The position numbers and the translations under genes were made by a program. A DNA stretch of 39,008 bases from a virus (lineage: Duplodnaviria; Heunggongvirae; Uroviricota; Caudoviricetes): positions 1 through 39,008 of the IMG/VR virus record IMGVR_UViG_2737471857_000016, one strand, 5' to 3'. The notes beneath the pieces are model-generated. The model was given only the letters and a program-made list of their open reading frames with translations. It did not search any database and was not told the origin of the DNA. Below, piece after piece: positions 1 through 39,008 of this stretch (positions within the stretch are counted from its first letter, which is position 1; the number at the start of each line of letters is the position of its first letter).

Positions 1-192
1 TCAGGAGCATTTCTGATTAACGCCACCGTTAAGAATCCACCCCTCAACAGCTTCACGAAGGTATGATTTGGGGTGGGTTCTGACTGGCTTCGGAAATCCG
101 TGCCGTTTGGTATAGTTCCAGATTGTCTGACGTGATGAAACACCGAGCTTGTTCATCACTTCTTTCTCAGGAATCAGGCTGGTATCGGTCAT
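1..192 (-). CDS. AlpA/Xis-family small DNA-binding protein (excisionase-like)
   Basis: 63 aa ORF with TGA stop at 1..3; HTH-like segment LIPEKEVMNKLGVSSRQTIWNYTKRHGFPKP typical of AlpA/excisionase family; positioned at the prophage left arm where xis sits. Confidence 0.6.
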   Translation of the reverse strand: MTDTSLIPEKEVMNKLGVSSRQTIWNYTKRHGFPKPVRTHPKSYLREAVEGWILNGGVNQKCS

Positions 193-269
193 CTTAATTC
201 TCCAGGCAAAAAGAAACCGCCATATAGCGGATCTATCAGATATGTACAGGCCTCATCGAGTGTGAGGCG

Positions 270-614
270 TTAGTCCTTGCGTAGCTCGCTAATTCTTCTG
301 TAAGTCTCTGGTGCTTTGTTTCCGTGTATCTTCATTTCAGACTTCAACAGAGCAACGAGTGAATCCCATTCGTTGAGGATTCCTTTGAATGCCGGAACGC
401 GCTTTGCAACCTTGTCGAATGAATCTCTGATTTCTGGAATCTGCTCAACAAGTGCAACGCATCGCCGGAAATCGGCTGCGTCATGTGGAGCGCCGAAGTG
501 ATGACCATAGATATTCTTTTTCAGTCCACATGCGATTGAGGCAAGAGTTGCGCTACTGATGCCGACATCGCCAGTCGATTGCCATTTCAAAATCTTCATA
601 GCCAAATCTGACAT
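270..614 (-). CDS. hypothetical phage early-left protein (114 aa)
   Basis: Clean ORF on minus strand in gene-dense early-left operon; no family recognised. Confidence 0.55.
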   Translation of the reverse strand: MSDLAMKILKWQSTGDVGISSATLASIACGLKKNIYGHHFGAPHDAADFRRCVALVEQIPEIRDSFDKVAKRVPAFKGILNEWDSLVALLKSEMKIHGNKAPETYRRISELRKD

Positions 615-632
615 TTCTTGTCTCCAATAAAA

Positions 633-652
633 AAACCGCCATCAGGCGGCTT
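633..652 (-). terminator. intrinsic terminator-like hairpin (minus strand)
   Basis: On minus strand: CCGCCTGATGGCGG hairpin followed by run of 8 T. Confidence 0.4.
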
Positions 653-810
653 GGTGTTCTTTCAGTTCTTCAATTCGAATATTGGTTACGTCTGCATGTG
701 CTATCTGCGCCCATAACATCCAGTGGTCGTAGCAGTCGTTGATGTTCTCCGCTTCGATAACTCTGTTGAATGGTTCTCCATTCCATTCACCTGTGACTCG
801 GAAGTGCATT
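643..810 (-). CDS. small hypothetical protein (55 aa)
   Basis: ATG at 810..808, ORF MHFRVTGEWNGEPF...; below the 60-aa track cutoff; fills gap between neighbouring genes. Confidence 0.3.
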
Positions 811-820
811 TATCATCTCC

Positions 821-846
821 ATAAAACAAAACTCGCCGTAGCGAGT
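821..846 (-). terminator. intrinsic terminator-like hairpin (minus strand)
   Basis: ACTCGC-CGTA-GCGAGT hairpin; on minus strand followed by TTTTGTTTTAT. Confidence 0.35.
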
Positions 847-910
847 TCAGATAAAAGAAATCCTCGACGGTGCGAGGTTTGTTAGTTGCGTTCTGCTGCG
901 GATTTAGCCA

Positions 911-1141
911 TCAACCTTCTCTCCATGCCTGGTTTCTGGTTTTAAGTCCATTGCGCTTGGCATTTCTCTGAATCCGTTTCAGTTCTTCCCTGGACTGCTC
1001 TGGAGTTATTTCTCCTCTCATAACTCGTTCAACAAGACTCCTTCTAACTTCCATACTGTCAGCGATAAGACCTTGTTCTTCTAGCTTCTCGATATTCACG
1101 CGCTTATCAAGGCGAGCATCCCAACTTGAGCGTCTCATCAT
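911..1141 (-). CDS. hypothetical phage protein (76 aa)
   Basis: ORF preceded by AGGAGG Shine-Dalgarno on minus strand. Confidence 0.5.
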   Translation of the reverse strand: MMRRSSWDARLDKRVNIEKLEEQGLIADSMEVRRSLVERVMRGEITPEQSREELKRIQRNAKRNGLKTRNQAWREG

Positions 1142-1277
1142 TCATCCTCCTGCTGTAATGCTGCAACCATGGCTTTGGTTTCAGCGATTAGATTTCGTGG
1201 TAACTGGCTACCCGCTTTTAGCATGCCTATCCCAAACACCAGCCAGCGCTGCAGCATGTCCGCATAGCCATCCGGAG

Positions 1278-1697
1278 TTACCGGAGAGTTGCCGGGTTCT
1301 TTATGTGCAAGCGAGGCTCACCATCTTTTGGCTCAGGCCACTGGCGCTCCATGTTGATCTTCAATTTATCTTCCATAGCAACGGTAATTTCAGCATCGCT
1401 GATGCCAGCACGGCGCTGTGCATCCCACAACAGGAACTGCATATCAGCCCACTCGCTAAGATCGTCTGGTTCGGCTGCGGCTTCCAGAGCCTCTTTTGAG
1501 AGGTGTTTCAGTGGACCAATGGGGCCAACGCAGCCAAATGTGGAGTCAGACCATTTGGCATGCTCGTGGCGAATCTGTTCGCGTTCCAGTAATGCCAGTG
1601 CAATTCGTGCCAGTTCCATTTGTTCGCCACGAGTAAGCCCGTTATCAAGCGGATTTTTAATGAATAATTCGATACGTTCTTTGGTTATAGTGCTCAT
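1278..1697 (-). CDS. hypothetical phage protein (139 aa)
   Basis: AAGGAG SD 7 nt upstream of ATG at 1697; tightly packed against upstream gene. Confidence 0.6.
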   Translation of the reverse strand: MSTITKERIELFIKNPLDNGLTRGEQMELARIALALLEREQIRHEHAKWSDSTFGCVGPIGPLKHLSKEALEAAAEPDDLSEWADMQFLLWDAQRRAGISDAEITVAMEDKLKINMERQWPEPKDGEPRLHIKNPATLR

Positions 1698-1698
1698 A

Positions 1699-2262
1699 TC
1701 ACTCTCCTTTGATGCGAATGCCAGCGTCAGACATCATATGCAGATACTCAACTGCATCCTGAACCCATTGACCGCCAATCCCGTAATAGCGATGCGTAAT
1801 GATGTCGATAGTTACTAACGGGTCTTGTTCGATTAACTTCCGCAGAAACTCTTCCAGGTCACCAGTGCAGTGCTTGATGACAGGAGTTTTCCCGGGATGG
1901 CGAACAACAAGAAACTGATTTCCGACTTCACGGACTTCGTTGCTTTCCAGTTCTGCAATGCGCTTCTCTGCGGCTTCCAGCTCAACTCTCAGCTTCCCTA
2001 CCGTTAGCGCAATATCCTCGTTCTCCTGATCACGGCTTTTGATGTATTGCTGGTTTCTTTCCCGTTCATCCAGCAGCGCCAGCACGGTTTCTGGTCCGGT
2101 CAGAAATTTGAAGGCGTTGAGCGCATCAATATCCACACCGTAATCCTTAAGTTCCTGTTCAGTTAACAAATCATCATCAACTGGCAACATTAACAGGCGT
2201 TCCATTGCCGGAATTGCACGTTCTGCCGCCTCACGCAGTACCTGATAGTCAATCTTGCTCAT
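1699..2262 (-). CDS. Ea22-like early protein (187 aa)
   Basis: N-terminus [16 protein letters not shown] resembles Ead/Ea22-like prophage proteins; central coiled-coil-like segment; AAGGAG SD; ATGA overlap with upstream gene. Confidence 0.6.
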   Translation of the reverse strand: MSKIDYQVLREAAERAIPAMERLLMLPVDDDLLTEQELKDYGVDIDALNAFKFLTGPETVLALLDERERNQQYIKSRDQENEDIALTVGKLRVELEAAEKRIAELESNEVREVGNQFLVVRHPGKTPVIKHCTGDLEEFLRKLIEQDPLVTIDIITHRYYGIGGQWVQDAVEYLHMMSDAGIRIKGE

Positions 2263-2816
2263 TGGATGACTCCTTTACGAAGCTGTTCGGCGATATCTTC
2301 GAGAACGCCATCAGAGAATGAGCGGTCAAAATCGCCTTCCGGCGCATTAGCCATAAACTCAGTAGAGGTAAGAATCATCCGGGCAATATCCGCGGCGTTC
2401 TTCGCAGTATCATCAATAAAACCAGCTTTCCAGGCTGCCAACATTCTGTTCGCCACAAAATAAGCGCCTTCCTTGCGTGCTTCAGTCTTCCCTTCAGCCA
2501 GAAAAGCATCGGTGGCTGGGGTTTCAGTAACATCATCTTCCCATTCGCTAAACTCCTCACGACAAAAGTCATTAAATTCCTTCTCAGATTGCTTAAGCGA
2601 GGTATTTTCAGCAGCCATCTTCGCGCATTTAGCCTCAAGGTTATCAATCGTGATTCCAGCAGAACGACACTCCCGCAACGCCGTTTCCAGTTTTGATTCA
2701 AGTTCACCGAACTTACGGACAAGATATTCAGCGTTTGTTTCGTTAACCTTTAAATCTCGGGGGATGCATTTACCTTTCAGAAATCCATCCATCTCAATTA
2801 GTGTCATTTGTTTCAT
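2259..2816 (-). CDS. hypothetical phage protein (185 aa from first ATG; ORF open to 2834)
   Basis: Long minus-strand ORF; first ATG at 2816 with GGAG upstream; stop overlaps next gene start (ATGA). Confidence 0.6.
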
Positions 2817-2973
2817 TTCTTCCCACTCCGCCACATCGCATTCAGATATTTGTTTTGATTCACTGATGGAAAAGAATTTCTCTTAAGCAATTCCTCTCTC
2901 GATGGCATTGGCTTTACGCGTTGGCGAATAATCATTTCTGCCGGAAGAATGCCTGGATTGTATGCAAGTCCTC

Positions 2974-3264
2974 TCATGATTTACTCTCCACGAACTGGTC
3001 AATAGCCATGCTAAGTGACACACCTAAAGTCTCGATATGCTGCTGAACATCCTGTAGCGTCTGCGCCTGAGATAACAGGATTTCACGGTTGCATAACTCT
3101 TTAACCAGATGCTCAAACTTGCTGTAATAACCGATACGGCTTAGTGTTTCTTTCCCTGCATTCTCGCCTTCTTTGATAATTCCTCTTTCGCTAAGAATCA
3201 GGTCGTGTTTGGTTCCGGTAATAACGTATTTTCCGAGGTCGATGTTTAGCTTCATTGTTTTCAT
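2974..3264 (-). CDS. hypothetical protein (96 aa), possibly Abc1-like anti-RecBCD
   Basis: ATG at 3264 with GAGGA SD; size and position next to recombination module fit P22 abc genes; similarity not verified. Confidence 0.45.
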
Positions 3265-3274
3265 TGTTAATTCC

Positions 3275-3571
3275 TCAGTCATTACTGATAGCGCCATAGC
3301 GTGAGCGGTAATTACGCAGGCGCGGGTCGATATATTCAGGGAAGTGGGTATATGTGGCTTTGCGGAATGGTCGGATTGATGTCTGGTAAATTCGCTCGCG
3401 CTCTTCTTTCTCTGCAAGCCATATACAATGGCGAAATTCCTTTTCCTCTTTCGTTTCCTGCGGTAGCGACATTATCCGGTCGTAGTTTTTCCTGAATTTA
3501 TCCAGCACCTCCGATACGGAATTGCCGGAACAGCGGCGCGCGTCATCCGCACCATACAGAGGCGCTGGCAT
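3275..3571 (-). CDS. hypothetical protein (98 aa), possibly Abc2-like anti-RecBCD
   Basis: AGGAG SD upstream of ATG at 3571; N-terminus MPAPLYGADD... recalled as Abc2-like; unverified. Confidence 0.45.
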   Translation of the reverse strand: MPAPLYGADDARRCSGNSVSEVLDKFRKNYDRIMSLPQETKEEKEFRHCIWLAEKEERERIYQTSIRPFRKATYTHFPEYIDPRLRNYRSRYGAISND

Positions 3572-3584
3572 GATTTTCTCCTGA

Positions 3585-4052
3585 TTAAATTGCGTGAATA
3601 GCGTGACGAGGGAAGGGGAGAGTTACTGGTTCCTCGTCTGGATATATTGGCTTGTTGTGCTTGTGCCATTCAACATGACATGCTTTGCATAGCCACATCA
3701 CTTCAAGAGGTTTACTGTAATCGCAGTGGTGAGCGTCTGGGTGGCATTTGCTGTTGCATTTCTGACACGTTGTTGGTCTACATAACTTACCAGATTTAAT
3801 TGCCCGTTTGACTGACCATCTTGCTTGCTGTCTTTGGCGATGAGATTCCAGATAGTTCTCTCTTGCTTTGCTTAATGCAACCTTGCCCTTTTCGCTTTTG
3901 TTATATTTTTTACAAGCATTATTATGTATTAGCTTTCCTATTCCTTTTTGATATTCAGTTACTCGTTTTTTAGTGCATTCCTTGCACACCTTATTTCTAG
4001 GATAAAAACCATTAGGTGGTTTATTCTCTCCACATTTTTTGCAAGTGATCAT
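3585..4052 (-). CDS. HNH-motif / zinc-ribbon nuclease-like protein (155 aa)
   Basis: CxxC...CxxC pairs and HHCDYSKPLEVMWLCKACHVEWH segment fit the HNH pattern; GGGAG SD before ATG at 4052. Confidence 0.55.
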   Translation of the reverse strand: MITCKKCGENKPPNGFYPRNKVCKECTKKRVTEYQKGIGKLIHNNACKKYNKSEKGKVALSKARENYLESHRQRQQARWSVKRAIKSGKLCRPTTCQKCNSKCHPDAHHCDYSKPLEVMWLCKACHVEWHKHNKPIYPDEEPVTLPFPRHAIHAI

Positions 4053-4067
4053 ATTTTCTCCCAATGA

Positions 4068-4529
4068 TTAAAATGGGATCTCATCGTCGAAGTTCATAGG
4101 AGGTTCGCTCTGTTGTGCTAGTGATGATTGCTGCTGTGGCTTCTGTGATTGCCTGCTGGCTGCTTGTTGTTTGCTGTCGCCAATGCCGCCAAGCATTTGC
4201 ATCACGCCATTAATTCCGACATGAACCTCGGTTGTGTAACGGTTTTGTCCTGACTGGTCTTTCCACTTTCTGGTTCTCAGCATTCCCTCGAAATAAATCT
4301 GATCACCTTTTTTCACATACTGCCCCACGACCTCAGCCAGTTTCCCGGATACAGCAACACGATGCCATTCAGTCAATTCCTTTTGCTCGCCAGTATTTTT
4401 ATCTCGCCATTGTTCTGACGTGGCTATTGTCAGGTTAGCGAACGCTGTACCTGATGGTGAGTATCGAACTTCCGGGTCTTGTCCTACCCGACCAAGGATA
4501 ATCACCTTATTTACGCCTCTGCTTGCCAT
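4068..4529 (-). CDS. ssb: single-stranded DNA-binding protein
   Basis: OB-fold SSB sequence ([23 protein letters not shown]...) with acidic C-terminal tail ending DDEIPF. Confidence 0.9.
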
Positions 4530-5237
4530 TTATGCCGCCTGTTTTAGTTCGTTAACTCTGATGTTCATTACCTGAACGCATTTAGCCTGCGCCTCCTCGT
4601 TGCCAGCCATTAATTGCCAGTCACGCTGATAACGCTCGATGAGTTTTTTCTTGTCAGTTTCTGTTGACGCATAATCGCTGAAGTCTTTCAGGATTTGTTC
4701 GCAGTCAACCGATGGAGATTTCTGGTTGGTATTTTCTGGTGATGGTTTGTTATCTGATGCTGGTATTGCCCATCCAGGCAGCGATGGAGGGAGCCAGTAA
4801 AATCCTGTTCCATCCTTGAGTTTTGCCCTGTGCCATCCCTGCTTTTTATCGAGAGATGTTTGTGCGAAACCTTCCTCAATGTTATACAGATACCGACCGA
4901 TTCCCCACTGAACGGCAGCGCGCTTCATTGCACCGGAACGACCACCTTTGACGGCTTCTACCTGCGTGTTTTCAGCAGCATCCCATTTGGTTACCCATTC
5001 GGAATCAATCTTTATTGATATGCCGCATTCAACTCCGCCGTTGTTGGTAATATCGCGGTATTCATTGCGCCATCCTGCTTTGCCACAAACATCGTCCAGG
5101 CGTTTCATGATTGCCCTGTTCGTTACATAAGCCAGCACCATAGCCCATACCTTGCCATCGCGTGTTTTACCGCTTTGCTGTATTCGCCATTCGATATCTT
5201 CAGGGCAGAATGGCTCATCGAATTTGTTCAAATCCAT
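4530..5237 (-). CDS. Rad52-family single-strand annealing protein (recombinase)
   Basis: Motif AMKRAAVQWGIGRYLY characteristic of Rad52/Sak-type annealing proteins; GAGGTG SD; immediately upstream of ssb. Confidence 0.65.
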   Translation of the reverse strand: MDLNKFDEPFCPEDIEWRIQQSGKTRDGKVWAMVLAYVTNRAIMKRLDDVCGKAGWRNEYRDITNNGGVECGISIKIDSEWVTKWDAAENTQVEAVKGGRSGAMKRAAVQWGIGRYLYNIEEGFAQTSLDKKQGWHRAKLKDGTGFYWLPPSLPGWAIPASDNKPSPENTNQKSPSVDCEQILKDFSDYASTETDKKKLIERYQRDWQLMAGNEEAQAKCVQVMNIRVNELKQAA

Positions 5238-5336
5238 AATTCACCTCAGAATGGACACGGCCCAAGGAAATAACGCTGATTTAATACTTCGACTCGGGAC
5301 AAATTAAGGCATACCCGCATTCCTTCGCGGTCGCCA

Positions 5337-5495
5337 TTATGGCGATACCAGAGAGCTTTCTGCGTGTACATGCGTCTCTGTAACTTGCTCTCCTTCACTG
5401 TGGTTGCAAGTGACATGAATATCTCCTTCGTTGCCGATTAATTCTTTTATCTGACGAATGAATTCTTCGTCTGACCAGTTATCCGTAAAACTCAT
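5337..5495 (-). CDS. small hypothetical protein (52 aa; kil-position gene)
   Basis: ATG overlaps the stop of the upstream cIII-like gene (ATGA), suggesting translational coupling. Confidence 0.4.
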   Translation of the reverse strand: MSFTDNWSDEEFIRQIKELIGNEGDIHVTCNHSEGEQVTETHVHAESSLVSP

Positions 5496-5662
5496 GGACG
5501 GCCTTGTTGTTTCAAAATATCCCAAAGCTTTTCGAGCAAACTTTTCATTCTTGGTTGTTTAAAGTCTGCTCCGGTTAAAATATTTTTTCGTGAATGCTGT
5601 ACCGATAAAATCGGGTTGAAAGGGCGAACCGATGCCGCCCCTGCAATAGCGAACTGTTGCAT
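5492..5662 (-). CDS. cIII: cIII-like protein (FtsH inhibitor), 56 aa
   Basis: N-terminus MQQFAIAG and C-terminal LLEKLWDILKQQG resemble lambda CIII; AAGGAG SD 6 nt upstream. Confidence 0.5.
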   Translation of the reverse strand: MQQFAIAGAASVRPFNPILSVQHSRKNILTGADFKQPRMKSLLEKLWDILKQQGRP

Positions 5663-5845
5663 AGGATGCTCCTTCTGTTTGATTGCATAACGAAAACGCC
5701 TCGAGTGAAGCGTTATTGGTATGCATATAAAAAGGCCCCCACATCGGAGGGCAAAGAAGATTTCCAATAATCAGAACAAGTCGGCTCCTGTTTAGTTACG
5801 AGCGACATTGCTCACATAGCAGACTCGTAAATCTGCTATAGGCGC

Positions 5846-6004
5846 TTATTCGCATCGCATGACAACATCAAATTTTTCGAGATTACTTTGTCGCAACAAT
5901 CCTTCTTCTACTCGGTCAGCTTTTCTATAATTATCAAATTCGAAATGTTTAATTACTTCTTTTGTTTCTCGCTCTATAACTTCAACGATGTATCTCTTAT
6001 TCAT
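5846..6004 (-). CDS. small hypothetical protein (52 aa), AT-rich
   Basis: ORF MNKRYIVEVIERE... with ATG overlapping stop of upstream gene (TAATG); markedly AT-rich compared with neighbours. Confidence 0.3.
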   Translation of the reverse strand: MNKRYIVEVIERETKEVIKHFEFDNYRKADRVEEGLLRQSNLEKFDVVMRCE

Positions 6005-6273
6005 TACTCATCACCTAGGGCTTTTTTGATAGCTTCGCGAGCCTTATTAACAGCTCCATACCATTCTGGATATGTTGTCGTTGTTCTATTTTCGGCTTGC
6101 TTAAGTAATAACTGAAGTGCTTCAAGTAAATCCGGTGCAGCCATAGCCAACCTTCCATTTGCTACGGCCTCTTCTGTTTCTTTACCGGATAGGGCCATTC
6201 CCGGGTGTGAAAATAAAATTAAGCCTGCAAAATTGGCTTCTCGCCAATTTTTCCTAGTACCTTTAAATTCCAT
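6004..6273 (-). CDS. hypothetical protein (89 aa)
   Basis: ATG at 6273 with GAGG SD; lies between the Ral-like and cIII-like genes in the pL operon. Confidence 0.5.
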   Translation of the reverse strand: MEFKGTRKNWREANFAGLILFSHPGMALSGKETEEAVANGRLAMAAPDLLEALQLLLKQAENRTTTTYPEWYGAVNKAREAIKKALGDE

Positions 6274-6311
6274 GTTAGCCTCTGTTGTTATGCCAAAAAT
6301 AAAGGCCACCG

Positions 6312-6512
6312 TCAGGCAGCCTTGTTATTCTGTTTACCAAGTTCTCTGGCAATCATTGCCGTAGTTCGTATTGCCCATTTATCGACATACTTCCCATCCT
6401 CCATTACAGGAAGCATTTCTTCAGGCTTAACCATGCATTCCGATTGCAGTTTGCATCCATTGCATCGCTTGAATTGTCCACACCATTGATTTTTATCAAT
6501 AGTCGTAGTCAT
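6312..6512 (-). CDS. ral: Ral-like restriction-alleviation protein (66 aa)
   Basis: 66 aa, begins MTTTIDKNQW, immediately downstream of N in pL operon, as lambda ral; identity recalled not verified. Confidence 0.55.
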   Translation of the reverse strand: MTTTIDKNQWCGQFKRCNGCKLQSECMVKPEEMLPVMEDGKYVDKWAIRTTAMIARELGKQNNKAA

Positions 6513-6590
6513 AAGGATAGTCCTGGTATTGCTCCATCACATCCTGCGGATGCTCTTCGAACTCTTCAAATTCTTCTTCCATATCTCACC

Positions 6591-6890
6591 TCAAATAAGT
6601 GGTTTGCTGCCTAATTTCATTTTCTGGCGACCAACACAAGTCACCCCCATTTCACTGCGTGGCTTGCGGTAGTAAATACGGTTCTGTTTACGCTCGACTT
6701 CTTCTGCCTTCTTGCAGCGAAGGCTTCCGAGTGATGCTGCTTTATCTGCTCTGACGCAACCAGAGAGCTTTAGCGCAATTTTTCGTGCCAGTCGCTGCTC
6801 TTGCATTGCCTGTTCACGTTGAGCCTGTCTGCGTGCTCTGCGGCGATTTCTGGCGTTATCGTCAGCCAGATATGTAATGACTACTGTCAT
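6591..6890 (-). CDS. N: N-type transcription antitermination protein
   Basis: N-terminus MTVVITY... followed by arginine-rich motif NARNRRRARRQAQ, like P22 gp24/lambda N; GGAGG SD; nutL and OL upstream. Confidence 0.7.
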   Translation of the reverse strand: MTVVITYLADDNARNRRRARRQAQREQAMQEQRLARKIALKLSGCVRADKAASLGSLRCKKAEEVERKQNRIYYRKPRSEMGVTCVGRQKMKLGSKPLI

Positions 6891-7247
6891 GTTGACCTCC
6901 GATGATTGACTTTGGCGGTGACGCGCCGGGTGCTTATCTTCCGGTTGCCGTCGTGCAGCTGCACTTCACGTCACCCCAAAGCCAACTACTCTTTGACTCA
7001 CACTCTCGCAGTGAGCGCGCTCATGCCCTTGAGTCTCTGTCGCTTATTAGCCGCTGATAACCGGTGCGCGTCTGGCATTCGCGCTGCCTTTCCGGAGCAT
7101 GTTCCCTTATTTACCCTCACATCGGTCTGCTAAACCTGCTCGCCATTACGCGACTCGGGGCAGCATCATTACTGCTGCATTGCCTTTCGGCTGCGGTCTA
7201 ACCGCGTTAGTGCACCATTACGGCACCTCCTGTTTGGTTAAACTCAG

Positions 7248-7289
7248 TTCCCGCATTTCGGCGGGACAATCCCATCAATGTTAAAGAGC
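7248..7289 (-). promoter_or_regulatory. nutL (boxA + boxB hairpin)
   Basis: On minus strand GCTCTTTAACA (boxA-like) then hairpin GTCCCGCCGAAATGCGGGAAC; same boxA/boxB recurs downstream of cro. Confidence 0.5.
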
Positions 7290-7336
7290 CTGCCAATCTG
7301 TTCCGTTTGGCTTCCAGCGTCCTGCTGATGGCTAAA

Positions 7337-7423
7337 GAATACTGTAGGTATTTTATTGTGTAAATACCCAAGGTATTTATTTTTGGTGAAATAATGATAA
7401 GCAAATGAATACAAAGGATATTT
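7337..7423 (-). promoter_or_regulatory. OL operator cluster / pL region
   Basis: Three 17-bp operator-like palindromes with half-site (G/A)AATAC: 7337..7353, 7362..7378, 7407..7423; same motif found in OR. Confidence 0.55.
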
Positions 7424-7508
7424 ATTTTTTCGGTGTCTGCTTGTTCAGTGTTTTTTATGCGGGATATGTGAAGTGGATCCCGATAGCTATTGCTGCCGGG
7501 ATTATGGG

Positions 7509-7877
7509 TTAGTCAGCGAAGGTTAAGACGAGAATTACCTTAATGATGTCTGCTACAACAGACACGGCCATAGATAAACCAAAGACGATCCAAGCCACAG
7601 TGATGTCTTCACTACCATCGTATAGAGTTCCGTAATCACTGGTGTAAGGCGTAAATGTCGCGCCTTGATACAATAGGTATAAGCTTGATCCATAGAGGAT
7701 AAATGCAGATATCCCTTGTATTGCTATGATCACCAGAATCATGAAACGAGCTGATCTATGCGCCCAAGCCTGGCTTATTTTTTCTGATAGAGATTTCGCA
7801 ATAAAAGCATGCGCTAAGCCGTAAATTGTCGAGATTGCCAACATCCCAAAAAAGCTTGCTATAGCGGTTCCAACCAT
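7509..7877 (-). CDS. small polytopic membrane protein in rex position (122 aa; alt TTG start at 7898)
   Basis: Three to four hydrophobic helices; starts 17 nt after cI stop on same strand (alt TTG start overlaps cI stop), so co-transcribed with repressor. Confidence 0.6.
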   Translation of the reverse strand: MVGTAIASFFGMLAISTIYGLAHAFIAKSLSEKISQAWAHRSARFMILVIIAIQGISAFILYGSSLYLLYQGATFTPYTSDYGTLYDGSEDITVAWIVFGLSMAVSVVADIIKVILVLTFAD

Positions 7878-7894
7878 AATCGCCCCTTGCGTGA

Positions 7895-8611
7895 TCAAAC
7901 CAGCCTTAGTTTTGTCTCAATTGCAACGCCTATAATCTTGCAGTTTCCATTGATTGGCACGAGAGGCCATGCAGGATTAAGTCCCTTGAGGTATTTATTT
8001 CCGCCGTCGATTATCAGCTTCTTGAATGTTGCTTCGTTAGAGTCAGAAAGTTTTGCTATGACCAAGCTGCCGTTGATCGCCTCCCTTCCGGTATCGAAAA
8101 GAACGAATGTTCCCTCTGGAATGCTTAACCCAACCGGTGCCGTCATTGAATCACCTTCCACTTTAAGCCAGAACGCATTACCTTGAATATGCGCGTCAGA
8201 CTCAAGCCAAACATCTATGTCTTTAATGGTGTATGGTTCGCATGCTTCACACCACGAGCCAGCCTGGATACTGCTTAACACCGGATACCTCTTTCCTGCT
8301 CTGTATTCCCCTGCATACCTTACGTTGGCATCGCTCTTAAGGCTTTCTGCCTGTTCTGCAACCTTGGCAGCAATTGACTGGCTAAAATCAGCAATTGAGA
8401 CTTGCAACAAACGTGCAAAACCAGATGCGACCTCAACGTTTAGCGCGTTTCTGCCATTAAGATAATGCCCTACCGCTCCTTGGGTGATACCCAGTTCATC
8501 AGCGATTGAGTATTGGGTTATTCCCAATTCTTTCTTTTTTGACTCATACAAAGCCTTAAGCCGCTTAGCGTCTTCGAGCTGTTCTGTCGTCAGTGATTTT
8601 TTATTTTCCAT
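7895..8611 (-). CDS. cI: CI-type prophage repressor (HTH + S24 LexA-like peptidase domain)
   Basis: Strong resemblance to lambda CI throughout (LTQEQLEDARRLKA..., FWLEVEGNSMTAP... equivalents); divergent from cro across an operator region. Confidence 0.9.
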   Translation of the reverse strand: MENKKSLTTEQLEDAKRLKALYESKKKELGITQYSIADELGITQGAVGHYLNGRNALNVEVASGFARLLQVSIADFSQSIAAKVAEQAESLKSDANVRYAGEYRAGKRYPVLSSIQAGSWCEACEPYTIKDIDVWLESDAHIQGNAFWLKVEGDSMTAPVGLSIPEGTFVLFDTGREAINGSLVIAKLSDSNEATFKKLIIDGGNKYLKGLNPAWPLVPINGNCKIIGVAIETKLRLV

Positions 8612-8717
8612 AGCTTAATTCTAATAGCTAAGGTACTTAAACTAAAAATACCCTGAGTATTGATTGCTTTGAATACCTGTAGTATTCTTTGTTCATGGTT
8701 AATAACGGAGAGTGCAT
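8612..8717. promoter_or_regulatory. OR operators with divergent pRM/pR
   Basis: 17-bp palindromes AAATACCCTGAGTATTG (8646..8662) and GAATACCTGTAGTATTC (8671..8687) between cI and cro starts. Confidence 0.6.
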
Positions 8718-8912
8718 ATGATTCGAATGACACTTGCCGATTACGCCAAAATCCATGGACAGGCTAAAGCAGCCAGTGACTTTGGTGTAATCCAGTGCGC
8801 TATCAGCAAGGCCATTCTGGCAGGCCGTAACATTATGGTTACGGTAAAGCCTGATGGCAGTGTGATTGGAGAGGAAGTTCGTCCTTTCCCAAGCAACAAG
8901 AAAAACAAATAG
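8718..8912 (+). CDS. cro: Cro repressor
   Basis: Resembles lambda Cro (…[20 protein letters not shown]…[16 protein letters not shown]); GGAG SD upstream of ATG 8718. Confidence 0.8.
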
Positions 8913-8919
8913 TAACACC

Positions 8920-8963
8920 GCTCTTTAACAGTCATGGTCCTCATTCCCGCCGAAATGCGGGAA
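8920..8963 (+). promoter_or_regulatory. nutR (boxA CGCTCTTTAACA + boxB hairpin)
   Basis: boxA-like 8920..8931; hairpin TTCCCGC-CGAAAT-GCGGGAA 8944..8963, matching the nutL copy. Confidence 0.55.
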
Positions 8964-8969
8964 TACAAC

Positions 8970-9000
8970 GCGCATAAGTTGATGCGCATAACTTCTTATT
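8970..9000 (+). terminator. tR1-like terminator
   Basis: Hairpin GCGCAT-AAGTTG-ATGCGC followed by T-rich ATAACTTCTTATT between cro and cII. Confidence 0.4.
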
Positions 9001-9020
9001 AGTTAAGGAAATACTTACAT

Positions 9021-9299
9021 ATGCAACTTACAAGTACTCGCAAGAAAGCGAATGCAATTACAAGCAACATCCTGAATCGAATTGCTGTACGTGGTCAGCG
9101 AAAGGTTGCCGACGCGTTAGGGATTAATGAATCGCAAATTTCGCGATGGAAAGACAGCTTCATCCCAAAGATGGCCATGCTTCTGGCTGTGCTGGAGTGG
9201 GGTGTTGAAGACGAGGAATTAGCGGAGCTGGCAAAGAAAGTAGCCATGGTGCTGACAAAAGAAAAGCCTCAAGACTGCGGCAACAGTTTTGAGGCCTGA
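9021..9299 (+). CDS. cII: CII transcriptional activator
   Basis: Close resemblance to lambda CII (…SQISRWK…IPKMAMLLAVLEWGV…). Confidence 0.85.
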   Translation: MQLTSTRKKANAITSNILNRIAVRGQRKVADALGINESQISRWKDSFIPKMAMLLAVLEWGVEDEELAELAKKVAMVLTKEKPQDCGNSFEA

Positions 9300-9335
9300 T
9301 GTAGAAAGACTGGATCAATCCACAGGAGTAATTAT
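9256..9335 (-). ncRNA. OOP-like antisense RNA (terminator well defined, 5' end approximate)
   Basis: On minus strand a 12-bp stem (9266..9295) followed by TTTTCTTTTG lies inside the 3' end of cII, as for lambda OOP. Confidence 0.4.
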
Positions 9336-9495
9336 GACAAAACGTCGTAAGAAATACCAGGAAAAAGAAGAGATTCGACACCCTGATTCACCTGAGGGAT
9401 TAGTGGTAGCCGCAGCAAATAACAGGGCGTTCGCAGAGCGCCTTGTTGGTGTTTACAGACTAGCCAAAGCAGGAGTGAAACATGGGCGTCGTTAA
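9334..9495 (+). CDS. small basic hypothetical protein (53 aa)
   Basis: ATG 9334 preceded by AGGAG; sits between cII and the replication initiator. Confidence 0.35.
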   Translation: MTKRRKKYQEKEEIRHPDSPEGLVVAAANNRAFAERLVGVYRLAKAGVKHGRR

Positions 9496-9544
9496 GTTAG
9501 CTGATTACAGGCATAACCCTGTACAACATCAGGAGGCATCCAGT

Positions 9545-10383
9545 ATGGGGTATGTCTCTATACACCGCCAGTTTATGGACAGCAGGCTCTATAAGGACTC
9601 TCAGGCAGTACATCTTTGGCTTCACTTAATCCTCAAGGCTAATCACGAATCTACTGTCGTCAATACGGATATTGGGCCGATAACTGTTGATCGCGGTCAG
9701 ATGATAACTGGACGCCCGTCTCTGGTCAGAGAAACATTCATCCCCGACAACAAAGTTCGGAGCTTATTACGGACTTTTGAGTCGAAAGGTATGCTTAATA
9801 TTTGCTCGATGGGAAAGAAATTTAGCCTGTTTACAATCGTTAAATATGACGATTTTCAGTCAAAAAATTGTCCAACGGTTGTCCAACGGTTGTCCAACGG
9901 TTGTCCAACGCAAACACCAGTAATGGCGCGGCTCTCAGCGGAGATTGTCCAACGGTTGTCCAACGGTTGTCCATAAACAATAATATAAATAATATCTCTA
10001 ATACTGACGTATTAGAGAGTGCCACAGCAGACAAAAAGTCTGACAAGAAAAAACCTTCCGTTAGCTGTCAGGATGTTGTCGATGCTTACCACGAAATCCT
10101 TCCTGAAGCGCCAAGAATCCGCGCACTGAATGACAAGCGTAAAAACCAGATCCGAACGTTCTGGCGCAAAGCCGGAGTGATAACCCGCCAGCTTGACGGG
10201 CATGGGTTCACGATGCAGGACTGGAGAAATTATTTGAGCTACGTAGGCGAAAATTGCCGATGGATGTTCGAAGAGCGCCCAAACCATCAGCGCGGAACCG
10301 TCTGGCACAAAAAGGGATTTGATTTCCTGCTTAACGATAATACCTACCTGAAAGTTCGTGAGGGTGAACACGATGACCGATAA
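9545..10383 (+). pseudogene. O-like replication initiator, split by frameshift inside its iteron array
   Basis: N-terminal ORF (AGGAGG SD, ATG 9545) ends at TAA 9974..9976; C-terminal part continues in another frame open from 9850 to 10383; deleting one 11-bp iteron restores one ~276-aa ORF. Confidence 0.6.
9868..9973 (+). repeat. origin iterons: 11-bp direct repeats TTGTCCAACGG (4 copies, then 2.5 copies) followed by AT-rich tract
   Basis: Directly visible tandem repeats 9868..9910 and 9945..9973; AT-rich 9974..10015; located inside the O-like gene as ori-lambda iterons are. Confidence 0.8.
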
Positions 10384-11809
10384 TTTTTATGCGCCGCCCC
10401 ATAGCATCGAGGCAGAGCAGGCGGTGATTGGTGGATTGCTTCTGGATGATGACAGCAGTGAGCGCGTCCAGAAAGTTCTGGCGATGCTGAAGCCTGATTC
10501 ATTTTACAGCCGACCACACAAAATCATTTTCGAAGAAATAACCAGAATGCACCGTGAGCAAAAGCCAGTAGATGGCCTGACGCTTTTCGATGAACTGGAG
10601 CGTAAATCGTTAACGGCGTCTGTTGGCGGTTTTGCTTATATCGCTGAGATCGCAAAGAACACGCCAAGCGCAGCAAACATCGTTGCTTATGCAATGCAGG
10701 TTCGCGAAACCGCAATGGAACGCTACGCCATCAACCGCATGACTGAAGCGACGGAATTGCTCTATTCCCGCAATGGAATGACTGCAACGCAGAAGTACGA
10801 AGCTATTCAGGCGATTTTCACGCAACTGACAGACCATGCAAAAACCGGATCGCGTCGCGGCCTTCGCTCATTTGGTGAGGTCATGGAAGACTGGGTTAGC
10901 GACCTTGAGAAGCGATTTGATCCATCAGGCGAACAACGGGGAATGAGCACAGGGATCCCATCGCTGGACAGGATGCTGTCACCGAAAGGTCTGGTGAAAG
11001 GCTCTCTGTTTGTCATTGGCGCTCGCCCTAAGATGGGGAAAACGACGCTATACAGCCAGATGGCAATCAATTGCGCAGTGCATGAGAAAAAGCCCGCATT
11101 GATGTTCAGCCTTGAAATGCCAGGTGATCAGATACTGGAAAAACTGGTAGGGCAGAAGTCTGGTGTTAACCCGAATATTTTTTACCTTCCGGCGACAAAT
11201 GACGCCGATGACGGCTATCAGGGTGATTACGATGGTGACTTCAACAGGGCGATCGAAACAGCCAATCGCTTGAGTGAAATCGACATGCTTTACATCGACG
11301 ACACGCCGGGATTATCTCTGGCTCAAATCGTCAGCGAAAGCCGTCGAATCAAGCGAGAAAAAGGATGTGTTGGCATGATTCTGGTCGATTACCTGACACT
11401 AATGACAGCTGAGAAGGCCGATCGCAACGACCTTGCTTACGGCATGATCACCAAAGGACTGAAGAACCTTGCCAAAGAGCTTGATTGCGTTGTTGTGCTT
11501 CTGACACAGCTTAACCGCGCACTGGAAAGCAGAACCAATAAACGCCCATTACCAAGTGACTCACGAGATACAGGGCAGATTGAACAGGATTGCGATTATT
11601 GGGTGGGGATCCATCGTGAAGGTGCTTTTGATGACAGTGTTCCACCTGGTGAAACCGAACTAATCCTTCGTCTCAATCGTCATGGCAATACCGGCACGGT
11701 GTATTGCATTCAGGCAAATGGCGCTATTTATGACACAGACCAACAGTCTGCTGAAATGCGCCGCCGTGAACGCGAGGAACCGCAATCCAAGAAGAAAGGA
11801 GGATTCTGA
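10373..11809 (+). CDS. DnaB-like replicative helicase (P22 gp12-type)
   Basis: DnaB N-terminal domain (SIEAEQAVIGGLLLD) and Walker A GARPKMGKTT; GAGGGTG SD; ATG overlaps end of O-like gene. Confidence 0.9.
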   Translation: MTDNFYAPPHSIEAEQAVIGGLLLDDDSSERVQKVLAMLKPDSFYSRPHKIIFEEITRMHREQKPVDGLTLFDELERKSLTASVGGFAYIAEIAKNTPSAANIVAYAMQVRETAMERYAINRMTEATELLYSRNGMTATQKYEAIQAIFTQLTDHAKTGSRRGLRSFGEVMEDWVSDLEKRFDPSGEQRGMSTGIPSLDRMLSPKGLVKGSLFVIGARPKMGKTTLYSQMAINCAVHEKKPALMFSLEMPGDQILEKLVGQKSGVNPNIFYLPATNDADDGYQGDYDGDFNRAIETANRLSEIDMLYIDDTPGLSLAQIVSESRRIKREKGCVGMILVDYLTLMTAEKADRNDLAYGMITKGLKNLAKELDCVVVLLTQLNRALESRTNKRPLPSDSRDTGQIEQDCDYWVGIHREGAFDDSVPPGETELILRLNRHGNTGTVYCIQANGAIYDTDQQSAEMRRREREEPQSKKKGGF

Positions 11810-11838
11810 TGACCATCTACATCACTGAGCTAATAACA

Positions 11839-11869
11839 GGGGCTATTTACACAGTAGCCCTTTTTTATT
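11839..11869 (+). terminator. rho-independent terminator after helicase gene
   Basis: GGGCTA-TTTACACAG-TAGCCC hairpin followed by TTTTTTATT. Confidence 0.6.
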
Positions 11870-11893
11870 GGATTAAGAACGAGGGGGATCCTG

Positions 11894-12106
11894 ATGGACA
11901 CCGTTAACGGAATGTGTTCAGACGCACCGCGTGCCAAAAAATGTAAATGCGGAAAATCACCGACAATATTCGACATGGAGAACGGGTGCCAAATCTACTG
12001 CGCTAACCACGCTGCTGTGGCGGCCGCGAATTATCGCAGTGCGGTAACGGAGTGGAATAACCTGAAATCTGTTAGAGAGGGAAGTCATGAAAAAACTAAC
12101 CTTTGA
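11894..12106 (+). CDS. hypothetical Cys-rich nin-region protein (70 aa)
   Basis: GAGGGGG SD; Cys pairs CKCGK...CQIYC suggest zinc binding. Confidence 0.45.
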   Translation: MDTVNGMCSDAPRAKKCKCGKSPTIFDMENGCQIYCANHAAVAAANYRSAVTEWNNLKSVREGSHEKTNL

Positions 12107-12527
12107 AATTCGATCTCCAGCACATCAGCAAAACGCTATTCACGCAGTACAGCAAATCCTTCCAGACCCAACCAAACCAATCGTAGTAACCATTCAGGAA
12201 CGCAACCGCAGCTTAGACCAAAACAGGAAGCTATGGGCCTGCTTAGGTGACGTCTCTCGTCAGGTTGAATGGCATGGTCGCTGGCTGGATGCAGAAAGCT
12301 GGAAGTGTGTGTTTACCGCAGCATTAAAGCAGCAGGATGTTGTTCCTAACCTTGCCGGGAATGGCTTTGTGGTAATAGGCCAGTCAACCAGCAGGATGCG
12401 TGTAGGCGAATTTGCGGAGCTATTAGAGCTTATACAGGCATTCGGTACAGAGCGTGGCGTTAAGTGGTCAGACGAAGCGAGACTGGCTCTGGAGTGGAAA
12501 GCGAGATGGGGAGACAGGGCTGCATGA
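12087..12527 (+). CDS. ninB: NinB (Orf) recombination mediator
   Basis: 146 aa, sequence recognised as lambda NinB-like (MKKLTFEIRSPAHQQNAIHAVQQ...). Confidence 0.85.
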   Translation: MKKLTFEIRSPAHQQNAIHAVQQILPDPTKPIVVTIQERNRSLDQNRKLWACLGDVSRQVEWHGRWLDAESWKCVFTAALKQQDVVPNLAGNGFVVIGQSTSRMRVGEFAELLELIQAFGTERGVKWSDEARLALEWKARWGDRAA

Positions 12528-13396
12528 TAAATGTCGTTAGTTTCTCCGGTGGCAGGACGTCAGCATATTTGCTCTGGCTAATGGAGCAAAAGCGACGGGC
12601 AGGTAAAGACGTGCATTACGTTTTCATGGATACAGGTTGTGAACATCCAATGACATATCGGTTTGTCAGGGAAGTTGTGAAGTTCTGGGATATACCGCTC
12701 ACCGTATTGCAGGTTGATATCAACCCGGAGCTTGGACAGCCAAATGGTTATACGGTATGGGAACCAAAGGATATTCAGACGCGAATGCCTGTTCTGAAGC
12801 CATTTATCGATATGGTAAAGAAATATGGCACTCCATACGTCGGCGGCGCGTTCTGCACTGACAGATTAAAACTCGTTCCCTTCACCAAATACTGTGATGA
12901 CCATTTCGGGCGAGGGAATTACACCACGTGGATTGGCATCAGAGCTGATGAACCGAAGCGGCTAAAGCCAAAGCCTGGAATCAGATATCTTGCTGAACTG
13001 TCAGACTTTGAGAAGGAAGATATCCTCGCATGGTGGAAGCAACAACCATTCGATTTGCAAATACCGGAACATCTCGGTAACTGCATATTCTGCATTAAAA
13101 AATCAACGCAAAAAATCGGACTTGCCTGCAAAGATGAGGAGGGATTGCAGCGTGTTTTTAATGAGGTCATCACGGGATCCCATGTGCGTGACGGACATCG
13201 GGAAACGCCAAAGGAGATTATGTACCGAGGAAGAATGTCGCTGGACGGTATCGCGAAAATGTATTCAGAAAATGATTATCAAGCCCTGTATCAGGACATG
13301 GTACGAGCTAAAAGATTCGATACCGGCTCTTGTTCTGAGTCATGCGAAATATTTGGAGGGCAGCTTGATTTCGACTTCGGGAGGGAAGCTGCATGA
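12524..13396 (+). CDS. ninC: NinC-like protein (PAPS-reductase-like fold)
   Basis: 290 aa from ATG 12524 (ATGA overlap with ninB); SFSGGRTS P-loop-like motif of PAPS reductase family. Confidence 0.75.
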
Positions 13397-13566
13397 TGCG
13401 ATGTTATCGGTGCGGTGAATGCAAAGAAGATAACCGCTTCCGACCAAATCAACCTTACTGGAATCGATGGTGTCTCCGGTGTGAAAGAACACCAACAGGG
13501 GTGTTACCACTACCGCAGGAAAAGGAGGACGTGTGGCGAGACAGCGACGAAGTATCACCGACATAA
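13393..13566 (+). CDS. ninD: NinD-like Cys-rich small protein (57 aa)
   Basis: ATGA overlap with ninC; CxxC...CxxC; same length as lambda NinD; below track cutoff. Confidence 0.5.
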
Positions 13567-13711
13567 TCTGCGAAAACTGCAAATACCTTCCAACGAAACG
13601 CTCCAGAAATAAACGCAAGCCAATTCCAAAAGAATCTGACGTAAAAACCTTCAACTACACGGCTCACCTGTGGGATATCCGGTGGCTAAGACATCGTGCG
13701 AGGAAATGACA

Positions 13712-14089
13712 ATGGATTATTCACAGTTAAGTGATTTTGAAATTAACGTGGCGGTATTCGAAGCCATTCATAACGGATCACCGGATTACAAAGAAGGTGA
13801 GAATGGCGCGATGGTGTTTATCTCATTTGAGGGAGACATTGTAAACGGAGACGCAGTCGAAGTAGAAGTTGAGCGCGGATCCTTTAACCCATGCGCAAAC
13901 CCAGCAGACGCATGGCCGATTATCACTGAAAACAACATCAGCATAATTTTAGACAATCCCTCAATGCCGTGCGCTACAGACAACGCAAGGGACTTGTTTG
14001 ATGATGCAGGACCGAATGTTGGTGTCGCATATGACAATCCACTCCGTGCCGCCATGATTGTCTTTCTCATGATGCGGAGAATCCAATAA
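13712..14089 (+). CDS. hypothetical nin-region protein (125 aa; possibly NinX-like)
   Basis: AGGAA SD before ATG 13712; ORF open from 13670. Confidence 0.5.
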   Translation: MDYSQLSDFEINVAVFEAIHNGSPDYKEGENGAMVFISFEGDIVNGDAVEVEVERGSFNPCANPADAWPIITENNISIILDNPSMPCATDNARDLFDDAGPNVGVAYDNPLRAAMIVFLMMRRIQ

Positions 14090-14265
14090 TGCTTAGCCCA
14101 TCCCAATCTCTTCAATACCAGAAAGAAAGCGTCGAGCGAGCTTTAACGTGCGCTAACTGCGGTCAGAAGCTGCATGTGCTGGAAGTTCACGTGTGCTCCG
14201 ATTGCTGCGCAGAACTGATGAGCGATCCGAATAGCTCAATGTACGAGGAAGAAGACGATGAGTGA
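14089..14265 (+). CDS. ninF: NinF-like small protein (58 aa)
   Basis: TAATG overlap; MLSPSQSLQYQKESVERALTCANCGQKLH... recalled as NinF-like; Cys-rich. Confidence 0.5.
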   Translation: MLSPSQSLQYQKESVERALTCANCGQKLHVLEVHVCSDCCAELMSDPNSSMYEEEDDE

Positions 14266-14476
14266 TTCGTTTAGTAGCTCTGATTATTTGTATTTGGTTT
14301 TAGTACCTGTGGCAGAAGTATTCCGCTCTCGATTTCCTGAAGGCTCAGCACCATTTAATGCCATTAGCACTTACTCAAAATGCAGAGTGAAATTTACAGG
14401 TAAGAGGCTGGAAAGAGAGTGGCAGCAATTCTGCAAAAAACATGACCTAAAAAATGACCCTGAACTGGAGTATTAA
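14258..14476 (+). CDS. hypothetical protein (72 aa)
   Basis: ORF overlapping the end of the NinF-like gene; no family recognised. Confidence 0.45.
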   Translation: MSDSFSSSDYLYLVLVPVAEVFRSRFPEGSAPFNAISTYSKCRVKFTGKRLEREWQQFCKKHDLKNDPELEY

Positions 14477-14767
14477 ATGGCTAATCTACGCAAAGAAGCG
14501 CGCGGCAGAGAATGCCAGGTACGTATTTACGGCATATGCAATGGCAATCCTGAAACTACAGTTCTGGCACATTACCGGATGGCTGGAATTTGCGGAACGG
14601 GAATGAAGCCTGACGACCTGATCGGCGCATGGGCTTGTAGCGCGTGTCACGATGAAATCGACCGACGCACCCATAACCTCGACAACAAAGACACCAGACT
14701 TTACCACCTCGAAGGCGTTATCAGGACGCAGGCGATACTGCTGAAGGAGGGGAAGATTAAGTCATGA
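14477..14767 (+). CDS. DUF1364/YbcO-like protein (96 aa)
   Basis: Sits directly upstream of rusA as ybcO does in the E. coli DLP12 prophage; Cys/His-rich. Confidence 0.55.
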   Translation: MANLRKEARGRECQVRIYGICNGNPETTVLAHYRMAGICGTGMKPDDLIGAWACSACHDEIDRRTHNLDNKDTRLYHLEGVIRTQAILLKEGKIKS

Positions 14768-15126
14768 ACGAATATCAGTTTGTGCTTCCATACCCGCCGT
14801 CGCTGAACACCTACTGGCGAAGACGGGGAAGCCAATACTACATCAGCGATAAAGGCCAGAAATACCGAAAAGACGTTCAGCAAATCATCCGCCAACTTAA
14901 GTTAGACATTTTCACCAAATCACGACTCCGCATCAAAGTCATCGCAGACGTTCCAGACTCCAGCCGCCGCGACCTCGACAACATCCTGAAAGGTTTACTC
15001 GACTCCCTTATCCACGCCGGATTTGCGGAAGACGACGAGCAATTCGATGACATTCGCGTAATTCGTGGTGTGAAAGTACCAGGCGGACGGCTTGGAATAA
15101 AAATCACCGAACTGGAGAACGTATGA
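14764..15126 (+). CDS. rusA: RusA Holliday-junction resolvase
   Basis: 120 aa; PxSxNxYW-like N-terminus and RRDLDN motif shared with E. coli RusA. Confidence 0.8.
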   Translation: MNEYQFVLPYPPSLNTYWRRRGSQYYISDKGQKYRKDVQQIIRQLKLDIFTKSRLRIKVIADVPDSSRRDLDNILKGLLDSLIHAGFAEDDEQFDDIRVIRGVKVPGGRLGIKITELENV

Positions 15127-15311
15127 ACGCCACAATTCAAACGATACCAGAGCTTCTTATACAGACACGAGGCAATCAGACCGAAGTGGCGAGGATGCTT
15201 TCCTGCGCAAGAGGAACGGTGCTCAAGTACAACCGAGACAGCAAAGGCGAACGTCACGTAATAGTTAACGGCGTCCTGATGGTCAAACAGGGCAAGAGAG
15301 GAAGACGATGA
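15123..15311 (+). CDS. ninH: NinH-like protein
   Basis: Resembles lambda NinH (…GNQTEVAR…RGTV…KY…). Confidence 0.6.
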   Translation: MNATIQTIPELLIQTRGNQTEVARMLSCARGTVLKYNRDSKGERHVIVNGVLMVKQGKRGRR

Positions 15312-15931
15312 GACTCGAAAGCGTAGCTAAATTTCATTCGCCAAAAAGCCCGATGATGAGCGACTCACCACGGGCTACGGCTTCTGACTCTCTTTCCGGT
15401 ACTGATGTGATGGCTGCTATGGGGATGGCGCAATCACAAGCCGGATTCGGAATGGCTGCATTCTGTGGTAAGCACGAACTCAGCCAGAATGACAAACAAA
15501 AGGCTATCAACTATCTGATGCAATTTGCACACAAGGTATCGGGGAAATACCGTGGTGTGGCAAAGCTTGAAGGAAATACTAAGGCAAAGGTACTGCAAGT
15601 GCTCGCAACATTCGCTTATGCGGATTATTGCCGTAGTGCCGCGACGCCGGGCGCAAGATGCAGAGATTGCCACGGTACAGGCCGTGCGGTTGATATAGCC
15701 AAAACAGAGCAGTGGGGGATAGTTGTTGAGAAAGAGTGCGGAAGATGCAAAGGTGTCGGCTATTCAAGGATGCCAGCAAGCGCCGCATATCGCGCTGTAA
15801 CGATGCTAATCCCCAACCTTACCCAACCCACATGGTCACGCACTGTTAAGCCGCTGTATGACGCTCTGGTGGTGCAATGCCACAAAGAAGAGTCAATCGC
15901 AGACAACATTTTGAATGCGGTCACACGTTAG
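15308..15931 (+). CDS. Q: Q late-gene antiterminator (lambda-type)
   Basis: 207 aa; sequence recognised as essentially lambda Q; followed by lambda-like pR'/qut/tR'. Confidence 0.9.
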   Translation: MRLESVAKFHSPKSPMMSDSPRATASDSLSGTDVMAAMGMAQSQAGFGMAAFCGKHELSQNDKQKAINYLMQFAHKVSGKYRGVAKLEGNTKAKVLQVLATFAYADYCRSAATPGARCRDCHGTGRAVDIAKTEQWGIVVEKECGRCKGVGYSRMPASAAYRAVTMLIPNLTQPTWSRTVKPLYDALVVQCHKEESIADNILNAVTR

Positions 15932-15973
15932 CAGCATGATTGCCACGGATGGCAACATATTAACGGCATGATA

Positions 15974-16030
15974 TTGACTTTTTGAATAAAGTTGGGTAAA
16001 TTTGACCCAACGATGGGTTAATTCGCTCGT
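15974..16030 (+). promoter_or_regulatory. pR' late promoter with qut site
   Basis: -35 TTGACT (15974..15979), 17-bp spacer, -10 TAAATT (15997..16002); region recalled as lambda pR'/qut. Confidence 0.6.
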
Positions 16031-16142
16031 TGTGGTAGTGAGATAAAAAGAGGCGGCGCTTACTACCGATTCCGCCTAGTTGGTCACTTCGACGTATCGT
16101 CTGGAACTCCAACCATCGCAGGCTGAGAGGTCTGCAAAATGC

Positions 16143-16203
16143 AATCCCGAAACAGTTCGCAGGTAATAGTTAGAGCCTGCATAACGGTTTCGGGATTTTT
16201 TAT
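16143..16203 (+). terminator. tR' (6S RNA) terminator
   Basis: Long hairpin AATCCCGAAAC...GGTTTCGGGATT followed by TTTTTTAT. Confidence 0.7.
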
Positions 16204-16655
16204 ATCTGTGCAACAGGTAAGAGCATTGAACCCGCAGACCTCGCGGAATTGGTGAAAGGTGCCGCGCAGTGCTCTTATCGTTGTGGTGAAGCTCAATGGC
16301 GAGCTAGCAGATAGGCGACAGTGAAAATACTAGTCATGTAGCTGACCGCCGCGCGTACTGCAATCGGCAGCGCACCGATGGAAGCCGGTTCGATTCCGGC
16401 CGCCACAACCCAAACTGAGCCGTAGCCACTGGCTATCCTAGATTCATCAGTGATAGTTACGCTGCGGCCTTCTACACATGACCTTCGTGAAAGCGGGTGG
16501 CAGGAGGTCGCGCTAACAACATCCTGCCGTTTTGCCCGTGCATATCGGTCACGAACAAATCTGATTACTAAACACAGTAGCCTGGATTTGTTCTATCAGT
16601 AATCGACCTTATTCCTAATTAAATAGAGCAAATCCCCTCAATGAAGGGGTAGAGC

Positions 16656-16859
16656 ATGTACCGTATGGACAAAATCAGAGAATGGTTCAGTTACAGCTTC
16701 GGAGGACTGACTGCGATGGGTGGCATTCTCTCCCTGAATGACTGGGCTGTCATCATTGGTATTCTTTGTACTGTCGGCACATTTGGCATCAACTGGTACT
16801 ACAAGCGCAAAGAGCGCGAGGACAGATTGAATGGCAATGTCACCGGCACTACGAAATAG
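16656..16859 (+). CDS. class II holin (pinholin-like), dual-start motif
   Basis: 67 aa with two TM segments; starts MYRMDK... (two Met separated by Arg, antiholin/holin dual start as in phage 21 S); followed by SAR endolysin. Confidence 0.7.
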
Positions 16860-17334
16860 CGTAATAGCGGCGATAAGTGGCGGGGCTATTGCTATAGCAT
16901 CTGTGTTAATCACTGGACCAAGTGGTAACGATGGTTTGGAAGGTGTCAGCTACATACCATACAAAGATATCGTTGGTGTATGGACTGTATGTCACGGACA
17001 CACCGGAAAAGACATTATGCTCGGTAAAACGTATACCGAAGCAGAATGCAAAGCCCTCCTGAATAAAGACCTTGCCACGGTCGCCAGACAAATTAACCCG
17101 TACATAAAAGTTGATATACCGGAAACAACGCGCGGCGCTCTTTACTCGTTCGTTTACAACGTGGGCGCTGGCAATTTCAGAACATCGACGCTTCTTCGCA
17201 AAATAAACCAGGGCGATATCAAAGGCGCATGTGATCAGCTACGGCGCTGGACATACGCTGGCGGTAAGCAATGGAAAGGGCTGATGACTCGTCGCGAGAT
17301 TGAGCGTGAAGTCTGTTTGTGGGGGCAACAATGA
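16831..17334 (+). CDS. SAR endolysin (T4-lysozyme-like with N-terminal signal-anchor-release domain)
   Basis: Gly/Ala-rich weakly hydrophobic N-terminus [17 protein letters not shown], then lysozyme-like region (…[10 protein letters not shown]…, …TYTEAE…). Confidence 0.8.
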
Positions 17335-17768
17335 GCAGAGTAACCGCGATTATCTCCGCTCTGGTTATCTGCATCATCGTCTGCCTGTCATGGGCTGTTA
17401 ATCATTACCGTGATAACGCCATGACCTACAAAGAGCAGCGCGACAAAGCCGCATCCACTATCGCTGACATGCAGAAGCGTCAACGTGATGTAGCAGAACT
17501 CGACGCCAGATACACAAAGGAGCTTGCTGATGCTAACGCGACTATCGAAAGTCTCCGTGCTGATGTTTCTGCTGGTCGTAAGCGCCTGCAAGTCGCCGCC
17601 ACCTGTGCAAAGTCAACGACCGGAGCCAGCGGCATGGGCGATGGAGAAAGCCCAAGACTTACAGCAGATGCTGAACTCAATTATTACCGTCTCCGAAGTG
17701 GAATCGACAAGATAACCGCGCAGGTTAACTACCTGCAGGAATACATCAGGACGCAATGCCTGAAATGA
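17331..17768 (+). CDS. Rz: Rz i-spanin
   Basis: N-terminal TM anchor and coiled-coil; ATGA overlap with endolysin. Confidence 0.75.
17524..17715 (+). CDS. Rz1: Rz1 o-spanin lipoprotein (embedded in Rz, +1 frame)
   Basis: Lipobox LVVSAC followed by Pro-rich segment; entirely within Rz in another frame. Confidence 0.6.
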
Positions 17769-17803
17769 TCGGGCGATGAAAACCAAAAAAACAGGAGCAA
17801 TAC

Positions 17804-28265: not shown

Positions 28266-28720
28266 TGATTCAGTTCAAACCAACGCGAAACATCGACCTG
28301 ATCGAAGCAGTAGGAAATCACCCTGACATTATCGCCGGGAGCAACAACGGTGATGGATACGACTACAAACCTGATTGCCGTTACTTTGAGGTGAACGTGC
28401 ACGGGCAGTTCGGCGGCATTGTTTACTATCAGGAGATTCAGCCGCTGACATTCGATTGCCACGCCATGTACCTGCCAGAGATTCGCGGCTTCAGCAAGGA
28501 AATCGGGCTGGCGTTCTGGCGATACATTCTGACTAACACCACCGTTCAGTGCGTCACATCGTTCGCTGCGCGCAAATTCCGCCACGGTCAGATGTACTGC
28601 GCAATGATTGGCCTTAAGCGTGTAGGAACCATCAAGAAATACTTCAAAGGCGTGGATGACGTGACGTTTTACAGCGCCACACGCGAAGAACTAATCGACT
28701 TCCTGAATCACGGGAGATAG
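28265..28720 (+). CDS. gp14-like protein
   Basis: Position between needle and gp7-like gene as P22 gene 14; GGAG SD. Confidence 0.5.
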   Translation: MIQFKPTRNIDLIEAVGNHPDIIAGSNNGDGYDYKPDCRYFEVNVHGQFGGIVYYQEIQPLTFDCHAMYLPEIRGFSKEIGLAFWRYILTNTTVQCVTSFAARKFRHGQMYCAMIGLKRVGTIKKYFKGVDDVTFYSATREELIDFLNHGR

Positions 28721-28722
28721 CC

Positions 28723-29418
28723 ATGTTATATGCATTTAAGCTGGGCAGAAAACTGCGCGGCGAGGAACCTTATTGCCCTGAAAAAGGCGGGAAAGGTGGC
28801 AGCTCTGATAAAAGCGCAAAGTATGCAGCAGAAGCTCAGAAGTATGCTGCAGACCTGCAAAATCAGCAGTTCAACACCATCATGAACAACCTGAAGCCGT
28901 TTACTCCTCTGGCTGATAAGTATGTCGGCAGCCTCGAGAACTTATCGTCTCTGGAAGGGCAAGGTCAGGCACTTAACCAGTATTACAACTCTCAGCAGTA
29001 CAAAGATCTTGCTGGTCAGGCTCGCTATCAGAGTCTGGCGGCAGCGGAAGCAACAGGTGGATTGGGTTCCACTGCAACCGGTAATCAGTTAGCAACAATC
29101 GCACCAACGCTTGGTCAGCAATGGCTATCTGGTCAGATGAACAACTACCAGAATCTGGCAAATATTGGTCTTGGCGCACTGCAAGGTCAGGCAAACGCCG
29201 GGCAAACATATGCCAACAACATGAGTCAGATTTCACAGCAAAGCGCGGCTCTTGCAGCGGCAAACGCCAACAGGCCATCAGCAATGCAATCTGCTATTGG
29301 CGGAGGTGCGTCTGGTGCCATTGCTGGGGCTGGACTTGCGAAATTAATTGGTTCATCAACTCCGTGGGGTGCTGGTATCGGTGCTGGTATCGGTCTGCTT
29401 GGTTCACTACTTTATTAA
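28723..29418 (+). CDS. gp7-like ejection (internal virion) protein
   Basis: 231 aa, Gln/Ala-rich; order and size as P22 gp7. Confidence 0.65.
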   Translation: MLYAFKLGRKLRGEEPYCPEKGGKGGSSDKSAKYAAEAQKYAADLQNQQFNTIMNNLKPFTPLADKYVGSLENLSSLEGQGQALNQYYNSQQYKDLAGQARYQSLAAAEATGGLGSTATGNQLATIAPTLGQQWLSGQMNNYQNLANIGLGALQGQANAGQTYANNMSQISQQSAALAAANANRPSAMQSAIGGGASGAIAGAGLAKLIGSSTPWGAGIGAGIGLLGSLLY

Positions 29419-29428
29419 GGGGTAATCA

Positions 29429-30844
29429 ATGGCTACGTGGCAGCAGGGTATTAATTCTGGTGGTTTTCTGGCTGGCATCGGTACGCAAAATGAGAATGCG
29501 CCAAAGGCAAGCGACATTAACGCAACGCTTGGTCTGATCCGCGAAAACAATGAGTTGGCTCGCTCAGGTGCAAATAACGTTGGTCTGACCGCGTTACGTG
29601 GTCTGGCTGGAGTTGCTGATATTTACAATCAGGAACAGCAACAGAAAGCGATTAGTGCGTTCAATAAGGTTCACGCTGATGCATGGGCTTCTGGTGATCC
29701 ATCGGGACTATTTAAGTTTGCCCAGGAAAATCCAGCGTTTGTTGCACAGGCACAACAGGCGTTTTCTGGTCTTAATGATCAGCAACGCAACGATATGGGC
29801 GATTTAGCCATGAGGGCTAACGTCGCTCTTTCTCAGGGACCGGAAGCCTACAGTAAATTCATTACTAACAACAAGGACAGGTTAAATCGCGTTGGTGCTA
29901 ATGCTGACTGGATGATTCAGACAGGTATCCAGAATCCAGAGCAGCTATCACACATGCTGACTACTATGTCTCTCGGTGCGCTTGGACCAGAAAAGGCGTT
30001 TGCTGTTCAGGATAAGATGGCTGGTCGTGAAATTGACCGAGGCAGGCTGGCAGAGACAATCCGCAGCAATCAGGCTGGTGAAGCACTTCAGGCGAGAGGG
30101 CAAAACCTTTCCTATCAGTCAGCAATGACTGGGCACAATATCGCAGCACAACGCTTGGCTCTGGATCAGCAAGAGTTCGGGTTTAAGATGCAGCAAGCGC
30201 AGGAAAAGGCTCAGCAGTTGATTAGTGAAGCACCTAAGCTGTCAGTAAACATGGAAAAAGGCATCGAGACGGCTGTAAACAATGCCACAGCATCATCAAA
30301 CTCAGCCAATTCTATGAGTGCGCTTGCTCAACAGTTCAGAGCAGAAAAACCAACGACAGGTTTGTTCGGTAACGCACAGAACATGTTCGCAAAACTTACC
30401 GGAAGCGATACGACATTGCGTGATTTGCGCATCCGCCAAAATGCCCTTGTTAACAGTCAGGTTCTTAAATTCCTACCTCCCGGCCCAGCAACGGATAAAG
30501 ACGTTGAGATCGTTCGGCAGGGTGCGCCAACTGACATGGATAACCCTGAGACGGTCGCAAGATGGCTTGATGCAATGGCAAACCTTGAGCGACGAAACGC
30601 GCAGTTTAATGAGTTTAAAGCTGAGTGGATGAGCGCGAATGGCAATCCTGGACAATCGCGTAATGGCGGTCAGATATTGGGGTTGGATGTTAAAAAAGGT
30701 GAATCATTGGGGAGTGCCGTTAAGCGGTATATGTCATTGAATACTGACGCAGCGCCAGCACAAGATTCGACACCTTCAGGAGAACCACGGAATCAGGTTG
30801 GATCATATACCTCAAAATCAGGCATTCAATTTACGGTGGAATGA
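29429..30844 (+). CDS. gp20-like ejection protein
   Basis: 471 aa, same length and position as P22 gp20. Confidence 0.7.
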
Positions 30845-32682
30845 TGAAAGTAACTGCAAACGGTAAGACATTTACCTTCCCTGATGGTACGAGCACGGAA
30901 GATATTGGAGCCGCCATTGATGATTATTTTGCTGGTCAGGTTGTTCAGCAACAAACAGTTAATCAGGCCAATAATGCACCAGTACGTGAAGAACCATCAT
31001 TGATGCAACAAGCTGGCGATTGGCTCACTGGTGGTCAAAGTGCAGGGCAAATTGCAGAACAGGCTGGTCGTGGTCTGGTAAACATACCATTTGACGTATT
31101 GCAGGGTGGCGCAAGTCTGATTAATGCAATCAGTCAGGGGCTTGGTGGGCCAAAAGTTTTGGATGATGTTTATCGTCCAGTAGACAAACCGACAGACCCA
31201 TACGCACAAGCCGGTGAAACAATTGGTGGGTATTTAGTTCCAGGAGTTGGAACGGCAGGAAGCATGGCTATTGGATCGCTGGCAGAGGCCGCAAATCAGA
31301 AAGGCGATTTCGCACAAAATGCAGCTAAAAATGCCGGAGTTAACCTTGCCGCTCAGGGTGTTCTTTCCGCAGCAGCAAAGGGAATAGGGCGTGGAATAAC
31401 GGCTATAAAAGGTGATATTGCGCCAGAAGTGGCGAAGAAAATTGCCACATCAGAATCGATGGGCGTGACACCAATGACATCTGATGTTATCCCGCCGAAA
31501 AATGCTTTCACTCGCGGCCTTACTCAGGATGCCGAGGGGGCTTTGCTCGGGACGGGCTCAAAGCGAGCAGAGCAATATGCAACGCGGAGTAAGCTGGTAA
31601 GCAATTATTTTGACCGTTTTGGTGAGTACAACCCTGATGATGTGGTGAAATCTCTGACCACCACGTTAAGGGGGCGGAAGGATGCCGCTGGCGCTGTTAT
31701 CAATGACGTCACCAATAAAATGGGTAATGCCGCAGTTGATACCACAAATACCATGAATGCTCTGAATACAGCGATCGCAAGACAGGAACGGCTTGGGACG
31801 TCTGCCAATCAAAGCCTGCTTACATCCTTGCGTAACCTACGTGAAGAATTAGCAAACCCTGCAACTGATTTGGATGTTACGTTTGATCTCTTGCGTCAGC
31901 ACAGAACAGCATTTAGATCTAATGTTCAGGGAGATGCTATGGTCTTCCCCAACCAGGCAAAAGCAGCTACCAATATGGTAGAGAATGCAATGTCAAAAGA
32001 CCTTCGTAACGCAGTTGCTAAAAACCTCGGTGCATCAGACGCAGCAAAATACCTTAAAGCAAATTCCGATTATGCAAACGTTTATAATAAGGTGCTTAAT
32101 AAAAACATTGCCAACAAGCTCAACAAGGCAAGCAGTGAAGCCAGTCCTGAACTTATAAATACCGTTGTATTAAGCAGAAAACCATCTGACGTGAAACGAA
32201 TCTGGAGCGCACTGGATGATAAGGGGAAAGATGCTATGCGTGCAGCTTACGTCAGCAAAATAGCGGAAAAGGCCGGGGACTCTCCAGCCAAGTTCATCAC
32301 TGAAGTTAATAAGCTGAAATCTCAGTCAGGCGGTGAAATTTACAACACTATTTTTTCTGGAAAGCACATGAAAGAGCTTGATGCTCTTCATGAAGTTCTA
32401 CAGCAAACAGCAAGGTCAGACACCGCAAATGTAGTAACTCAGACGGGGCAATCGCAAGCCAACAGGATAAGGACGATTGGCGCAACTGCGACCCTTGGCG
32501 TATCAATGGGGCTTGAGGCTGGTTTTGGTGCAATGATGCGCTTGTATGAGTCCAAAGCAGCAAGGAATATGCTTCTTCGTTTGGCAAACACCAAAGCAGG
32601 AACACCAGCCTATGAAAGAGCGATAAATAACGCTGCGAATGCCATCAGACCGCTGTTTGCTACTGAGGCAACACAGCAGTAA
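30841..32682 (+). CDS. gp16-like ejection protein
   Basis: 613 aa, position and size as P22 gp16; ATGA overlap with gp20-like gene. Confidence 0.7.
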
Positions 32683-32706
32683 CGTATGGGAAATTGGATT
32701 CAATCG

Positions 32707-33096
32707 CTAACATTTTCTTTTTACTTTTCCAACAAAAGCTTTGGTTGAATCCATATTTCCATAACCGGAAATGGTTTTTGACATTAAAACTGTTCCAGTA
32801 GGATGTATTACCCATGAGTCGATAACGCGTTGAGTTTCGCCATTCGCGCCGATTCCTATGATGGAGTTTTTAGACAATGCTTTGTAAGCCATGCCGCCCG
32901 CATCTGTCCCAGAATATGTGATGCTGGCATCTTCACCGTTTGTCTTAATGATGAATGTTCCACTAAAACCATCTTCTTCCGGATGGAAATTATTTCGTTC
33001 TGAATAGCTTATTCCGCGCATATCTCCAACGACCCAGCACTCTGCTGTAGCCCCAAAAGATATGAATAAGAACATAGCAGTAAGAAATTGCTTCAC
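32707..33096 (-). CDS. secreted protein of unknown function (129 aa, signal peptide)
   Basis: N-terminal signal peptide MKQFLTAMFLFISFGATA; AT-rich gene opposite to the late operon, immediately after gp16-like gene. Confidence 0.6.
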   Translation of the reverse strand: MKQFLTAMFLFISFGATAECWVVGDMRGISYSERNNFHPEEDGFSGTFIIKTNGEDASITYSGTDAGGMAYKALSKNSIIGIGANGETQRVIDSWVIHPTGTVLMSKTISGYGNMDSTKAFVGKVKRKC

Positions 33097-33213
33097 GCCA
33101 ACCTCCTTAGTTTTGAGCAGGATACCATGAAAAAAGTAAACATCTTTTGCCTACTTCACATTTGAATGGTTTGTCATTAGGATGTTTCCGGTTTTTTAAA
33201 TATGGAAATTGAT

Positions 33214-33633
33214 ATGAAGAGGATTATTGGCGTCGTTGCTGGCGCTATATTGTTATCTGGGTGCGCAACTATTGTTGGTGACGAAACGCAGCTTGTGCAA
33301 GTGAACAGCAATCCTTCCGGTGCGAGCTTTAAGGTAAAAGACGAATCAGGCGTGATTGTTGCGCAAGGTAAGACCCCGCAAGGAGTAACTCTTGCCAAGT
33401 CAGATGGTAGTTATTTTGGCAAAAAGAGCTACCAGATCACTATGGAAAAGGATGGGTACGAACCAGTTACCCTGCCAATCAAAGCCAATGCTAATGGCTG
33501 GTATATTGGTGGAAACCTTGTGTTTGGTGGGTTAATTGGTTGGCTTGCTGTAGATCCTTTTAATGGTGGGATGTATACCTTGAAGCCAAAAGAGGCAAAC
33601 GCATCTCTTATACCATCAACAAAGCAAGACTAA
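33214..33633 (+). CDS. lipoprotein with PEGA-like domain and C-terminal glycine-zipper segment (alt start 33202)
   Basis: Lipobox LLSGC after signal sequence; PEGA-like pattern (SNPSGASFKV…GKTPQGV…KDGYEPV); Gly-rich hydrophobic C-terminus GGNLVFGGLIGWLAV. Confidence 0.65.
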   Translation: MKRIIGVVAGAILLSGCATIVGDETQLVQVNSNPSGASFKVKDESGVIVAQGKTPQGVTLAKSDGSYFGKKSYQITMEKDGYEPVTLPIKANANGWYIGGNLVFGGLIGWLAVDPFNGGMYTLKPKEANASLIPSTKQD

Positions 33634-33640
33634 TAAATAG

Positions 33641-33668
33641 GACCCACCTTCAGGTGGGTTTTTTGTAC
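33641..33668. terminator. bidirectional intrinsic terminator
   Basis: ACCCACC-TTCA-GGTGGGT hairpin with T-run on plus strand and U-rich tract on minus; between lipoprotein gene and mnt. Confidence 0.6.
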
Positions 33669-33901
33669 AAATCCTTCAGCGTATCAAACACCATCTTCTT
33701 AACAAGCTCTGACTGCTCATCAGCGAGTCGTTCTGCATCGTCGCGATATCCAGTCACAGGCGATGGTTTTGATAGAGCATCTTGGACGATTTGTAACAAC
33801 TCGGAGTTCATTGATCTCCCATTCGCCTCCGCCCTGAATTTTAATTTCTCCCTTACTTCCATAGGCATACGGAAGTTAAAGTGCGGATCATCTCTAGCCA
33901 T
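33650..33901 (-). CDS. mnt: Mnt repressor (ribbon-helix-helix)
   Basis: 83 aa; sequence recognised as P22 Mnt (MARDDPHFNFRMPMEVREKLKFRAE...). Confidence 0.85.
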   Translation of the reverse strand: MARDDPHFNFRMPMEVREKLKFRAEANGRSMNSELLQIVQDALSKPSPVTGYRDDAERLADEQSELVKKMVFDTLKDLYKKPT

Positions 33902-33922
33902 GCCATCACTCCAAGTTAGTGT

Positions 33923-33976
33923 ATTGACATGATAGAAGCACTCTACTATATTCTCAATAGGTCCACGGTGGACCTA
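33923..33976. promoter_or_regulatory. immI control region: Pant (-35 TTGACA, -10 TATATT), O-arc and O-mnt operators
   Basis: O-arc ATGATAGAAGCACTCTACTAT (33928..33948); O-mnt palindrome ATAGGTCCACGGTGGACCTAT (33956..33976). Confidence 0.7.
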
Positions 33977-33991
33977 TATTGTGAGGTGAAT

Positions 33992-34153
33992 ATGAAAGGA
34001 ATGAGCAAGATGCCGCAGTTCAATTTGCGGTGGCCTAAAGAAGTATTGGATTTGGTCCGCAAGGTGGCGGAAGAGAATGGTCGGTCTGTTAACTCTGAGA
34101 TTTATCAGAGAGTAATGGAAAGCTTTAAGAAGGAAGGGCGCATTGGCGCGTAA
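33992..34153 (+). CDS. arc: Arc repressor
   Basis: 53 aa [53 protein letters not shown]; GAGGTGA SD. Confidence 0.85.
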
Positions 34154-34221
34154 AGTTGAAGCCCCAACTGCGGGAACAGTCAGGGCTTCGGTTGTCAGTA
34201 AATCCGTGGAGAAAAACCAAC

Positions 34222-35124
34222 ATGAATAGTATAGCAATTTTAGAAGCAGTGAACACCTCTTATGTACCATTCAACGGTCAGCAAATTATCACCGCCATGG
34301 CTGCCGGAGTTGCATATGTTGCGATGAAGCCAATCGTTGAAAACCTTGGAATGAGCTGGTCAACGCAGCAAACAAAACTCATGAAGCAGATTAGCAAATT
34401 CAACTGTGTTCATATGAACATGGTTGCCGCTGATGGGAAGCTTCGTAAGCTACTCTGCCTTCCTTTGAAGAAGTTAAATGGATGGCTGTTCAGCATCAAC
34501 CCTGAGAAAGTTCGTGCTGACATCCGTGATAAACTGATTCAGTACCAGGAAGAATGCTTTACTGTACTGCATGACTACTGGACAAAGGGAAAGGCAGAAA
34601 ATGCACGTAAGAAAACATCTGTTGATGACAGGACTCAGCTTCGTGATGCTGTAAATATGCTAGTCAGCAAAAAGCATCTAATGTACCCAGAAGCTTATGC
34701 AATGATTCATCAGCGTTTCAATGTGGAAAGTATTGAAGAGCTTGATGCATCTCAGATACCGCAAGCCGTAGAGTACATCCACAGGGTAGTGCTTGAAGGT
34801 GAATTTATCGGCAAACAAGAGAAGAAAACCAACGAGCTTTCTGCAAAAGAAGCAAACAGCCTTGTATGGTTATGGGATTATGCCAACCGCTCACAGGCAT
34901 TATTCCGCGAACTGTATCTGGCGCTAAAACAAATTCAATCGAACTATTCCGGCAGATGCTACGACTATGGCCATGAGTTCTCGTATGTTATCGGAATGGC
35001 GAGAGACGTTTTAATCAATCACACACGAGATGTTGATATTAATGAGCCAGACGGACCAACGAATCTTTCCGCATGGATGAGACTTAAGAATAAAGAATTA
35101 CCTCCTTCAGTACATAACTACTGA
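34222..35124 (+). CDS. ant: Ant antirepressor
   Basis: 300 aa from ATG 34222 ([10 protein letters not shown]...), downstream of arc as in P22. Confidence 0.8.
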
Positions 35125-35143
35125 CAGATAACCAACGCAACGA

Positions 35144-35167
35144 CCCAGCTTCGGCTGGGTTTTTTTA
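35144..35167 (+). terminator. rho-independent terminator after ant
   Basis: CCCAGC-TTCG-GCTGGG followed by TTTTTTTAT. Confidence 0.7.
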
Positions 35168-35224
35168 TGCCCAAAATTCATCGTAGCCATGCTTCGGTGA
35201 TTCCTTGTATCTGGAGCAAATTAA

Positions 35225-37132
35225 ATGACAGACATTACAGCCAATGTGATCGTATCGATGCCTTCGCAACTCTTCACTATGGCTCGTTCTTTTAAAGCCG
35301 TAGCCAATGGCAAAATTTATATCGGTAAAATTGACACTGACCCTGTAAATCCTGAAAACCAGATTCAGGTTTATGTGGAAAACGAAGACGGTTCTCACGT
35401 TCCTGTTGAACAGCCAATCATCATTAACGCTGCTGGATATCCGGTATATAACGGACAGATTGCCAAGTTTGTAACCGTGCAAGGCCATTCTATGGCTGTT
35501 TATGATGCGTACGGTGCTCAGCAGTTCTATTTCCCTAATGTGCTTAAGTATGACCCTGACCAACTAAGGCCAGAGTTTGAGCAGTTTAAAGCAGATCTCG
35601 CAGGGAGCGAAGGAGCCAAGAAAGTTGGCATGGGTGAGAGAACTGTTTATGACAACCTGGATGATATCAAGCACTCCGGTAATTACGTAGACCTACAAGA
35701 GGCTATTGATATCACAAGATATCGCGACGATCTGTTAATTACTCCTGGTACATATACTGGAGAATACACTTCCGGAAACGCCAATCTCATTGGTACCGGA
35801 TATAATGTTATCTTTAAGCCAGACGTTGGCAAGACAAGCATTACACTATCTGAATCATCGCGATTATGGCAATATCGCCACGCGCAGAACTTCCTTATTG
35901 AGGGAAATATTTCCACACCACAAGGAATTGGCATAGCTTTTGGAACGTCTAATCTTGATGGCCGATGGAACTTTAGGGATATTGCCTTTGACGGTCTTGA
36001 TATTGGAGTTTACAAGCCAAAAGGGAACATTGGTAATACATATAAGCATTGTAGCTATTTGGCGTGTAATTACGGACATAAAGCGGTGTCTGATCCAACT
36101 ATGCACGTCGGAGCCGATACATGGAGGGATTGCCATTTCGCAGGAATTAACACGTACAGTATTTACCTTAATGGCGCTGTCGGCGGCCCTGCTCCTGGTG
36201 GTGGTCTAGATGGCGTGGCAATTCGTGATTGCATCATGGAGGCAAGCCAGGGTGGCGGAATTTATTTTAAGGGTAATGGGTTGGCCCCCGTCGTACCGCC
36301 GACTATCAGCAATGTATGGTTCGAATTGGTAGCCACCGCGACCACAGTAACTGTTGATGGGGTTCAGCAAGCCCCGAGGCAGTTAAAACTAGAAAATGTT
36401 CCGGTAACTGTTGCGGAAGGATGCTATTTTAACAATATTGAGCTGATAAGCTCTACTCTGGTGGCAAAAAACTGCAGGTTTGATAATGCGTCTGGTGTTT
36501 ATAGCATCAATGTTGATGACGGAAGTCAGATTATTGCGCATGACCTTATCGCAGGGGGTTCCGTCGGCGGTAAGATTCACGTTGAATCTGTGGCGAATGT
36601 TTCATTCCCTGTGGCTGATACACTGGATATGTCACTTCGTGGTACAAAGCTGAACGGAAGAATAAAGCGCCTATCCACTGGTGAGGTGCTAAACTCCCAG
36701 TCTTTTTCAGGAGCTGGTCCGTGGGCGTTTTTGGGAACGAGCACTGTAGACGCACCGTCAGTTACTGACGGTGTGTTGAGCGATACTTGTGCCCAATTGG
36801 TAATTCCTGCCGGATACACTTTATACTTGAATGTCTCGCCCGCCAATATAACGCAGTATTACCATATTGTGTGGGGATGCAGCCTTAAACTGGTAAGCGG
36901 CGATGTTGTCGCATCTATAGCCGACTCTGTATCACTTGGAGGGTTGTATACCTCTCCAGGCGAATGGGTCCATACTTTCGGAGTAGGGCAAACGAAAACC
37001 TCAGGGACTTGCCGTCTTAAGTTTCAGTCTATAAACGGGTGTGTAATTCGTATCAGTGACTACTTCGTTGCGACGTTTGCTAAAAAGCAAGATGCGTATG
37101 ATTTTGCAAATAGCAGAATGTCGATAGAATAA
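35225..37132 (+). CDS. tailspike protein (P22-type N-terminal head-binding domain + divergent receptor-binding domain)
   Basis: First ~110 aa (MTDITANV…[20 protein letters not shown]…VLKYDPDQ) match P22 gp9 N-terminus; remainder Gly/Asn-rich, consistent with a beta-helix. Confidence 0.85.
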
Positions 37133-37137
37133 ATGAT

Positions 37138-37191
37138 ATTTCGGCATCAGTTTATAAATTACTGATGTCGAAATATGTGATTATTTTATTT
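37138..37191 (+). terminator. strong rho-independent terminator at end of late region
   Basis: 14-bp stem ATTTCGGCATCAGT / ACTGATGTCGAAAT with 9-nt loop, then T-rich tract. Confidence 0.7.
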
Positions 37192-37835
37192 AAATAACTT
37201 TAAACTTCTCATCAAGCCAGTCCGCCCACCACTGCATCATTTCTCTGCGCTTAATGTAGCGGATGCCTCACTATCACATAGTGATGGTTCATTACTGCTT
37301 TGTAGGATGGATAGAGAACTGAGGATAAAAATATATCCCAAAACCCCAAAATCTCATCTTTAGGATTTGCAGAAAGGGAGGCGTGAACAGATACCTGCGC
37401 ATGAAGACGGAACTAGTCCAGATGTGATATTTGTGGTGATCACATACATCATCAACGATGCTCGTTATGGTGAGTTTGATGACTACCCGCTGAAGTGAAA
37501 ATAGTGTTGTGTACCAAATTGCGTACCAAACTAAAATCACAAATCATGAAACCCTTGTTCATGGCGGTTCTCAGGGGTATTGCGCGTAATCGTGAAACAA
37601 AAAGGTAGATTGTTGCTTACCGTCATTCATCATTAGGTTAAATCCGTTGTTTCTGCTGTCTGCCAGAGTATCAAATATCACCGTGCTAATCAGCTTTAGC
37701 GCGACAATTTGACAGCGAGTGGCAACAGATCATGTCAGATAAAAATGAGAGGGTAGTCACATTTTCTTGCACTTTATTCCAGCCAGTTCATAAGTATTTC
37801 CGTAAAAAGAACAGCTATTTGAAACTCCTGAGGGT

Positions 37836-39008
37836 TTGCTGTTGAAACGCCGTCTTATTATTGCTGCTTCTTTGTTCATTTTTAACTTATCGTCTGGTTT
37901 TGCGGCGGAAAACATTCCTTTTTCACCTCAGCCTCCAGAGATTCATGCCGGCTCCTGGGTATTGATGGATTACACCACCGGTCAGATCCTCACCGCGGGT
38001 AATGAGCATCAACAGCGCAATCCCGCCAGCCTGACAAAGCTGATGACGGGCTATGTCGTGGATCGCGCTATCGATAGTCATCGCATTACGCCAGACGATA
38101 TTGTCACCGTGGGGCGCGATGCGTGGGCGAAAGATAATCCAGTGTTTGTCGGTTCTTCACTGATGTTTTTGAAAGAGGGCGATCGCGTATCGGTACGTGA
38201 TTTAAGCCGTGGTTTAATTGTGGATTCCGGAAATGACGCTTGTGTTGCACTGGCTGACTATATTGCCGGTGGGCAACGGCAGTTTGTTGAAATGATGAAC
38301 AACTATGCCGAGAAGCTGCATCTCAAGGATACGCATTTTGAAACAGTGCATGGTCTGGATGCACCAGGTCAGCATAGCTCGGCTTATGATTTAGCTGTGC
38401 TTTCTCGCGCTATCATCCACGGCGAGCCCGAGTTTTATCATATGTACAGTGAGAAAAGTCTCACCTGGAACGGTATCACCCAGCAAAACCGTAACGGGTT
38501 ATTGTGGGATAAAACCATGAATGTTGACGGCCTGAAAACGGGTCATACTTCTGGTGCCGGGTTTAATCTCATTGCTTCGTCTGCAGATGGGCAGCGTCGT
38601 CTCATTGCAGTGGTAATGGGGGCTGACAGTGCAAAAGGTCGTGAGAAAGAGGCAAGAAAATTACTGCGTTGGGGGCAACAAAACTTTCCCACGGTGCAAA
38701 TTTTGCACCGTGGGAAAAAGGTTGGTACGGAACGCATCTGGTATGGCGATAAAGAAAATATCGCCCTGGGAACGGAACAAGAGTTCTGGATGGTGCTACC
38801 GAAAGCCGAAATTCCACATATCAAAGCCAAATATACCCTTGATGGTAAAGAGCTCACTGCGCCAATTAGCGCCCATCAGCGGGTAGGGGAAATTGAACTT
38901 TACGACCGTGATAAACAGGTGGCGCACTGGCCGCTGGTTACCCTGGAATCTGTCGGGGAAGGCAGCATGTTTTCTCGCCTGAGTGATTATTTCCACCATA
39001 AGGCCTGA
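37836..39008 (+). CDS. dacD: D-alanyl-D-alanine carboxypeptidase DacD (PBP6b), host gene
   Basis: 390 aa (TTG start per track); signal peptide; SxxK motif (ASLTKLM), SGN, KTG; recognised as E. coli DacD. Confidence 0.9.
   Translation: MLLKRRLIIAASLFIFNLSSGFAAENIPFSPQPPEIHAGSWVLMDYTTGQILTAGNEHQQRNPASLTKLMTGYVVDRAIDSHRITPDDIVTVGRDAWAKDNPVFVGSSLMFLKEGDRVSVRDLSRGLIVDSGNDACVALADYIAGGQRQFVEMMNNYAEKLHLKDTHFETVHGLDAPGQHSSAYDLAVLSRAIIHGEPEFYHMYSEKSLTWNGITQQNRNGLLWDKTMNVDGLKTGHTSGAGFNLIASSADGQRRLIAVVMGADSAKGREKEARKLLRWGQQNFPTVQILHRGKKVGTERIWYGDKENIALGTEQEFWMVLPKAEIPHIKAKYTLDGKELTAPISAHQRVGEIELYDRDKQVAHWPLVTLESVGEGSMFSRLSDYFHHKA

Follow-up and report, generated by a model that had tools for sequence, protein, structure and literature searches.

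The closest described counterparts of the locus analysed here come from lambda and P22. Lambda Ral, as a later paper cites Loenen and Murray (1986), alleviates type I restriction by way of enhanced modification. In P22, ral is directly followed by orf78, which matches the profile of the Pfam family PF27050 at 3.9e-13, and then by orf87, a small gene that overlaps the orf78 stop (the three genes are P22gp43, gp42 and gp41). A further comparison is offered by the DNA mimics Ocr and ArdA and by the Lar/Ral-type modulators, with which the small genes described below share their small size, early expression and accessory-gene setting. At the level of whole regions, Silas et al. (bioRxiv 10.1101/2023.04.06.535777; Nat Commun 2025, PMC12373910) place 'Ral' regions 2nd, 11th and 14th in a diversity ranking of enterobacterial phage accessory regions, with orf149, orf123, orf57, orf184 and orf87 among their genes. 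In that work, 200 accessory genes (listed in Supplementary File 3) were synthesised and expressed one by one in about 20 E. coli hosts, which were challenged with T2-T7, P1 or lambda. Within the 'Ral' regions, phenotypes are reported for Ral (orf87 in the numbering of that study) and orf184 only: orf184, which comes from mEp213, triggers gop-beta-cII, and the Ral control also scored as a hit.

The window, that is, the whole stretch of DNA analysed (39,008 nucleotides), has its closest relatives over the first 25 kb in HK620 and Sf6 and, judged by its sequence, belongs to a P22-like temperate phage of the HK620/Sf6 type. Its left early operon lies on the minus strand in the order repressor, N, orf28, ral, 89-aa gene, 52-aa gene, cIII, two small genes, erf and ssb; the two small genes between cIII and erf carry the PHROGs label 'recombinase'. 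An earlier note on this DNA had described ORFs of 66, 89 and 52 aa downstream of N, and all three are confirmed on the minus strand (Table 1). Their accessory setting in the left operon, also proposed there, is borne out as well, the genes occupying the N-to-cIII stretch of the pL operon, a documented hypervariable region (PMC12373910). A fourth gene, orf28, lies between N and ral and was omitted from that note. The layout corresponds to that of P22 in having ral, a PF27050 gene and a small gene overlapping its stop, together with the same hairpin sequence. In contrast to P22, where the downstream gene orf87 encodes an unrelated 67-aa protein, the window has a 52-aa phrog_6949 protein in this position; the N-terminal sheet also differs between P22 orf78 and the 89-aa protein, and sieB and gene 17 of P22 are absent. 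The 'recent acquisition' suggested earlier is not supported; ral, a PF27050 gene and a coupled small ORF constitute the P22 archetype.

Table 1. Features of the left early operon and of the accessory block (coordinates of the window).
Feature	Coordinates	Strand	Basis
Repressor gene	7895..8611	-	Heads the left early operon order
N, antiterminator of phage-21 type, 99 aa, first gene of the pL operon	6591..6890	-	phrog_271, 4.8e-37
orf28, 28 aa, very acidic	6496..6582	-	phrog_16060, 7e-19
ral, restriction-alleviation gene, 66 aa	6312..6512	-	Pfam PF11058 Ral
Terminator-like hairpin (9 pairs) with T-run, spanning the ral stop	6292..6323	-	Consensus scan
Accessory block, 467 bp, two genes	5814..6280	-	BLAST junctions against phage 21 and lambda
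89-aa gene, member of PF27050 'Phage_P22_Y8K6', counterpart of P22 orf78	6004..6273 (ATG at 6273)	-	Homologue annotation, profile
52-aa gene, phrog_6949	5846..6004	-	phrog_6949 match
Conserved hairpin, stem of about 9 bp without T-run, just 3' of the 52-aa stop	5815..5840	-	Comparison with relatives
Two terminator-like hairpins with T-runs, between cassette and cIII	5695..5752	-	Consensus scan
cIII, next conserved pL gene	5492..5662	-	phrog_550, 1e-22

The 66-aa protein matches the Pfam Ral model over its full length (residues 1-66 of 66) at 6.3e-48 and is identical to lambda Ral at 65 of 66 positions, and it is a genuine Ral, so that the earlier label 'Ral-like' is an understatement. The correspondence with lambda extends to an orf28 overlapping the ral start and to the same 3' hairpin, and it is limited to the 66-aa gene, as the two small genes downstream share nothing with Ral. 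The stop of orf28 overlaps the start of ral by 17 nt, and the gene is conserved with lambda orf28 at the same position. Its product (MEEEFEEFEEHPQDVMEQYQDYPYDYDY) has a net charge of about -12 over 28 residues, which makes orf28 the most nucleic-acid-mimic-like gene in the region. Upstream, N aligns with the N of phage 21, including the nutL region. A stretch of about 60 nt (window 6565..6626), which takes in the stop of N and the beginning of the gene that follows, recurs in several other phages before unrelated first-after-N genes and looks like a conserved boundary sequence. A 129-aa ORF (window 7509..7898, minus strand) with about four hydrophobic segments begins at the end of the repressor gene; it has no match in Pfam or PADLOC, and to judge from where it lies it may be an exclusion or defence gene expressed in the lysogen.

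BLAST comparison with phage 21 and lambda places the junctions of the accessory block at 5813/5814 and 6280/6281, the alignment resuming at 5813 on the cIII side and stopping at 6281 on the ral side. Both of these phages carry 43 nt in place of the 467 bp, and the 89-aa and 52-aa genes form a discrete mosaic block that is absent from lambda and phage 21. No paralogue of either gene was found elsewhere in the window. Positions 5700..6307 are 100% identical to a prophage of E. coli CH4794, where the genes are annotated as hypothetical, so that the sequence-level novelty of the block is nil. Its GC content is 39.2% (0.7th percentile). The compositional shift invoked in the earlier note is evident for the 52-aa gene, with 32.1% GC (0.35th percentile of same-size windows) and a GC3 of 24.5% against 47.3% GC for the window, but not for the 89-aa gene, whose 41.9% (9th percentile) is not unusual.

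Both edges of the variable slot are marked by hairpins. On the upstream side, the ral-end hairpin (hairpin and T-run proper at 6323..6302) has a sequence that also follows ral in lambda and phage 21. On the downstream side, the hairpin behind the 52-aa stop occurs in the corresponding position in lambda (after ral), in phage 21, in P22 (where it follows orf87 with an identical stem) and in Atlantibacter and Cronobacter prophages, and it forms the downstream edge of the slot in lambda, phage 21 and P22. Its stem sequences vary while the pairing is kept, with compensatory changes in 8 of 12 pairs and none broken. No Rfam family matched this hairpin, which may be an element for processing or stabilising the pL transcript; a second small stem lies beside it at about 5800..5813. 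The first of the two terminator-like hairpins located further towards cIII is common to lambda and phage 21. The bet-ral region of lambda reportedly holds the tL2 terminator cluster (Luk and Szybalski, 1983).

A consensus scan of the coding strand over 5814..6323 revealed no promoter-like site. Taking into account also the terminator-like hairpin upstream, expression of the block would depend on N. The block does not have the composition of a moron, with its own promoter and its own terminator, since no promoter-like site is found and the downstream hairpin has no T-run. The claim that each gene is translationally coupled through TAATG is valid for the junction between the 89-aa and 52-aa genes, where stop and start overlap in this manner. 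It does not apply to the junction between ral and the 89-aa gene, where the 38 nt from the ral stop (6312) to the next start (6273) accommodate the hairpin, the T-run and a GAGG ribosome-binding site.

The first gene of the block is a member of a very large, uncharacterised phage family. The 89-aa protein has no match in Pfam or NCBIfam, the PF27050 model being absent from the versions searched; precomputed PF27050 assignments are carried by 81 of 81 homologues, and a 98%-identical protein bears the RefSeq name 'XkdD/Y8K6 family phage-associated protein'. A search with the PF27050 profile yields 61,998 cluster representatives at E<=1e-3, nearly all of them stand-alone proteins of 85-125 aa, with some tandem duplicates, and nothing relevant was found in the literature on XkdD and PF27050. 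The family signature, set in a protein of about 90-100 aa, begins with an N-terminal ..GTxGxW strand and a variable sheet; the invariant AAPDLLEAL, a helix start, comes next, then a variable helix, and AIxKALGxE stands at the C-terminal end. The 89-aa protein conforms to this signature; the invariant residues are L42, A45, A46, P47, L49, L50 and A52. The AlphaFold2 model (pLDDT 88.7) consists of three strands followed by a long helical hairpin, and the calculated net charge is -0.4 with a pI of 6.6. The genes of the family are internally mosaic, with N-terminal sheet and C-terminal helix modules recombining around the AAPDLLEAL core, as seen for the window gene and loci L024-L102. The differences between the 89-aa gene and the mEp043 copy are confined to codons ~7-44.

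The 52-aa protein matches phrog_6949, annotated as 'unknown function', over its full length (1-52 of 52) at 1.5e-39. This family is small, with 16 clusters even by profile search, all from Enterobacteriaceae; the gene occurs in 7 of about 50,700 phage records (mEp043, mEp213 and APC_JM3.2) and in 90 of 5426 complete E. coli genomes. Comparison with Atlantibacter, Cronobacter and metagenome copies gives saturated pS values of 0.71-0.92 at a pN of 0.06-0.15, with dN/dS of about 0.06 where computable. The gene is under strong purifying selection and, as membership of PF27050 does for the 89-aa gene, this establishes conservation as a coding sequence in relatives. The protein is modelled with high confidence (AlphaFold2, pLDDT 93.5) as strand-strand-helix-strand and has a net charge of -1.4 and a pI of 5.8. 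Fold searches return generic small alpha/beta matches and uncharacterised phage miniproteins; against viral models, Foldseek finds many uncharacterised phage proteins of 50-60 aa with the same fold, none of them with an assigned function. A search of the PDB with sequence profiles of both small proteins gave no match. A plus-strand ORF at 5888..6115 (75 aa) was also considered as a gene; it has no family or annotation support, the open stretches antisense to the gene range from 51 to 90 codons among homologues in which synonymous sites of the sense frame are saturated, and it was treated as incidental.

The linkage between the two genes was surveyed in 78 further IMG/VR and genome loci with a copy of the 52-aa gene. 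At 69 of these loci, the start of the 52-aa gene is overlapped by 0-4 nt by the end of a PF27050 gene. N- and C-terminal modules are combined in at least nine ways in these preceding genes, and the 52-aa protein remains nearly invariant while its PF27050 partners vary widely at both ends. The pair is not tied to ral, which lies upstream of it in about 17 of the 78 loci, and the other neighbours vary widely. Phage mEp213 (L006) has two annotated N genes (1759..2031 and 3184..3516) that flank the pair, which suggests that its N-proximal segment is duplicated or stacked. After other PF27050 genes, the coupled small gene encodes a protein of 67 aa in P22, 67-70 aa in Sf101 and E. coli prophages, 41 aa in Salmonella and 50 aa in Enterobacter; at least five unrelated small genes fill this position in different phages. 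The end of the PF27050 gene, ...AIxKALG(E/D)E (also given as ...KALG(G/E)E), encodes the ribosome-binding site of the next gene together with the overlapping or abutting stop and start. This site reads GGAGG in most copies and is a weaker AGGTGA in the window. In Cronobacter, the 52-aa copy is preceded by a zinc-ribbon-like 53-aa protein that keeps only a ...KAIGEEE end. The simplest reading of these observations is that the conserved 3' end of PF27050 genes serves as a recombination joint for swapping small genes, although the linkage could instead reflect functional dependence of the two proteins.

Taken as a whole, the block is most probably a two-gene accessory cassette occupying the orf78/orf87 slot of P22 in the N-dependent leftward early operon and encoding narrow-spectrum, protein-binding modulators; this account is favoured, with some reserve. 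The 89-aa gene is its orf78-type PF27050 member, and the 52-aa gene behind it is a rare partner of an exchangeable kind. With lambda and P22 as a guide, transcription would proceed only from pL, after N-modified polymerase has passed the ral-end hairpin, and synthesis of the products would fall in the early lytic phase or follow induction, with none in the lysogen; translation of the 52-aa gene would likewise take place by coupling to the 89-aa gene. Both products are predicted to be small, soluble, near-neutral and cytoplasmic, with neither enzymatic nor nucleic-acid-mimic features; most likely they would bind another protein and serve as non-essential modulators, narrow in spectrum, of functions in the host or in competitors. 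Several points speak against this account. The function is one that we infer, and the published screen, which included relatives of both proteins, likewise shows no host-interaction role. The spread of PF27050 from Proteobacteria to the XkdD of Bacillus PBSX (by RefSeq name) might mean a general phage function, and the almost constant association of the 52-aa gene with PF27050 could mean functional dependence instead of a shared recombination joint.

It is unlikely that either small protein acts in counter-defence, that is, as an anti-restriction factor or other immune inhibitor alongside Ral, as the proposal of an anti-restriction or anti-defence cluster in the earlier note would have it. The setting is favourable to this idea, because Ral belongs to this accessory region, as do, in relatives, a Gad1-family gene and orf184, the trigger of gop-beta-cII. 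The N-terminal sheet of PF27050 is hypervariable around an invariant core, a pattern frequent in arms-race proteins, and the 52-aa gene is AT-rich and patchily distributed. However, the pair mostly occurs away from ral, and neither protein resembles known inhibitors. Pfam, NCBIfam and PADLOC yield no match for either of them (for the PADLOC defence-system models, none at E<=0.1), PHROGs returns unknown-function families only, and no likeness to known inhibitors was found in sequence or fold. Near-neutral charge and the lack of a fold match set both proteins apart from DNA mimics of the Ocr/ArdA type, which are strongly acidic; nor is there any sequence or fold similarity to the Lar/Ral-type modulators. 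The two are not classical anti-restriction proteins, and of the proposed cluster the anti-restriction reading holds for Ral only.

The published screen bears directly on this question. The orf149 of Silas et al. (ATN92755.1, from APC_JM3.2) is identical to the 52-aa protein of the window at 51 of 52 positions, and their orf123 (AII27858.1, from Sf101) is a PF27050 member with a profile E value of 6.7e-18, a homologue and not the 89-aa variant of the window itself. Neither appears in their list of all phenotype-producing genes from the 200-gene screen (PMC12373910), so the anti-defence effect expected in the earlier note is not seen in this screen-scale form of the kind of assay proposed there. 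This constitutes limited negative evidence, as it concerns single genes in a restricted host and phage panel and rests on absence from the phenotype list. The position behind PF27050 is nevertheless one where known counter-defence genes occur: in the E. coli CP146665.1 prophage (L014), a 324-aa gene at 3133..4107 with a precomputed assignment to the Gad1 family (PF25705) directly follows a PF27050 gene with the small gene coupled to it. A 322-aa 'TolA' gene beside the mEp043 cassette was considered as a further Gad1 and rejected, BLASTP showing no similarity to the Gad1-family protein of L014.

Alternatively, the proteins might tune phage development, acting on the lysis-lysogeny decision or on the timing of recombination or replication, like other small early-left genes of lambdoid phages. 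Their presence in the same operon as cIII, kil, erf and ssb is compatible with such a role, and PF27050 is far more widely spread than would be expected of host-specific counter-defence. Nevertheless, the searches revealed no DNA-binding or known regulatory fold, and the genes are too patchy among close relatives to be core regulators, which renders a developmental role quite improbable.

Functional dependence in its strict form, with PF27050 as a scaffold or adaptor and an exchangeable small partner that works only with it, would explain why a PF27050 gene, overlapping by 0-4 nt, nearly always precedes the 52-aa gene and why many phages have a coupled small gene behind a PF27050 gene, and it would also account for silent single-gene expression. 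The invariance of the 52-aa protein opposite divergent PF27050 partners argues against co-evolved contacts, and the ...KAIGEEE end retained on the zinc-ribbon-like protein of Cronobacter fits a recombination joint better, so that a two-protein module of this kind appears decidedly doubtful. An extended version is a widespread modular two-component accessory system with a conserved helical core, a hypervariable sheet and a swappable small partner, in which the 52-aa protein acts only with its PF27050 neighbour and against a defence or rival phage missing from the tested hosts. The silent single-gene screen would then follow from the need for the neighbour and from the absent target; the idea is speculative and has little probability. 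Finally, although the ORFs are short and carry no functional annotation, the notion that they are chance frames in AT-rich spacer DNA can practically be dismissed, as it is refuted by strong purifying selection and contradicted by full-length family matches and confident folds; selection on the 52-aa gene, the match of the 89-aa gene to a huge family and the AlphaFold2 models together identify both as real genes.

The two small genes are an accessory pair that is already catalogued but uncharacterised, laid out as in P22 apart from a rarer downstream partner. They lie in an accessory hotspot known from the literature, and synthesis and screening of the 52-aa protein have been published. Joint testing of PF27050 proteins with their coupled small genes would be cheap and would go beyond the earlier one-gene screens. 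The block also points beyond this phage: PF27050 is among the larger phage protein families of uncharacterised function and regularly carries a swappable, coupled small gene.

What the first reader, a model, noticed from the sequence alone, without database searches (positions are those of the whole stretch)
7509..7898. Small polytopic membrane protein coupled to cI in the rex position
A 122-130 aa protein with three to four predicted transmembrane helices lies directly downstream of the lambda-like cI on the same strand (alternative TTG start overlaps the cI stop; first ATG is 17 nt later with an AGGGG SD). Genes in this slot (lambda rexAB and others) are expressed in lysogens and are typically exclusion or abortive-infection functions. 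This protein shows no resemblance to RexB that I can see and has no RexA partner, so it may be a single-component membrane exclusion or abortive-infection factor.
Basis: partly seen in the sequence, partly recalled or inferred. Interest (0 to 1): 0.7.

Follow-up and report, generated by a model that had tools for sequence, protein, structure and literature searches.

The report
Uncharacterised membrane gene hkaS after cI
The open reading frame is real: it is hkaS, a 122-residue, three-helix inner-membrane protein of unknown function that always sits just after the HK620-type prophage repressor gene, in a slot where other phages keep anti-phage genes. It is a reasonable but untested candidate for a new small exclusion protein.

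Summary
A 369-nt gene (7509..7877, minus strand; 390 nt from the alternative TTG) starts 17 nt after the stop codon of a lambda-type cI (HTH_3 + Peptidase_S24) and has an AAGGGG Shine-Dalgarno sequence.

It is not new as a sequence. It is hkaS of coliphage HK620 (annotated 'unknown' in 2001) and corresponds to PHROG 6534 ('unknown function').

It is a real gene:
- It is intact in 80 of 80 copies examined.
- dN/dS is about 0.13.
- Length, start codon and SD are conserved down to 52% identity.

The protein is predicted to have three transmembrane helices (N-terminus out, C-terminus in), a basic cytoplasmic loop and an acidic periplasmic hairpin (AF2 pLDDT 89).

The family is very small and confined to Enterobacteriaceae prophages. 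It has no detectable relative by sequence or fold among RexB, the Sie/Imm families, Hex, holins or PADLOC models. It always travels with this one cI/cro type, yet its protein sequence changes 4-9 times faster than cI.

I found no functional study. The exclusion interpretation therefore rests only on position (the same slot holds rexAB, hex and bstA) and on anatomy. My best guess is a lysogen-expressed block to phage genome entry at the inner membrane (confidence about 0.35). The rivals are abortive infection, modulation of the lysogenic switch, and a host-fitness role. Interest is moderate.

The parts
7509..7877 (-). hkaS coding sequence from the ATG start (122 codons plus a TAA stop). The product is a predicted three-helix inner-membrane protein.
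   Evidence: ORF list. PHROG 6534 at E 2.9e-79, aligned to residues 8-129 of the TTG form. 98.4% identical to HK620 hkaS. Hydropathy. AF2 pLDDT 89.3. dN/dS 0.135. Intact in 80 of 80 copies.
7896..7898 (-). Alternative in-frame TTG start that overlaps the cI stop codon. It is probably not used.
   Evidence: One search lists the ORF from this TTG. The TTG is not conserved in the diverged lineages, and homologues start at the ATG.
7883..7888 (-). Shine-Dalgarno sequence AAGGGG, 5 nt upstream of the hkaS ATG.
   Evidence: Sequence. AAGGGG is kept in 79 of 79 IMG/VR copies, with a 5-7 nt spacer. Diverged lineages have AAGGA at the same place.
7895..8611 (-). cI repressor (238 aa), immediately upstream of hkaS and presumably co-transcribed with it.
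   Evidence: HTH_3 and Peptidase_S24. 99.6-100% identical to the cI of HK620 and mEpX2. The gap to hkaS is 17 nt, and no promoter-like or terminator-like site lies on the minus strand between the cI start and hkaS.
7477..7502 (-). Stable RNA hairpin 9 nt after the hkaS stop codon, with no U run. It is a candidate 3' end or stabiliser of the cI-hkaS transcript.
   Evidence: -13.7 kcal/mol, z -4.0. Hairpins of unrelated sequence occupy the same place in three other lineages, with z from -2.4 to -4.6.
7336..7423 (-). pL and the OL operators (repeats of the form ATAYC-N5-GTAT). This is the downstream boundary of the cI-hkaS unit.
   Evidence: Promoter-like site at 7364..7336. HK620 annotation of pL and OL1-3, transferred using the offset window = L001 locus + 4299. 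Sequence.
8612..8717 (.). OR operators with pR and the inferred pRM. The -10 hexamer TAGAAT at 8623..8618 on the minus strand ends 6 nt before the cI ATG, which suggests a leaderless cI-hkaS mRNA as in lambda.
   Evidence: HK620 annotation of OR1-3 and pR. Sequence printed. The pRM assignment is my own reading of the sequence and was not tested.

Best explanation
hkaS is an accessory gene of the HK620-type immunity module.

**Expression.** It is transcribed with cI, from pRM in lysogens and from pRE during establishment of lysogeny. It is translated from its own SD and ATG.

**Product.** The 122-residue protein inserts into the inner membrane as three helices. The N-terminus and an acidic beta hairpin face the periplasm. 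A short basic amphipathic helix and the conserved C-terminal ...ILVLTFAD end face the cytoplasm.

**Proposed function.** I propose that in the lysogen it acts as a stand-alone superinfection-exclusion protein. It would interfere with the inner-membrane step of genome entry by heteroimmune phages, as T4 Imm and P22 SieA do, with no enzymatic activity and no partner protein.

**Shown here:**
- the gene is real and under purifying selection;
- its position and its tight linkage to cI;
- its membrane architecture (by prediction);
- the absence of any soluble domain.

**Inferred, not shown:**
- co-transcription from pRM;
- expression in lysogens;
- any effect on phages, and the step at which it would act.
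For: **Real, constrained gene.**
- dN/dS is 0.135.
- All 80 copies are intact.
- Length, ATG and SD are conserved down to 52% identity.

**Operon arrangement.**
- The gap after cI is 17 nt, with no promoter-like or terminator-like site in between.
- A hairpin follows the stop codon in four lineages.
- The same arrangement holds in every context examined: L002-L009 and 79 of 79 IMG/VR loci.

**Anatomy fits a passive membrane blocker.** The protein is almost wholly membrane-embedded, with three helices, loops of about 17 and 20 residues, and no domain hit in Pfam, NCBIfam or PADLOC.

**The slot is a known home of prophage-expressed exclusion genes.**
- rexAB (PMC8585504).
- hex, 'heterologous exclusion', in the pRM operon (PMC3564112).
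- bstA.

**Fast protein evolution, as expected of a gene in conflict with other phages.**
- cI is 86-95% identical where hkaS is 52-83% identical in the same loci.
- Polymorphism is 20 synonymous / 23 non-synonymous in hkaS against 39 / 5 in cI (Fisher p 2.8e-5).
- The periplasmic loop is the least conserved region, at 50% mean pairwise identity.

**Dispensable for lytic growth, if one published sequence is correct.** Plaque-forming phage HF4s carries a 1-nt deletion that frameshifts the gene.

**No other identified exclusion gene found in the parts of the window I examined.** I checked the ORFs in 5000-11000 and 32600-35300 and the long ORFs elsewhere, plus six ORFs against PHROGs, and saw no SieA- or SieB-like gene.
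Against: - There is no experimental or transcriptomic evidence of any kind, and I found no paper on the gene.
- It has no sequence or fold similarity to any known Sie, Imm or Rex protein.
- Injection-blocking Sie genes such as P22 sieA lie in the late region, between gene 16 and the tailspike gene (PMC2629481). hkaS travels with the immunity module instead. It occurs in podoviruses (HK620, this window) and in siphoviruses (mEpX2) alike.
- The most conserved parts are the cytoplasmic loop (73% identity) and the C-terminal end. That points to a conserved cytoplasmic or inner-leaflet partner rather than a periplasmic one.
- Faster protein evolution could simply reflect the low constraint typical of transmembrane segments. 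Most polymorphisms are conservative singletons.
Confidence: 0.35

Rival explanations
1. Single-component abortive infection. HkaS accumulates harmlessly in the lysogen's inner membrane. On infection by another phage it opens or oligomerises, like RexB without RexA or like a holin triggered by depolarisation. This collapses the membrane potential and aborts the infection.
For: - It occupies the slot of the Abi systems rexAB and bstA.
- Three helices with N-out/C-in topology is the layout of class I holins (my own knowledge of lambda S; topology here).
- Membrane-embedded polar residues are conserved: Q54 and K113 are invariant and D110 nearly so.
- Linkage to the immunity module rather than the virion module suits a defence against unrelated phages.
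Against: - There is no sensor domain and no partner gene.
- It lacks the charged C-terminal tail typical of holins; the protein ends at ...TFAD.
- hhalign probability against RexB is 0.6%.
- No significant PHROG match other than its own family, PHROG 6534, and no PADLOC match.
Confidence: 0.2
2. Modulator of the lysogenic switch rather than a defence. HkaS would tune the stability, induction or establishment of lysogeny of its own prophage, for example through a membrane-bound host factor such as FtsH or through RecA-dependent cI cleavage. Precedents are 434 Hex and lambda RexA/RexB, which both affect the switch.
For: - It is strictly linked to a single cI/cro specificity: all contexts and 79 of 79 loci. 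The neighbouring cII and N genes, by contrast, are mosaic.
- The cytoplasmic loop is the most conserved region.
- It would also be made from pRE during the lysis-lysogeny decision (inference).
- Precedents: Hex lowers spontaneous induction in a RecA-dependent way (PMC3564112); RexA/RexB bias the lambda switch (10.1101/2021.04.19.439022 and PMC11077077).
Against: - It has no homology to Hex (hhalign probability 0.06%), and the Pfam scan returned no hit to Lambda_CIII or to any other family at its curated score cut-off.
- Phages with related repressors (65-71% identity) lack it, so the repressor family does not need it.
- The tight linkage may merely reflect a 17-nt gap that leaves no room for recombination.
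- The HF4s frameshift is tolerated.
Confidence: 0.13
3. Lysogenic-conversion or host-fitness factor unrelated to phages, for example altered envelope permeability, stress or antimicrobial tolerance, or transport.
For: - It would be expressed with cI in every lysogen (inference).
- It is kept intact in prophages of 146 complete E. coli genomes and in 80 of 80 copies examined.
- It is a membrane protein with conserved buried polar residues.
Against: - It matches no transporter, GtrA-like or stress-protein family.
- The family is confined to one immunity type in a few enterobacterial genera. This fits a phage-phage role better than a general host benefit.
Confidence: 0.15
4. Not a functional gene: a chance or decaying ORF in the spacer between cI and OL.
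For: There is no annotated function, and one phage (HF4s) has a frameshift.
Against: - dN/dS is 0.13-0.2 with synonymous sites near saturation.
- A 122-codon length is conserved across six lineages.
- SD and ATG are conserved.
- None of 80 copies is disrupted.
- The AF2 model is confident.
Confidence: 0.02

Closest known systems
HK620 hkaS / PHROG 6534 (also mEpX2_043 and the 'HkaS protein' of HK630)
   Same: It is the same gene. It is 98-99% identical, sits in the same place between cI and OL/pL, and matches the PHROG profile along its full length.
   Different: Nothing differs, but neither HK620 hkaS nor PHROG 6534 has an assigned function. This identification names the gene without explaining it.
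Lambda RexB (with RexA)
   Same: A small polytopic inner-membrane protein encoded downstream of cI on the pRM transcript, just before OL/pL.
   Different: RexB has 144 aa and four helices (literature) and needs RexA. hkaS has 122 aa and three helices, has no partner gene, and shows no detectable homology (hhalign probability 0.6%).
Phage 434 / Sf6 Hex ('heterologous exclusion', repressor protection protein)
   Same: A single gene of about 130 codons that abuts or overlaps the cI stop codon and is co-transcribed from pRM. HK620 cI is annotated as similar to 434 cI.
   Different: Hex begins with a hydrophobic, signal-peptide-like N-terminus followed by a mostly polar sequence, and is not a polytopic membrane protein (my reading of the translation). 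There is no homology. This window carries a separate Hex homologue elsewhere, at 32707..33096 (E 3e-12).
Single-protein inner-membrane superinfection-exclusion factors (P22 SieA, T4 Imm, HK97 gp15)
   Same: They are small inner-membrane proteins without enzymatic domains, made by the resident phage and sufficient on their own. SieA alone blocks DNA delivery (PMC10461980).
   Different: There is no sequence relationship; the only significant PHROG hit is 6534. sieA lies in the late-region 'ant moron' rather than next to the repressor (PMC2629481). The function of hkaS is untested.
BstA (Salmonella prophage BTP1)
   Same: It occupies the same slot downstream of cI, presumably shares the repressor promoter, and is a single-gene defence (PMC8585504).
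   Different: BstA localises to sites of phage DNA replication and has a DNA-based self-immunity element, aba (PMC8585504). hkaS is a small membrane protein with no homology to it.

Membership tests
HkaS family (PHROG 6534) | Full-length sequence match to the family profile | tested here: met
   E 2.9e-79; protein residues 8-129 against profile positions 1-122 of 122. 98.4% identical to HK620 hkaS.
HkaS family (PHROG 6534) | Located directly downstream of an HK620-type cI and upstream of OL/pL | tested here: met
   Window. HK620 and mEpX2 annotation. Loci L002-L009. 79 of 79 IMG/VR loci.
Lambda RexB | Sequence or profile homology to RexB | tested here: not met
   hhalign probability 0.6%, E 0.1. 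No RexB-type PHROG or PADLOC hit.
Lambda RexB | Adjacent rexA partner gene | tested here: not met
   Only 17 nt separate cI from hkaS, and hkaS is followed by a hairpin and OL/pL. No further ORF belongs to the unit.
Lambda RexB | Excludes T4 rII and other phages by membrane depolarisation | not testable with these tools
   Needs plating and membrane-potential assays.
Inner-membrane Sie proteins (P22 SieA, T4 Imm, HK97 gp15 type) | Small integral inner-membrane protein with no other domain | tested here: met
   Three hydrophobic segments and positive-inside loop charges. AF2 model. No Pfam or NCBIfam domain. All of this is prediction only.
Inner-membrane Sie proteins (P22 SieA, T4 Imm, HK97 gp15 type) | Sequence homology to a known Sie family | tested here: not met
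   PHROG scan at E <= 1 returns only family 6534 and two insignificant unknowns. PADLOC returns none. The HMM search of 1.84 billion representatives finds only its own family.
Inner-membrane Sie proteins (P22 SieA, T4 Imm, HK97 gp15 type) | Expressed from the prophage and blocks genome entry of superinfecting phage | not testable with these tools
   Expression is inferred from the operon layout only. No experimental data were found.
434 Hex | Sequence homology to Hex | tested here: not met
   hhalign probability 0.06%. By contrast, window ORF 32707..33096 matches Hex at E 3e-12.
Class I holins (lambda S type) | Three transmembrane helices with N-out/C-in topology | tested here: inconclusive
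   The charge distribution predicts this topology, but it is a prediction without experimental support.
Class I holins (lambda S type) | Charged hydrophilic C-terminal tail, and location in the lysis cassette | tested here: not met
   The protein ends ...ILVLTFAD at the end of helix 3. The gene lies in the immunity region.
Known anti-phage defence systems (PADLOC-DB 2.0) | Match to any defence-protein model | tested here: not met
   No families at E <= 10. The library dates from 2023, so later systems are not covered.

The most novel reading that the evidence does not exclude
HkaS is a self-contained sensor and effector in the membrane: a holin-like protein that the prophage keeps loaded in the lysogen's inner membrane. 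The perturbation caused by another phage's genome entry triggers it, and it then aborts the infection. Alternatively, it couples membrane state to the cI switch. Either reading would make it a minimal, one-gene, 122-residue counterpart of RexAB with no relatives outside one immunity type.
Probability: 0.15. Interest if true: 0.65.

Novelty: new member of a known kind. Interest (0 to 1): 0.4.

Why it matters
If HkaS does exclude phages, it would add a new and very small protein family to the prophage-encoded membrane defences. It would also give a tractable one-gene model in classical, genetically accessible coliphages (HK620, mEpX2, HK630).

It is not rare. It occurs in about 2.7% of complete E. 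coli genomes, including Stx2c-converting phages of EHEC. It could therefore influence which phages, therapeutic ones included, can infect those strains.

It would also strengthen the rule that whatever is transcribed with the repressor is worth testing for defence. If it instead modulates the switch, it would be a third unrelated solution, after RexAB and Hex, to the same regulatory niche.

Tried and rejected
**Domain and family scans of the protein.**
- Pfam, NCBIfam and PADLOC gave nothing. The only Pfam line, TssN at E 0.043 and 13.7 bits against a cut-off of 30.3, is noise.

**Homology searches.**
- The word-indexed search of 5.8 billion proteins found 12 clusters, all close relatives.
- The exhaustive HMM search of 1.84 billion representatives found only the family itself plus one fragment.
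- Profile comparison with lambda RexB and with 434 Hex found no relationship.
- PDB by sequence gave no hits.

**Fold searches with the AF2 model.**
- Foldseek against BFVD and the PDB gave nothing below E 0.29.
- The afdb50 library was unavailable.

**Structure and composition analyses.**
- Helical periodicity of conservation in the three helices was not significant.
- GC content shows no compositional break that would mark a recent insertion.

**Literature.**
- Searches for hkaS, HK620p19, the accessions, mEpX2 and related phrases found no functional study.
- Brenes & Laub 2025 (prophage defence screen) is not held in the library, so I could not check whether this gene was recovered there.
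- The DefensePredictor paper has nothing relevant in its main text.

**Hypotheses set aside.**
- A resemblance between the cytoplasmic amphipathic helix and lambda cIII. It rested on inspection only, and Pfam gave no Lambda_CIII hit.
- The TTG start, because it is not conserved.
Full report
**1. What is there**

On the minus strand, ORF 7509..7898 encodes 129 aa from a TTG that overlaps the stop codon of the upstream gene. The first ATG (7877) gives 122 aa. The upstream gene, 7895..8611, is a lambda-type repressor with HTH_3 (E 8e-10) and Peptidase_S24 (E 5e-24) domains.

The 17-nt spacer reads TCACGCAAGGGGCGATT, so an AAGGGG Shine-Dalgarno sequence lies 5 nt before the ATG.

Hydropathy gives three hydrophobic segments, not four. 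A loop carrying K, K, R and R lies between helices 1 and 2, and a loop carrying D, D, E and D lies between helices 2 and 3. By the positive-inside rule the N-terminus and the acidic loop face the periplasm, and the basic loop and C-terminus face the cytoplasm.

AlphaFold2, run on an eight-sequence alignment, gives a confident model (pLDDT 89.3, pTM 0.76). It has helices 2-29, 31-38, 41-74 and 89-121 and a small beta hairpin at 78-86.

**2. Identity**

The cI-plus-ORF block is 99.3-99.8% identical at the DNA level to the immunity regions of several phages:
- HK620, mEpX2, HK630 and HZ41, and phi296/phi367 (99.3-99.8%);
- HF4s, HK140, vB_EcoP-611R6 and two Stx2c-converting phages (98.6-99.1%).

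In HK620 (AF335538) the gene is named hkaS with product 'unknown'. The authors annotated cI, OR1-3, pR, OL1-3, pL and a 'tIMM' terminator around it. In mEpX2 it is a 'hypothetical protein'.

It matches PHROG 6534 ('unknown function') at E 2.9e-79. The match covers residues 8-129 of the protein and all 122 profile positions, which points to the ATG as the start.

The window as a whole is a mosaic P22-like prophage with terminase, portal, coat, ejection proteins, tailspike and integrase. No single phage record matched more than half of the left arm, 1-7300.

**3. Is it a real gene?**

Yes. The family contains at least six lineages, down to 52% identity. All are 122 aa and all start at an ATG preceded by AAGGA or AAGGGG. 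The TTG is not conserved.

Against the 83%-identical Hafnia-type allele, dS is 0.69 and dN/dS is 0.135. In more distant pairs the synonymous sites are saturated while the proteins still align end to end.

In IMG/VR, 79 of 79 complete loci carry the full cI+hkaS block. Counting the window as well, all 80 copies have intact 238- and 122-codon frames. The gene is present in 146 of 5426 complete E. coli genomes, always on the chromosome and always next to a LexA-family (cI) gene. The exact protein is recorded on at least 1000 contigs.

**4. Distribution and relatives**

The family is very small.
- A word-indexed search of 5.8 billion proteins found 12 clusters.
- A profile HMM read against 1.84 billion 50%-identity representatives found one further cluster and one fragment.
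- Named members come from E. coli, Salmonella, Enterobacter and Hafnia, and all are called 'hypothetical protein'.
- No Pfam, NCBIfam or PADLOC model matches.
- No PDB sequence matches.
- The fold searches return only generic helical bundles.
- Profile comparison with lambda RexB gives probability 0.6%.

**5. Context**

In every locus examined the gene lies 17-20 nt after a 238-254 aa (once 210 aa) HTH_3/S24 repressor and before the pL/N region.

The repressor and Cro of these loci belong to a single specificity group: cI is 86-95% and Cro 79-95% identical to the window's. The flanking cII and N genes are mosaic, at 22-51% identity. hkaS sits inside the conserved block, yet it is only 52-83% identical.

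Within the E. coli population, synonymous polymorphism per codon is the same in both genes (0.163). Non-synonymous polymorphism is 0.187 in hkaS against 0.021 in cI. The raw counts are 20 synonymous / 23 non-synonymous against 39 / 5, Fisher p 2.8e-5.

By region, mean pairwise identity between lineages is:

| Region | Identity |
|---|---|
| Cytoplasmic loop | 73% |
| Helix 3 | 63% |
| Helix 1 | 57% |
| Helix 2 | 54% |
| Periplasmic loop | 50% |

Conserved motifs are LS-K-I/T-S/T-Q-A-W-x-H-R/K-x-A-R-F in the cytoplasmic loop, S-x-Y-L-L-Y and T-F-x-P-Y at the periplasmic end of helix 2, and D-I-x-K-x-I-L-V-L-T-F-A-D at the C-terminus. Q54 and K113 are invariant and D110 nearly so.

**6. Expression (inferred)**

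On the minus strand, no sigma-70-like promoter or terminator-like site was found between the cI start and hkaS. The only minus-strand promoter-like site nearby is pL, at 7364..7336. hkaS should therefore be read from whatever transcribes cI: pRM in lysogens and pRE during establishment.

Nine nucleotides after the stop codon lies a stable hairpin (7477-7502; -13.7 kcal/mol, z -4.0) with no U run. Hairpins of unrelated sequence occupy the same position in three other lineages. This suggests a conserved 3'-end element for the operon.

By my reading of the sequence, a TAGAAT hexamer ends 6 nt before the cI ATG. That would make cI leaderless, as in lambda, while hkaS has a good SD. I did not test this.

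**7. What sits in this slot in other phages**

- Lambda has rexA-rexB.
- 434 and Sf6 have hex. The name stands for 'heterologous exclusion' of P22. Hex is co-transcribed from pRM and also lowers RecA-dependent spontaneous induction (PMC3564112).
- BTP1 has bstA. [quoted passage not shown]
- The epsilon34 genome paper likewise expects the two genes downstream of its repressor to be prophage-expressed, 'like rexA and rexB' (PMC2629481).
- Among phages whose repressors are 51-71% identical to this one, the slot is empty in three (OS31, ENT39118, mEp213) and holds an unrelated 200-aa soluble protein in Erwinia phage 49.

The slot is therefore an accessory-gene slot, and hkaS is one of several unrelated occupants.

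**8. Mechanism**

Nothing here tests function, and I found no publication that does. One relevant screen, Brenes & Laub 2025, is not in the library.

I commit to the following reading at a confidence of about 0.35: a lysogen-expressed, stand-alone inner-membrane protein that hinders genome entry of other phages, working like T4 Imm or P22 SieA. SieA alone is sufficient for exclusion (PMC10461980).

In favour:
- The protein is almost entirely membrane-embedded and has no sensor or enzymatic domain.
- The slot favours exclusion genes.
- The protein evolves fast, most of all on the periplasmic side.
- It appears dispensable for lytic growth. Plaque-forming phage HF4s has a 1-nt deletion in an A6 run that frameshifts the gene, although this could be a sequencing error.

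Against:
- The gene travels with the immunity module, not the virion module. It occurs in podoviruses and siphoviruses alike.
- Its best-conserved surface is cytoplasmic.

Rivals:
- A one-protein abortive-infection device, either RexB-like without RexA or a holin-like depolarisation trigger (0.2).
- A modulator of the lysogenic switch, following the precedents of Hex and RexA/RexB (0.13).
- A host-fitness factor unrelated to phages (0.15).
- A non-functional ORF (0.02). The conservation data exclude this for practical purposes.

**9. Novelty and interest**

As a sequence feature it is already known: it has been annotated since 2001. As a function it is uncharacterised. If it excludes phages it would be a new family within a familiar kind, namely prophage-encoded accessory defence next to the repressor.

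A specialist would find the hypothesis natural rather than surprising. The gene is nevertheless common (2.7% of complete E. coli genomes, including Stx2c phages), tiny and easy to test. I score interest at 0.4.

Noticed in passing
window 32707..33096 (-): A 129-aa protein with a hydrophobic, signal-peptide-like N-terminus, homologous to the phage 434 Hex ('heterologous exclusion', repressor protection) protein (BLASTP E 3e-12, 27% identity over the full length; PHROG 2651, unknown function). Here it lies not after cI but between the gene-16 homologue and the tailspike gene, where P22 carries sieA. The phage thus keeps a Hex-like gene and hkaS in two different accessory slots.
   Followed up: partly
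window 33202..33633 (+): A 143-aa predicted lipoprotein (MKRIIGVVAGAILLSGC...) that matches PHROG 6823 (unknown function), next to the Hex-like gene. It is another candidate for a prophage-expressed envelope protein.
   Followed up: partly
window 33650..35124: An apparent P22-type immI region with Mnt-like (33650..33901, minus strand), Arc-like (33929..34153, plus strand) and Ant-like (34156..35124, plus strand) ORFs. I recognised these by eye from the translations and did not test them.
   Followed up: no
window 7477..7502 (-); L002 6385-6416; L006 5465-5494; L008 1832-1859: A stable hairpin with no following U run lies 9-22 nt after the hkaS stop codon in four lineages. Its sequence differs between lineages (z from -2.4 to -4.6). 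It may be the real 3' end or stabiliser of the cI-hkaS transcript.
   Followed up: partly
window about 7397..7427 (-): The element annotated as terminator tIMM in HK620 maps here. It contains AATATCCTTTGTATT, which fits the operator repeat (ATAYC-N5-GTAT) and is conserved in the diverged lineages. It may be an OL operator rather than a terminator, since the fold is weak and AT-rich.
   Followed up: partly
L016 (phage HF4s) about 1010-1020, equivalent to window about 7784: A 1-nt deletion in the A6 run of hkaS frameshifts the gene at about codon 31 in a plaque-forming phage. This is either a sequencing error or evidence that the gene is dispensable. The homopolymer could also be a slippage-prone on/off site.
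   Followed up: partly
window 7596..7601 (hkaS codons 93-94): Two common haplotypes, Thr-Val (44 of 80) and Ser-Met (35-36 of 80), occur at the periplasmic end of helix 3. Almost all other amino-acid variants are singletons.
   Followed up: partly
window 8612..8623: A TAGAAT hexamer on the minus strand ends 6 nt before the cI ATG, and no SD is present. This suggests a leaderless cI mRNA from pRM, as in lambda, while hkaS has a strong SD. From the same transcript hkaS might therefore be translated better than cI.
   Followed up: no
window 6312..6512 (-): A Ral (restriction alleviation) homologue, PHROG 1055 at E 6.7e-49, lies just downstream of N in the pL operon. I saw no SieB-like gene among the ORFs of 40 aa or more that I examined in 5000-6600, the part of the pL operon next to N.
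   Followed up: partly

Follow-up and report, generated by a model that had tools for sequence, protein, structure and literature searches.

An additional 11-bp iteron in the embedded origin divides the O-like initiator gene of a P22-like Escherichia prophage

The DNA analysed here, a 39,008-bp stretch referred to as the window, carries the replication module of a P22-like (HK620/Sf6-like) prophage integrated beside dacD. It derives from the 154,559-bp contig JWZF01000035.1 of GCA_000819145.1, a draft assembly of an Escherichia genome. The O-like initiator gene of the module belongs to the phage L gp18 / Sf6 gp43 family, as a frameshifted copy (pseudogene). An earlier note on this DNA had proposed that an extra iteron copy splits the gene, and comparison with relatives bears this out, as one 11-bp unit is the exact difference between this copy and all intact ones. 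The element is of an already known type of phage origin and initiator, and the allele carried here, a broken one, is unique.

The divided gene and its origin

The features of the module, and the host gene that closes the window, are listed below in window coordinates.

7895-8611, minus strand: cI-type repressor gene
8712-8912: cro
9021-9299: cII
9334-9495, plus strand: small conserved ORF, homologue of Sf6 gene 42 / HK97 gp53, overlapping the start of the initiator gene
9482-9976, plus strand: 5' piece of the O-like initiator gene (phage L gp18 / Sf6 gp43 type), identified by PHROG 345 and by alignment
9850-10383, plus strand: 3' piece of the same gene in the -1 frame, encoding the linker and C-terminal domain
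9862-9868, plus strand: A_AAA_AAT heptamer, the only candidate -1 slip site, with both frames open and in the correct phase
9868-9911, no strand assigned: left iteron array, four copies of TTGTCCAACGG, the last ending ...ACGC (three copies in relatives)
9912-9944, no strand assigned: inter-array spacer, 33-34 nt, maintaining the 11-bp phase
9945-9973, no strand assigned: right iteron array, 2.6 copies, the same number as in relatives
9974-10018, no strand assigned: AT-rich tract (GC about 0.22-0.28) with a palindrome at its end
10373-11809, plus strand: DnaB-like replicative helicase gene (P22 gene 12 type), from Pfam DnaB and DnaB_C matches and the annotations of relatives
37836-39008: host gene dacD (Peptidase_S11 and PBP5_C), 97-99% identical to E. 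coli dacD

Downstream of the helicase gene are nin genes, Q, lysis genes and a complete P22/HK620-type virion gene set. As dacD is the last ORF in the window, the right end of the prophage lies between 37132 and 37836. An integrase gene is found directly left of the window start (L104:1-539), on the strand opposite to the early-left genes.

A repeat scan recovered 3.9 + 2.6 copies of TTGTCCAACGG between 9868 and 9973, followed by the AT-rich tract, in agreement with the four tandem copies and further partial array of the earlier note; the spacer it described is also present, at 33-34 nt rather than 35. Copies start at 9868, 9879, 9890 and 9901 in the left array and at 9945 and 9956 in the right, which ends with a truncated copy (9967-9973), and the extra 11 bp can be any one of the identical left-array copies. 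The start-to-start gap between the arrays is 44 bp (4 x 11), so that all iterons are in 11-bp phase. At up to one mismatch the motif occurs six times, compared with 0.68 expected; six occurrences were reached in 0 of 100 shuffles, and no occurrence beyond these six was found in the 39-kb window. The GC minimum (0.22-0.28 across 9960-10019) is directly 3' of the iterons, and a perfect inverted repeat with 10-bp arms (9995-10004 / 10009-10018) closes the AT-rich tract, which is presumed to be the unwinding element of the origin. A promoter and terminator scan returned only weak consensus matches, located inside the iterons and the ori palindrome.

Mid-gene repeats, then an AT-rich tract, then an inverted repeat are the elements of a lambda-type intragenic origin, and all are present in this order. 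The repeat regions of the Sf6 and HK620 records carry rep_origin annotations, and in phage L six 11-bp repeats have been named as the likely ori (PMC8022706). From these likenesses, the iteron region can be identified as the putative intragenic origin already known from the replication modules of phages L, Sf6 and HK106. The earlier view of the gene as an O-like initiator with its own origin inside is supported both by these annotations and by PHROG 345 matches.

The 5' piece encodes an N-terminal, putatively ori-binding domain, and residues 1-160 of the 296-aa proteins of relatives align in frame within 9482-9976. From the iterons onwards the piece continues as an out-of-frame tail to a TAA at 9974-9976. 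The other frame is open throughout 9850-10383, after a TGA at 9847-9849, and its product is 99.4% identical to residues 130-296 of Sf6 gp43. Both the stop at 9974-9976 and the second frame open from 9850 had been read correctly in the earlier note. As 11 is not a multiple of 3, the added unit causes the frame to be lost inside the linker and the stop at 9974-9976 to be reached. For the 3' piece, no credible start codon or Shine-Dalgarno sequence was found, TTG codons within the iterons being the sole start candidates, and the gene caller of the source record called no gene there. In an observation that concerns the downstream gene, the helicase ATG overlaps the normal initiator stop at 10373-10383 (ATGACCGATAA).

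Two in-frame ATGs, at 9482 and 9545, each follow an AGGAG-type Shine-Dalgarno sequence. Annotations of relatives begin at the upstream ATG (equivalent to 9482), giving 296 aa, and databases contain the protein in a 296-aa as well as a 275-aa form. As the Met of the second ATG is absent from the Salmonella, Serratia and Hafnia homologues, the true start is probably 9482 rather than 9545. When one 11-bp unit was removed in silico, an 828-nt ORF (275 aa plus stop) was restored from the ATG at 9545. Thus the single ORF of the earlier note was recovered on removal of one copy, but the repaired initiator is likely to be 296 aa from 9482 and not about 276 aa from 9545. The protein obtained by the deletion is 100% identical to WP_447311791.1 / P0011 of intact prophages, and the repaired gene contains zero bases unique to the window.

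Iteron number and reading frame in relatives

Full-length matches in phages and complete E. coli genomes were 1040 bp long, against a query of 1051 bp, and alignment placed the length difference in the left array, with three copies in the relatives and four in the window. Apart from this 11-bp addition, the copy in the window does not differ in length from its counterparts in Sf6, HK106 and approximately 140 E. coli prophages, all of them single 891-nt ORFs. Among 100 related loci, 96 have the canonical layout of 3 + 2.6 copies, two have an in-frame duplication of 66 bp, one has a point change in one iteron and one (L026, IMGVR_UViG_2778261453_000002) has a right array one copy, or 11 bp, short. 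The ORF is intact in 82 of the 86 loci that could be translated (275 aa from the second ATG, equivalent to 9545), and it is 22 aa longer through the in-frame duplication in two. It is frameshifted in the other two, by -11 bp in L026 and by a -1 change in an A-run (GAAAAAACC to GAAAAACC) in L092. Counting iterons in homologues, the check suggested in the earlier note, therefore showed that relatives with 3 + 2.6 copies have one continuous ORF, and encoding of the protein in two pieces was not found in intact relatives. As homologues with three copies are continuous, the split is an anomaly confined to this one sequence and does not characterize the family.

The four-copy left array was found in none of 145 complete E. 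coli genomes and in none of 43 phage records that have this ori. Exact-pattern searches for it, with and without flanks, gave 0 matches in IMG/VR, in a set of one genome per GTDB species and in JGI metagenomes; the three-copy pattern, used as a positive control, matched 97 IMG/VR contigs. Approximately 137 complete E. coli genomes have a match that spans the origin, and all of these fall in the identity band of intact alleles (canonical or ±66 bp), with no ±11-bp allele among them as judged by that band. The truncated 164-aa product is recorded from one contig of one draft assembly only.

Clustering at 90% identity groups the truncated product with two other out-of-frame alleles, whose DNA was deduced from the protein tails. 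P0005, present in both Logan and ENA, has the tail ...CPTVVQRKHQ*, which is exactly that of a two-copy left array (-11), and P0006 has the tail ...RLSNGCP*, that of a single-array allele with one extra copy (+11). With the window and L026, this makes four independent ±11-bp events. Iteron slippage thus recurs, with out-of-frame products that are rare singletons in the collections compared.

Products of 274, 296 and 318 aa are common in-frame length classes in Escherichia and Shigella, as are those of 277 and 299 aa in Salmonella. The step between classes is exactly 22 aa, or 66 bp, which is the length of the spacer plus three iterons, and it is this higher-order unit that is gained or lost in the in-frame alleles. 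Examples include L004:921-1170, L028, P0023 (318 aa) and P0003 / P0057 (274 aa). The main tolerated change seems to be unequal exchange between the two arrays. No ±33-bp allele was seen among the initiator alleles compared. This allele pattern is the mark of purifying selection acting on DNA that serves as both origin and coding linker, and not that of a switch.

Protein family and related replication modules

PHROG 345 ('replication initiation O-like') is matched by the 5' piece at positions 25-143 (E 1.4e-21) and by the 3' piece at positions 120-292 (E 1.6e-56), and intact Sf6 gp43 spans positions 1-292 (E 5.9e-85). The 3' piece also matches PHROG 24933. No Pfam profile was found for either piece or for the intact Sf6 protein, with DUF7376 the only match and that sub-threshold; the lambda O family profile (Pfam Phage_rep_O) is not matched. 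No NCBIfam family and no PDB relative were found by sequence. Close relatives are Sf6 gene 43, the 'O' genes of HK106, HK75, mEp234 and IME10, and gene 18 of the Salmonella phages L and ST64T. Phage L gp18 shares 15% identity with lambda O and 25% with P22 gp18 (PMC8022706).

An AlphaFold2 model of an intact homologue, built from an 18-sequence alignment, had a mean pLDDT of 51.7, and was confident only for the C-terminal domain (residues 189-291), with low confidence in the iteron-encoded linker. Foldseek against the PDB gave no significant match; the best E-value was 0.36, for weak winged-helix-like matches. Across the initiators of HK022, VT2-Sakai, Stx-phage and HK620, which have other N-terminal domains, the identity of the C-terminal 127 residues is 97-100%. 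In 102 phage records, the C-terminal domain is always joined to an N-terminal domain and always encoded beside a DnaB-like helicase gene, with no stand-alone gene for it. By analogy with lambda O, we infer that the C-terminal domain would recruit the helicase and the N-terminal domain would bind the iterons.

In lambda, ori is in the middle of the O gene and corresponds to the linker between the N-terminal ori-binding and C-terminal helicase-recruiting parts of the protein. Like the origin in the window, it is a set of iterons within the initiator gene, after which come an AT-rich region and a palindrome. The two differ in that lambda has four iterons of about 19-20 bp, whereas the window has 11-bp units in two arrays, and in the helicase partner, which is a DnaB-type helicase in the window and the P loader in lambda. 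Classical lambda ori- deletions within the iterons preserve the O frame, and in this they parallel the in-frame ±66-bp alleles of the family described here.

The closest known systems are in the same family, namely phage L gene 18, Sf6 gene 43 and the 'O' genes of HK106, HK75 and mEp234, with identities of 98-100% for the E. coli and Shigella phages and approximately 84% at the DNA level for Salmonella phages. The 11-bp iteron, the layout of three copies, spacer and three copies, the AT-rich tract and the DnaB-like helicase are all shared with the phage L / Sf6 / HK106 group, but the genes of that group are single ORFs of 296-299 aa, while the copy in the window has the extra iteron and is frameshifted. 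HK620 O and its ori (L103, 10369-10464) have an identical layout of 3 x 11 bp, spacer and 3 x 11 bp, the same helicase and a C-terminal domain 97.6% identical to that encoded in the window. HK620 differs in its iteron, an 11-bp unit of ATTACCAGCAR type, in its N-terminal specificity domain and in that its ORF is intact. Its AT-rich tract and palindrome are nearly identical to those in the window despite the different iterons.

The origin/linker looks like a junction at which specificity modules are swapped. The iteron-encoded peptide, CPT[V/D/G/N]VQRLS, differs among genera (alignment A2, columns 135-190). Most sequences have one and the same variable residue in the two arrays (V/V, D/D, G/G or N/N), and a few are mixed. 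From alignment, the two iteron arrays thus seem to have evolved largely in concert.

Source of the extra copy and its consequences

We lean towards a +11-bp slippage in the left array (from three copies to four) that is really present in the strain and inactivates the initiator. The other credible reading, which we hold more tentatively, is that the strain has the canonical three-copy array and that the draft assembler miscounted a short tandem repeat, as the earlier note had allowed. A period-11 tract of 32 nt would form a loop in a de Bruijn graph at k of 21 or less, and a 29-nt stretch is common to both arrays. Furthermore, only a single 154-kb draft contig carries the allele, and draft or metagenome assemblies are the source of every out-of-frame allele, with none in the approximately 137 complete E. 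coli genomes, a distribution that miscounting of repeats during assembly would also produce. However, an ordinary read is longer than the complete ori (about 106 bp), and its copy number would be resolved by most pipelines, while the occurrence of the P0005 ±11-bp allele in two sources suggests that such alleles can be real. To look for other frame breaks, ORFs of relatives (1713) were compared with the window by tblastn. A single real frame break was found, at the initiator, where 59 proteins are split, and 24.7 kb of the window lies under full-length single-frame matches at 90% identity or more, free of frameshifts relative to relatives. As there is no other real frame break, the window sequence is not generally error-prone. 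Apparent breaks at approximately 6300-6400 and approximately 10400 were spurious, each resting on a single query ORF; at the former position the queries had weak similarity and ran antisense to the early-left genes, and the query at the latter was antisense to the initiator and helicase genes.

As the repaired gene is identical to intact ones and shows no secondary decay, the change is either very recent or confined to the assembly, and this identity fits a very recent mutation and a miscount equally. The closest sister among complete E. coli genomes is 98.4% identical over 83% of an 8-kb query, and at that distance it supplies no sister allele with which to date the event. On this evidence, sequence alone would not have the power to separate a recent mutation from an artefact in draft GCA_000819145.1.

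The earlier note had also raised a reversible on/off switch. A contingency switch, in which iteron slippage toggles the replication competence of the prophage and the OFF state is kept as a regulated option, would draw on a repeat unit that is not a multiple of 3 and lies in a coding region, on the at least four independent ±11-bp events across databases and on the fact that reversion through loss of one copy is mechanistically possible. Simple-sequence contingency loci are similar in that the repeat is in the ORF, the unit is not a multiple of three and the frame switches with each unit. However, at a phase-variable locus ON and OFF states are both frequent, and here the OFF alleles are rare singletons, with 0 in 145 E. 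coli genomes, one iteron-based case in 86 IMG/VR loci and no four-copy array in three large collections. The four-copy allele is unique, about 96% of relatives are canonical and the population is near-monomorphic for the in-frame count. The tract, at 3-4 units, is far shorter than known phase-variable tracts, the genomes and loci compared contain no evidence of high switching rates at the iterons, and the usual length variants are in-frame changes of ±66 bp, as expected if selection purges frameshifts. We therefore regard the switch as very unlikely. A bolder version, in which gain and loss of an iteron is a heritable, reversible toggle by which a lineage 'grounds' the prophage and occasionally re-arms it, with leaky -1 slippage and exploitation of the repeat's dual role, is more improbable still.

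The least probable reading is that the gene still functions, either as two separate polypeptides or through a -1 ribosomal slip that yields enough full-length initiator. The heptamer A_AAA_AAT lies exactly where both frames are open, and the product of a slip there would differ from the intact protein by only a few extra linker residues. Beyond the heptamer, the hallmarks of programmed -1 frameshifting, a stimulator and conservation, were missing: the downstream RNA has no stimulatory structure (fold z = -0.30), the upstream sequence has no Shine-Dalgarno-like stimulator and the two-frame layout is in no relative examined. Production of two polypeptides is opposed by the 102 phage records described above and by the 3' piece itself, which has no Shine-Dalgarno-linked start and was left uncalled in the source record.

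Under the favoured reading, a real +11-bp slippage, the normal embedded origin would have had two in-phase arrays of three 11-bp iterons, the AT-rich tract and the palindrome, and slipped-strand mispairing in the left array would have added one 11-bp iteron. The product would be the N-terminal domain with a scrambled tail ending at 9974-9976, and the C-terminal domain, in the -1 frame and with no start of its own, would not be made. In the intact system, by analogy, the N-terminal domain would occupy the iterons, the AT-rich tract would melt and the C-terminal domain would bring in the helicase. If the change is present in the strain and not in its assembly alone, loss of function would follow, and the prophage is predicted to be incapable of self-driven replication after induction. 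As the added unit retains helical phase, the four-copy origin is probably still usable as a DNA site if initiator is supplied in trans. Reversion could occur through loss of one copy.

The otherwise complete-looking prophage is, as deposited, probably replication-defective. Such a lesion would be missed by prophage 'intactness' callers, and annotation pipelines drop the 3' half of the gene. The locus leaves the current view of lambdoid replication unchallenged. It illustrates one DNA segment under two constraints, in which iterons in 11-bp helical phase must also be translated; because they are translated, only changes of 33 or 66 bp would be tolerated, giving the 274-, 296- and 318-aa alleles, and single-unit slippage would produce rare dead alleles. 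Because the normal initiator stop overlaps the helicase start (10373-10383), translational coupling from initiator to helicase would also be lost. The early stop at 9976 leaves approximately 400 nt untranslated before the helicase gene, and helicase expression may drop.

Follow-up and report, generated by a model that had tools for sequence, protein, structure and literature searches.

An exported Hex-family protein and a gp15-type lipoprotein, probably two independent envelope cassettes, at the sieA position of a P22-like Escherichia coli prophage

Only a third of the sequenced P22-like phages carry sieA (PMC10883804), which raises the question of what the others carry in its place; the locus described here shows what occupies it in one P22-like prophage. 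The window, i.e., the whole stretch of 39,008 nucleotides that we analysed (IMG/VR record IMGVR_UViG_2737471857_000016), is matched at 100% identity by a prophage of E. coli EC6622. Between the gene-16-like ejection gene and mnt, the window harbours two divergent genes, here called A and B (Table 1). An initial sequence-only reading had suggested that they form an envelope-targeted module, acting in superinfection exclusion, in receptor masking or in another lysogenic conversion. We asked whether A and B are genuine genes, what each of them resembles and whether they belong together.

Table 1. Positions of the genes and signals of the locus in the window.
Feature	Position	Strand	Remarks
Gene-16-like DNA ejection protein, 613 aa	30841..32682	+	Left boundary of the variable region; from the ORF list
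Gene A, 129-aa exported protein of the 434 Hex / Sf6 gp38 family (PHROG 2651)	32707..33096	-	Occupies the sieA slot
Signal-peptide coding part of A, residues 1-18 MKQFLTAMFLFISFGATA	33043..33096	-	Predicted cleavage before ECW
sieA-type start codon, ribosome-binding site (AAGGAGG, 33102-33108) and leader	33094..33143	-	Conserved; common to different cargo genes of the slot
Remnant of a divergent P22-type hkcC-like ORF (MKKVN...), 12 codons left	33127..33165	+	Recombination scar
Predicted sigma-70 promoter of B (TTCACA-17-TAGGAT)	33155..33183	+	Consensus scan, 9/12 positions
Gene B, 139-aa lipoprotein of the epsilon34 gp15 family (PHROG 6823)	33214..33633	+	Transthyretin/PEGA-like beta-sandwich and Gly-rich C-terminal segment
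Lipoprotein signal peptide and lipobox of B (MKRIIGVVAGAILLSG followed by C)	33214..33264	+	LLSGC
Hairpin terminator common to B (+) and mnt (-)	33640..33665	.	Contains the mnt stop codon; scan match; annotated in epsilon34
mnt repressor gene	33650..33901	-	Right boundary and start of immI (mnt-arc-ant); RefSeq annotation

Both flanks are well defined. RefSeq names the identical (100%) EC6622 product of the left-hand gene [quoted passage not shown], and on the right, the mnt region is 97.7% identical to the mnt/arc DNA of P22. Gene A and P22 sieA both lie on the minus strand, 24 and 22 nt after gene 16, respectively; the position of A is the P22 sieA slot, as had been proposed, and the two reading frames, one with a signal peptide and the other with the LLSGC lipobox, were found where the sequence-only reading had put them. 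A published study (PMC2629481) describes the region from gene 16 to gene 9 as a rapidly evolving "ant moron", of which sixteen genomes contain ten types, and assigns no function to epsilon34 genes 14 and 15. Our locus is the hypervariable part of this already described element and, as such, an ordinary moron region. The other cargo seen in the sieA slot is envelope-targeted throughout: SieA, a protein with a transmembrane segment and a coiled coil, a 161-aa lipoprotein and a two-TM peptide.

The region is AT-rich, as first noted (41.9% GC against 47.3% for the window, among the lowest 2.5% of 986-bp windows), but the deviation is modest: A has 40.8% GC, and B, with 45.0%, is near normal. All homologues, like the annotations of epsilon34 and RefSeq, place the start of gene B at ATG 33214; the ATG at 33202 was therefore rejected as its start, and the intergenic region measures 117 bp (34% GC) rather than the 105 bp given before. 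Purifying selection acts on both genes, very strongly on B (dN/dS 0.03-0.04; about 0.3 for A): they are real genes, not chance ORFs. Family searches, in which Pfam, NCBIfam, PADLOC and PDB sequences were queried with each protein singly and with a profile built from 69 A-family sequences, returned only PHROGs of unknown function, a sub-threshold PEGA match and Cor matches confined to the signal peptide; among the PADLOC-DB defence models, no family matched A or B at E <= 1. A literature search by the protein accessions and locus tags of A and B gave no match.

The product of gene B carries the lipoprotein pattern [LVI][ASTG][GA]C after its signal peptide. The lipobox is conserved across 38 aligned homologues, 36 of which match the search pattern, the other two reading LCSGC by eye; residues +2 to +4 are Ala-Thr-Ile in 34 of 36. 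With no Asp at +2, B would be sorted to the outer membrane by the +2 rule. The PEGA-like character previously ascribed to B holds at the level of the fold: the core of the AlphaFold model (residues 25-93, pLDDT >90) is a seven-stranded beta-sandwich of the transthyretin/CnaB/carboxypeptidase-regulatory type. At the level of sequence it does not hold, as Pfam PEGA (PF08308) scores 17.6 bits over residues 28-93 (E 0.0037), below the cut-off of 20.8, and no B homologue has a precomputed Pfam domain. At the C-terminus, the conserved Gly-rich segment is probably membrane-associated; we rejected it as a true transmembrane helix (maximum hydropathy 1.3, under the usual 1.6; model confidence is low there).

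Gene B appears to bring its own signals. The two predicted promoter hexamers and their spacing are kept (TTCACG-17-TAAGAT) in LF82 prophage Gally and in 720R6, where the region upstream of B has otherwise diverged, so that in LF82 it differs from that of the window outside the hexamers. The block TTAGGATGTTTCCG(A/G)TTTTTTAAA also stands upstream of the B-like gene that a lambda-like prophage carries in its I-J slot. Downstream, the hairpin forms on both strands, as expected of the bidirectional terminator assigned to B in the sequence-only reading (-14.5 kcal/mol followed by U6, z -3.45, on the plus strand; weaker on the minus strand, -12.0 kcal/mol, z -1.96). From 33642 onward, it is 95% identical to the P22 sequence beside mnt, and thus it belongs to the conserved mnt boundary and not to B alone.

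LF82_139, encoded by Gally, is identical to B in protein sequence, and the gene is transcribed in this related lysogen: log2(fpkm+5) is about 10-11 in DMEM and in macrophages, as against about 3-4 for the adjacent ejection genes, and the transcript is up in macrophages relative to stationary-phase LB (log2FC 3.84, q 1.4e-31), a comparison in which growth phase is confounded with environment (PMC9928086 S1/S4 tables). In stationary-phase LB, the value is 3.3 times background, under the authors' fivefold moron cut-off (same tables). Gene B is a moron in the sense of Juhala and Hendrix, being present or absent among relatives, using alternative slots, having its own terminators and predicted promoter hexamers, and being transcribed in the LF82 lysogen. 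The cassette would thus be a promoter-gene-terminator unit, transcribed in lysogens independently of the late operon.

Relatives of B with 68-78% identity occupy the exact HK97 gp15 moron slot and the I-J moron slot of siphovirus prophages, those in the I-J slot sharing the upstream element and ending in a terminator of their own; in Proteus prophages, they lie upstream of the gene for the tape measure. Members of the B family are found in chromosomal contexts outside prophages as well, with close homologues in Enterobacter and in a Kluyvera-like genome, which argues for a general role in the envelope rather than one against phages. We envisage B either as an exclusion factor, masking a receptor or a route of entry, or as a contributor to the fitness of the host envelope; a role in exclusion is a guess. 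Host fitness or virulence of the Bor/Iss/Lom kind, instead of an action against phages, is an alternative function for B and perhaps for A, which we consider possible, albeit unlikely; the factor would then change properties of the envelope on which survival in serum, in macrophages or under stress in the host animal depends. These ordinary chromosomal genes speak for it, as do the rise of LF82_139 in macrophages, the strong selection on B and the absence of any match to a PADLOC defence-system model. Set against it are the confounded LF82 comparison, in which expression is already high in DMEM, the lack of a moron phenotype for Gally in the LF82 study and the repeated presence of phage-borne B in slots known for exclusion genes (the sieA slot and the HK97 gp15 slot). 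Moreover, apart from the lipoprotein signal, family searches detected no sequence relation of B to Bor, Iss, Lom or Cor: the Cor models NF047972 and phrog_1119 match the signal peptide only, below cut-off (E 0.0034 and 0.19; 11.7 bits against a cut-off of 31 over residues 1-30 for the NCBIfam model, and E 0.0034 over residues 1-20 for the PHROG).

Gene A starts with GTG, 5 nt downstream of a perfect Shine-Dalgarno sequence. The RefSeq version begins at an internal ATG (122 aa) and would lack the charged n-region; in homologues, the long form is retained. The N-terminus, MKQFLTAMFLFISFGATA followed by ECW, is a standard SPase-I signal and not a lipobox. In the A family, all 69 members have the hydrophobic N-terminal segment, with K or R within the first eight residues in 67 of them, and an invariant Cys stands two residues past the predicted cleavage site; the mature proteins have either two or four Cys, an even count conserved over the 69 members (two in A, four in most of the family). 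An export signal together with an even number of Cys is a hallmark of periplasmic proteins, and with the lipobox of the B homologues, this bears out the earlier statement that both products are targeted to the envelope. Mature A is devoid of any transmembrane-grade segment, the maximum 19-residue Kyte-Doolittle hydropathy being 0.77. We infer that A is periplasmic: it would be exported by Sec, cleaved after ...ATA and folded in the periplasm as a beta-barrel of roughly 12 kDa, with one probable disulfide linking its first and last residues. The structure model was confident in one of five runs only.

The 50 bp upstream from the GTG of P22 sieA are 94% identical to 33094..33143 of the window, and the same leader precedes the epsilon34 gp14/hkcB-like gene and the 75-aa gene of Nord122. 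From the GTG start on, gene A takes the exact place of P22 sieA, with the ribosome-binding site and the 50-bp leader of sieA retained. In P22, sieA is expressed from the prophage, and 85 bp of upstream sequence suffice for single-copy exclusion (PMC10883804). The leader points to prophage expression of A as well, which is unproven because only the proximal 50 of these 85 bp are conserved and a consensus scan upstream of A gave no convincing -35/-10 pair.

End to end, A is homologous to 434 Hex and Sf6 gp38 (profile E 6.6e-15, 27% identity). Hex stands for "heterologous exclusion", after the exclusion of P22, and it is annotated as "repressor protection protein"; it is co-transcribed with cI in lysogens, and Salmonella lysogens of lambda imm434 need it in order to exclude P22 (PMC3564112, citing Susskind & Botstein 1980). 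Within the family, exclusion of a heterologous phage is known for 434 Hex only. An A homologue at 46% identity adjoins an S24 repressor-cro module. A role of A in superinfection exclusion gains indirect support from the homology to Hex together with the sieA start codon and leader, and A is probably a periplasmic exclusion factor. Given its homology to 434 Hex and its position, it would most likely protect the lysogen against other phages; probable targets are P22-like phages, and the probable step is the passage of their DNA-delivery apparatus through the periplasm. A further profile-run protein search added little to the A family, of which one distant member, P0267, lies near an integrase gene on an environmental contig, with no informative neighbours.

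The published mechanism of Hex is cytoplasmic, consisting in a block of the RecA-stimulated cleavage of the 434 and P22 repressors (PMC3564112), and this speaks against an action in the envelope. Accordingly, A could be a cytoplasmic factor that binds the prophage repressor, shields it from RecA-stimulated self-cleavage and stabilises lysogeny instead of excluding phages in the envelope. In the case of Hex, this rests on the effect of a hex deletion, after which lambda imm434 is induced spontaneously about 30 times more often in recA+ but not in recA- cells, and on the activity of a Hex fragment in vitro (PMC3564112). The window prophage has an S24-type repressor. Yet the conserved export signal makes repressor protection by a native A-family protein doubtful. 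The active fragment, sHex, starts at Glu43 of the authors' 158-aa ORF, which in our numbering of the predicted site is the first residue after cleavage between ...ANS and ECW; full-length Hex was toxic when overproduced, and export was not considered in that paper (PMC3564112). In addition, A is unlinked to the repressor gene and sits in the sieA slot, not downstream of cI with PRM co-transcription, and behind the repressor of the window itself (7895-8611), the slot is taken by an unrelated protein with multiple membrane passes. We regard a cytoplasmic function of A as improbable.

As for the proposed partnership of A and B, the two genes assort independently. Among 5,426 complete E. coli genomes, A is present in 147 and B in 124, while 45 have both, each gene being commoner without the other; in the population of 363 genomes that match any part of the locus, about 50 co-occurrences would be expected by chance. 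A scan of viral contigs (IMG/VR), using a narrow alignment that returned mostly close relatives, yielded 80 contigs with A; going upstream from A, the first neighbour recognised is mnt in 36 of them, B in 20, an ORF of the hkcC type in 12 and a gene of the Emek orf149 type in eight. At these viral loci, mnt is often the immediate neighbour of A, at a distance of about 360 bp and with nothing intervening; elsewhere, A is accompanied by the hkcC-type ORF or by the Emek orf149/161 pair. For its part, B is found with three other genes in the place of A (an hkcB-like protein, the 161-aa lipoprotein and a 75-aa membrane protein), and it travels alone into siphovirus prophages and chromosomes. The joints are still visible, one at the start codon of A and one inside the intergenic region, where the first codons of the hkcC-like remnant are identical to those of a 121-aa ORF of P22 and CE20 and the frame closes at 33163-33165. 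That A and B cooperate as a two-component envelope module, masking a receptor or blocking injection, is thus very improbable in spite of their adjacency, their divergence from one short AT-rich region, their common envelope targeting and their joint presence in 45 genomes and 20 of the 80 viral loci, since they are not co-conserved and a recombination joint separates them. By these comparisons, A and B do not appear to be a functional pair and would be two independent, separately mobile cassettes.

We therefore favour, with moderate confidence, the explanation that the locus holds two independent, self-contained envelope cassettes (morons) that are presumably expressed from the prophage, A being a probable exclusion factor, and not a two-gene machine. 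A more far-reaching proposal can be advanced tentatively: Hex-family proteins may act as exclusion factors, soluble in the periplasm, by intercepting the conduit through which P22-like phages deliver their DNA across the envelope, the published cytoplasmic RecA-antagonist model may describe what a mislocalised fragment does as a side effect, the sieA position may be a plug-in site and B may add a second layer. If this were true, the compartment and mechanism of the Hex family would differ from those of inner-membrane SieA; the plug-in site, with one fixed start codon and leader, would accept SieA, the Hex-like A, an hkcB-like protein, a lipoprotein or a two-TM peptide interchangeably; and lipoprotein B would be a second, portable layer of exclusion at the outer membrane. 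Prophage exclusion genes that act in the envelope shape the spread of phages in E. coli and Salmonella and are relevant to phage therapy. Hex, discovered by genetics in 1980 and poorly understood, is now linked to an exported family of 126 clusters and to the sieA slot, while the gp15-type lipoprotein emerges as a widely travelling moron, expressed inside macrophages in a Crohn's-disease-associated strain.

Among known systems, P22 SieA is the positional counterpart of A. The two share the genomic slot between genes 16 and 9, the leftward orientation, the distance from gene 16, the GTG start and the 50-bp leader, and both are envelope proteins of P22-like prophages; the correspondence is one of position only. 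[quoted passage not shown] BLASTP of A against P22 SieA revealed no sequence similarity (best E 1.4), and the FxRYPxEAxxFNK motif of SieA types A-C is absent from A. For the proposed mode of action of A, a precedent is P1 Sim, a periplasmic superimmunity and exclusion protein that is processed by signal-peptide cleavage and keeps phage DNA out of the cytoplasm; the likeness is an analogy of mechanism. The P1 gene is cited in the Hex paper (PMC3564112, ref. 18).

The relationship of A to 434 Hex and Sf6 gp38 extends to size, to the N-terminal export signal followed by E-C-W-(V/I)-V, to an (E/D)(T/S)W motif and to a K-x-F-V-G...C C-terminus. Temperate phages of the lambdoid or P22-like kind carry all of them, at sites that are expressed in the lysogen. 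The genes differ in setting, 434 hex lying directly downstream of cI on the PRM transcript and A being placed between gene 16 and mnt, at the sieA position, with a leader of its own. The genetics available (the exclusion of P22 and the recA-dependent effect on induction) concern 434 Hex.

The counterpart of B is epsilon34 gp15, which is 97.8% identical, occupies the same place next to mnt and has the same terminator; epsilon34 carries the hkcB-like membrane protein where the window prophage carries A. The lipoprotein signal of gp15 and its occurrence in the slots of other phages were not noted in the epsilon34 paper (Villafane et al. 2008). HK97 gp15, the first moron to be so named, is itself an inner-membrane exclusion protein (PMC3594210). 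Its slot, between the tail chaperone and tape-measure genes, is held in HK97-like E. coli prophages by B-family genes, which are small promoter-gene-terminator units there too. The proteins themselves are unlike: HK97 gp15 has 62 aa and is related to YebO, B is a lipoprotein of 139 aa, and our comparison detected no sequence relation between them. Cor of phi80, N15 and HK022 and Llp of T5 block FhuA-dependent phages, and Bor of lambda confers serum resistance. Like these three outer-membrane lipoproteins, which change the cell surface, B is a small lipoprotein encoded by a phage or prophage.

The stretch examined, part of a P22-like prophage, has a 100% identical counterpart in the E. coli EC6622 chromosome; the RefSeq gene order there begins with three genes for DNA transfer (ejection) and continues with two for hypothetical proteins, followed by mnt, arc, ant and a tailspike gene. 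Re-examination of the open reading frames, GC content and terminator bore out, save for small details, the sequence-only reading's description of the locus, i.e., gene A for an exported protein next to the gene 16-like ejection gene, and gene B for a lipoprotein next to mnt. The intergenic region measures 117 bp (34% GC), and the ATG at 33202, upstream of gene B, is the start in no homologue and no annotation. The A-B region as a whole has 41.9% GC, as compared to 47.3% for the window (lowest 2.5% among equal-sized windows), gene B alone having 45%. The hairpin following B is 95% identical to P22 sequence beside mnt and is therefore part of the conserved mnt boundary. Purifying selection acts on both genes, with dN/dS values of 0.03-0.04 (B) and about 0.3 (A); in gene A the substitutions fall mostly in the signal peptide. 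The charged start of that signal peptide is lost in the RefSeq version of A; the GTG with its perfect Shine-Dalgarno sequence and the homologues support the 129-aa form, and localisation predictors run on the 122-aa version may miss the signal peptide.

Features in the window and at comparison loci (L numbers)
Feature	Position	Strand	Remarks
Gene A	32707-33096	-	129 aa; GTG start, AAGGAGG 5 nt before
Gene A, RefSeq version	32707-33075	-	122 aa, from internal ATG
hkcC-type ORF remnant	33127-33165	+	12 codons, MKKVNIFCLLHI*; keeps P22 first codons MKKVN
Predicted gene B promoter	33155-33183	+	TTCACA-17-TAGGAT
Gene B	33214-33633	+	139 aa
Hairpin	33640-33665		good terminator for B, weaker for convergent mnt
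Membrane protein gene	7509-7898	-
S24/LexA-type repressor gene	7895-8611	-
Phage 434 hex	L017:2501-2905		predicted site …TTSANS|ECW
Cargo right after gene 16	L001:2680-3003, L004:2391-2876, L008:2780-3007, L106:1426-1920		envelope-targeted
Emek orf149/orf161	L002:4066-4939		overlapping genes
ClpP-like gene, Nord122	L008:4201-4737		directly upstream of mnt
ClpP-like gene, HK97-like prophage	L011 10809-11593		adjoins Arc/Mnt-like gene
Porin gene	L010 10261-11424, L012 10261-11424, L013 10270-11343		between tail genes M and L

The sequence-only reading suggested that the two genes form a module; by the yardstick of co-conservation set in that same reading, this did not survive the survey of 5,426 complete E. 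coli genomes: A occurs in 147 and B in 124, contiguous A-B in 45, with about 50 joint occurrences expected by chance if the population is limited to the 363 genomes that match some part of the locus. Each gene also has other partners. Among 80 A-bearing IMG/VR contigs, the nearest recognised neighbour upstream of A is mnt in 36 (only about 360 bp away in 15 of these), B in 20, an hkcC-type ORF in 12 and the Emek orf149/161 pair in 8. Other companions of B are an hkcB-like protein (epsilon34, C4), a 161-aa lipoprotein (Gally/LF82, vB_EcoP-720R6) and, in Nord122, a 75-aa membrane peptide. That A and B are independent cassettes is much firmer than any reading of their function.

The Emek pair, named after Salmonella phage Emek and present at the eight IMG/VR loci just counted, belongs to PHROGs 1281 and 8366, neither with an assigned function, and has an arrangement like that of a toxin-antitoxin pair. 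In Nord122 and several IMG/VR loci, a gene for a ClpP-like protease subunit precedes mnt in the same operon orientation; such a gene also adjoins an Arc/Mnt-like gene in HK97-like prophages. E. coli ET479 (NZ_CP100950.1, hit H48) has four separate matches to part of the queried region, which is single copy elsewhere.

The segment between genes 16 and 9 has been described as the "ant moron", with ten types in sixteen genomes and no function given to epsilon34 genes 14 and 15 (Villafane et al., PMC2629481). In P22 it opens with sieA, a minus-strand gene 22 nt past gene 16; gene A occupies the same slot on the same strand, at 24 nt. Over 50 bp from the sieA GTG upstream through the ribosome-binding site, window 33094-33143 is 94% identical to P22. 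The GTG and leader are common to SieA, the hkcB-like gene (epsilon34, E. coli C4) and the 75-aa gene (Nord122), so the coding sequence in this slot is swapped exactly at the start codon and the leader retained; the 161-aa lipoprotein gene has an ATG start and a diverged leader. All cargo seen right after gene 16 is directed to the envelope: SieA (3 TM), the hkcB-like protein (N-terminal TM and coiled coil), the 161-aa lipoprotein (LLAGC) and the 75-aa two-helix peptide, the last three, those scanned, falling in PHROGs of unknown function. The hkcC-type ORF, divergent from sieA in P22, is intact in E. coli CE20 (121 aa, PHROG 1365), and its remnant in the window, just past the leader, is a recombination scar that marks the joint where the B cassette replaced it. 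According to Leavitt et al. (PMC10883804), a single copy of sieA with 85 bp of its upstream sequence confers exclusion, and the gene is carried by only 22 of 66 P22-like phages; its replacements are not discussed there.

For gene A, sequence searches of Pfam, NCBIfam, PADLOC and PDB gave no match, and the one family hit was PHROG 2651 (unknown function). A translated search of annotated phages returned full-length matches, 27% identical, immediately downstream of cI in 434, lambda imm434, HK446, HK633, Sf6 (gene 38), Sf101 and others. The 434 homologue is annotated as "repressor protection protein", i.e., the heterologous exclusion protein Hex; a profile built from close relatives of A only aligns with it end to end (60.7 bits, E 6.6e-15 in a million-sequence space). 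An exhaustive profile search gave 126 clusters of A-type proteins, nearly all of 120-140 aa. In a 69-member alignment, an N-terminal hydrophobic segment is present in all 69 and preceded by a basic residue in 67, a Cys is invariant two residues past the predicted cleavage site, and the mature parts hold two or four Cys, a pattern that is the sequence signature of Sec-exported, disulfide-bonded periplasmic proteins. No membrane-spanning segment was found in mature A. Its structure was modelled with confidence in one of five runs, as a small closed beta-barrel whose structural neighbours are all generic.

Hex has been studied by Shkilnyj, Colon and Koudelka (PMC3564112): in lysogens, hex and cI share a transcript; when hex is deleted, spontaneous induction in recA+ cells is 30-fold higher; the active fragment sHex stops the RecA-stimulated cleavage in vitro of both the 434 and the P22 repressor; and full-length Hex is toxic on overproduction. 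In their account of Susskind and Botstein (1980), P22 is excluded by lambda imm434 lysogens of Salmonella and not by hex mutants. Export of Hex is nowhere considered in that paper. By the numbering used here, sHex starts at Glu43 of the 158-aa ORF in that paper, exactly the first residue past the predicted signal-peptidase site, MIRIAALLSILLTTSANS|ECW; this coincidence and the toxicity of the full-length protein argue that native Hex is probably periplasmic. A periplasmic Hex would fit envelope-level exclusion better than cytoplasmic action on repressor, and would be hard to reconcile with the action proposed.

Elsewhere in the window, the gene directly after the S24/LexA-type repressor gene, overlapping it by 4 nt, is positioned like lambda rexAB and 434 hex. 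Its product, a multi-pass membrane protein of 122-129 aa from a family of unassigned function (PHROG 6534) unrelated to Hex, is probably a second prophage-expressed envelope protein.

Gene B corresponds to epsilon34 gp15 (97.8% identical). Its lipobox is kept across 38 aligned homologues; of the 36 that fit the search pattern, 34 continue with Ala-Thr-Ile, for which the +2 rule predicts sorting to the outer membrane. Residues 25-93 are modelled as a transthyretin/CnaB/PEGA-type sandwich (pLDDT >90), the Pfam PEGA match being below threshold. The part most conserved in the family is a C-terminal segment, G-W-Y-x-x-x-N...G...D-P-x-x-G-x-M-Y...P, which is hydrophobic and Gly-rich, below transmembrane grade. 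B-like genes occur in HK97-like E. coli prophages (68% identical; own terminator) between homologues of HK97 gp13 (63%) and tape-measure gp16 (81%, N-terminal part), in a lambda-like prophage (78%; own terminator) between gpI and gpJ homologues, preceded by the same block as in the window, TTAGGATGTTTCCG(A/G)TTTTTTAAA, and in Proteus prophages (71%) upstream of the tape-measure gene; the family also has ordinary chromosomal members, e.g., in Enterobacter. The predicted promoter is the sole upstream part conserved in the diverged LF82/720R6 version. We hold B to be a mobile lipoprotein moron cassette far more firmly than we hold any function for it. The HK97-like prophages with a B-like gene also carry a porin gene (Porin_1/Porin_4), another envelope moron within the tail operon.

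The LF82 prophage Gally encodes a protein identical to B (WP_000821222.1, locus LF82_139), for which expression tables exist (PMC9928086). Its log2(fpkm+5) is 6.2 and 4.8 in stationary LB (3.3x the prophage median, under the authors' 5x moron cut-off), 9.8-10.5 in DMEM, and 11.0 at 1 h and 9.4-9.5 at 6 h in macrophages, while the adjoining ejection genes stay at about 3-4 in every condition. Transcription of B thus takes place in the repressed prophage, varies with conditions and is uncoupled from the late operon. The Gally gene in the sieA slot, for a different lipoprotein, has a similar expression pattern.

We propose that the lysogen probably expresses A from the sieA-type leader and exports it, and that A then probably acts on incoming phages in the periplasm. 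The most plausible targets are P22-like phages, which have to assemble a conduit of ejection proteins through this compartment. Because of the Hex homology, the exact replacement of sieA and the envelope nature of every known alternative in the slot, exclusion by A is a serious candidate, placed just short of an even prospect; its Hex-family membership, judged by profile and alignment, is much firmer. B, probably an outer-membrane lipoprotein, could form a second exclusion layer, which we think rather unlikely, or serve host fitness, to which we give similar, equally tentative weight.

The locus and its variability, the cataloguing of B in 2008 and an A family with a named member were already known. 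As far as the literature consulted shows, what is new is the connection of the sieA slot with Hex-family proteins, the conservation of an export signal among them, a cassette exchange precise to the start codon, and the spread of a gp15-type lipoprotein over classical moron slots, among which the site in HK97-like prophages is exactly where HK97 has gp15, an exclusion protein that was also the first moron to be named.
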